DNA of 32,000 nt from Parasynechococcus marenigrum WH 8102 (GTDB taxonomy: Bacteria; Cyanobacteriota; Cyanobacteriia; PCC-6307; Cyanobiaceae), in assembly GCF_000195975.1 (NCBI RefSeq), contig NC_005070.1, positions 1,080,001 to 1,112,000 on the forward strand. Reading direction: 5' to 3'. Made by a program: the position numbers and the translations under genes. The notes beneath the pieces are model-generated. The model ran no database searches. It worked only from the letters and a program-made list of their open reading frames with translations, and was not told the DNA's origin. This document shows, piece by piece, positions 1-32,000 of this stretch. Position 1 is the stretch's first letter, and the number at the start of each line of letters is the position of its first letter.

Positions 1-1625
1 CGGTCTATGGATTGACGGAAGGGGTTGCGGCAGACCGCTTCCGTCAACTGATCGACCAGGTGTTGCCCCTAGCTCGGGCCTGGCCTGACCCCCTCAACCA
101 GACCGAGCGCCGGGATTGGTCGTTGGTCAGCCTGCCGGAAGCGTTTCAGGGACTGCATGCACCGGATGATCCCAGCCAGTTGGATCAGGCCCGGCGTCGG
201 CTGGTCTTTGATGAATTCCTTCTGTTGCAGCTCGGTCTGTTGCGGCGTCGACGCACCCTGAGCCAGCGTCCTTGTCCCCAGCTCGAGTTGATCCGTCGCG
301 GTGATGGGCTCGTGGGGAAATTTCTGGCTTCCCTGCCCTTTGCCTTCACCGCTGCACAGGAGCGGGTCTTCGGCGAAATCGAGGCCGATCTGCAGCGTTC
401 CCAGCCGATGGCCCGGCTGGTGCAGGGGGATGTCGGTTCCGGTAAAACCGTCGTAGCCATTGCGGCGTTGCTAAGCACCATCAGTTCCGGCTGGCAGGGC
501 GCCTTGATGGCTCCGACGGAGGTTCTGGCCGAACAACACCACCGCAACCTTTGCCGCTGGCTTCCCCCACTGCATGTGACGGTTGAGTTGCTCACCGGCG
601 CGACGCCGAAAACCAAACGGCGCCAACTGCTGGATGACCTGGCCAACGGCTCCCTCAAGGTTCTGGTGGGGACCCATGCCCTGCTGGAGGATCCGGTGGT
701 GTTTTCCCGCCTGGGACTGGTGGTGGTGGATGAGCAGCACCGCTTCGGCGTGCACCAGCGGGACCGACTGCTCAACAAGGGTCTGCAGCCCCATCTGCTC
801 ACGATGACCGCCACCCCGATCCCCCGCACCCTGGCCCTGTCCCTCCATGGCGACCTGGACGTGAGTCAGATCGACGAACTCCCGCCAGGACGGACACCCA
901 TCCGCACCGCCATGCTCACGGCAGCGCAGCGGTCGCAGGCCTACGAGTTGATCCGTGAGGAGGTGGCCCGTGGCCAACGGGCCTATGTGGTTTTGCCCCT
1001 GGTGGAGGAATCCGAGAAACTAGAACTGCGATCAGCTGTTGAGGTTCACGCTGAACTGGCCTCGGAGGTGTTCCCGGAGCTGACGCTCGGTTTGTTGCAC
1101 GGCCGCTTGAACAGTGCGGATAAGCAGTCGGTGCTGCGGGACTTTGCCGATGGCCGCAGCCAGGTGCTCGTGTCCACCACGGTGGTGGAAGTGGGTGTGG
1201 ATGTGCCCGAGGCCAGCGTGATGGTGATCGACCACGCCGAACGTTTCGGATTGGCCCAGTTGCATCAGCTGCGAGGCAGGGTCGGCCGTGGGGCGGCCGC
1301 CTCCCACTGCCTGTTGATCAATGGCAGTTCCAACCCCCTGGCCCGTCAGCGCCTGGATGTGCTGGTGTGCTCCAACGATGGCTTCGAGATCGCCGAGATG
1401 GACCTTCGCCTGCGGGGGCCAGGTCAGGTGCTGGGAACCCGACAATCCGGCCTTCCCGATCTGGCACTGGCCAGCCTTGCTGATGATGGTGCGGTGCTTG
1501 AGGATGCCCGTGCAGCGGCGCAACAGCTGATGGAGCAGGACCCGGATCTGTCCGCTCATCAAGTCCTCCTGGCCTTGTTGGAGGAACAGCAACGTCGGCT
1601 CAGCGGAGCGGCACCCCTGAATTGA
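1..1625 (+). CDS. recG: ATP-dependent DNA helicase RecG, 5'-truncated by the window edge
   Basis: The reading frame is open from base 1 with no stop before the listed ORF at 12. It has Walker A GDVGSGKT, a DEQHRFG (DEAH-like) box, TATPIPRT and a helicase C domain (VSTTVVEVGVDVP, QLHQLRGRVGRG), typical of RecG. Confidence 0.9.
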   Translation, partial: VYGLTEGVAADRFRQLIDQVLPLARAWPDPLNQTERRDWSLVSLPEAFQGLHAPDDPSQLDQARRRLVFDEFLLLQLGLLRRRRTLSQRPCPQLELIRRGDGLVGKFLASLPFAFTAAQERVFGEIEADLQRSQPMARLVQGDVGSGKTVVAIAALLSTISSGWQGALMAPTEVLAEQHHRNLCRWLPPLHVTVELLTGATPKTKRRQLLDDLANGSLKVLVGTHALLEDPVVFSRLGLVVVDEQHRFGVHQRDRLLNKGLQPHLLTMTATPIPRTLALSLHGDLDVSQIDELPPGRTPIRTAMLTAAQRSQAYELIREEVARGQRAYVVLPLVEESEKLELRSAVEVHAELASEVFPELTLGLLHGRLNSADKQSVLRDFADGRSQVLVSTTVVEVGVDVPEASVMVIDHAERFGLAQLHQLRGRVGRGAAASHCLLINGSSNPLARQRLDVLVCSNDGFEIAEMDLRLRGPGQVLGTRQSGLPDLALASLADDGAVLEDARAAAQQLMEQDPDLSAHQVLLALLEEQQRRLSGAAPLN

Positions 1626-1636
1626 CCCGTTTAACC

Positions 1637-2365
1637 ATGGTTGGTTTCAGCAAGCCCATGCGTCCCTGGAGTGATCGTCCGATTCACGACAACGGGGAGC
1701 CCCTTGTGGCGCTGCCGCCAACCCTGTTGCGACTCGAACCACACCCGTACGTCGCGGCTGGTGCCCCCTATGGCCCTAGCGCAGATCCCTTTCAGTTGCG
1801 CTCCGGTGTGGTGGATCGCCTCCTGGCAGCGCAACAGGACCTTCAGGCAAGGCAATCCGACCTGCTGCTGGCCATTTTTGATGCCTGGCGGCCGCTGGCC
1901 GTTCAGGCCTACATGGTGGAGCAGGCGGTGACGGCTGAAATCAATCGACGCGGCATCGATCGGGCTGACCGCGAACAAGTCGCTGCTGTGCGTCAAGCGG
2001 TCGGTCGCTTCTGGGCGCCACCGAGCCCTGATCCCTCCACACCGCCTCCCCGTAGCACCGGTGCCGCCGTGGATCTCACCCTCGCCAGCCAAAGCGATGG
2101 AGGTCCATTGGCGATGGGGGGCGAGATCGACGCCGTTGATGTCATCTCAGAACCTGACCATTACGCCGCTGCTGCGCCGGATTCGGAAGAGGCGCTCTGG
2201 CATCAGAGGCGGAAGCTTCTGGCGTCTGTGATGCAGTCAGCCGGTTTTGCTCAGCATCCCAATGAGTGGTGGCACTTCAGCCACGGAGATCAGCTCTGGG
2301 CGTGGCGCAGTGCTGCCGGTTGTGCGATCTATGCTGCAGCACCCAGCAGCTCACTCACCGCCTGA
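1637..2365 (+). CDS. D-alanyl-D-alanine dipeptidase family protein (VanX/DdpX, peptidase M15D-like)
   Basis: It has the C-terminal NEWWHFSHGD motif (ExxH of VanX) and a GAAVDLTL block matching GxAxD of the SxHxxGxAxD zinc motif. The His position reads Arg (see findings). The ORF track starts at TTG 1622, overlapping the recG stop; the first ATG is at 1637. Confidence 0.7.
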   Translation: MVGFSKPMRPWSDRPIHDNGEPLVALPPTLLRLEPHPYVAAGAPYGPSADPFQLRSGVVDRLLAAQQDLQARQSDLLLAIFDAWRPLAVQAYMVEQAVTAEINRRGIDRADREQVAAVRQAVGRFWAPPSPDPSTPPPRSTGAAVDLTLASQSDGGPLAMGGEIDAVDVISEPDHYAAAAPDSEEALWHQRRKLLASVMQSAGFAQHPNEWWHFSHGDQLWAWRSAAGCAIYAAAPSSSLTA

Positions 2366-4086
2366 TCACCAAGTTTTTCAACGTGATCGCCGAGGCTGCG
2401 GCGACCGCCGGCTTGCTTCCAGCTGATCAGCAGAGGTTCGATGGTCTGCTCGAGCTCGTCCAGAGGCATGCGTTGCAGGAAGGGCTGGGCCAGCCGCTGC
2501 AAATTGGCACTGCCGCCGAGCCACAGCTGGTACTGATTCACACCGCTGCCCACTAGGGCCAGTTCCGCCATGTAAGGGCGTGCACAGCCGTTGGGGCACC
2601 CGGTCATCCGGATCAGCACCGATTTGTCGATCTCGAGGCGACGCAGCTGGGCATCGAGGCGCTCCAGCACGCTGGGCAGGATGCGCTCCGATTCTGTGAT
2701 GGCCAGCCCGCAGGTGGGCAGAGCCGGGCAGGCAATGGCATGGCGGGCCAGTGGAGGGGGAGCATCGGGCAGATCGAACCCGAGAGCCGCCAGCTCAGCC
2801 TTGATCGTGGCCCGCTGGGCCGTGCCGATGTTGCAGAGCAGTAGATCCTGATTCGCCGTGAGGCGGATCTCCAGTTGGTAGGTGTCGACGATGGCGCGCA
2901 GGCCCTGCTTCATCGTGCCCTTCAACCGACCACAGAGAAGCGGCAGACCGACGAACCACAGGCCAGCTTTCTGTCGGTGCCAGCCCAGGTAGTCGAGCAA
3001 CTTGGGTTTGGCTTCGTTGCGGAAACCCTTCAGCGGTCTGGAGAAGTAGTTCGCCTTGAGCTCATTGCGGAACCAGGCGATACCGCGATCCTCCAGCAGA
3101 TATTTCATACGGGCATGACGACGGATGCGGCGATCGCCGTGATCCCGCTGCAGCGCCACAATTGCCTGGAGAAGGTCGAAGACGTCAGCGGCGTCCACGT
3201 AGCCAAGGGGATCGGCGATGCGCGCGAACGTTTCCTCTTTGTTGTGGGTGCGGCCCATGCCGCCCCCCACATAGACGTTGCAGCCCCGTAGATCGCCGGA
3301 GGGGTCGGTGAAGGCCACCAGCCCGATGTCCTGGGTCAGCAGATCCACCGAGTTGTCACCGGGGACGGTGACGGCCACCTTGAATTTTCGGGGCAGGTAG
3401 GTGTCGCCGTAGAGCGGTTCAGCTTCACTGCCGGAGAACACGCCTGGCTCCAGTTGGCGCTTGCGGGCCCGGCGAACCGCGGCTGGCGGGCTGAAGCGAT
3501 AGCTGAGGTCGCCGTCAACCCAGAGGTCGAGGTAAGAACCTTCAGCCGCTTCCGGACTCAGCAGATCGGCAATCTCGTCGGCCAACCGCCGTGCAGCTGG
3601 GTAGCCACCTTTTTCGAACGGGGCCGCCGGGGCCATCACGTTGCGGTTGATGTCACCACAGGCAGCCAGGGTGGAACCCAGGTTGCGAACGATGGTGCCG
3701 ATCACCTCTTTCAGGTCGGCCTTGGGAATGCCGTGCATCTGGAAGGCCTGCCGGGTGGTCGCCCGCAGGGTGCCGTCCCCCAGCCGATCGGAAAGCTCGT
3801 CGAGAGCTAAAAATAACTGGGCCGGGATGCGGCCACCAGGGCTGCGCAGCCGCAGCATCATCTGCCAGGTCTTGTCTTTCCCCTTCTCGCGTTTATCGCG
3901 GTCGTCCTGCTGATAGCTGCCGTGGAACTTGAGGATCTGCAGAGCGTCTTCGCTGAAATTGGGTAGATCATTCGCCAGTTCGCTCAGCAGCGGCTCCCGC
4001 AGGTAGTCGCTGTCCAGCTTGCGTTGTTCCGCTTTCGGAAGACTGGTTGCGGTCTCCTGTTGTGCAGCTGCAGCCCCGTCGCCCAC
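2329..4086 (-). CDS. sir: Ferredoxin-sulfite reductase (siroheme/4Fe-4S)
   Basis: It carries ILKFHGSYQQDDRDKR and the two Cys clusters CPALPTCGLA and TGCPNGCARP, diagnostic of the sulfite/nitrite reductase hemoprotein family. The track ORF runs to 4191 and would overlap the divergent glyS start. An in-frame GTG at 4086 leaves 27 aa before YLREP, a typical Sir N-terminus. Confidence 0.9.
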   Translation of the reverse strand: MGDGAAAAQQETATSLPKAEQRKLDSDYLREPLLSELANDLPNFSEDALQILKFHGSYQQDDRDKREKGKDKTWQMMLRLRSPGGRIPAQLFLALDELSDRLGDGTLRATTRQAFQMHGIPKADLKEVIGTIVRNLGSTLAACGDINRNVMAPAAPFEKGGYPAARRLADEIADLLSPEAAEGSYLDLWVDGDLSYRFSPPAAVRRARKRQLEPGVFSGSEAEPLYGDTYLPRKFKVAVTVPGDNSVDLLTQDIGLVAFTDPSGDLRGCNVYVGGGMGRTHNKEETFARIADPLGYVDAADVFDLLQAIVALQRDHGDRRIRRHARMKYLLEDRGIAWFRNELKANYFSRPLKGFRNEAKPKLLDYLGWHRQKAGLWFVGLPLLCGRLKGTMKQGLRAIVDTYQLEIRLTANQDLLLCNIGTAQRATIKAELAALGFDLPDAPPPLARHAIACPALPTCGLAITESERILPSVLERLDAQLRRLEIDKSVLIRMTGCPNGCARPYMAELALVGSGVNQYQLWLGGSANLQRLAQPFLQRMPLDELEQTIEPLLISWKQAGGRRSLGDHVEKLGDQAVSELLGAAA

Positions 4087-4159
4087 GCGCTTCCGGTGTT
4101 GATGAATTGAACGTAGCGAAACGGATTCCAATACAGTCGCAAACGGCAATGTTGGCGGC

Positions 4160-6322
4160 GTGACTTCAACCTTTCTTCTGGAGATCGGCACGGAGGAATT
4201 ACCGGCCGATTTCGCCCGTCAGGCCCTTGATCAACTGCAGGATCGTGTGGGTCGTGATCTGCTGGATAGCCGTCTCGATCACAAGTCAGTTCAGGTGTTG
4301 GGCACACCCCGTCGCTTGGTGGTACGGGTGCATGGTTTGGCGGATCGCCAACCGGACCTCGAAGAAGATCAAAAGGGGCCTCCGATCGCCCAGGCCTTCA
4401 AGGATGGAGTTCCGGGGCCGGCTGCGATCGGCTTTTCCAAACGCTGCGGTGTGGATCCGTCGCAGCTCGAGGTGCGCAATACCCCCAAGGGCGAATGTGT
4501 GTTCGCAAGCGTGCGGACCGAGGGGCAGAACAGCGTTGACCTGCTGCAGGAGCTCATCCCCGCCTGGATCAATGGTCTTCAGGGCAGACGCTTCATGCGC
4601 TGGGGAACGGGAAGCCAACGCTTCAGCCGACCGATTCGCTGGCTGCTGGCCCTGAAGGGTGTCGATCTGATCCCGGTGGAGATCCCCGGTGCGGATCCGC
4701 CGGTTCGCAGTGATCGCTTCAGTCGCGGCCATCGCCTGCATGGTGATCAACCTCTGCCGATCGACACCGCAGAGGATTACGACGACACCCTCGCAGCGGC
4801 TGGCGTGATCGTTGATCGCCAGCAACGGGCTGCCCTGATTCGATCTCAGCTCGATGCTTCAGCCGATCAGCTGAACGGTCTTCCGGATTGCCCCGAGTCT
4901 CTGTTTGAAGAGCTTGTGGATCTCGTTGAATCACCGCGGCTGCTGCAGGGATCCATCGCTGAGCGGTTTCTGTCACTGCCACCGGAAGTGATCATCACCG
5001 TGATGCAGGCCCATCAGCGCTATGTGCCGCTGAAGGTTCCCGAGGTCACACCGGATCCGCTGCAACTGGAGGCCACGGTGGTTCTCCAACGGGACTTTCT
5101 GCTTGTGGGCAATGGTCTTGAGGCCGCGGATGCACTGATCACCCGAGGCAATGAACGGGTTCTCGCTGCTCGGTTGGCGGATGCGGAGTTCTTCCTCTCC
5201 GTGGACCGACGTCAGCCCAGCAGTGCGCGTCGAGAGGCTCTGGATCGGGTCACCTTCGCCGAGGGGCTGGGCAGCCTGCTCGATCGTTGCCAGCGGATCG
5301 AGCGCACTGCCCGTCAGTTGGTGGACCAGCTCAACCTGGATGCGCATCAAGGGGAGGCGGCCATCCGAGCTGCCCATTTCTGCAAGCACGATCTTGTAAG
5401 CCAGATGGTTGGTGAGTTTCCTGAGCTTCAGGGACTCATGGGTGGCAAATACTTGCTTGAGGAGGGGGAGCCAACGGAGGTCGCCCTGGCGGTGGTGGAG
5501 CACTATCTGCCGCGCGGCGCAGGTGATCAGCTCCCCAGCAGTGATGCGGGTGCCGTGGTGGCGCTGGCGGAACGCCTGGAATTGCTGTTAAGCATCTTTG
5601 CCAAGGGTGAACGTCCCAGCGGTTCATCGGATCCCTATGCCCTGCGGCGCGCTGGCAATGGCCTGTTGCAGATCGTCTGGGACCGTGGCTGGAGGCTCGA
5701 TCTGAGCCGCTTCCTGGGCTCAGCGGTGGAGGACTGGGCTGCTTTGTTCCCGGAGTTCGCCATCGACAGCTCAGCACTCCACCAGGATCTTTGCCAGCTG
5801 CTGCGGCAGCGGATTGTTTCCCAGTTGGAGGACGAGGGCTTTGTTCCGGATCTTGTCCAGGCGGTCTCCGCAGAGTCGGTGGCGACGGAGCGGTTGCTGG
5901 CTGACCCCATGGATGTACGCGAGCGGCTCGACCTGCTGAATGCTCTGCGTCAATCGAAGGCGTTGCCGGGATTGATGGCCGTGGTTCAGAGGGCTGCGCG
6001 GCTGGCGGAGAAGGGTGATCTGGTTGAGACCGATCTCACGGTGTCGGCGGTGGTGTCACCCGAGCGGTTTGAGTCTCCCAGTGAAACGGCGATGTACGAG
6101 GTGCTCGTGCAGCTCGAGCCCCTTGCCTCAGGACGCCGCTATCGCGAGCTAGCTGAGGCATTGGTGCAGGCCACCCCAGTGCTGGAAGCCTTCTTCGATG
6201 GCGATGACAGCGTGATGGTGATGGCTGATGACCCCGAACTGCGCCGGAACAGGCTCAATCTTCTTGGGGTGCTGCGCAATCAAGCTGGCGTGCTGGCACG
6301 GTTCGATCTGATCCAGATCTGA
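4160..6322 (+). CDS. glyS: Glycine--tRNA ligase beta subunit
   Basis: It is 720 aa with an N-terminal FLLEIGTEELPA signature and the motifs FSRGHR and PYALRR. The start codon is GTG. Confidence 0.93.
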   Translation: MTSTFLLEIGTEELPADFARQALDQLQDRVGRDLLDSRLDHKSVQVLGTPRRLVVRVHGLADRQPDLEEDQKGPPIAQAFKDGVPGPAAIGFSKRCGVDPSQLEVRNTPKGECVFASVRTEGQNSVDLLQELIPAWINGLQGRRFMRWGTGSQRFSRPIRWLLALKGVDLIPVEIPGADPPVRSDRFSRGHRLHGDQPLPIDTAEDYDDTLAAAGVIVDRQQRAALIRSQLDASADQLNGLPDCPESLFEELVDLVESPRLLQGSIAERFLSLPPEVIITVMQAHQRYVPLKVPEVTPDPLQLEATVVLQRDFLLVGNGLEAADALITRGNERVLAARLADAEFFLSVDRRQPSSARREALDRVTFAEGLGSLLDRCQRIERTARQLVDQLNLDAHQGEAAIRAAHFCKHDLVSQMVGEFPELQGLMGGKYLLEEGEPTEVALAVVEHYLPRGAGDQLPSSDAGAVVALAERLELLLSIFAKGERPSGSSDPYALRRAGNGLLQIVWDRGWRLDLSRFLGSAVEDWAALFPEFAIDSSALHQDLCQLLRQRIVSQLEDEGFVPDLVQAVSAESVATERLLADPMDVRERLDLLNALRQSKALPGLMAVVQRAARLAEKGDLVETDLTVSAVVSPERFESPSETAMYEVLVQLEPLASGRRYRELAEALVQATPVLEAFFDGDDSVMVMADDPELRRNRLNLLGVLRNQAGVLARFDLIQI

Positions 6323-6380
6323 CAATGTTTGAGTCAGCCTGAATGTGTCGAGCTACTCAGTGCGGGTATGCGCAATCCCC

Positions 6381-6575
6381 ATGCCTGACGAGATCAAGCA
6401 TGGTGAAAATGGTCTCGGCACTATCGTCGCAGCACTGATCATTGCGGCTGCAGCGATTTACGCGATCAATGTCTTGACCTCTACCCGCAAGGAAAGGGCT
6501 CCCAGTCGCAATCTGGAAGAAGGCATCGAGCGGATCAAAGATGCCGCCAGCAAGGCGGCCGCAGAGCGTCAGTGA
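6381..6575 (+). CDS. Small single-pass membrane protein (hypothetical)
   Basis: An ATG at 6381 lies inside the track ORF 6345..6575. One hydrophobic helix (GTIVAALIIAAAAIYAINVL) is followed by a charged tail, and a strong intrinsic terminator follows 15 nt after the stop. Confidence 0.35.
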   Translation: MPDEIKHGENGLGTIVAALIIAAAAIYAINVLTSTRKERAPSRNLEEGIERIKDAASKAAAERQ

Positions 6576-6589
6576 TCGAGCCGGGCAGG

Positions 6590-6617
6590 GCCACCGTCAG
6601 CTGACGGTGGCTTTTTT
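6590..6617 (+). terminator. Rho-independent terminator for the glyS/small-ORF transcript; overlaps the 3' end of convergent chlP
   Basis: A perfect 22-nt palindrome GCCACCGTCAGCTGACGGTGGC (6590-6611) is followed directly by TTTTTT (6612-6617). Confidence 0.65.
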
Positions 6618-7949
6618 GTCTTCGCGTTTGGCCTGAGCCTTGACGGCCTGAACGGCTTCTTCAGCCAGGAAGTCTCCATCGGAGCGACCCACCGCTGATG
6701 GCACGGGGGTGTAGTTCGACGGTGCCAGCGCTTCACCGCGCAGCAGGCTGCCGAGGGTGCGGAGCGTCAGCTTCATCTGCTGCCAAGGGTTCATCAGCAC
6801 CACGCGCTTGTAGAGGTAGCTGTCGAAGGTGAGCTTCTGAACGTCCCTGTCGTCGCACATTTCGACGAAGGCCTCCCGAGCTGCGTCGTTGCGGTAAAAG
6901 ATGCGCTGAAGGATGTCGAGAACGGCGTACGTAGCCCCGTACTTGCGGTCCCACCGCTTGAGATAGGTGGATTTGATTTGCTTCTCGGTGGGAATCACCG
7001 TGCCGTTCTTGGAGATCTCAACGATGGCCTCCGCGCACATCCGTCCACTCTTGGCGGCGAAATAAATGCCCTCACCGGAACTCTTGGTGACGTAGCCGGC
7101 GGCGTCACCCACAAGAGCCATCCGTCCCACCACACGGCGGGGACGGGGGTGCTCGGGGATCGGATGGGCTTCGACCTTGATCACTTCGCCTTTGAACAGG
7201 CGCTTGTTCGCCCGCTCCCGAATGCCCTTCTGCAGACCTTTGATCAGGCTCTGGTTCTGCTGCATGGTGCCGGTGCCCACGGCCACGTGGTCGTATTTGG
7301 GGAAGACCCAGGCGTAGAAGTCTGGTGAAACGTCGGTGCCGACATACATCTCGGCCAGATCTTCGTAGTAGGTCATCTCCTCAGCCGGCAGTTTGATCCG
7401 CTCCTGGAAGGCGATGGCCACGTTGTAGTCACCGGCATCCATGGCCTTGGCGACCCGGGAGTTGGCCCCATCGGCGCCGATGATCAGATCCACGTCGAGG
7501 GTTTTCTGGTCACCGGTTGGTCCACCGCCGCTGTAGTCGGCGTAATGAAGCGTGTACGGACCCTGGCGGTTGCTGCCGGTGTCGATTTTCTGAACCAGTC
7601 CATTCACCAGCGTGGTGCCAAGGTCAGCGGCACGGTTGCGCAGGTAGGCGTCAAACACCTCACGACGGCACATGCCGATGTAGGCGTTGTCGTCGTAACC
7701 AAGGGGATCGAGTTTGATGTCCACCTCCCGATTGGAAGGGGAAATCATCTTCATGTTGCGGACCTTGCGGTCGATGATGTCGTCCGGCAGGTCAAATTCC
7801 TCGACCATGCAAAGAGGAATCGCACCACCACAGGGCTTGGCGTTGTCCAGCTTGCGTTCAAACAGCCAGGTTTGGATTCCAGCTTTGGCAAGAATTTCGG
7901 CAGCGCAGGATCCGCTAGGACCGCCGCCGATAACCGCAACACGCAACAT
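6597..7949 (-). CDS. chlP: Geranylgeranyl diphosphate/chlorophyll reductase
   Basis: It has an N-terminal FAD fold (RVAVIGGGPSGSCAAEILAKAG), then KPCGGAIPLCMV and GDAAGYVTKSSGEGIYFAAKSG, typical of cyanobacterial/plant ChlP. Confidence 0.93.
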   Translation of the reverse strand: MLRVAVIGGGPSGSCAAEILAKAGIQTWLFERKLDNAKPCGGAIPLCMVEEFDLPDDIIDRKVRNMKMISPSNREVDIKLDPLGYDDNAYIGMCRREVFDAYLRNRAADLGTTLVNGLVQKIDTGSNRQGPYTLHYADYSGGGPTGDQKTLDVDLIIGADGANSRVAKAMDAGDYNVAIAFQERIKLPAEEMTYYEDLAEMYVGTDVSPDFYAWVFPKYDHVAVGTGTMQQNQSLIKGLQKGIRERANKRLFKGEVIKVEAHPIPEHPRPRRVVGRMALVGDAAGYVTKSSGEGIYFAAKSGRMCAEAIVEISKNGTVIPTEKQIKSTYLKRWDRKYGATYAVLDILQRIFYRNDAAREAFVEMCDDRDVQKLTFDSYLYKRVVLMNPWQQMKLTLRTLGSLLRGEALAPSNYTPVPSAVGRSDGDFLAEEAVQAVKAQAKREDKKATVS

Positions 7950-8058
7950 CTCAGCCCAACTCCGCTGGATTGTTTTTTGAAGCTACCACTCAGTTGATAG
8001 CCAACGTGGGCCCCCCCTGGCACCCGCCCTTACGATCGAAACAACACGCATCAGCCCA

Positions 8059-8811
8059 GTGGCCCGGGCCTCCTCCGCGCGACGCCATCCAAGCGGAGAC
8101 ATTCCCGTTGCCCGTCGGGCCGGAGCAGCCCGGCAGCGACGTCGTGGATCGGGTTCCCTTGTCGGCCTGGTCGCTGTTGTGGCGGTGGTTGCCGGCGGTG
8201 TAACGGTGCTGTTAGGGACCAACCGCACAGCACCGGTGCAACCGGCGCAGTCGTTGGGAATTGAGGGGTTCCGGCAGCGTCCCGACGAGGACGGGCGATT
8301 GTTGGGGCATTTCCCCTACGAAGAAGTTCCCCTTGATCAGCTCGTCAGCTTCGAGCCCGGCATTGTGCTTCACCTGGATGCAGCGAATGCTCTGGACGCG
8401 ATGTTGCAGGCCGGCCTGGCTGAGGGCGTCGATCTTCGTCTCTTAAGCGGTTATCGCTCCCTGGCGTTGCAGGAGTCGATCTTTTTCGACATCGCCTCGG
8501 AACGGAACCAGACGGCGGAGGAACGGGCGCAGGTTTCGGCACCACCCGGGTACTCCGAGCACAGCACTGGCTATGCGATCGATCTTGGTGATGGAGAGGC
8601 ACCCGAGACCAATCTTTCTCAGAGCTTTGAGCAGACCAGAGCTTTTCGCTGGCTTCAGGACAACGCTGCGCGCTACCACTTCATTCTTTCGTTTCCCAGG
8701 GGGAATCAGCAGGGGGTGATGTATGAGCCCTGGCATTGGCGCTTTCAAGGCACGGCCGAGGCATTGCGTCAGTTTGAGGCAGCCCGACGCTTCACCTCTC
8801 GACGCCTTTGA
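8059..8811 (+). CDS. D-alanyl-D-alanine carboxypeptidase, VanY/peptidase M15B family, with N-terminal membrane anchor
   Basis: It has the motifs SGYRSLALQ, SEHSTGYAIDL and EPWHWRF (the HxxxxxxD...H zinc site of VanY-type enzymes) and a TM segment LVGLVAVVAVVAGGVTVLL. The GTG start is uncertain. Confidence 0.75.
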   Translation: MARASSARRHPSGDIPVARRAGAARQRRRGSGSLVGLVAVVAVVAGGVTVLLGTNRTAPVQPAQSLGIEGFRQRPDEDGRLLGHFPYEEVPLDQLVSFEPGIVLHLDAANALDAMLQAGLAEGVDLRLLSGYRSLALQESIFFDIASERNQTAEERAQVSAPPGYSEHSTGYAIDLGDGEAPETNLSQSFEQTRAFRWLQDNAARYHFILSFPRGNQQGVMYEPWHWRFQGTAEALRQFEAARRFTSRRL

Positions 8812-11345
8812 CCATTCCTGAGCTGCTATCCCCAGCCGGTGACTGGGACTGCCTCAAGGCCGCCGTCGCCAACGGTGCCGATGCTGTTTATTTCGGTGTT
8901 GATGCCTTCAATGCCCGCCAGCGGGCTGAGAACTTCCGCATCGAAGAACTGGGGGAGGTGATGACCTGGCTGCATGAGCGCCAGGTACGGGGGTTCCTCA
9001 CCTTCAACGTGCTCGTGTTCAGCGATGAGCTGGAACGTGCTGCTGCGTTGCTGCTTGCGGCGCAGGCCGCCGGGGTGGATGCGCTGATCGTTCAGGACGT
9101 GGGTCTTTGTTGTCTGGCTCGAACCCTGGTGCCGGATCTTGCGCTGCATGGCTCCACGCAGATGTCGATCACCAGTGCCGCTGGTGTGGCGCAGGCGGCC
9201 GCATTGGGCTGTGAACGGGTCGTTTTGGCCCGGGAGCTTGCGCTGACGGATCTTGAGCGCTTGCAGGGGCAGTTGCAGGCCAGGCATCTGGCCATGCCCC
9301 TTGAAGTCTTCATTCACGGTGCTTTGTGTGTGGCTTATTCCGGTCAGTGCCTGACCAGTGAGTCCCTGGGGCAGCGCAGTGCCAACCGCGGTGAATGTGC
9401 TCAGGCCTGCCGGCTCCCCTATGAATTGATCGTCGATGGCGTTCCACGACCCCTGGGTGATCAGCGCTACCTGCTGTCGCCTCAGGATCTTTCGGCCTGG
9501 CCTGTGCTGCCCGAGCTGCAGCGGATCGGCATCGCCAGCCTCAAGATCGAAGGGCGGCTGAAGGACCCGAGCTACGTGGCGGCCGTCACGGATGCCTACC
9601 GCCGTGGTCTCGATCGGGGCCTCAACCCCGCGGAACAGGACGACCCCCAGCGCCAGTTGGAGCTTGCTTTTTCACGGGGGTTATCCACCGGATGGTTGCA
9701 AGGGATGAACCACCGCTGCCTGGTCCACGGCCGTTGGAGCAAGAAGCGCGGTCCATTGGTGGGGCAGCTCTTGCAGGTGGATCGCAGTGGCTGGCTGCAG
9801 ATCCGCAGCCGGGAGTCCTTGCGACCTGGCCAGGGCTTGGTGTTGGAACGACGGTCCACATCGCCTCTTCAGCCTCCGGAGGAGGTTGGGGGACGCGTGA
9901 TGGTGGTGGAACGGCTCGGCCGCGAGCGCCTGCGCCTGAAACTTGGCCCGGGTCGTCTCAACCTCCGCGATCTCACGGCCGGTGCGTCGGTCTGGCTCAC
10001 CAGTGATCCCTCCTGGGACAGCCACTGGCAGCGGGCTGCCCAGCGTCCGACTGCCAGCCAATCCATCGGGCTGCAGCTTCGGGTGCGGGGCCGTCTGGAG
10101 CAGCCACTGGTGCTGGAAACAATTGAGGGAGGAACGCGAATCTCCAGCCGCATGCCCTTGCAGGCGGCCCAGCAACGCGCTCTCGATCGCCATCGTCTGG
10201 AGGAGCAGCTGGGACGGCTCGGGGGCAGCGGCTGCTTTCTAGAACGGCTGGAACTGGACCTGGAAGGGGATCTGTTTCTGCCAGTGGCCGAGCTGAATCG
10301 GATGCGCCGGGAGCTCCTGGAGCAGCTACAGCAGCCACCAGCCCTCGCGTCATCCCAAGGGCCCCTGCAGAGCTCCGCGGTGGATGTGCCGTCCGTTTTG
10401 AGGCAGCTGTTGCCAGAGACCTCGCCCCAGTCCTCAACGGATCAGACCGGACTCGTCGTGCTGGTGCGGAGCCTGGCGCAGCTGGAGGCCCTGATTCCAC
10501 TCACCAACCTGCCGATTGCGTCCGTGGTGGCCGATCTGGAGCAGCCCCGTGATCTGAGGGAAGCGGTGGCCATCGGTCGTGGTCATTGGCCCGATGGGAT
10601 CTGGCTGGCGGGAGCCCGTATCACCCGGCCCAATGAGTCCTGGAGCCTGGAACCGTTGATCCGAGCCCGTCCGGACGGCTATGTGGTGCGCAATGCCGAT
10701 CAATTGGAACGCCTCACCCCCTTGGCTCCCTGCGTCGGTGACTTTTCTCTAAATACGGCCAACCCCCTCAGCGTCCGCTGGTATCTGGAGCACTGGGGGT
10801 TGGAGCGGGTGACGGCCAGCTACGACCTCAACCTGCAGCAGCTACTGGATCTGGCCGCTGGCGTAGACCCCTCACGCATCGAGGTGACCCTCCATCAACA
10901 CATGCCCCTGTTTCACATGGACCACTGCGTGTTCTGCGCCTTTCTCTCGGATGGTCATGACCACACCGATTGCGGTCGCCCTTGTGAACAACACACCGTC
11001 ACGCTCAGGGATCGCAGCGGCGTTGAGCATCCATTGCGGGCCGATCTCGGCTGTCGCAACACCCTGTTCAACGGCACGGCACAAACCGGTGTGGAGGGTC
11101 TGCCGGCACTGCTCGAGATCGGCATCCGTCAGGTCCGCCTCGAGCTGTTGGATGAGGATGCTGCGTCGACGCAGCGTCGGGTCAGGCTTTACGCCGATGC
11201 GCTTCTGGGCCGTCGTGCATCACGGGACGTGTGGAGTCAGGAACAGATCCATCACCAACTCGGCGTGACCCGCGGGAGCCTGAAAGTAACAACTGGGCGT
11301 AATGAGCCGAGCACCGTAGGGCGCAAGGGCAAACGCCAGTCGTAG
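8808..11345 (+). CDS. Peptidase U32 family protein (long, collagenase-like form)
   Basis: The N-terminus PELLSPAGDWDCLKAAVANGADAVYFGV and the blocks IHGALCVAYSGQC and ECAQACR are U32 hallmarks. The TTG start overlaps the upstream stop. Confidence 0.85.
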   Translation: MTIPELLSPAGDWDCLKAAVANGADAVYFGVDAFNARQRAENFRIEELGEVMTWLHERQVRGFLTFNVLVFSDELERAAALLLAAQAAGVDALIVQDVGLCCLARTLVPDLALHGSTQMSITSAAGVAQAAALGCERVVLARELALTDLERLQGQLQARHLAMPLEVFIHGALCVAYSGQCLTSESLGQRSANRGECAQACRLPYELIVDGVPRPLGDQRYLLSPQDLSAWPVLPELQRIGIASLKIEGRLKDPSYVAAVTDAYRRGLDRGLNPAEQDDPQRQLELAFSRGLSTGWLQGMNHRCLVHGRWSKKRGPLVGQLLQVDRSGWLQIRSRESLRPGQGLVLERRSTSPLQPPEEVGGRVMVVERLGRERLRLKLGPGRLNLRDLTAGASVWLTSDPSWDSHWQRAAQRPTASQSIGLQLRVRGRLEQPLVLETIEGGTRISSRMPLQAAQQRALDRHRLEEQLGRLGGSGCFLERLELDLEGDLFLPVAELNRMRRELLEQLQQPPALASSQGPLQSSAVDVPSVLRQLLPETSPQSSTDQTGLVVLVRSLAQLEALIPLTNLPIASVVADLEQPRDLREAVAIGRGHWPDGIWLAGARITRPNESWSLEPLIRARPDGYVVRNADQLERLTPLAPCVGDFSLNTANPLSVRWYLEHWGLERVTASYDLNLQQLLDLAAGVDPSRIEVTLHQHMPLFHMDHCVFCAFLSDGHDHTDCGRPCEQHTVTLRDRSGVEHPLRADLGCRNTLFNGTAQTGVEGLPALLEIGIRQVRLELLDEDAASTQRRVRLYADALLGRRASRDVWSQEQIHHQLGVTRGSLKVTTGRNEPSTVGRKGKRQS

Positions 11346-11351
11346 ACATGA

Positions 11352-11363
11352 GTCTCAAGGGTC
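11352..11363. repeat. Candidate left junction repeat GTCTCAAGGGTC
   Basis: It shares TCAAGGGTC (9/9; 11/12 with flanks) with 21756-21767 at the other end of the island. Confidence 0.3.
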
Positions 11364-11375
11364 GGCACGCTCCGT

Positions 11376-11591
11376 ATGTCCGACGGACTTCAGCTCATGG
11401 AACTTCAACTGGAACAACCACTGACATCGGTTCTCAGCGTCAAAGTCGCTTCTGACGTGGAGCCACGCCTTGATCACCACTGTGCCCGGCTTCAACCCAG
11501 CGGCACCCTGCCCCGCGCTGCCCTGGTGCGTGCCCTGCTTCGCAAGGGACTGGCCGAGCTGGACGAGCTGGAGGCGAGCGATGAGCGCTGA
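11376..11591 (+). CDS. Ribbon-helix-helix (CopG/Arc-like) DNA-binding protein
   Basis: It shows a beta-strand/helix/helix pattern (SVLSVKVASDVEPRLDHHCARL...LPRAALVRALLRKGLAEL) of the type seen in RHH repressors and antitoxins. Its stop overlaps the next ORF's start (ATGAGCGCTGA). Confidence 0.5.
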   Translation: MSDGLQLMELQLEQPLTSVLSVKVASDVEPRLDHHCARLQPSGTLPRAALVRALLRKGLAELDELEASDER

Positions 11592-11799
11592 TCTCTACAC
11601 CCGCCCGCTAAGAGCTTCTGTTCGTGAGCTTCTGCAGGAAGACAACATTGACATCGCGGAAGCGCTTTATTCCGACTGCGATTACCCGACAGCACTCAGC
11701 AATCTTGCTGAAGTTCGTGTTGCAGCGCAGAAGGTGGTATTTGAAGCTGATGCACTCATGTGCGCAGTGCTTGTTAAGGCGATAAGGGAAGACGATTGA
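11581..11799 (+). CDS. Hypothetical acidic 72-aa protein, translationally coupled to the upstream RHH gene
   Basis: An internal ATG of track ORF 11470..11799 overlaps the RHH stop by 11 nt. I recognise no motif. Confidence 0.4.
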   Translation: MSADLYTRPLRASVRELLQEDNIDIAEALYSDCDYPTALSNLAEVRVAAQKVVFEADALMCAVLVKAIREDD

Positions 11800-11832
11800 A
11801 TCATCATACAGGCGGGTAATTCTCGCCCATTG

Positions 11833-11860
11833 TTGACACTTTTAATTCGTCTCTCAAAAT
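11833..11860 (+). promoter_or_regulatory. Possible sigma70-type promoter ahead of the second RHH gene
   Basis: TTGACA (11833-11838), a 16-nt spacer and CAAAAT (11855-11860) lie in an AT-rich 89-nt gap. Confidence 0.25.
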
Positions 11861-11888
11861 GGACTTATAAGACAAAATTTTGGATCTT

Positions 11889-12059
11889 ATGAAATTCAAG
11901 CCGCGTTGCAAGTATCCGCACATTACGGCGACATATTTGTCTGACGCCCTACTTGCTGAAGTCAACAAATTCTGCGTTGACCACAACTGCAGCAAGTCAG
12001 AAGCGATTCGCCTCCTGATGCAGAACGGCCTCGCCGCAATGCTTCTTGATGACGGCTGA
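11889..12059 (+). CDS. Ribbon-helix-helix protein, 56 aa, below the ORF-track cutoff
   Basis: My translation is MKFKPRCKYPHITATYLSDALLAEVNKFCVDHNCSKSEAIRLLMQNGLAAMLLDDG. It has the same beta-strand/helix/helix layout as 11376..11591 (SKSEAIRLLMQNGL versus RAALVRALLRKGL). It displaces the implausible antisense ORF 11804..12166. Confidence 0.5.
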   Translation: MKFKPRCKYPHITATYLSDALLAEVNKFCVDHNCSKSEAIRLLMQNGLAAMLLDDG

Positions 12060-12122
12060 GAAAAATGAAGGGCCGCCCTGACAAGCCAACCCTTCACCAA
12101 TCCGACCAATGGAATTTTACCC

Positions 12123-12275
12123 ATGAGACGCTCTGATGCTGGATTTTCCGTCCTAATTGCTTCCATTTACAGCGAGATCGAGGACTGGATTGACAAGCAC
12201 CCTGATTGCTCACCGCACGCCTCTCTTGCGGTTGATCGGCTGTTGCTGCTTCTAACGACAATGGGACAGATGTGA
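12123..12275 (+). CDS. Hypothetical 50-aa protein coupled to the replicase gene
   Basis: My translation is MRRSDAGFSVLIASIYSEIEDWIDKHPDCSPHASLAVDRLLLLLTTMGQM. Its TGA (12273-12275) overlaps the replicase ATG (12275-12277) as TGATG. Confidence 0.4.
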   Translation: MRRSDAGFSVLIASIYSEIEDWIDKHPDCSPHASLAVDRLLLLLTTMGQM

Positions 12276-14341
12276 TGTCGTGGCGAGAGAAACTTCCTGA
12301 GCTTCAAGGCTTCGCTTTGTTGCCGTGTGGTGCAGGCGAAAAAGGCAAAGCACCGATTGATCAGGTAACTGGGAAGCACTTAAACAATTGGCCAGACGCC
12401 TCCTTCACACCGGACGACATCCTGGCGATGAACGGGAAGGTGAAATGCGTTGGAGTCAGGCCAGGACCTGATAGTGACAATCTGCTTTTCATTGACATCG
12501 ACGGAGCATCAGCGCTCACGTTCTGCCAGGAACACCGGTGTGATCTGAAAGATGCTGGCTGGATCATCCGGCGCACTACAGCAGACGATCGCCTGAAGGT
12601 CGCGTTTCAGATCAATGATCAGGAGCTGGAAGAAGAACTCTCCGACATAGGTAAGACAGTTCACAGCACAGGTGCAGGCGAGCAGCTTGAGCTGTTTTGG
12701 TCCACTGGTCAGTGCGTCGTTCTTGGTGATCACAAAACGTCGGGTGGGCAGTACGTCTGGGAAGGCAGCCCGGCCGAGATTGATTCACCGACAGAGCCCT
12801 GGCGTGAGCTGATCAAGCTGCTGATCCAGATCACTAGGCAGAGACAGAGCAGTAGTGGGCAGTCAGATAAAGGCGACTGGCGCGATTGCATTCCCTGCCC
12901 GATCTGCGAAAGAACTGAACCTGACTGCCGCATCAATGCCAATGGCGACATGGTGCTCTGCCATCACGGGACCCGCTGGTCACCACCCGAAATCAGTAAG
13001 GGCGAGACGGTGGAACGTGATGGCGTCACCTGGGCGATGGTCGGGGATGGCGTCAATGCGATCGGACCTTTCAGCACCTTCAAGATCCATGCACCGATCA
13101 CCCGCTCCATCCCAGCGCCTACCCAAGGAGTCCTGTCTGAACTGATCAGTGAGATCACGGATGGCTGGACAGAGAAGGGCCGACTCACACCCGCTAACGC
13201 CGGGATGTTGGAACAGCTCCTCAGCGACATTCCTGGGGACCGGATCCGCTTCAACCTCCTCACCATGGAGATTGAGATTGATGGCCAACGGCTCAGCAGC
13301 ACAGAAGCCGAGAACGCCTACATCCGTTTTCAGCAAAGGGGATACAACTGCAGCAAGCAATCAGCGCGGGATGCACTGCGCACATCAGCCGAACGTTTCA
13401 GCTTTCACCCAGTCCGCGACTACTTGAACGGCCTTGAAGCCGTCGTGCCACAAGACATCACAAGGTTGGCCTCCACGTTTCTGCGTCCTGCTGACAGCAG
13501 CGATGCGCCGACCATTTACGACCGCATGGTGTTCATCACCTTGATCGGTGCAGTGGCCAGAGTCATGGAGCCCGGCTGCAAGTTCGACACCTGCACCGTG
13601 CTGCAAGGGAAGCAAGGCATTCGGAAGACCAGCTTCTGGCAGGCGTTGTTCGGGGAATACTTCACGACCTTCCGGGGACGGCTGGATGACAAGGACGGCC
13701 TCCTGGTCGTTCACCAGAGCTGGGGACTGGAGCTGGGCGAACTGGACAACATCACCGGTAGTTACAGGGCCGGGCAGATCAAGAACTTCGTCACGACGCA
13801 GTGCGATCACTTCCGCGCTCCTTATGCCGCCAAGTCCGAATCAGCACCAAGGCCCAGCGTGTTTGTCGGCACCTGTAACCGGAATGACTTCTTGCACGAC
13901 GACACCGGGGAACGACGCTGGCTGATCATCCCCGTTGAGCTGGAAAGGCAGCAGAAAATCAGCACCCATCAGCTCAGCCAGATCAGAGATGGAATCTGGA
14001 AGGCCGCGCTGGACGCTTACAGGCAGGGTGCGCTGACGTATTTGAATGATGAAGATGAGCAGCTCATTGAAGAGCTGAACCGAGACTTCACCGCCGACAC
14101 CCTGACCGAAGGTGCTGTTCAGCAGTTCCTGGCTGAAAACTCAGGTCGCGATTACTACGACCCGCAACAGGTCTATCTGTACGTGTCCGACAAGCTGAAC
14201 GTGCCTCTGACCGACCGCCTGAAGAAGGACATCAAAGTGGACATGGCGCGGACAGGGTTGGACATGAAGCGTGGACCCGCGGACAAGTTTGGACAGAAAC
14301 GGCCTCGGAAGTTCTTCCGCACTGACCTGTCCAACCCATGA
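12275..14341 (+). CDS. Bifunctional replicase: N-terminal archaeo-eukaryotic PrimPol domain, Cys/His zinc motif, C-terminal VirE-family P-loop domain
   Basis: PrimPol-like blocks are LLPCGAGEKGKAPI, LLFIDIDG (metal-binding DxD) and LGDHKTSG. The zinc motif is CPICERTEPDCRINANGDMVLCHHG. The VirE-like region runs VLQGKQGIRKTSFWQALFG...LELGELD...IKNFVTTQCDHFRAPY...PRPSVFVGTCNRNDFLHDDTGERRW. Confidence 0.85.
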   Translation: MSWREKLPELQGFALLPCGAGEKGKAPIDQVTGKHLNNWPDASFTPDDILAMNGKVKCVGVRPGPDSDNLLFIDIDGASALTFCQEHRCDLKDAGWIIRRTTADDRLKVAFQINDQELEEELSDIGKTVHSTGAGEQLELFWSTGQCVVLGDHKTSGGQYVWEGSPAEIDSPTEPWRELIKLLIQITRQRQSSSGQSDKGDWRDCIPCPICERTEPDCRINANGDMVLCHHGTRWSPPEISKGETVERDGVTWAMVGDGVNAIGPFSTFKIHAPITRSIPAPTQGVLSELISEITDGWTEKGRLTPANAGMLEQLLSDIPGDRIRFNLLTMEIEIDGQRLSSTEAENAYIRFQQRGYNCSKQSARDALRTSAERFSFHPVRDYLNGLEAVVPQDITRLASTFLRPADSSDAPTIYDRMVFITLIGAVARVMEPGCKFDTCTVLQGKQGIRKTSFWQALFGEYFTTFRGRLDDKDGLLVVHQSWGLELGELDNITGSYRAGQIKNFVTTQCDHFRAPYAAKSESAPRPSVFVGTCNRNDFLHDDTGERRWLIIPVELERQQKISTHQLSQIRDGIWKAALDAYRQGALTYLNDEDEQLIEELNRDFTADTLTEGAVQQFLAENSGRDYYDPQQVYLYVSDKLNVPLTDRLKKDIKVDMARTGLDMKRGPADKFGQKRPRKFFRTDLSNP

Positions 14342-14508
14342 CCATGGACACGTCCAACGTTGTGGCCAAGGCAAACCCACTACTACGACTAGCTGTCCAA
14401 GCTGTCCATACCTATCTCTGAAGACTCGTAGGAGAAGAAAAAAAGGCGTAGAAACGCACTATTGGGAAGTCTTGGGAAAAAGGGTTGGACAGTATGGACA
14501 GGTGGACA
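14239..14508. repeat. Iteron array (GGACA / TGGACAG) flanking an A-rich tract; putative replication origin
   Basis: GGACA occurs at 14239, 14250, 14260, 14281, 14291, 14346, 14487, 14496 and 14504, with GGACC at 14273. The inverted form TGTCC occurs at 14328, 14394 and 14403, with GTCCA at 14352. An A7 run lies at 14438-14444. Confidence 0.6.
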
Positions 14509-14770
14509 GGGCTCACCTTTCAGCCGCCGAGCCTCCTCCTCCACGTGGAGGCAAGATTCACCAGGACGTGCTCCTTCGGGATGCGCTTCAGCCCACCGGC
14601 AACGTATGCCTCCCCGCAATCGCCTACGTCGCCGACGATCAGGATTGGGATGACTTTTCCTTTGTGTTGAACGGACATGGTGGCCGGTTTTTACTCCATT
14701 CAGACTTTGAACAAGAGCTACAGATACTGACCATTTGTCCTAGACCAAGGTCATATATAAGGAGGAACAG

Positions 14771-14872
14771 ATGTTCCACGAAGTTTTTCTCACCACCACC
14801 CTGTGCGTGGCCATCGTTGGCGCTATGGCTCTCTTCTATGGAGAGCTTCTGCTGCTGAAACACGCCCGTTAG
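14771..14872 (+). CDS. 33-aa hydrophobic peptide with a canonical Shine-Dalgarno site
   Basis: AAGGAGG (14759-14765) lies 5 nt before the ATG. My translation is MFHEVFLTTTLCVAIVGAMALFYGELLLLKHAR, a single TM helix with a basic tail. Confidence 0.35.
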   Translation: MFHEVFLTTTLCVAIVGAMALFYGELLLLKHAR

Positions 14873-15032
14873 TTAGTCAGCTCCTGATCTTTCACAGCAG
14901 CCCTGTACCAGTGAAGGCTTCAATAACTTCTGCCGCACAAAGTTGTTTGTTGTTCGGTTGAGGTTCGGTTTTCTCACTCACGCTGTACTTCCAAACCTGG
15001 CGATCGTTAGTGAGTCATTTCAATCAACCTAA

Positions 15033-15203
15033 ATGTCTACCGAAGTTCGCAACTGGGATCTCGTCGCGAAAGCGATGGAAGCAGCTGGTGCCACATCAAG
15101 CCAGATGTATTTCCGTGCCAAAGCATTGGCACAGGGCAAGCTCGATCCAATGCCCACAAGCTTCCCTGAAGCTCCTTACAGCATTTCCGCTGTAGCTGGC
15201 TAA
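15033..15203 (+). CDS. Hypothetical 56-aa protein, below the ORF-track cutoff
   Basis: My translation is MSTEVRNWDLVAKAMEAAGATSSQMYFRAKALAQGKLDPMPTSFPEAPYSISAVAG. Its composition is more protein-like than the overlapping track ORF 15010..15195. Confidence 0.35.
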   Translation: MSTEVRNWDLVAKAMEAAGATSSQMYFRAKALAQGKLDPMPTSFPEAPYSISAVAG

Positions 15204-15285
15204 TTTGGTTTTTTGGATCAGCTTATTGAAATTCAAACAGCTCTTGGTCTGACTAATCATCAGGCCTTTACCTACCATCTTTCTC

Positions 15286-15498
15286 ATGACAAACTACCAT
15301 CTTTCTGTAGAGCAGAGATTTCATCTCGAAGCTGCATTTCGCGAGATTGATGCCTGCGAAGATATAGAAAAGCTTCGCGCACTAACTAGACAAATAATAA
15401 CTGCACAGCAGAATGAGAAAGCCTTTGCTCGCGAGGCGATGTTGCAGCTCCGGAAAGAAATGGAGTTTGTTGCCTCAAAAAAATTCGGTTTTAACTGA
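15286..15498 (+). CDS. NblA-like (phycobilisome degradation adaptor-like) small helical protein, tentative
   Basis: It is 70 aa. LSVEQRFHLEAAFREID...IEKLRALTRQIITAQQNEKAFAREAM matches the NblA signature as I remember it: LSxEQxF, an amphipathic helix, a short turn, then a second helix. Confidence 0.45.
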   Translation: MTNYHLSVEQRFHLEAAFREIDACEDIEKLRALTRQIITAQQNEKAFAREAMLQLRKEMEFVASKKFGFN

Positions 15499-15879
15499 GG
15501 TTAAAGCTGAACTCTTCGTAGATTGGCTGGATCGCATAAGCCTTGAAAGAGGTCTTCAATGGTGGACTCTTTAATGGGTCCTTTCTGTGAAGTGCGTACG
15601 GGTAATTTCGGGCCGCCTTCATTATTTAGCGTCAGATAAGTTGGGCCTAAATTGGCTAGCACTATATATTAGCCAAGCTAATCAAATTAGTGGTCAACAG
15701 CAGACGATATCACGGTGGAATGGTCTGCGCATTGTTTCTCTCGTACGGCCTGCCAGTACCGCTTCGCCTGCGCACTACTCAGGGCATCGTCAGCAGGGTT
15801 AGGCCGCATTGGAAGTCATCATCAGGCTGATGAGAGGCGAATTGCTGAGGCATCAGTAGACAAAACTCATGCCCTTAAT

Positions 15880-16080
15880 TTATCGCTGTGTGTATAGCAG
15901 CAATGCTATTTCACAAGCGGGCAAGTTAAAGCGCAGATGCCCGCGAGACGTTGCACCAGAACGGTAGTAGTGCACTCCACCCTTGAAATAGCCTTCCTTC
16001 ATCAGCCGCCATTGCGTCGTTCGGCCTAACCGCAGTTGCCGTCGCATTTCTGACGCTTTCACCCAATCTGATTGGAACAC
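15880..16080 (-). CDS. AlpA/excisionase-family helix-turn-helix protein (candidate directionality factor or regulator)
   Basis: It is 66 aa. WVKASEMRRQLRLGRTTQWRLMKEGYFKGGVHYYRSG...HLRFNL fits the winged-HTH pattern of AlpA/Xis (HTH_17-like) proteins. It is transcribed divergently from the capsid gene. Confidence 0.65.
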   Translation of the reverse strand: MFQSDWVKASEMRRQLRLGRTTQWRLMKEGYFKGGVHYYRSGATSRGHLRFNLPACEIALLLYTQR

Positions 16081-16143
16081 CTTGGAACAAGTTAGTTGAT
16101 TTCATTCTATCGGCCGTGATGATATAAACACGCGAGGCAATCA

Positions 16144-17154
16144 ATGAACCACACCATCACCAAGAAGCGGCCATATAGCTTCAACGCACTGCTCAGCTCA
16201 CTCAGCTCACAAGTCCCAGACGAACAGGCCACTTGGGAGCAAAACTTGTCACTGCAGGCTGAGAAGTTCTACGGCCAGCACAGCATCCAGAAGAAGCAGG
16301 AGAACGCGGCATTCATCCCAACCCAAAGGATGCTGCGCGATCTGATCACAGGCACTGCCAGCAGCGGTGGTGACTTGGTTGCCACGTCGGTGCAGAAAGT
16401 CGCAGACAGCGTCCGGCCTGTGACCGTCTTGGAGCGTGCCGGTGTTGAGCGGATTGAAACCGGCGGAGAGAACCTGACCATCCCGCGCTTTGCCAAGGCC
16501 GATGCCGGATGGATTGCAGAAGGTGCTGACTACACCGCACTCACCACCACAAGCACCAGCGTGGATGCCAGCCCGAAGCTCGCCAGTGCCCGCCTGTCTT
16601 TCAGCCGCCGCCTGAAGGTGCTCGTCCCTGACGTTGAAGGGTCAGTTCTGCAGGAAGTCGGCCGTGCTGTTGCCGGACTGATCGAGAAGGGAGCGATTCA
16701 AGGCACTGGCAGCAACTCTCAACCGCTTGGCCTGCTCAACCTGCCTGATGCGCTCAGCCAGACCTTTGCCTCTGCAACTCCCACCAGCGATGAACTGGCA
16801 TCAATGCTGGAGAAGCTCGGTGATGCCGATGTGGACCTGAGCAAGGTGGTGTTCCTGATGCACCCGAGCACTGCCGCTGATCTGATGAAGACCCGCGTGG
16901 ATGCCAGCAGTGGCGCGTTGGTGCTGAGTGACCTGAAGATTCACGGCCTGCCGGTATTCATCACAAGCAATGTCACCGAGGACAAGGTGATCGCACTGGA
17001 TCCGAGTTACAGCCGTCTCGTCTACTTCGGCAGTGCGCAAGTCGTCGTGGATCCCTTCCGAGGAGCCGTCAGTGGTGTCACGCACACACAAATCCTGAAC
17101 GCAGCGGACTTCGTTTGCTCGCATCAAAGCTCCGTTGTGGTGGGTTCTGCTTAA
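16144..17154 (+). CDS. HK97-fold phage major capsid protein
   Basis: It is 336 aa. GAIQGTGSNSQPLGLLN and VVFLMHPSTAADLMK resemble the conserved G-x-G...P-x-G-hydrophobic and v-hydrophobic-x-P...L blocks of Phage_capsid family proteins. The C-terminus is glycine/valine-rich, and there is no long N-terminal delta/scaffold domain. Confidence 0.7.
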   Translation: MNHTITKKRPYSFNALLSSLSSQVPDEQATWEQNLSLQAEKFYGQHSIQKKQENAAFIPTQRMLRDLITGTASSGGDLVATSVQKVADSVRPVTVLERAGVERIETGGENLTIPRFAKADAGWIAEGADYTALTTTSTSVDASPKLASARLSFSRRLKVLVPDVEGSVLQEVGRAVAGLIEKGAIQGTGSNSQPLGLLNLPDALSQTFASATPTSDELASMLEKLGDADVDLSKVVFLMHPSTAADLMKTRVDASSGALVLSDLKIHGLPVFITSNVTEDKVIALDPSYSRLVYFGSAQVVVDPFRGAVSGVTHTQILNAADFVCSHQSSVVVGSA

Positions 17155-17258
17155 CGGCAGGGTCGAAGGCCCATCACAGGGAGCGTCTGGAGTTTGCGCT
17201 TCCAACAGGGGCCGGTTGTTGAGGAGCCGGTCCCGCCCTAATCACACACAGGCAACAG

Positions 17259-17465
17259 ATGAACCGCGACTACATCGACTGGCTTACGTCACTGCCGAAT
17301 AACCGAGGCGTCAGGAATCGGCAGGTCAACGTCTGGATGTCGGGCTATGCGCCGCTACCCGATGAGATTGACTTACAGCACTGCGAGGAGATGCAGCAGC
17401 GGTGGGTGGTGCGGGACTGCCCTGACGGCGTGCTGGGGAGGCTTTGGTTGTGGGTTAGTCGTTAG
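17259..17465 (+). CDS. Hypothetical 68-aa protein; its 3' end is duplicated at 19178-19225
   Basis: The ORF has an ATG start. Its C-terminal CPDGVLGRLWLWVSR is repeated, with synonymous changes, as an orphan fragment 1.7 kb downstream. Confidence 0.4.
   Translation: MNRDYIDWLTSLPNNRGVRNRQVNVWMSGYAPLPDEIDLQHCEEMQQRWVVRDCPDGVLGRLWLWVSR
17418..17465 (+). repeat. Direct repeat copy A (3' end of ORF 17259..17465)
   Basis: TGCCCTGACGGCGTGCTGGGGAGGCTTTGGTTGTGG... matches 19178 onward at 30 of the first 36 positions by my hand alignment. Confidence 0.5.
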
Positions 17466-17702
17466 GTCTGCAGCGGGGAACACTTCAGGCAATCACGACT
17501 GACCAACGCCTCAAGACACCCGCATCGACCCGTTCCTTGCAGCCCTGCGAGCCAACGACCCTGACACCTTCAAACGGTGGCTATATGGCAGAGTTCATTC
17601 GCTTTGGAAACTTTGCCATCCGCAATACATCTTCAAAACTCTTCTATCAATTTTCTGGATACACGAGGCGTAAATCTGGCAGATACAGCATAAGCTTTTT
17701 GT

Positions 17703-18260
17703 ATGAAGTCAACTATTTTAGAGTACGATTCAACCCGCTACAACTTCAGGAAGTGGGCTTGCGAGTTGCTGGGAGTCAATGACCTGGAGGCAATTCATTC
17801 TTTGAATAAAGTCAAGACTTGCAATATCAGCCCAACCGCCAATCAGCTGGCGAAGTCATTCTCGTCCATTCAGGAAATCTATAAGTCGTTTGTACTGGAT
17901 GTAATAGACAATGAAATTGGTGGTATTACTAATTACCAGAGCCCGCCTTCGTTTCGCTTTTATTACAGCGGACTAGGAAGCACCGTTTTTCATCGAGATC
18001 GGGATTTTGGGGTTGAACAGGGCAGGATTAATGTATGGGTACCATTGACTAATGTGTGGGGAAATAATTCTCTTTGGATTGAAGGAAAAGAAGGTGCAGA
18101 AGATCACCAGCCCATAACGATGCAGTTTGGCCAGATACTTCTTTTTGACGGGGTAAATATCAGCCATGGATCAAAAATCAATACGACATCATCAACTCGT
18201 GTTAGTTTTGACTTCCGCTTTCTTCCTGGCGGAGGTCCTGCTTTCCCAGTATCATACTGA
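17703..18260 (+). CDS. 2-oxoglutarate/Fe(II)-dependent oxygenase superfamily protein
   Basis: It has the HxD...H...RxS facial triad and 2OG-binding arrangement: VFHRDRD, NISHGS, TRVSFDFR. The gene is very AT-rich, as cyanophage and island cargo often is. Confidence 0.6.
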   Translation: MKSTILEYDSTRYNFRKWACELLGVNDLEAIHSLNKVKTCNISPTANQLAKSFSSIQEIYKSFVLDVIDNEIGGITNYQSPPSFRFYYSGLGSTVFHRDRDFGVEQGRINVWVPLTNVWGNNSLWIEGKEGAEDHQPITMQFGQILLFDGVNISHGSKINTTSSTRVSFDFRFLPGGGPAFPVSY

Positions 18261-18469
18261 GACAATTAACGAATCAGATATTCACTATAAAATAATTTTA
18301 GCCAGAAAAGCGCGCTGTTCATCTGCTATAGATAAAAATCATTCAGATGAATTGATCACATTTTGCTGACAATTTGGCTGGTCTTTGATGGCCTGATTGA
18401 TTGCCTCCCCGCATTTTTAAGCTAAGTCCTCACACAATTTACTCTGTCATTGATTTCAGCGATTTCGCT

Positions 18470-18748
18470 TCACCCGAGGCCGTAAGCCTTTGCGACTAGG
18501 GGACCTGCTTGCTCATCAGTCAGTACAGGTGTCACTTCCCAATCCATGATCTCCGCCCACTCTGCAGCATGTTCATAACAAGCATCCGCGTTATCAGCCT
18601 CAACAAGAATCCATCCTTCAAGTGAACCAGGTCCGTGGAAACGCTTCCAAGACTTGCACTCTGGGAAAGGCGCACCAGTCGAAATAAACTTTTTAGCTGC
18701 GGTTTCGTGATAGCCGGTCTTGAAAGACCAGTGCATTAGAAACATCAT
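18470..18748 (-). CDS. DUF3303-family protein
   Basis: MMFLMHWSF...FISTGAPFPE...WKRFHGPGS.EGWILVEADNADA..EHAAEWAEIMDWEVTPVLTDEQAG follows the DUF3303 pattern as I remember it. The ATG at 18748 is preferred over the TTG at 18763. Confidence 0.55.
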   Translation of the reverse strand: MMFLMHWSFKTGYHETAAKKFISTGAPFPECKSWKRFHGPGSLEGWILVEADNADACYEHAAEWAEIMDWEVTPVLTDEQAGPLVAKAYGLG

Positions 18749-18963
18749 TTTGATTTCTAACAATTAATAATTAAACTAGCGCAGTCTAGTACATGCTTGT
18801 GTATTAACTAACACACGTTCCCGGTCCATCTTCTGTTGTCAGATGGGTGCTCAGAGTTTGTGCCGACCTTTTTGGAATGCTGAAGCTTCCCGATGGTTTG
18901 TTCTAATACAGCTCTCAACCCTGAAGACGCATTACAACGGAATCAGAAAAGAAGGTGGGTGCC

Positions 18964-19152
18964 ATGAGCCGATCAAGGTCGTTCAACCGCTTTCATCGTT
19001 ATTTGGCTCGGCAGAAACGCCGTGGACTACGCTCCGTCCTGCCGCAGTTCCAGATGGACTTCCAGTACTACGGATCTCCCATCGATCACAGTCGCGACAT
19101 GCTCAACCGGCTCAAAGGACGCGAAGTGGAGCTAGAGCTTCTGGACGCCTAG
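18964..19152 (+). CDS. Hypothetical small basic protein (62 aa)
   Basis: It reads MSRSRSFNRFHRYLARQKRRGLRS...LKGREVELELLDA. An ATG lies inside track ORF 18955..19152, preceded by GGTGG. It competes with the overlapping and less protein-like ORF 18843..19253. Confidence 0.35.
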   Translation: MSRSRSFNRFHRYLARQKRRGLRSVLPQFQMDFQYYGSPIDHSRDMLNRLKGREVELELLDA

Positions 19153-19177
19153 GCTCTAGCCCATTTCGTTCTACTTA

Positions 19178-19225
19178 TGCCCTGATGGTGTGCTGGGAAC
19201 GCTTTGGCGGTGGTTGCGTGACTGA
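19178..19225 (+). pseudogene. Direct repeat copy B: orphan 3' gene fragment homologous to the end of ORF 17259..17465
   Basis: It encodes CPDGVLGTLWRWLRD-stop. The frame opens only after a TAG at 19157-19159 and has no start codon. Confidence 0.45.
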
Positions 19226-19249
19226 AATGGAGCATTCTCGCGTAGACAT

Positions 19250-19756
19250 CTAACGCAAGTTTTTCCCTGTCTTGCAATCCATCACGTTGCGAATACGACC
19301 ACCAAAGGAGTTTGTGGCGGAGTACTCGATCTGGAGGCTTGCAAAGTCACGGTTGTGAACCTGGAAGCTGTCCGGGTCCTTCATGGCTGCCTTGAGTGAT
19401 CCCTCACATTGAGTCATGGCTTTCACTACGAGATCAGCCAATTCGTTCTGGGCTCTTCTGGCTTCGGCCGCTTTTTTGTTGGCCTCAGCTGTATCTGCTG
19501 CAGCTTTCTTGGCGGCTTCGACCTGCTGAACGAACTTGGGCTTGAACTCCTCGTTCGTGATTTGGCCGAGATCAAAGTCCTCGTTAACGATGTAGTCACT
19601 TGAGAGCAATGACTCGCAGTCATCGGACTTGCCGTTGTTGCAACCACTCTTCAGACCCTGCTCCCAGAGCGTTGCGCCTATGAGAAGGGCAACGAAGAGT
19701 CCCACTAAACCGCCGCCAGCCCATAAACAAATCTTTAAGCAACCACCCTTCATCAT
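19250..19756 (-). CDS. Membrane-anchored/exported protein with a Lys/Ala-rich linker and a Cys-containing C-terminal domain
   Basis: An N-terminal hydrophobic segment (GGGLVGLFVALLIGATLW) is followed by LKSGC (lipobox-like but imperfect), a KKAAADTAEANKKAAEARRAQ linker and KDPDSFQVHNRDF...YSATNSFGGRIRNVMDC. It lies 33 nt downstream of the recombinase gene on the same strand. Confidence 0.55.
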   Translation of the reverse strand: MMKGGCLKICLWAGGGLVGLFVALLIGATLWEQGLKSGCNNGKSDDCESLLSSDYIVNEDFDLGQITNEEFKPKFVQQVEAAKKAAADTAEANKKAAEARRAQNELADLVVKAMTQCEGSLKAAMKDPDSFQVHNRDFASLQIEYSATNSFGGRIRNVMDCKTGKNLR

Positions 19757-19789
19757 GAAGCTGACAATGCTGCAGCAATGATGGCATCG

Positions 19790-21688
19790 TTATGCCGTTT
19801 TGGCCCAGTCCACTGCATCAGCTCTTGCTCCTGCGCTTAGCCGGCCTGCCTCCTCTGCTGTGAATGTTGGAGATTTGATTCGTTTAGGAACGGGGATGCT
19901 TGATTCAAGTTTTTCTCGCTGCTCTGTTATCTGTTGTGGTGTGGCTCTTAGTTCCGCTAAGTCCTGAATAGTTTGGTCAATCACACAATCGTCTCCTCTG
20001 CGATAAAGGTAAACATCATCAATGGAGTTCAAAAGCTGCTTGTCAGTTACATCCGGTCGAATCTCACGCCACCAGTGATCGATTGGCAGATCTTTTAGTG
20101 TAATGCGGACACGAACCGGATTCGTGTTCATGAAAATAATCCGTGCTCCAAGTGTTTGCACCCACTGGTTGAACTTATTTCTTACTTCTGGGTCGGCACG
20201 ATTGGGCAATGACAAAAATTCTTCTAACTTGATCCGAATTTGTTCCTTCATGTCCGCGCCGTCAGGTAATGCTTGAAAAGCTTCAAGTTCAGCTCTTGTT
20301 TGTTTTGTTTTATCCTCGGCCGCGTTGGCTTGTTTCTTAGCCTTGATAGCCAGTTCTCCATAGAACACCAGAAGGTCCTTATCTGCATTCGTTTGAGTAA
20401 AGGCTTTGCTGGCATTGTCCTCAGCGGCTTTTGCTTGTGTCCTCAGCTCACCCGCAAGTCGCTCTTGCTCTAAGAGCCGATCCTGAAGATCTCGGATACG
20501 AGGCCCGGTGCCTGGGTTTTTAAAAAACCGCTCCCATCGCCTGTCCATGAAGGCCCTGAGCAAGAGCTCTTCGTCTACCTTCCATCGTTGTTTGCTTTTG
20601 ACAATGCAATCGCGGCCATCGTTCTGTGCGCTGCAGACAAGGTCTAAATACTTTCCGCTATGGCTGCTGGTATCCACCATCGGTGCACCGCAGCAACAGT
20701 AAGTCAGCCCTTTAAAGATATTGCGGCATGGCCCTAGTTCTCCGTTCTTTCTCGTTGTCCGACCTCTAGCTGGAGCCGAGTAACGACGCTTGACGTTCTC
20801 TCTTGCCAGTTCAACCGTTTTAGCGTCAACAATTACCGGGTAATAGCCCTGGCTGATTATCCCGTCTCCCCAGCACTTATGTCCCATCACTTGGTCGTTT
20901 CTCAGGACCTTGCAGACGTTTGCATTTCCCCAGGTACCACCAGTGGCAGTAGATAGTCCACGACGGTTTAGTTCTTCTGCGATCTGAACGCTGGACAGTC
21001 CCTGTTTGGCTGCCAACTCAAAGATCAACTGGATTGTTTCCGCTAGTGGAGCTGGGACAAAGTCGTTCTCACCTATTGCCAACCACTTTGGTGCATCTGA
21101 CAAGGACAGAAACTTTTTTCCAGAATTCAGATAAGAGTCACGTCGCTCTTGCCAAACGTTTTTGATTCTTCGGGATTTTTTGCTGCTCTCTGCGTTGGAC
21201 TCATTTTGAAGGACTTTCAGCATTACTGAGAGTCCTATATTTTCGTTGTAGAGCTCCTCTGTGACGATCGAGTCCTGGCTGACAATTCCAAGGGCAAGGT
21301 CCAGGTCCCAAAGCTCGTGGAGCATCCGCTCGCTAACGCTTGTGGTTCGCCTTGAGAAGCGGTCCCATTCCTCCACCACCAGCACCGAGCCTGCCGGGAT
21401 TAGGTCGTCGCGCCGAGCCTGGATGAACGCACCCAAGGCACCCTTGCTCTTGTGTGTGCCGTGAAAAGCCGAAAGCCCTTCATCTCGGATTGGATCGGCG
21501 TTGGGTATCAGGCCGTGGCGCTGGCAAAACGGCTCAAATGCGTCGTGCTGTCTTTTCAGTCCTACTCCATCCACTTGGGATTTCGTTGAAACCCGTTCGT
21601 AGCTGAACCCAATACGTGTCACTTCTTCAACCGACTTTTTAGTCCGGTCCTGTGCTGTCGATCCACTGTGCTGACTGGCGGCCGTCAT
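19790..21688 (-). CDS. Large serine recombinase (serine integrase)
   Basis: It is 632 aa. The resolvase catalytic motif is FSYERVSTKSQ with EEWDRFSR. The recombinase domain reads TWGNANVCKVLRNDQVMG, the zinc-ribbon cysteines CCCGAPM...LVCSAQNDGRDC, followed by a long coiled-coil-like region (LRTQAKAAEDNASKAF...AKKQANAAEDKTKQTRAELEAF). Confidence 0.9.
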   Translation of the reverse strand: MTAASQHSGSTAQDRTKKSVEEVTRIGFSYERVSTKSQVDGVGLKRQHDAFEPFCQRHGLIPNADPIRDEGLSAFHGTHKSKGALGAFIQARRDDLIPAGSVLVVEEWDRFSRRTTSVSERMLHELWDLDLALGIVSQDSIVTEELYNENIGLSVMLKVLQNESNAESSKKSRRIKNVWQERRDSYLNSGKKFLSLSDAPKWLAIGENDFVPAPLAETIQLIFELAAKQGLSSVQIAEELNRRGLSTATGGTWGNANVCKVLRNDQVMGHKCWGDGIISQGYYPVIVDAKTVELARENVKRRYSAPARGRTTRKNGELGPCRNIFKGLTYCCCGAPMVDTSSHSGKYLDLVCSAQNDGRDCIVKSKQRWKVDEELLLRAFMDRRWERFFKNPGTGPRIRDLQDRLLEQERLAGELRTQAKAAEDNASKAFTQTNADKDLLVFYGELAIKAKKQANAAEDKTKQTRAELEAFQALPDGADMKEQIRIKLEEFLSLPNRADPEVRNKFNQWVQTLGARIIFMNTNPVRVRITLKDLPIDHWWREIRPDVTDKQLLNSIDDVYLYRRGDDCVIDQTIQDLAELRATPQQITEQREKLESSIPVPKRIKSPTFTAEEAGRLSAGARADAVDWAKTA

Positions 21689-21755
21689 GGCTGAGAAGAC
21701 CAGTTACGGGCTGAAGTTACCTATTTACGCGCTGACGTGCCATGCAGGAGCCTGC

Positions 21756-21767
21756 GTGTCAAGGGTC
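21756..21767. repeat. Candidate right junction repeat GTGTCAAGGGTC
   Basis: It matches 11352-11363. It abuts an 18-nt near-palindrome, CATGCAGGAGCCTGCGTG, at 21741-21758. Confidence 0.3.
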
Positions 21768-21854
21768 CTGAACGCACCAGTCAAATCTCACGTTGAGATA
21801 ACCTTTCGCCCTGCGCCTTTGGGCGTTCTTCACAAATTCAAACGGTCAACCCGC

Positions 21855-23657
21855 ATGAGCGCCCAGCACAAGGCGATTCGCAACATCGCGATCATCGCTC
21901 ACGTTGACCATGGCAAAACGACCCTGGTTGATTCCCTGCTGGCGCAATCAGGCATCTTCCGCGACAACGAAGCGGTGCCCACCTGCGTCATGGACTCCAA
22001 CGATCTGGAGCGTGAGCGCGGCATCACCATTCTGTCGAAAAACACGGCTGTCGATTACAACGACACCCGCATCAACATTGTTGACACCCCTGGTCACGCC
22101 GATTTCGGCGGTGAAGTGGAGCGGGTGCTCGGAATGGTGGATGGCTGTCTGCTGATTGTCGACGCCAACGAGGGGCCGATGCCCCAGACTCGATTCGTGC
22201 TGAAGAAGGCATTGGAGCAGGGTCTGCGCCCGATCGTGTTCGTCAACAAAATCGACCGTGCCCGGGTGGATCCCGAGACGGCTGTGGACAAGGTGCTGGA
22301 TCTGTTCATCGAGCTCGGCGCCGATGACGATCAGTGCGATTTCCCTTACCTGTTCGGAAGCGGTCTCGGCGGATTCGCCAAGCCAGACATGAAGACGGAC
22401 AGCGACAACATGCAACCGCTGTTTGACGCAATCCTGCGTCACGTTCCGCCCCCGGTCGGTGATGTGGAGAAGCCGTTGCAGCTTCAGATCACCACCCTCG
22501 ATTACTCCGATTTCCTTGGACGCATCATCATCGGCCGTGTTCATAACGGTGTGATCAAGCAGGGCCAGAGCGCTTCGTTGATTAAGGACGACGGCAGCAT
22601 CAAGCGTGGCCGCATCAGCAAACTGCTGGGATTCCAAGGCCTGCAGCGGGTTGAGATCGATGAGGCCAGTGCCGGTGATCTGGTGGCCGTGGCTGGTTTT
22701 GACGACGTCAACATCGGTGAAACCATTGCCTGCCCGGATGAGCCCACCGCTCTGCCGCTGATCAAGGTGGATGAGCCCACCCTGCAGATGACTTTTGTGG
22801 TCAACGACTCCCCCTTCGCCGGTAAGGAGGGCAAGTTCGTGACCAGTCGCCAGGTGCGCGACCGTCTCCAACGGGAGCTGCTCACCAACGTGGCCCTGCG
22901 TGTCGAAGACACCGACTCACCAGATCGCTTTGCCGTCAGTGGCCGTGGCGAGCTGCACCTGGGCATCCTGATCGAGACCATGCGCCGCGAGGGCTACGAG
23001 TTCCAGGTGTCGCAGCCGCAAGTGATCTTTCGCACCATTGACGGCACTCCCTGCGAACCGGTGGAAACGCTGGTGATGGACGTGCCCGAGGAGGCCGTCG
23101 GTGGCTGCATCGAAAAACTGGGCACCCGCAAGGGCGAAATGCAGAACATGGAGACCGGCCAGGACGGCCGGACCCAGCTGGAATTCATCGTTCCGTCCCG
23201 TGGTCTGATCGGCTTCCGGGGTGAGTTCATTCGCACCACCCGCGGCGAAGGGATCATGAGCCATTCCTTCTTCGAATACCGCCCGATGCTGGGCGAGTTC
23301 GACACGCGTCGGAACGGGGTCCTGATTGCCTTCGAGGAAGGCACCGCCACCTTCTATGCCCTTAAGAACGCCGAGGACCGTGGTCAGTTCTTCATCTCGC
23401 CAGGCACCAAGGTGTACAAGGGCATGATCATCGGTGAGAACAACCGCCCACAGGACCTTGAGATCAACGTCTGCAAGGCCAAGCAGCTCACCAACATGCG
23501 TTCCGCCGGTGCAGAGGAACTCGACACCCTTCAGGCACCGGTGCAGATGACGCTTGAGCGGGCTCTCGAGTACATCGGTCCCGATGAGATGCTCGAGGTG
23601 ACACCTGAATCCATCCGACTGCGCAAGCTGCCGGCCAAGAAGATGGCCAAGCGCTGA
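21855..23657 (+). CDS. typA: Translational GTPase TypA/BipA
   Basis: [38 protein letters not shown] and NKIDR are GTPase motifs, with full-length EF-G-like domains. The track ORF start at 21687 is an upstream in-frame extension without homology. Confidence 0.93.
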
Positions 23658-24013
23658 TGGTTGAAGCGGATCCCCGCTTCCAGGAGGCCATCCGCTTGTT
23701 CAACGCGCAGGAGTGGTACGCCGCCCATGACGTGTTGGAGGAGATCTGGCACGAAACCGCCGATCCGGAACGACGCTGCCTACAGGGACTTCTGCAGGTG
23801 GCCGTCGCTCAGCTCCACCTGCAGCGGGACAACCAGCGTGGGGCAACGATCCTCTTCGGCGAAGCTCTCGGCCGCTTGCGACGACCTGGCACCCCAGACC
23901 TGGGCCTTGATCTTCCGGCCTTGTGCCACTGCGTCCAAGGGCGGCTGGTGCAGCTGCAGCAAGACGGAGATCCCGAGTCCTGCACTGTCCCGGTGCTGAG
24001 TCCCAGTCCCTGA
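23657..24013 (+). CDS. DUF309 domain protein
   Basis: FQEAIRLFNAQEWYAAHDVLEEIWHE...CLQGLLQVAVAQLHLQRDNQRGA matches the DUF309 pattern. The ATG overlaps the typA stop (TGATG). Confidence 0.75.
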   Translation: MVEADPRFQEAIRLFNAQEWYAAHDVLEEIWHETADPERRCLQGLLQVAVAQLHLQRDNQRGATILFGEALGRLRRPGTPDLGLDLPALCHCVQGRLVQLQQDGDPESCTVPVLSPSP

Positions 24014-24065
24014 AGCCCCGGTAGTGTCCCTCCATTCCTGGTCTCAACGCGTGGTCAACACCGCG

Positions 24066-24476
24066 ATGCGTCGACTCCGATCAGCTCTGCTGTTGCTTCC
24101 ACTCCTGCTGGCCACAGCGGCTGTTGAGCCGATTGCTGCAGAGGACAGCCGTGGTGATGGCCTGATCACCATCGAGTCAGACCAACAGTCCGCCGACAAC
24201 AGCACCGGTGTCGTGACCGCCAGCGGCAACGTTCGCATTGTGCATGCCAACCGTGGCGTGGTGGCCACAAGCCGTCAGGCGCAGTACTTCACCAAAGAGG
24301 AGCGAATCGTGCTCCGTGGCGATGTGGATGTGGTCCAGAACGACGGTCATGCCCTGCGGGCTGATCAGGTGATCTACCTGCTGCAGGAGGATCGAGCTGT
24401 GGCCATCCCCGTGGAAGGGGAGCAGGTGTACAGCCAGTGGACCTTGAAGGATCCGTCGCCTGGCACCGAACCATGA
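24066..24476 (+). CDS. LptA/OstA-N family periplasmic protein
   Basis: A signal peptide (MRRLRSALLLLPLLLATAA) is followed by the repetitive beta-jellyroll pattern ITIESDQQSADNSTGVVTASGNVRIV...AQYFTKEERIVLRGDV. It sits directly upstream of lptB. Confidence 0.7.
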   Translation: MRRLRSALLLLPLLLATAAVEPIAAEDSRGDGLITIESDQQSADNSTGVVTASGNVRIVHANRGVVATSRQAQYFTKEERIVLRGDVDVVQNDGHALRADQVIYLLQEDRAVAIPVEGEQVYSQWTLKDPSPGTEP

Positions 24477-25201
24477 GCCTCTCGCTGGACACGGTGTCCA
24501 TCAGCCTTGGCGGCCGGCAGTTGGTCAACCGGGTAAGCCTCGATCTTTCGGCCGGTGAGGTGGTCGGTCTGCTGGGGCCCAACGGTGCTGGTAAGACCAC
24601 CACGTTCAATCTGGTGATCGGGTTGCTGCGCCCTGATGCCGGAGTGATCAGCCTGGATGGTCAGGTGGTGTCGACCCTGTCGATGCCGAAACGGGCTCGG
24701 CTTGGACTCGGTTATCTGCCGCAGGAGCCCAGTGTCTTTCGTCAGTTGACGGTTCGCCAGAATCTCGAAATTGCTCTTGACCAGACGGATCTCAGTCCGC
24801 AACACCGTCGTGATCGCCGCGACCAGTTGATCGAGGACTTTCATCTCGTGGCGTTTGTTGACCGTTGCGGTTATCAGCTTTCAGGTGGTGAGCGACGCCG
24901 CTGTGAAGTGGCCCGGGCCCTGGCTGTTGGAGCGGAAGGCCCCCGCTACCTGCTCCTGGATGAACCCTTCGCAGGGGTGGATCCCCTTGCGGTGGCTGAT
25001 CTCCAGGACCTGATCCAGGCGCTGCGCTCTCGGGGGATGGGGATCCTGGTGACCGATCACAACGTCCGGGAAACCCTGGCGATCACGGATCGCGCGTACA
25101 TCCTCAACGACGGCGCGATTCTGGCCAGCGGTCAATCCCAGACCGTGGCCGATGACCCTCTGGTGCGTCGCTACTACCTCGGGGAGGCCTTCCAGCTGTG
25201 A
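24473..25201 (+). CDS. lptB: LPS export ABC transporter ATP-binding protein
   Basis: It has Walker A GPNGAGKTT, the ABC signature LSGGERRR and Walker B LLLDEPFAGVDP. The ATG overlaps the lptA-like stop (ATGA). Confidence 0.88.
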   Translation: MSLSLDTVSISLGGRQLVNRVSLDLSAGEVVGLLGPNGAGKTTTFNLVIGLLRPDAGVISLDGQVVSTLSMPKRARLGLGYLPQEPSVFRQLTVRQNLEIALDQTDLSPQHRRDRRDQLIEDFHLVAFVDRCGYQLSGGERRRCEVARALAVGAEGPRYLLLDEPFAGVDPLAVADLQDLIQALRSRGMGILVTDHNVRETLAITDRAYILNDGAILASGQSQTVADDPLVRRYYLGEAFQL

Positions 25202-26355
25202 TCGCCGCTCTGAATCGCTGGTGCCGACGAATTCCTTTGCTGGATCGTTGGCTGGTTGGCGAAATCCTGGCGCCGTTGCTGTTTGCGGTGGCGGCTTTCA
25301 CGGTGGTGGGGCTCTCCATCGGTGTGATGTTCGAGCTGGTGCGCCGGCTGGTGGAGGACGGTCTACCGGCCTGGACCGCACTGCAGGTGATGCTTCTGAG
25401 CCTGCCGCGGTTCCTGGTGCTGTCCTTTCCGATGGCCACCTTGTTTGCCACCCTGCTGGCTTACAGCAAGCTGACGGCAAACAGTGAACTCACGGCGTTG
25501 CGCAGCGTCGGGGTCAGCACTGTGCGACTGGTGGTGCCTGCTCTTGTGTTGTCAGCTCTGCTGACCGGCATGACCCTGTTGTTCAACGATGTGATCGTTC
25601 CCCAAGCCAATACTCAGGCCGAGGTGACCCTCCAGAAGGCCCTGGGTCGAGCCCTGGCAACGGAGAAGGGCAAGGACATCATTTATTCGCGCTTCGGCCG
25701 GGTCAGGGAACCGGGTTCCGAGCGCAGCGGCCGAGGGCTCAAGCAGTTGTTTTATTCCCGTCGTTTCGACAAGGGGGAGATGGTGGATGTGACGGTGCTG
25801 GATTTTTCAAGGGCAGGATTCCGCCAGATGCTTGTGGCAGAGCGGGCTCTTTGGAATGAGGGTGAGGCGAAGTGGGAATTTCGAGACGGTCAGATCCTCA
25901 CGCTCAACCTCAACGGCAGCACCACCCGCGTCGATTTCGATCGTTACCTCTACCCCTTGAGTTCCGGGCCGCTCAAGGTGGCTCGCTTACCCGACGATGC
26001 CAACAACATGACCATCGCCGAGGCGATCGAGGCGGAACGCGTTGAAGCGGAAGCCGGCAATCTCAAGGCGGCCCGCAAGCTGCAGGTGCGCATCCAGGAG
26101 AAGTTCACCTTCCCGATGGCCTGCGTGGTGTTCGGTTTGATCGGCAGCAGTCTCGGGTCTCGGCCAGGTTCGAGAACCAGTCGCAGCCAGGGCTTCGGCA
26201 TCAGCATCCTGCTGATCCTCGGTTACTACGCCCTCAGCTTCAGCTTCAGTTCCCTCGGGGTGAAGGGCGTTCTGCCCGCGCTGCTGGCGGCATGGCTACC
26301 GGTGTTGATTTCCCTGGGGGCGGGCACGTTGTTGCTGCGTCAGGCCAGTCGCTGA
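25198..26355 (+). CDS. LptF/LptG (YjgP/YjgQ) family permease
   Basis: It is 385 aa with multiple TM segments and a central periplasmic domain. It lies in the operon with lptB, and its GTG start overlaps the lptB stop. Confidence 0.8.
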   Translation: MIAALNRWCRRIPLLDRWLVGEILAPLLFAVAAFTVVGLSIGVMFELVRRLVEDGLPAWTALQVMLLSLPRFLVLSFPMATLFATLLAYSKLTANSELTALRSVGVSTVRLVVPALVLSALLTGMTLLFNDVIVPQANTQAEVTLQKALGRALATEKGKDIIYSRFGRVREPGSERSGRGLKQLFYSRRFDKGEMVDVTVLDFSRAGFRQMLVAERALWNEGEAKWEFRDGQILTLNLNGSTTRVDFDRYLYPLSSGPLKVARLPDDANNMTIAEAIEAERVEAEAGNLKAARKLQVRIQEKFTFPMACVVFGLIGSSLGSRPGSRTSRSQGFGISILLILGYYALSFSFSSLGVKGVLPALLAAWLPVLISLGAGTLLLRQASR

Positions 26356-26370
26356 GCTCTCCCGGCAGAA

Positions 26371-27312
26371 TTGATCTCATCAGGACACTTTTCGGTGCAG
26401 TCCCTTCCGTTTGATCTTGTGACCGGCCTCGGGTTCGGGGCTTTTCTGCTGCTGTTGCTGGCCCTGCCGCTGGCGTTCTGGGCTGTTTCCTCCCAGGCAC
26501 GAACGGGCATCGTTCAGCTGCTGGTGGCGCTGGCCAACCTGTTGCTGACATCACAGCTGGTGCTGCGTTGGTGGGAATCCGGTCATTTTCCGATCAGCAA
26601 CCTCTACGAATCCCTCTGTTTTCTGGCCTGGGCCTGCACCCTCACTCAATTGTTGGTGGAACGCTCCTGGCCTTCTCCGATCGTTGCCGCAGCGGCAACG
26701 CCGATGGGGTTGGGTTGCATCGCCTTCGCCAGTTTTGCTTTGCCGGATCAGCTGCAAAGCGCCGCCCCCTTGGTGCCAGCCCTCCGTTCCAGCTGGCTGG
26801 TGATGCATGTGAGCGTGATCATGGTGAGCTACGCAGCCTTGCTAGTGGGCTCGTTGCTGTCATTAGCGGTGCTGCTCACCGACAGGGGTGAGGCCCTCGA
26901 GCTGCGCAGCAGCTCGATCGGCAGTGGTGGTTTCCGGCAATCGATGCGCGTCGGCAGTGATGGCGTGCTGCAGTTGCAATCGATTCGCCTGAGCACAGGG
27001 GAGCAGCTCGACAGCCTGAGCTACCGGACAATCACCGTTGGTTTTCTGATGCTTACCGTTGGCATCGTCAGTGGTGCGGTTTGGGCCAATGAAGCGTGGG
27101 GGAGCTACTGGAGCTGGGATCCGAAGGAGACCTGGGCGCTGATCTGCTGGTTGGTTTACGCGGCGTATCTGCACACCCGTCTCAGCCGGGGCTGGCAAGG
27201 GCGACGTCCGGCCCTGGTGGCCGTGGTGGGCCTTGTGGTGATCGCGGTTTGCTACATCGGTGTGAACCTTCTGGGCATCGGGTTGCACAGCTACGGCTGG
27301 TTTTTAGGCTGA
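26371..27312 (+). CDS. ccsA: Cytochrome c biogenesis protein CcsA
   Basis: It has the tryptophan-rich WWD motif [19 protein letters not shown], conserved His residues and a polytopic membrane profile. The start codon (TTG 26371) is uncertain. Confidence 0.88.
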
Positions 27313-27476
27313 ATTAGATTTGACAGCAGCGCTGTGGTTTTGCCAAGCGCCGTGGCTGCCGGAGATGCGGTCCGGCCTATCGCCCGGTGGATGCGCGCCC
27401 TGTGGTGACGGCAGTGCTGATCGGGCTGGCGATGGTGATGCTGGTGGCTCTGTTCGCTCTGCTTTGAGGTCTCCAT

Positions 27477-27504
27477 AAAAAAAGCCCCGGCTGAGGCCGG
27501 GGCT
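27477..27504 (-). terminator. Rho-independent terminator of rpe
   Basis: On the minus strand, the stem AGCCCCGGC/GCCGGGGCT with a 4-nt loop is followed by a T7 run (A7 on the plus strand at 27477-27483). It lies 27 nt past the rpe stop. Confidence 0.65.
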
Positions 27505-27530
27505 CCTAGGGGGTCAGGACTGGGTCCGAC

Positions 27531-28214
27531 TCAGACCAGGACAGCTTCCTTGCTGCTGCTGTTGCGAATGCCCTTGATGGCCTCGGCGTAGTCCGGCTGG
27601 TTGAACACACCTGAACCCGACACGATGGCGTTGGCGCCGGCTTCGATCACCTTCCAGGCATTGCCGGCTTTGACGCCACCATCCACTTCGATCCAGGGAT
27701 CCAGGCCCCGCTCGTCGCACATGCGGCGCAGGTCGCTGATCTTCTGAACCTGGTTCTCGATGAAGCTCTGACCACCGAAGCCGGGATTCACGCTCATGAT
27801 CAGCACCAGATCACAGAGCTCGAGGCAGTACTCCAGCGTGTCCAGGCGGGTGCTGGGATTCAGCACAGCACCAGCCAACTTCCCGAGATCTTTGATCTGG
27901 GCAAGGTTGCGATGCAGGTGGGGGCAAGCTTCCACCTGAACCGAGATGATGTCGGCGCCGGCCTTGGCGAAGTCGGGAACGTATTTTTCCGGCTCAACGA
28001 TCATCAGGTGAACGTCGAGGGGCTTCTGGGTCACGGGACGCAGGGCTTCAACGATTAGGGGTCCGATCGTGATGTTGGGGACGAAGCGTCCATCCATGAC
28101 GTCCACATGGATCCAGTCCGCGCCGGCTTCATCCACAGCTTTCACTTCATCGCCGAGACGGGAGAAATCAGCCGACAGGATCGACGGAGAGATCACCAGG
28201 GGCTTGGTGCTCAT
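27531..28214 (-). CDS. rpe: Ribulose-phosphate 3-epimerase
   Basis: [39 protein letters not shown] and [12 protein letters not shown] are Rpe motifs. The start is taken at [11 protein letters not shown] (28214) rather than the extended track ORF at 28322. Confidence 0.92.
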
Positions 28215-28366
28215 ATAGAAGTAGCGCGGAATGCGCGGTGATTTTAGGGACCTCGGCAACCACTGATACAGTGAGCCGCGCTCAGGCGTCGAGATCCATT
28301 GCGGCAAGGGCAGATTGCTCACCCTGATGGAGTCGCCAGCCCCTTCACCCCACCATCCGGAGTCCC

Positions 28367-29371
28367 GTGGACCAGACCCTGATTCAGGAAATTCTCGAGG
28401 TCGTTGAGCAAGCCGCCATCGCCTCCGCCAAGCTCTCCGGCAAAGGCCTCAAGAACGAAGCCGACGCCGCTGCTGTGGAAGCCATGCGCAAGCGCATGGG
28501 CCAGATCCAGATGCAGGGCCGCATCGTGATCGGTGAAGGCGAGCGTGACGAAGCCCCGATGCTTTACATCGGTGAGGAAGTGGGCAGCGGCACCGGACCG
28601 GGCGTTGACTTCGCCGTCGACCCTTGCGAAGGCACCAACCTCTGCGCCTTCAATCAGCGCGGTTCCATGGCTGTTCTGGCCGCTTCCGACCGCGGTGGCC
28701 TGTTCAACGCCCCCGACTTCTACATGAAGAAGCTGGCCGCACCCCCGGCTGCCAAGGGCAAGGTGGACATCCGCAAGTCCGCCACCGAGAACATCAAAAT
28801 TCTCAGCGAGTGTCTCGGCCTTGCTGTTGATGAACTCACCATCGTTGTGATGGATCGTGCCCGTCACAAGGATTTGATCGCTGAGATCCGCGCCACCGGC
28901 GCCCGCATCCAGCCGATCTCCGACGGTGACGTTCAAGCTGCGATCGCCTGCGGCTTCGCCGGCACCGGCACCCACTGCCTGATGGGCATCGGCGCTGCTC
29001 CTGAAGGTGTGATCTCCGCTGCTGCCATGCGCGCTCTCGGCGGCCACTTCCAGGGCCAGCTGGTGTACGACCCTGCGGTGGCACAGACCTCTGAGTGGGC
29101 TGACATGACCAAGGAGGGCAACCTGGCTCGCCTGGCAGAAATGGGCATCACCGACCCCGACAAGGTTTATGAGGCCGAGGAGCTGGCCTGTGGTGAGCAC
29201 GTTTGTTTCGCTGGCAGCGGTATCACCGATGGCCTGCTGTTCCACGGGGTTAAGTTCGAACGCGATTGCACACGAACCAGCAGCCTGGTGATCAGCAACC
29301 TGGACAACACCTGCCGCTTCACCAACACCGTGCACATCAAGGACGGCGCCCAGAGCATCGCTCTGAGCTGA
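28367..29371 (+). CDS. glpX: Class II fructose-1,6-bisphosphatase / sedoheptulose-1,7-bisphosphatase
   Basis: It is 334 aa with [18 protein letters not shown] and AVDPCEGTN, typical of cyanobacterial dual-function GlpX-type F/SBPase. The start codon is GTG. Confidence 0.92.
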
Positions 29372-29402
29372 TCGTCACGTTTCGGTTGAAAGGAGAGTCT
29401 CC

Positions 29403-30701
29403 ATGCACATTGCCGTCGTCGGCCTCAGTCATCGCACGGCACCGGTGGAGATCCGGGAACGGCTCAGCATCCCTGAGCAGACCATGGAGACCTCTCTTCA
29501 ATCGCTTCGAGGTCATGAGCAGGTGTTGGAGGCTTCGATCCTCAGCACCTGCAATCGCCTTGAGATCTATACCCTTGTTCGTCATCCCGATCTCGGTGTT
29601 TCGGCCGTCAGCGAATTTTTGAGCGGCCATTCCGGGCTTGCCACCGGGGAACTGACCCCCCATCTGTTCAACTATCACCACGAGGACGCGGTCGATCACC
29701 TGATGCGGGTTGCCGCTGGTCTCGACAGCCTTGTTCTGGGCGAAGGCCAGATCCTCTCCCAGGTGAAGAAGATGATGCGCCTGGGCCAGGAGCACAAGTC
29801 CCTGGGTCCGATCCTCAATCGCCTGCTGACTCAGGCCGTCAGCACCGGTAAACGGGTGCGTAGCGAAACCAACCTCGGCACCGGTGCGGTCTCGATCAGT
29901 TCGGCTGCTGTGGAGTTGGCGCAATTGAAACTGGGCCAGTCCCGTGGTCTCGATCAGCTGGTCACGCTGGAGAGCGAGCAGATCGCCGTCGTAGGAGCCG
30001 GGCGCATGAGCCGCCTTCTGCTTCAGCATCTGCAAGCGAAAGGAGCCTCCGGGGTGGTGTTGCTCAACCGCACTGTTCAACGTGCTGAGTTGCTGGCGGC
30101 GGACTTCCCAGACCTACCCGTGCAGTGTCGCCCCCTCACAGACCTCGACCAGTGTCTGAGCACTTGTTCTCTGGTGTTCACCAGCACGGCTGCAGACGAT
30201 CCGATCATCGATGCAGCGAGGCTTGAACCTCTTAATCGACGCAGCAAACTGCGTCTGATCGACATCGGTGTGCCGCGCAACATTGCTGCCGATGCTGCCG
30301 CTGTGGACGGCGTGGAATCCCACGATGTGGATGATCTTCAGGAGGTTGTGGCCCGCAACCAGGAGGCTCGTCAGGCCATGGCCCGCGAAGCCGAGCAGCT
30401 CCTGCAGCAGGAGGCTCAGCAGTTTCTGGAATGGTGGGACAGCCTCGAAGCCGTTCCCACCATCAACCGCCTGCGCTCGTCGATGGAGACCATCCGCGTT
30501 GAGGAACTGCAGAAGGCTCTCAGCAGGATGGGACCGGACTTCTCCGCGCGGGAGCGCAAGGTGGTCGAAGCCCTCAGCAAGGGCATCATCAACAAAATCC
30601 TGCATACCCCGGTCACCTCGCTGCGTGCACCTCAAGGCAGACAGGAGCGTCAGCAGGCCCTGCGCACGGTTGAGCGGTTGTTTTCACTGGGGGATGACTG
30701 A
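29403..30701 (+). CDS. hemA: Glutamyl-tRNA reductase
   Basis: It has MHIAVVGLSHRTAPVEIRE, STCNRLEIY, the LGEGQILSQVK motif and the NAD-binding VVGAGRMS. Confidence 0.93.
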   Translation: MHIAVVGLSHRTAPVEIRERLSIPEQTMETSLQSLRGHEQVLEASILSTCNRLEIYTLVRHPDLGVSAVSEFLSGHSGLATGELTPHLFNYHHEDAVDHLMRVAAGLDSLVLGEGQILSQVKKMMRLGQEHKSLGPILNRLLTQAVSTGKRVRSETNLGTGAVSISSAAVELAQLKLGQSRGLDQLVTLESEQIAVVGAGRMSRLLLQHLQAKGASGVVLLNRTVQRAELLAADFPDLPVQCRPLTDLDQCLSTCSLVFTSTAADDPIIDAARLEPLNRRSKLRLIDIGVPRNIAADAAAVDGVESHDVDDLQEVVARNQEARQAMAREAEQLLQQEAQQFLEWWDSLEAVPTINRLRSSMETIRVEELQKALSRMGPDFSARERKVVEALSKGIINKILHTPVTSLRAPQGRQERQQALRTVERLFSLGDD

Positions 30702-30820
30702 GTTTCAGCAGCCAGTCCCGTCTTGATTCGCACCAATCTCGTCGGATCTGCAGGGGGGGACGTTCGAACCAGGTGAAACTCCGGTAAGTTCTTGCGGCAA
30801 CACCGATCTGGGGTTACGGC

Positions 30821-32000
30821 ATGAAGCGGGTTTTGGCCATCATTCTCGGCGGCGGTGCCGGGACTCGTCTCTACCCGCTCACCAAGATGCGCGCCAAGCC
30901 GGCCGTCCCCTTGGCCGGTAAGTATCGACTGATTGATATCCCCATCAGCAACTGCATCAACTCGAACATCAACAAGATGTACGTGATGACGCAGTTCAAC
31001 AGTGCGTCTCTCAATCGTCACCTCAGCCAGACGTTCAACCTGAGCGCATCCTTCGGTCAGGGATTCGTCGAGGTGCTTGCTGCCCAGCAGACGCCTGACA
31101 GTCCATCCTGGTTTGAAGGCACTGCCGACGCTGTGCGGAAGTACCAGTGGCTGTTCCAGGAATGGGATGTCGATGAATACCTGATCCTGTCCGGTGACCA
31201 GCTGTACCGGATGGATTACAGCCTGTTCGTTGAACATCACCGCAGCACTGGTGCTGACCTCACCGTTGCAGCCCTTCCTGTGGACCCGAAACAGGCCGAG
31301 GCGTTCGGCTTGATGCGCACGGATGGTGACGGAGACATCAAGGAGTTCCGCGAAAAGCCCAAGGGTGATTCTTTGCTTGAGATGGCGGTTGACACCAGCC
31401 GATTTGGACTCAGTGCGAATTCGGCCAAGGAGCGTCCCTACCTGGCGTCGATGGGGATTTATGTCTTCAGCAGAGACACTCTGTTCGACCTGCTCGATTC
31501 CAATCCTGGTTATAAGGACTTCGGCAAGGAAGTCATTCCTGAGGCCCTCAAGCGTGGCGACAAGCTGAAGAGCTATGTCTTTGACGATTATTGGGAAGAT
31601 ATCGGAACGATCGGAGCGTTCTACGAGGCCAACCTGGCGCTCACCCAGCAACCCACACCCCCCTTCAGCTTCTACGACGAGAAGTTCCCGATCTACACTC
31701 GTCCCCGCTATTTACCCCCGAGCAAACTGGTTGATGCTCAGATCACCAATTCGATCGTTGGCGAAGGCTCAATTTTGAAGTCATGCAGCATTCATCACTG
31801 CGTTTTGGGTGTTCGCAGTCGCATTGAAACCGATGTGGTGCTGCAAGACACCTTGGTGATGGGCGCTGACTTCTTTGAATCCAGTGATGAGCGTGCCGTG
31901 CTTCGCGAGCGTGGTGGTATTCCGGTCGGGGTGGGCCAAGGTACGACTGTGAAGCGCGCCATCCTCGATAAAAACGCTCGCATCGGATCCAACGTCACCA
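30821..32000 (+). CDS. glgC: Glucose-1-phosphate adenylyltransferase, 3'-truncated by the window edge
   Basis: It is absent from the ORF track because there is no stop in the window. My translation from ATG 30821 is [68 protein letters not shown]..., the classic GlgC N-terminus. The long antisense ORF 30650..31651 is therefore spurious. Confidence 0.9.

Follow-up and report, generated by a model that had tools for sequence, protein, structure and literature searches.

A low-GC insert of 10,472 bp that separates the U32 peptidase gene from typA in Parasynechococcus marenigrum WH 8102 is probably an intact, site-specific and self-replicating integrative element of the picocyanobacterial phage-satellite type (PICI-like or tycheposon-like). 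Its genes point to a satellite that would depend on a helper and be packaged in virions. The first-pass annotation had described a serine-recombinase-driven integrative island with its own replicase and a single capsid gene, and that description holds, with satellite status as the reading that gene content suggests. The analysis covers a window of 32,000 nucleotides (contig NC_005070.1, positions 1,080,001 to 1,112,000), to which all coordinates below refer.

The island stands out by composition. Its GC content is 0.521 overall against 0.614 in the flanks; local values lie between 0.58 and 0.66 in the flanks and between 0.42 and 0.59 from about 11500 to 22000, in agreement with the mosaic, mostly AT-richer composition noticed at first reading. 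Housekeeping genes flank it on both sides, the U32 peptidase gene (PF01136, DUF3656) ending at 11345 and typA/BipA starting at 21855, and no tRNA was found in the 32-kb window. Two related Synechococcus genomes (L009 and L001) carry the empty site, the U32 peptidase gene and typA being separated there by 58 bp. The ends initially placed at 11364 and 21767 are replaced by 11283 and 21754, with the 8-bp core GGAGCCTG at both sides. The insertion point falls in the last codons of the U32 peptidase gene, within its 3′ end and 100 bp upstream of typA.

Both attachment sites can be delineated. attL (11253..11307) consists of the host B arm, the core at 11275-11282 with its central AG at 11277-11278, and the element P′ arm from 11283; homology of the host DNA to the empty sites ends at the core. 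attR (21722..21776) consists of the element P arm, which is kept in the integrated relatives L022-L026, the core at 21747-21754 with its central AG at 21749-21750, and the host B′ arm. The exact attP junction, in which the right end is joined to the left end, occurs in a metagenome contig (L021) whose integrase is 91 % identical. This attP has a dyad symmetry of 14/22 around the core AG, a score that 16 of 2000 shuffled sequences also attained, and the best dyad centre of attB is the same dinucleotide. Symmetry of attP and attB about a shared dinucleotide is expected for large serine recombinases. Related integrases (57-63 % identity) belong to elements inserted at this same core beside typA. 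Read from these junctions, a large serine recombinase joined an attP of about 50 bp to attB in the terminal codons of the peptidase gene, with crossover inside GGAGCCTG, probably at the central AG. An att-like pseudo-copy of the host B′ arm within the element, at 11344..11370 (CATGAGTCTCAAGGGTCGGCACGC; 14/17 positions match 21750-21766), is not the crossover site; the copy is also internal in the attP-form relative L021.

Integration alters the host protein. By translation against the empty-site sequences, the U32 peptidase receives a new C-terminus and stop from the element (KVTTGRNEPSTVGRKGKRQS, 11283..11345, plus strand) in place of the ancestral tail RVKGPERTSKISR, and the same replacement-tail sequence adjoins attP in L021. 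The displaced original 3′ end, encoding RVKGPERTSQISR and its stop, is severed from the gene at 21755..21796 (plus strand) and matches the 3′ ends of the intact L009 and L001 genes.

The integrase itself (632 aa, 19790..21688, minus strand) bears out the first identification: it combines the Resolvase, Recombinase and Zn_ribbon_recom domains, matches phrog_95 at 7e-43 and has the catalytic motif Y30-E-R-V-S34-T-K-S-Q. Its dN/dS against L021 is 0.19. The identical protein occurs in the index of 41 collection blocks. Because all 23 contigs read with it, in two gene contexts, place it at the chromosomal site beside typA, the element may be largely quiescent.

A replication module lies near the left end. 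The replicase (12272..14341, plus strand) fuses a PrimPol-like N-terminal domain to a VapE/VirE-type helicase (PF05272, 7e-60). The N-terminal match to Prim-Pol (PF09250) scores 20.2 bits, just below the 22.8 cut-off, and homologs at 53 % identity carry this domain; the protein also matches PHROG helicase and primase families, and its closest phage match is the primase/polymerase of S-LBS1 (38 % identity). Overlapping the 3′ end of the gene, a putative replication origin (14238..14512) contains iteron-like TGGACA(G) repeats around an A-rich spacer; they run in both orientations and include at least 11 TGGACA cores. Seven of the 11 window copies of TGGACAG fall inside 14290-14509, where about 0.04 would be expected, and other repeats occupy the same position behind the replicases of relatives. 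The early assignment of a PrimPol/VirE fusion followed by iterons is therefore confirmed, and from its sequence and position the cluster may act as an origin.

The capsid gene (16144..17154, plus strand) encodes an HK97-fold major capsid protein of 336 aa without a protease domain, as profile and structure matches show (PF05065 Phage_capsid, 2e-19; phrog_617, 1e-32; TIGR01554, 63 bits against a cut-off of 27.5), in keeping with the original call. An AlphaFold model with a pLDDT of 83 and a helical region at the N-terminus finds phage capsids as top solved-structure matches (8gta, 9lbm, D3 and HK97), and the capsid of the cf-PICI EcCI2 ranks 26th. Encapsulins and gene transfer agent (GTA) capsids are also among the structural matches and the family is compact and self-contained, so that one might consider an autonomous virus of very small size, or a helper-free compartment of the encapsulin kind. 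We regard this as the least probable reading of all, since tailed-phage capsid proteins are the best matches in both sequence and structure, portal and terminase are missing, nothing resembling a cargo protein with a targeting peptide is apparent, and the capsid gene shares an excisable circle with an integrase and a replicase, which is not a setting typical of encapsulins.

In line with the single virion gene claimed at the outset, PHROG scans covering 20 ORFs revealed no gene for portal, terminase, protease, tail or lysis and none for any further virion protein. Neither terS nor a cos or pac site was found. Divergent from the capsid gene lies a 66-aa excisionase/AlpA-type HTH protein (15880..16080, minus strand), a candidate activator or recombination directionality factor. 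The protein itself has no direct Pfam match; 8 of 14 family members match HTH_17, with a best E-value of 2e-5. Of the regulators first proposed, this AlpA/Xis-type protein is retained, while profile searches gave no support to small RHH regulators. A 68-aa protein follows the capsid gene (17259..17465, plus strand), and family profile searches returned no match for it.

The remaining ORFs are mostly small. At the left end of the plus strand lie ORFs of 71 aa (11376..11591; at first taken for an RHH regulator, no match in Pfam, PHROG, NCBIfam or PDB) and 72 aa (11581..11799; no match in family searches), followed by a 56-aa putative transcriptional repressor (11889..12059; phrog_4738 'transcriptional repressor', E 1e-4), all three called as genes in the public record L015. 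A 50-aa ORF directly upstream of the replicase (12123..12275, plus strand) has counterparts in tblastn (46-53 % identity) immediately before the replicase genes of L017 and L018 and is kept in relatives even with a different replicase type. Downstream of the replicase, L015 also calls a 52-aa ORF (14520..14678, minus strand; the L017 gene in this position is 49 % identical over 39 aa) and a 70-aa ORF (15286..15498, plus strand) without match in family searches. Two genes resemble cargo. One would encode a 185-aa 2OG-Fe(II) oxygenase-like protein (17703..18260, plus strand; TIGR04324 at 4e-12, below cut-off; PhyH at 0.003) in the lowest-GC segment (local GC 0.42-0.46), and is uncertain as a gene because L015 does not call it. 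The other encodes a DUF3303 protein (18470..18763, minus strand; PF11746, 3e-24) 86 % identical to its counterpart in L022, which is another element inserted at this att site. Downstream of the integrase lies the gene of a 168-aa protein (19250..19756, minus strand) whose N-terminus is predicted to form a membrane helix. The protein is 39 % identical to an L018 gene and weakly matches phrog_2320; PADLOC gave no match for it and found no known defence gene in the element.

Relatives from metagenomes define a family whose conserved core is the integrase, the HTH protein, the capsid protein and the 68-aa protein, whereas replicases are interchangeable. The HTH gene sits beside the capsid gene in 26 loci (32-98 % identity) and the 68-aa ORF follows the capsid gene in 14 (34-60 % identity); a serine recombinase is present on 9 of the longer contigs. 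The GC content of relatives, 47-63 %, is in the Synechococcus-like range and does not fit a high-light Prochlorococcus host. L017 has a perfect period of 8450 bp, and is thus a two-copy concatemer or a circle, and L019 closes through a 127-bp terminal overlap into a circle of 9926 bp. Both contain only an integrase, a replicase, a capsid gene and small ORFs. Near as well as remote relatives thus occur as circles or concatemers of 8.5-10 kb that bear attP.

These relatives bear on whether the island is instead the remnant of a decayed temperate cyanophage that kept only its integrase, replicase and capsid genes, a history that its mosaic composition and the best phage matches of both capsid protein and replicase, in the temperate-type siphovirus S-LBS1, would suit. 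We consider it very improbable: intact attL and attR delimit exactly 10.47 kb with a matching attP in L021, independent relatives are complete circles of 8.45-9.93 kb with the same minimal gene set, no pseudogenes were seen in the element, dN/dS values are 0.07-0.19, and both flanks are housekeeping genes. The first verdict that this is not a prophage is upheld by the same att boundaries, purifying selection and flanks.

Circular or concatemeric DNA, which the first reading had proposed to look for in metagenomes, is represented by the 8.45- and 9.93-kb relatives. The WH 8102 element was not found in IMG/VR, from which its attP sequence and integrase are absent and where the capsid family is present once. 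The near absence of virion-fraction evidence, together with the autonomous replicase, the putative origin and the circular relatives, would also fit a plasmid-like integrative island spread by vesicles or other non-virion routes, its capsid protein serving as a decoy that poisons capsid assembly of a helper. Vesicles are reported to be enriched for tycheposon hallmark genes (bioRxiv 10.1101/2020.12.28.424599). When aligned with the 631-aa capsid protein of S-LBS1, the island capsid protein covers residues 298-628. It matches just the C-terminal half of the fused capsid protein found in S-LBS1-type phages, and a truncated form of this kind could be a dominant-negative subunit. Yet it is retained at full length across the family, has the N-terminal helical region and is under strong purifying selection (dN/dS 0.07), features that fit a working shell at least equally well, and the element is devoid of known defence genes. 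Interference and self-packaging do not, moreover, exclude each other in known satellites such as SaPI, P4 and PLE. This alternative is unlikely in our estimation, though it deserves more weight than a phage remnant.

For a phage satellite, we propose the following life cycle. Small repressors at the left end would hold the element silent until infection by a helper cyanophage lifts repression. A candidate helper is a siphovirus of the S-LBS1/S-CBS1/S-CBS3 type, a group with the phage capsid protein and primase closest to those of the island. The integrase, with the 66-aa HTH protein or a helper protein as directionality factor, would excise a circle on which the PrimPol-VapE replicase would initiate at the TGGACA cluster. 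The protease-less capsid protein would then build capsids sized for about 10 kb or co-assemble into them; the closest phage capsid proteins are 25-30 % identical (26-28 % for S-LBS1, S-CBS1 and S-CBS3), a similarity too low to speak for co-assembly. The helper would contribute its portal, protease, terminase and tail to the particles, which would carry the element to new cells for integration at the same site.

The argument that this is an undescribed lineage since known ones use tyrosine integrases at tRNA genes was overstated: serine-recombinase elements and capsid-gene-carrying PICI-like elements are already reported in the papers on tycheposons and virion-encapsidated elements (VEIMEs). 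This particular family, and its use of the U32 peptidase 3′ end as target, may nevertheless be undescribed, and a full-text literature search found no description of either. Among tycheposons, large serine recombinases occur in 27 of the 937 elements (Hackl et al., bioRxiv 10.1101/2020.12.28.424599). PICI-like tycheposons carry MCP or terS and VirE or primase genes and are said never to carry cargo (same preprint), whereas the island has cargo-like genes. These elements of Prochlorococcus share with it a marine picocyanobacterial host, a size of about 10 kb, a site-specific integrase, an excisionase-type HTH protein, a primase/polymerase with a VirE-type helicase, and a single packaging-related gene, which is the MCP in WH 8102. 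Compared by description, they use a tRNA-associated tyrosine recombinase, whereas the island, in Synechococcus, has a large serine recombinase and targets the 3′ end of a protein-coding gene.

VEIMEs are virion-packaged integrative replicons of <5 to 16.8 kb with primase/helicase and AlpA-type genes, found as concatemers, and their module 3 has 91 % serine recombinase (Eppley et al. 2022, PMC9618062). The island is likewise a small integrative replicon with a serine recombinase, a primase/helicase and an AlpA-type gene, and L017 is a two-copy concatemer or circle; VEIMEs are virion-encapsidated, whereas for the island encapsidation is a prediction from gene content. In that study, PLEs are the sole reference satellites with a large serine recombinase (PMC9618062). 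S-LBS1, S-CBS1 and S-CBS3, which infect Synechococcus and include the nearest phage relatives of the capsid protein and, for S-LBS1, of the replicase, are, unlike the island, complete phages: their genomes measure 30-35 kb and include genes for terminase, portal and tail. The capsid gene of S-LBS1 (631 aa) has almost twice the length of the island gene.

The cf-PICIs of Proteobacteria and Firmicutes resemble the island in having their own HK97-fold capsid protein, an integrase and an AlpA-type regulator. They possess a full head module of capsid protein, portal, protease, adaptors and small terminase, in contrast to the capsid protein alone in the island. The PLE of Vibrio cholerae is a phage satellite type that likewise has a large serine recombinase; it is without a capsid gene, has no sequence relationship to the island, and differs in host and helper. 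Its excision factor comes from the helper phage, a precedent for a helper protein setting the directionality of recombination in the island.

The DNA between the U32 peptidase gene (PF01136, DUF3656), on its left, and the host gene typA/BipA, on its right, has the sequence characters of a real and probably active integrative element of satellite type. The GC content of both flanks is 0.58-0.66 versus 0.42-0.59 over approximately 11500-22000, and the insert overall has a GC content of 0.521 against 0.614 for the rest of the window. Searching for an empty site with the U32 peptidase against one genome per species yielded a SAG, Synechococcus sp. AG-670-A05, and a MAG, TMED177, both of them cyanobacterial relatives. 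Their typA proteins are 97-98% identical to that of the window. In both genomes, 58 bp separate the U32 stop codon from the start of typA, therefore the 10.4 kb found here represent an insertion. The first-pass annotation had proposed a low-GC insert at this position, to be checked against related U32/typA intervals; the GC profile and the two genomes lacking the insert bear this out. The U32 gene of AG-670-A05 (327-1306 of the locus) covers no more of the window protein than residues 1-74 and 589-827 and shows a change of frame, the result of either a deletion inside the gene or an error of assembly.

Alignment of the junctions places the end of host homology at GGAGCCTG (11275-11282) and its restart directly after a second GGAGCCTG (21747-21754). 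The element is a unit of 10,472 bp (11283-21754) for which attL, attR, attP and the empty attB have all been identified. It is inserted within the last codons of the U32 peptidase gene, and integration has swapped the last 13 codons of that gene for 20 element-encoded codons: the new tail KVTTGRNEPSTVGRKGKRQS (11283-11345, with its stop) is supplied by the element, and the ancestral tail RVKGPERTSKISR (21755-21796, with its stop) is cut off and displaced to the other side of the insertion. The insertion also separates typA from any upstream signals inside the peptidase gene. A Logan metagenome contig (L021), whose integrase is 91% identical to that of the island, reads CATGCAGGAGCCTG joined to AAAGTAACAACTGGGCGTAATGAGCC, with the right end of the element fused to its left end at 11283; the contig represents a sister element in attP form. 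The attP junction sequence of the 10,472-bp unit is CATGCAGGAGCCTGAAAGTAACAAC. By junction alignment and the attP contig, the boundaries first given as 11364-21767 are corrected to 11283-21754.

We also considered a rival att core, TCAAGGGTC (11354-11362 and 21759-21767); in that model 11283-11352 would be an older leftover. This core has some dyad symmetry by eye, fits the earlier coordinates and probably guided them. A crossover at TCAAGGGTC is ruled out because the attP contig joins GGAGCCTG straight to AAAGTAAC and keeps its copy of TCAAGGGTC internally. About 60 bp inside the left end, 11344-11370 imperfectly repeats the host DNA that adjoins the crossover on its right (21750-21775), with identity at 14 of 17 positions and similarity running on further; the attP contig has this copy too. 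The copy may be host DNA that an earlier excision took along imprecisely, or it may serve as a secondary binding site.

The reconstructed attP is TTTACGCGCTGACGTGCCATGCAGG-AG-CCTGAAAGTAACAACTGGGCGTAAT. It has dyad symmetry at 14 of 22 positions about the core AG, a score reached by 16 of 2000 shuffles, and the best centre of the attB dyad is the same AG (11/22). The core common to the att sites is 8 bp. This anatomy of imperfect dyads around a central dinucleotide, free of long direct repeats, is by sequence that expected for large-serine-recombinase sites, and crossover is predicted at AG. A tRNA/tmRNA scan of the window found none, Rfam gave no match, and a promoter and terminator scan found no excess over chance. 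In the ORF list, typA begins as far upstream as an ATG at 21687, so that it runs across attR and overlaps the integrase start by 2 bp. Because the empty-site relatives show 21855 to be the true start, the 21687-21854 extension is an artefact of the insertion.

Large serine recombinases catalyse recombination of attP with attB and require a directionality factor for excision. The candidate enzyme of the island is encoded at 19790-21688 on the minus strand. Its resolvase domain (PF00239) scores 39.9 bits against a cut-off of 23.3 and its Recombinase domain (PF07508) 48 bits, over the cut-off. The zinc ribbon (Zn_ribbon_recom, PF13408) scores 20.4 bits, under the cut-off of 25.3, and is recorded for many homologs. 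The protein matches the phrog_95 integrases at 7e-43, and the catalytic motif Y30-ERVS34-TKSQ, of the YxRVSTxxQ type, can be read from its translation. On domains, motif and att sites the protein is identified as a large serine recombinase of the phage type, as called at first reading, and its integration at a defined attB is demonstrated as far as sequence can do so.

Relatives of this integrase at 57-63% identity are inserted at the same GGAGCCTG core beside typA with a conserved P arm (L022 and L023-L026). In L022 (NCBI MAG GCA_028405005.1, 10001-13891) the integrase is followed by DUF4278, DUF3303 and GST genes, the DUF3303 copy being 86% identical to that of the window; in L023 it is followed by DUF411. 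These five contigs stop before any capsid gene could be seen. The U32/typA GGAGCCTG site is, as read from these contigs, a landing pad for several element types that differ in the genes behind the integrase. A protein identical to the window integrase is indexed in 41 collection blocks, and all 23 contigs examined adjoin typA in one of two gene contexts; therefore the island seems stably resident in the natural population.

Relatives are also found apart from any chromosome. They comprise a scaffold of 16.5 kb that repeats perfectly every 8450 bp (L017), a 10,053-bp contig whose 127-bp terminal overlap closes a 9926-bp circle (L019), and two contigs of 8.7-9.9 kb devoid of host genes (L018, L031). 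Each encodes a serine recombinase, one replicase, the capsid protein and small ORFs, and otherwise nothing recognisable. Free or tandem attP forms, as assembled, demonstrably exist among relatives. A 66-aa gene lies upstream of and divergent from the capsid gene in 26 capsid-bearing related loci, and a 65-68-aa gene lies directly downstream of it in 14. The replicase is swapped between family members, being PrimPol-VapE, DUF3854/D5_N, a 1191-aa protein or AAA_25. The GC content of the family (47-63%) and the DUF1651 and Nif11 cargo of relatives point to Synechococcus-type picocyanobacteria as hosts. In IMG/VR, neither the attP sequence nor the integrase of the window was found and the family has a single member (IMGVR_UViG_3300027977_002433, Ga0247834_1003859), with a 547-bp repeat at 9155-bp spacing. 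This record carries two divergent capsid genes (536-1549 and 8968-9987), approximately 8.4 kb apart and 60% and 40% identical to the window protein; it may join two distinct members of the family in tandem, or its assembly may be chimeric.

The replicase of the island (12272-14341, plus strand) has a VapE-like helicase domain (7e-60) and an N-terminal Prim-Pol match just under the Pfam cut-off; homologs at 53% identity contain the Prim-Pol domain outright, so the PrimPol/VirE fusion called at first reading holds. Its best phage match is S-LBS1, at 38% identity. The iterons reported directly behind the gene are likewise present: 7 of the 11 copies of TGGACAG in the window fall within 220 bp (14290-14509), where approximately 0.04 are expected, and TGGACA cores, at least 11 of them and in either orientation, extend over 14238-14512 around an A-rich spacer. 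Relatives with VapE-type replicases have their own, differing short repeats at the replicase 3' end, which fits iterons matched to each initiator. We infer from this arrangement that the cluster is a putative origin.

The PrimPol-like domain at the N-terminus (12272-12800) also occurs at 40-54% identity fused to unrelated AAA_25 and DUF3987 helicase domains in metagenome proteins, which indicates domain shuffling among these replicases. Synechococcus sp. AH-551-N17 (JAOMGC010000004.1, 10001-20764) has a PrimPol-VapE replicase 35% identical to that of the window; the island around it also encodes a tyrosine integrase, T5orf172 nucleases, DUF1651 and a high-light-inducible-type protein. By sequence, the same replicase type is paired in Synechococcus with the other integrase class, which recalls how tycheposons are described to share modules. 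A further contig of 27 kb (ENA ERZ25068665 ctg132065) repeats perfectly every 17,832 bp. Its genes include one for a VapE helicase that is 52% identical to the window replicase in the C-terminal half of the latter, one for a tape-measure protein and a faint match to tyrosine integrases. No capsid gene resembling that of the window was found on it, and it may stem from a temperate siphovirus of very small size or from a satellite of another kind.

The capsid gene (16144-17154, plus strand) encodes a Phage_capsid protein of the HK97 family (PF05065, 70.6 bits with a cut-off of 24.2; TIGR01554, 63.1 with a cut-off of 27.5). An AlphaFold model built from 74 sequences reaches a pLDDT of 83.4 and a pTM of 0.81. 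Foldseek matches the model with probability 1.0 to the capsids of the marine siphophage R4C (8gta), phiXacJX1, D3 and HK97, the top solved structures, and also to viral capsid models. The HK97 fold claimed at first reading is thus upheld by both profiles and by the predicted structure. Encapsulins rank lower among the structural matches, together with GTA and a cf-PICI capsid, and an encapsulin system is unlikely.

The nearest phage capsids are just 25-30% identical and include those of the Synechococcus siphoviruses S-LBS1, S-CBS1 and S-CBS3. Over its whole length, the island protein can be aligned with the 631-aa S-LBS1 capsid protein, of which it covers residues 298-628, and PHROG families 617 and 10 match it over their C-terminal halves only; therefore, as far as alignment tells, the island encodes the shell-forming part only, with no protease. 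The 99 capsid homologs are 36-97% identical, nearly all full-length ones being 328-364 aa. Among 1.84 billion cluster representatives, 34 capsid clusters were found at E <= 1e-30, mostly of approximately 330-360 aa or shorter fragments; many remoter matches are proteins of 560-890 aa that align in their C-terminal part only. Both the capsid gene and the integrase gene are maintained by selection: their dN/dS values are 0.07, in comparison with a relative at 97% identity, and 0.19, in comparison with L021, respectively.

PHROG scans of 20 island ORFs, in line with the earlier call of a single virion gene, matched one structural protein, the capsid, and no other virion or lysis protein. A 56-aa ORF matches a PHROG repressor family at 1e-4. 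The 66-aa protein had been read as an AlpA/Xis-type HTH protein; it has no direct match to the excisionase-type Pfam HTH_17 itself, which is matched by 8 of the 14 members of its family and lends the call support through homology. The small RHH regulators also proposed found no support in Pfam, PHROG, NCBIfam or PDB searches. In S-LBS1 the capsid gene is followed by a gene of 66 aa; the 68-aa protein has no similarity to it and was rejected as its counterpart. The lowest GC content (0.42-0.46) is found at 17500-19250, a segment with cargo-like genes: a DUF3303 protein gene and a 2OG-Fe(II)-oxygenase-like ORF (TIGR04324 at 4e-12, under the cut-off) that is not a called gene in the public record and for which no phage homolog was found. 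A PADLOC search found no defence system.

We consider it highly probable that the element is an active-type site-specific integrative replicon. A prophage remnant would explain the integrase, the replicase and the capsid gene, but the att sites enclose 10.47 kb without contiguous morphogenesis, packaging and lysis modules and the flanks are housekeeping genes, which makes a remnant unlikely. An autonomous mini-virus is also unlikely. The gene set is that of PICI-type satellites: an integrase and an att-bounded unit of about 10-15 kb, a replication module with a putative origin, and an incomplete virion and lysis set. From this gene content and from PICI, tycheposon and PLE precedent, we regard it as fairly likely that the element is induced by a helper and uses its capsid protein with helper machinery. 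Small repressors would hold the element silent until induction by a helper cyanophage. It would then excise with the aid of a directionality factor, for which the 66-aa HTH protein and a protein of the helper are the two candidates, and replicate from the iteron origin, and its capsid protein would work with the portal, protease, terminase and tail of the helper. The main alternative is a plasmid-like island that forms no virions and whose capsid protein serves in phage-assembly interference only; the replicase and iterons would suit it and the capsid gene would be kept for interference, and we think it improbable.

Marine Synechococcus are among the most abundant phototrophs and, to our knowledge, few of their mobile elements and none of their phage satellites have been worked out experimentally. 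The locus offers a testable system, with exact attL, attR, attP and attB, a predicted AG crossover, a candidate origin and a candidate excision switch, and the nearest phage relatives of the capsid protein point toward a helper lineage. A serine-integrase clade, mostly from marine and estuarine metagenome assemblies, lands at the U32-peptidase/typA junction with differing cargo, which bears on genomic-island formation outside tRNA genes, and the att pair could be an orthogonal integration tool for cyanobacterial genetics. A broader proposal, which we put forward as rather doubtful, is that these elements are the first defined family of minimal capsid-forming Synechococcus satellites, of 8.5-10.5 kb, with a serine recombinase, an AlpA-like switch, interchangeable replicases and just one capsid protein, which lacks a protease and stems from the C-terminal half of a fused S-LBS1-type capsid. 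The lone capsid protein would suffice to redirect helper heads to small capsids, and the integrases would have evolved to hit and rebuild the 3' ends of conserved protein-coding genes rather than tRNAs.

Judged by gene type, the island has a primase/polymerase and a VirE-type helicase, which are hallmarks that tycheposons share in one gene network (Hackl et al., bioRxiv 10.1101/2020.12.28.424599). As a rule (474 of 501), tycheposons integrate next to tRNA or tmRNA genes by means of tRNA-type tyrosine recombinases, whereas the island has a serine recombinase, a U32 peptidase target and a window free of tRNA genes. This mismatch is no absolute exclusion, because 27 of the 501 tycheposons are not of the tRNA type and 27 of 937 elements in that study carry a large serine recombinase. 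That the known elements have tyrosine integrases and sit at tRNAs, the premise of the first reading, is only mostly true; it gives way at the 27 large-serine-recombinase elements and at VEIME module 3, 91% of which has a serine recombinase, some related to tycheposon enzymes (Eppley et al. 2022, PMC9618062). PICI-like tycheposons carry "either a terS or MCP" and reportedly never cargo (bioRxiv 10.1101/2020.12.28.424599); the island has an MCP gene and, in a low-GC segment, the 2OG-oxygenase-like and DUF3303 genes. VEIMEs are concatemers from purified virions, none with a major capsid gene (PMC9618062), whereas the island carries one, which sets it outside that class. A cf-PICI has a full head module of capsid protein, portal, protease, adaptors and small terminase, in contrast to the capsid protein only of the island. 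Tycheposon-like insertions have been described in Synechococcus at tRNA-Phe. In the searchable literature, the HTH - capsid - 68-aa cassette family, its Synechococcus host range and its U32 peptidase target are not described. What stands of the original satellite proposal is an integrative satellite-type gene set with exact att sites, helper dependence being drawn from precedent; its suggestion of an undescribed lineage was overstated. The conceptual advance is modest; the element class and its use of serine recombinases are already published, and the combination of features in the island falls inside the published design space.

Follow-up and report, generated by a model that had tools for sequence, protein, structure and literature searches.

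Where on a small integrated island of a marine cyanobacterium could DNA replication begin? Gene flow among picocyanobacteria is driven by tycheposons and other abundant phage satellites of the sea; the two key papers examined here describe integrases and replicases of these elements but no origin. The window analysed here, by which we mean the whole 32-kb stretch of DNA, encodes host proteins of a marine Synechococcus chromosome and contains an integrated island of ~10.3 kb, which extends from about 11.35 to 21.85 kb and is flanked by a U32 peptidase gene and typA. The initial annotation proposed that a dense field of GGACA repeats, located at and just after the 3' end of the replicase gene, is an iteron origin of this island. 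The homology of the replicase (Rep), the conservation of the field and the recurrence of the same layout in a plasmid and in a phage all argue for this proposal. The main genes of the island are the following.

12275-14341, + strand: rep gene; 688 aa when read from the ATG at 12275, with GTG 12272, one codon earlier, as the start of the mechanical ORF
16144-17154: HK97-type major head protein (Pfam E = 2e-19; PHROG 617, E = 1e-32)
19790-21688, - strand: large serine recombinase ORF with Resolvase, Recombinase and Zn_ribbon_recom domains

All three ORFs are intact. The recombinase gene adjoins typA at a low-GC boundary that forms the island edge, 5.3 kb from the repeat field. A tRNA or tmRNA gene as attachment site was rejected, as none was found in the 32-kb window. 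Searching 11-22 kb against Rfam with permissive thresholds gave no match, and no terminase gene was found among the island ORFs scanned.

The 688-aa product starting at the ATG corresponds to the gene call in public assemblies, and the 689-aa product starting at the GTG has no match there. Rep is organized as an N-terminal PrimPol, a Zn-ribbon region, a helicase of the SaPI-Rep1-like (VapE-like) type and a predicted C-terminal winged helix. Pfam detected only VapE-like_dom (E = 7e-60) and, just under the cutoff, Prim-Pol (E = 8.5e-4); no D5_N, PriCT or Toprim domain was found in Rep. The SaPI1 Rep1-DNA structure (PDB 7PDS) is matched with E = 3.5e-20 by phmmer and E = 5.6e-37 with the family profile. 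The AlphaFold model of Rep has a pLDDT of 83, and its top Foldseek matches are chains A-F of 7pds (E ~3e-18, TM 0.68 on the target, ~457 aligned columns). The best structural match of the model thus extends across the whole Rep1 chain. On both sequence and modelled fold, the Rep helicase is a homologue of SaPI1 Rep1. DSSP assigned helices to residues 613-622, 631-642 and 648-660 of the model, a bridge to 628-629 and strands to 663-667 and 679-683. This corresponds to a predicted winged-helix topology H-b-H-H-b-wing-b over residues 613-683, with pLDDT values mostly of 80-95, and the domain can be aligned across the Rep family. Its elements are encoded as follows.

14108-14320, + strand: codons of the predicted winged helix, residues 613-683 (689-aa numbering; DSSP on the model)
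14213-14251, + strand: codons of H3, the presumed recognition helix in the model, residues 648-660
14258-14272 and 14306-14320, + strand: codons of the wing strands in the model

The repeat field begins within these codons and continues beyond the rep stop codon. The repeat core is GGACA and the full unit TGGACAG.

14227-14295, + strand: in-ORF array of 7 forward copies, GGACA at 14227, 14239, 14250, 14260, 14281 and 14291, GGACC at 14273
14327-14333, - strand: reverse iteron CTGTCCA, 8 nt upstream of the rep stop codon
14345-14356, no strand: dyad TGGACACGTCCA, 4 nt past the rep stop, formed by an exact copy and a one-mismatch copy (its right arm) placed head to head
14393-14408, - strand: left core pair, two copies of AGCTGTCCA at 14393-14399 and 14402-14408 (TGGACAG on the minus strand), 9 nt apart
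14409-14485, no strand: spacer of 77 nt, the presumed melting region (GC 0.43), with an A7 run at 14438-14444
14486-14509, + strand: right core triplet TGGACAG at 14486-14492, 14495-14501 and 14503-14509, spaced by 9 and 8 nt
14393-14501, no strand: imperfect palindrome with arms of 34 nt each (14393-14426 and 14468-14501), 76% complementary and 41 nt apart

The core arrays, a reverse pair and a forward triplet, face away from the AT-richer spacer. The palindrome makes the core of the putative origin dyad-symmetric, and the single-strand DNA fold of 14385-14512 has a z-score of -5.0 relative to shuffles. Copies of the in-ORF array are spaced by 8-13 nt in mixed reading frames; the array lies within the last 115 nt of the rep ORF and overlaps the codons for the recognition helix and the wing of Rep. 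These 115 nt hold 8 copies (7 forward and 1 reverse), one more reverse copy lies at 14184 inside rep, and 7 copies follow the rep stop within 168 nt when both dyad halves are counted. The positions first given for the repeats, the dyad and the A7 run were all correct, as was the estimate of about 14 GGACA or one-mismatch copies in some 270 bp: in 14239-14508 we counted 12 exact copies and 2 with one mismatch. The forward copy at 14227 and the reverse copy at 14184 had been missed, and over the 325 nt from 14184 to 14508 there are 14 exact copies of GGACA, compared with ~0.5 expected. Elsewhere in the window, isolated TGGACAG units occur at 13166, 20541 and 20992, and a loose enrichment of GGACA extends over 20107-21104. 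The motif is not clustered upstream of rep, where single copies lie at 11377 and 12264, and a word scan of the island did not find a second tight iteron cluster.

Such a concentration of copies is not expected by chance. GGACA occurs 62 times on both strands of the window, that is 0.52 times per 270 nt, which agrees with the background of about 0.5 initially assumed, and the Poisson probability of the cluster is 4e-16. Across 100 sequences simulated with a Markov-2 model, the largest GGACA cluster per 330 nt had a mean of 3.7 copies and at most 6, compared with the 14 copies seen here. When all words were scanned without bias, the GGACA/TGGACAG cluster came first in the window at each of three word lengths (log10 P = -15.4 for k = 5, -14.7 for k = 6 and -13.4 for k = 7). 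The in-ORF copies encode KDI, VDM, RTG, LDM, ADK and FGQ and use all three reading frames; a peptide repeat was therefore rejected as their source.

The GC content of the spacer is 0.43, lower than that of the rep gene (0.57) and of the window (0.58). This is consistent with the A-rich unwinding element proposed between the opposed arrays, but the stability of the DNA is less telling. Calculated for 40-mers, it amounts to -51 to -53 kcal/mol in the spacer, -56.2 kcal/mol on average over the island and -57 to -62 kcal/mol in the flanks. An unwinding role of 14409-14485 is thus plausible but weakly supported, because the stability of the spacer is only ~1 SD below the island mean and does not mark the local minimum, the stretch 14690-14760 being less stable still. 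Relatives have spacers of similar length with A/T runs.

The organization of the field is shared by related loci. Among 33 non-redundant loci, each encoding a Rep relative, the strongest 6-mer cluster of the whole locus lies at the rep 3' end in 23, where 3.9 are expected, and the strong clusters in this test are located there in 21 of 21 cases. A representative-genome scan contributed only 9 loci. The other 10 of the 33, mostly a freshwater group of 35-37% identity, show no strong cluster after rep; thus either the rule has exceptions, or the iterons of these loci have degenerated too far to be picked up by counting exact words. The recurring layout at the gene end consists of 2-3 reverse copies, a gap of 58-130 nt and 2-4 forward copies, with copies ~9 nt apart. 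The unit itself varies with the lineage (TGGACA, TGGACC, GTGGCCAC, GGGACAC, GTGCACAG, GGGAAC, GTTACA, GTTGATC and others). Field and layout are kept at 54%, 41% and ~30% Rep identity, whereas the surrounding sequence and even the unit differ, so that the comparison suggested at the outset, namely that homologous islands keep the repeats while their flanks drift, gave the predicted outcome. A strict signature of a reverse pair, a gap and a forward pair of 5-mers was found after rep in 9 of 28 loci, against a control rate of 0.016 per 440 nt over 195 kb, and its stricter 6-mer version in only 5 of 28. The whole-locus test of the top cluster is the more robust statistic of the two.

In the lineages with 54% Rep identity, copies at homologous codons bear the unit of their own lineage. 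One of them, the TGGACC lineage L011, has GGTTGGACC / GTTGGACC at these codons, C replacing A in both its intergenic and its in-ORF copies. Equivalent dyads (TTGGACCGGTCCA, TTGGACCGTCCA) stand past the stop codon in L011 and L019. In several relatives the reading frame continues through the entire iteron field, which there encodes a linker joining the winged helix to a conserved C-terminal tail. In the wing of relatives, conserved G-W-T codons coincide with in-ORF TGGAC, and the window encodes G-L-D there; these codons could have aided some of the in-ORF copies.

Closer relatives were compared as well. In 10 contigs with nearly identical Rep, homology to the window runs through the field to about 14645 and breaks there in 9 of the 10; rep and field therefore travel together. 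None of the 16 cores differs among 11 contigs that come from different samples and have at least 98% Rep identity, although the rep of one of them (L010) differs at 3.5% of sites. Among these 11 contigs, 14202-14509 has 5 variable sites, none of them in an iteron core. We did not use this microdiversity as evidence, because so few sites give a non-significant chance probability (p ~0.23). A conserved non-coding block lies downstream of the field in relatives, and RNAalifold gave no convincing structure for it.

The same layout is found outside integrated islands. The Microcystis plasmid p2-NIES88, an autonomous circle of 3117 bp, has no genes apart from one of the VapE family and an ORF of 89 aa. 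After its rep gene it has a layout of 2 + 3 iterons with 9-nt spacing and a gap of GC 0.30. Rep gene and iteron field make up nearly the whole plasmid, which has no capsid gene and no other origin candidate. In the Synechococcus phage S-LBS1, whose PrimPol gene is a VapE-type rep, this gene is followed by a 3 + 4 layout.

These data have to be weighed against other roles for the repeats. They could be operators for Rep or a regulator, acting mainly in transcription by autoregulating or terminating rep or by controlling downstream genes. Initiators often autoregulate through their own iterons, as in iteron plasmids, and the copies here overlap the rep 3' end, precede the next genes and are followed in relatives by the conserved non-coding block. 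However, a scan of 14100-15000 detected neither a sigma-70-like promoter nor an intrinsic terminator, and the field sits at the rep 3' end rather than at a promoter, with no cluster upstream of rep. Outward-facing arrays around an AT-richer gap are the layout of SaPI origins (PMC9371898), and this layout recurs in the 3.1-kb plasmid, where no other candidate for an origin is seen. We thus consider a mainly transcriptional role unlikely. It is very unlikely that the field lacks a present function, as the decaying remnant of a defective island or as a by-product of winged-helix codons. The origin role is predicted from sequence, and the in-ORF TGGAC at the wing does match the conserved G-W-T codons of relatives, but the chance probability of ~1e-15, the spread of in-ORF copies over three frames, the identity of the cores in the face of a diverging rep in L010, the persistence of the layout down to ~30% Rep identity and the intact island ORFs all speak against decay or coincidence.

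A packaging (pac/cos) or recombination site read by a terminase or a recombinase appears highly improbable. The island has a capsid gene and must be packaged, and many metagenome contigs of relatives end in or just after the field, where in principle they could mark physical DNA ends. Yet contig ends are the expected assembly artefact at short repeats common to co-occurring variants, and the scanned ORFs include no terminase. The island is integrated and its serine recombinase gene is 5.3 kb distant, at the edge where att sites are expected; moreover, the capsid-less plasmid has the field after its rep gene as well. We give almost no weight to the idea that the repeats are DnaA boxes or other host-initiator sites through which the island borrows the chromosomal machinery. 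The reverse copy TTGTCCAC of loci L051 and L052 resembles the DnaA box consensus TTATCCACA at 7 of 9 positions, but TTWTNCACA with one mismatch matches once in the field and 27 times in the window against 25.8 expected, and DnaA boxes were rejected on this chance level. In addition, the units change with the Rep lineage to sequences unlike DnaA boxes (GGGAAC, GTTACA, CCCTACCT), which fits a co-evolving binder encoded by the element rather than a conserved host protein.

We therefore favour the field as the vegetative replication origin of a PICI-like (tycheposon-like) island that would work in the manner of SaPIs, with a probability of about 0.8. Three independent findings speak for this reading, namely the initiator homologous to SaPI Rep1, the conserved layout of the field and the same layout in the proven replicons p2-NIES88 and S-LBS1; its functional side we infer from homology and conservation. 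In the mechanism we propose, the island would excise by its serine recombinase, probably on a helper-phage trigger. Rep hexamers would then bind the iterons through their winged-helix domains, each array taking one hexamer. With no need of a separate loader, the two hexamers would open the spacer and close around single strands, on which they would act as 3'-5' helicases. First primers would be made by the PrimPol at the N-terminus of Rep and elongated by the host polymerase. The in-ORF and dyad copies could serve as auxiliary Rep-binding sites that raise the local occupancy by Rep, and may also feed back on rep expression.

That the in-ORF iterons are functional Rep-binding sites, so that the DNA encoding the recognition helix and the wing (14213-14320) doubles as part of the origin, is a tentative proposal that we hold to be possible but doubtful. 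If true, the overlap would force the DNA-binding domain of Rep and its target to change jointly; a switch from TGGACA to TGGACC affects coding as well as non-coding copies of lineage L011. It could also give a built-in feedback between origin occupancy and rep transcription. The 2.3-kb cassette of rep and field and its lineage variants would then be ready-made, mutually compatible replicons for marine picocyanobacteria.

The candidate origin is narrowed here to a stretch of 300 nt, and the replication of such elements thereby becomes testable. A search rule can be derived from it: two outward-facing arrays of a short word, with ~9 nt spacing, right at the end of a VapE/Rep gene. This rule predicts specificity groups defined by the unit, e.g. 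TGGACA, TGGACC or GTGGCCAC, which could govern incompatibility or the cross-talk between satellites and helper phages. To our knowledge, self-replicating vectors for marine Synechococcus and Prochlorococcus are scarce, and loci of this kind are candidate small replicons for both.

The initial annotation had likened the field to PICI, P4 and plasmid replicons. The PICI/SaPI layout matches, whereas classical iteron plasmids (Rep_3 / pi / TrfA) differ in detail. These have tandem direct repeats of 17-22 bp in one direction next to a DUE, together with DnaA boxes and an initiator of the WH1-WH2 kind; the island has units of 5-7 nt, inverted arrays, a helicase as initiator and DnaA-box matches at chance level. 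In satellite phage P4, the primase-helicase alpha binds short iterons through a C-terminal winged helix, and the island likewise resembles a satellite with a primase-helicase, a C-terminal winged helix (predicted here) and short iterons. However, P4 has two clusters, ori and crr, kilobases apart and built of octamers. In the island neither a second tight cluster of the crr kind nor a primase-helicase of the alpha/D5_N-PriCT type was found, and in these respects the likeness to P4 did not hold.

The origin of the Sulfolobus plasmid pRN1 lies within at most ~166 bp downstream of the ORF904 gene and consists of a dyad-symmetric element of ~100 nt (PMC4234260). Both systems combine a protein of PrimPol, helicase and winged helix with a downstream origin, here putative, and the core described here is an imperfect palindrome of ~109 nt. 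This comparison is made by domain make-up; pRN1 is an archaeal plasmid whose origin is a stem-loop, the integrity of which matters, rather than a short-iteron array. Cch2 of SCCmec is a self-loading helicase related to the SaPI Reps, and its C-terminal domain binds 5-nt AAGTG iterons downstream of its gene (PMC7581432). Short iterons directly downstream of a helicase gene are common to both, but Cch2 has only three direct repeats at its putative origin, without a two-array layout around a spacer, belongs to the Primase_Cterm/D5_N helicase subfamily and works with a primase that is a separate protein.

With the tycheposons of marine picocyanobacteria, a minority of which carry large serine recombinases (Hackl et al., bioRxiv 10.1101/2020.12.28.424599), the island shares its small size, a site-specific integrase at its edge, a primase/helicase replication module and a major capsid protein gene. 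It differs in adjoining typA and not a tRNA gene, and in having Synechococcus and not Prochlorococcus as host; it thus lies outside the tRNA-adjacent Prochlorococcus hotspots. The tycheposon preprint (bioRxiv 10.1101/2020.12.28.424599) makes no mention of an element origin or iterons, and the candidate origin is therefore an addition to the description of tycheposons.

The closest likeness is to the SaPIs. Their origins, described here after PMC9371898 and PMC7581432, which agree, follow immediately on rep and contain 6-12 iterons of five or six nucleotides that are recognised by the C-terminal winged helix of Rep; their centre is AT-rich and has two or more iterons on either flank, those of the two flanks pointing in opposite directions (PMC9371898). 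The island shows a homologous initiator helicase (SaPI1 Rep1, SaPIbov1 Rep, SaPI5 PriRep5) with a predicted C-terminal winged helix, iterons of 5-7 nt in comparable number in a field that begins at the end of the rep ORF, and at least two oppositely oriented iterons on each side of an AT-richer centre. As in SaPI5, a primase is fused to Rep, and the element is a small integrated island of the phage-satellite type (PMC9371898). The differences are that the host is a marine cyanobacterium, the primase an AEP-type PrimPol, the integrase a large serine recombinase and the centre only modestly AT-rich. The field also deviates in starting inside the rep ORF: about half of the copies lie within it, where they overlap the codons of the winged helix, and some relatives translate the field as a whole. 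By analogy, the origin mechanism is not new and mirrors that of SaPI origins; the find is well supported yet unsurprising, because the locus is built like these known origins.

The initial annotation had proposed a dense field of GGACA iterons, at and just after the 3' end of the replicase gene rep, as a putative origin of the island. Its repeat coordinates all proved correct on recheck and the cluster itself was confirmed: 14 GGACA copies lie in 14184-14508 (Poisson P = 4 × 10−16), against 62 in the whole window, which corresponds to 0.52 per 270 nt. The largest GGACA cluster in 100 Markov-2 simulations contained 6 copies. When all words of 5, 6 and 7 nt were scanned without bias, the field ranked as the most significant local cluster of the window at each length (log10 P of −15.4, −14.7 and −13.4, respectively). 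The fuller iteron unit is tTGGACAg, and the field is laid out as follows.

14227-14295, + strand: forward array of seven copies (one TGGACC) inside the ORF, spaced by 8-13 nt, in the last 115 nt of rep
14327-14333, − strand: single reverse copy
14339-14341: rep stop codon
14345-14356: head-to-head dyad
14393-14408, − strand: reverse pair, 9 nt apart
Between reverse pair and forward triplet: spacer of 77 nt, GC 0.43, with an A7 run
14486-14509, + strand: forward triplet, spacing 9 and 8 nt

This non-random field is dyad-symmetric: each core array, together with its inner flank, makes up one 34-nt arm of an imperfect palindrome, and the single-strand DNA fold of the core has a z-score of −5.0. 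The copies inside the ORF occupy all three reading frames (KDI, VDM, RTG, LDM, ADK, FGQ), which rules out a peptide repeat as their source; they are therefore a DNA feature. The opposed arrays do bracket an A-rich tract, as initially described, but the unwinding role ascribed to it is the weakest link of the mechanism: stability does reach a local minimum in the spacer (−51 to −53 kcal/mol for 40-mers vs −57 to −62 in the flanks), yet this minimum is only about 1 SD away from the island mean, and lower stability is found at 14690-14760. GGACA is also loosely enriched at 20107-21104, inside the serine recombinase gene (10 copies in about 1 kb vs about 1.9 expected), on both strands and with no tight array; full TGGACAG occurs at 20541 and 20992. 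Codon bias or a weak second Rep-binding region may account for this enrichment.

The island is a low-GC segment (0.44-0.58) of about 10.3 kb in a GC-rich chromosome (0.58-0.64 in the window). Its main genes, neighbours and small ORFs are listed below.

8808-11345: U32 peptidase gene, left neighbour of the island
12275-14341, + strand: rep, encoding a 688-aa replicase
14520-14678, − strand: small ORF, 52 aa, called as a gene in public assemblies
14772-14873, + strand: small ORF, 33 aa, very hydrophobic peptide MFHEVFLTTTLCVAIVGAMALFYGELLLLKHAR, preceded by a strong AAGGAGG site
15010-15203, + strand: small ORF, within 56-70 aa
15286-15498, + strand: small ORF, 70 aa, with no PHROG match
16144-17154: HK97-type major capsid gene
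19790-21688, − strand: large serine recombinase gene, right edge of the island
21855: called start of typA, right neighbour of the island

By its sequence, this gene set is that of a PICI-like satellite of the "tycheposon" kind; tycheposons were described in Prochlorococcus, whereas this island adjoins typA in Synechococcus, and no tRNA was found within the 32-kb window. Housekeeping and island proteins of the window also occur in many marine metagenome contigs, and the clusters at 90% identity to which the TypA and GlyS of the window belong have further members annotated as Synechococcus, Cyanobium or Cyanobacteriota. Between the serine recombinase gene start and the called typA start there is a 166-nt gap (21689-21854), in which the right attachment site is to be expected; the mechanical typA ORF (from 21687) is 57 codons too long at its 5' end. 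Upstream of rep, public gene calls place three small genes of 71, 72 and 56 aa at 11376-12059 (+ strand, oriented as rep) and disfavour a mechanical 120-aa minus-strand ORF at 11804-12166. Searches of the 120-aa ORF against Pfam and PHROGs, and of the 71-aa ORF against PHROGs only, gave no regulator. The called arrangement resembles that of relatives that carry DUF4326 and small ORFs upstream of rep.

Pfam assigned a VapE-like domain to Rep (E = 7 × 10−60) and a sub-threshold Prim-Pol domain. The sole real match in a PDB sequence search was 7PDS (E = 3.5 × 10−20; 5.6 × 10−37 with a 20-sequence profile), which its depositors' paper describes as the SaPI1 Rep1-DNA complex. The AlphaFold model of Rep (pLDDT 83) best matched the six 7PDS chains (E about 3 × 10−18, TM 0.68) over nearly the whole Rep1 chain, followed by the poxvirus D5/E5, NrS-1 and ASFV PrimPol-helicases. 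In this model the last 75 residues are predicted to form a winged helix (helices 613-622, 631-642 and 648-660, strands 663-667 and 679-683). The codons of helix 3 and the wing span nt 14213-14320, exactly the position of the iterons inside the ORF. About half of the iteron copies of the field thus overlie the coding sequence of the winged helix, the domain that would bind them, which is the one unusual point of this probable origin. In five relatives (loci L035, L036, L038, L032 and L033) the rep ORF reads through the whole field past the winged helix (3980-4377 in L036), and probably also on plasmid pAL20115c (L081, 3566-3859); there, the putative origin is thus part of the coding sequence and yields a low-complexity linker. 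The units of these translated fields are GTGGCCAC, GTGGACAG, GGGCAC and TGAGTA, and the L036 and L038 ORFs end in a conserved tail, ..KPRPFMRS.H..PGNDD..

Relative loci were gathered from representative genomes, metagenomes, IMG/VR and exact-protein look-ups. Whether relatives keep the repeats, a check suggested by the initial annotation, received a positive answer: field and layout are kept across Rep lineages and the unit changes. In lineages with 54% Rep identity, the stop codon is followed by a dyad, a reverse pair and then a forward pair, with an A/T run in the gap of about 71-77 nt between the two pairs. The P0003 lineage has TGGACC as its unit, with the C also present in the in-ORF copies at homologous codons, and the P0002 lineage has a TGGACC/TGGACA mix. 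A 41% lineage and rep-only lineages at 50-52% show the TGGACA unit in the same layout. In more distant relatives, other units occupy this position: GGGACAC, GTGCACAG, GTGGCCAC, GGTGGACAG, GGGCAC(T/C), GGGAAC, GGTGTAGCGG, GTTGATC, ATACATT, TGTTACAG and ATTGCCG. When 6-mer clusters were ranked over each entire locus, the top one was that at the rep 3' end in 23 of 33 non-redundant loci (3.9 expected; reached in none of 200,000 simulations), and all 21 clusters with log10 P < −9 are located there. A strict signature, for which one 5-mer had to occur twice in reverse and, after a gap of 45-115 nt, twice in forward orientation, follows rep in 9/28 loci, the control rate being 0.016 per 440 nt over 195 kb. 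Exact-word cluster counts detected nothing comparable in ten loci, mainly of the 35-37% identity group; the rule is therefore common, not universal, or the repeats there are too degenerate to be caught by exact words.

A conserved non-coding block, GGGTCCTTyCTG...GTrGGTrATTTCGrrCC...TAGsGTCA, was aligned (alignment A3) between the window (15577-15640), L011 (3897-3960), L020 and L021. In relatives with 54% Rep identity it lies about 50 nt past the right-hand iteron pair, and in the window about 1.07 kb further downstream, so that 14510-15575 looks like an insertion between origin and block. RNAalifold gave no convincing structure for the block, which may serve the next gene as a promoter or regulatory region.

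The arrangement also recurs on proven replicons. With tblastn against plasmid and phage records, VapE-type relatives were detected on small cyanobacterial plasmids and on Synechococcus phage S-LBS1. The circular Microcystis plasmid p2-NIES88 (3117 bp) carries only a VapE-family gene and an 89-aa ORF. Downstream of its rep stop, CCCTACCT copies form a reverse pair (+155/+164) and, beyond a gap of about 130 nt (GC 0.30), a forward triplet (+296/+305/+314). Since little else on so small a plasmid could be the origin, this sequence arrangement provides the strongest indirect support for an origin function. In S-LBS1, the PrimPol gene is followed by CCTAACCT copies spaced by 9 nt, three in reverse and four in forward orientation.

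We also compared ten contigs carrying one Rep variant from the 90%-identity cluster of the window Rep. They match the window perfectly over the final 140 nt of rep and almost perfectly through the field to about 14645, beyond which 9/10 diverge completely, so rep, the field and about 130 nt beyond move as one unit among mosaic islands. Five sites vary in 14202-14509, none of them in an iteron core, an outcome that is given no weight here (chance p about 0.23). Short-read metagenome contigs of relatives often end inside the field or within about 100 nt past it (L010, in the forward triplet; L037, inside a GTGGCC field; L014 and L022, 49 and 81 nt past the stop; L025; L073). This probably reflects assembly-graph breakage at a rep-ori module common to mosaic variants, but these could be physical DNA ends. 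In L053 (ENA ERZ25068665 ctg132065, long-read, marked circular), gene order repeats with a period of about 17.8 kb, and the contig looks like a circular or concatemeric element of that size. It encodes a tyrosine integrase, a tape-measure protein and a VapE-only Rep (52% identity to the helicase part of the window Rep), with a 200-aa protein encoded separately upstream of this Rep; its rep, too, is followed by the same GGACAG field. The rep-ori module is therefore shared by phage-like elements and the capsid-only island.

We conclude, with a probability of about 0.8, that the field is the Rep-dependent replication origin of the island. Following the precedent of the staphylococcal pathogenicity islands (SaPIs), Rep hexamers would bind each array through their winged helices, melt the spacer and self-load; the PrimPol domain would then prime and a host polymerase elongate. 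Replication would follow excision by the serine recombinase, presumably on helper-phage infection.

Four other explanations are, even taken together, unlikely. Against a transcriptional operator stand the position of the field at the wrong end of rep, the lack of any promoter or terminator in a scan of 14100-15000, and the recurrence of the layout in a minimal plasmid. That plasmid has no capsid gene, which also speaks against a pac/cos or att site, as do the lack of a detected terminase among the ORFs scanned and the recombinase gene lying 5 kb away. The cluster statistics, the intact genes and the conservation argue against chance or a relic. DnaA boxes are disfavoured because their matches do not exceed chance level and the units co-vary with Rep, not with the host.

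Iterons or an element origin are not mentioned in the tycheposon preprint or in the marine satellite (VEIME) paper. The proposed origin therefore adds to what is described for this group and is useful in marine satellite biology and vector design; its mechanism is already known, and a specialist would expect such an origin beside a SaPI-Rep-like gene. The initial comparison with P4 and many plasmid replicons does not hold in detail: a P4-type replicon is ruled out because the P4 domains and a second tight iteron cluster are missing, and a classical iteron-plasmid origin was also rejected. The PICI-type reading, with iterons at or just after the initiator gene, is supported. SaPI Reps are helicases that load themselves and recognise penta- or hexanucleotide iterons through a C-terminal winged helix. 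These iterons, six to twelve in number, directly follow the rep ORF, with at least two on each side of an AT-rich centre pointing in opposite directions, and two hexamers probably load, one on each side (PMC9371898, PMC7581432). In the related SCCmec Cch2, the C-terminal domain binds 5-nt iterons downstream of the cch2 gene (PMC7581432). Every sequence-level feature of the SaPI Rep/iteron origin is found in the window field, which would work like the SaPI-type origins and by these features belongs with them.
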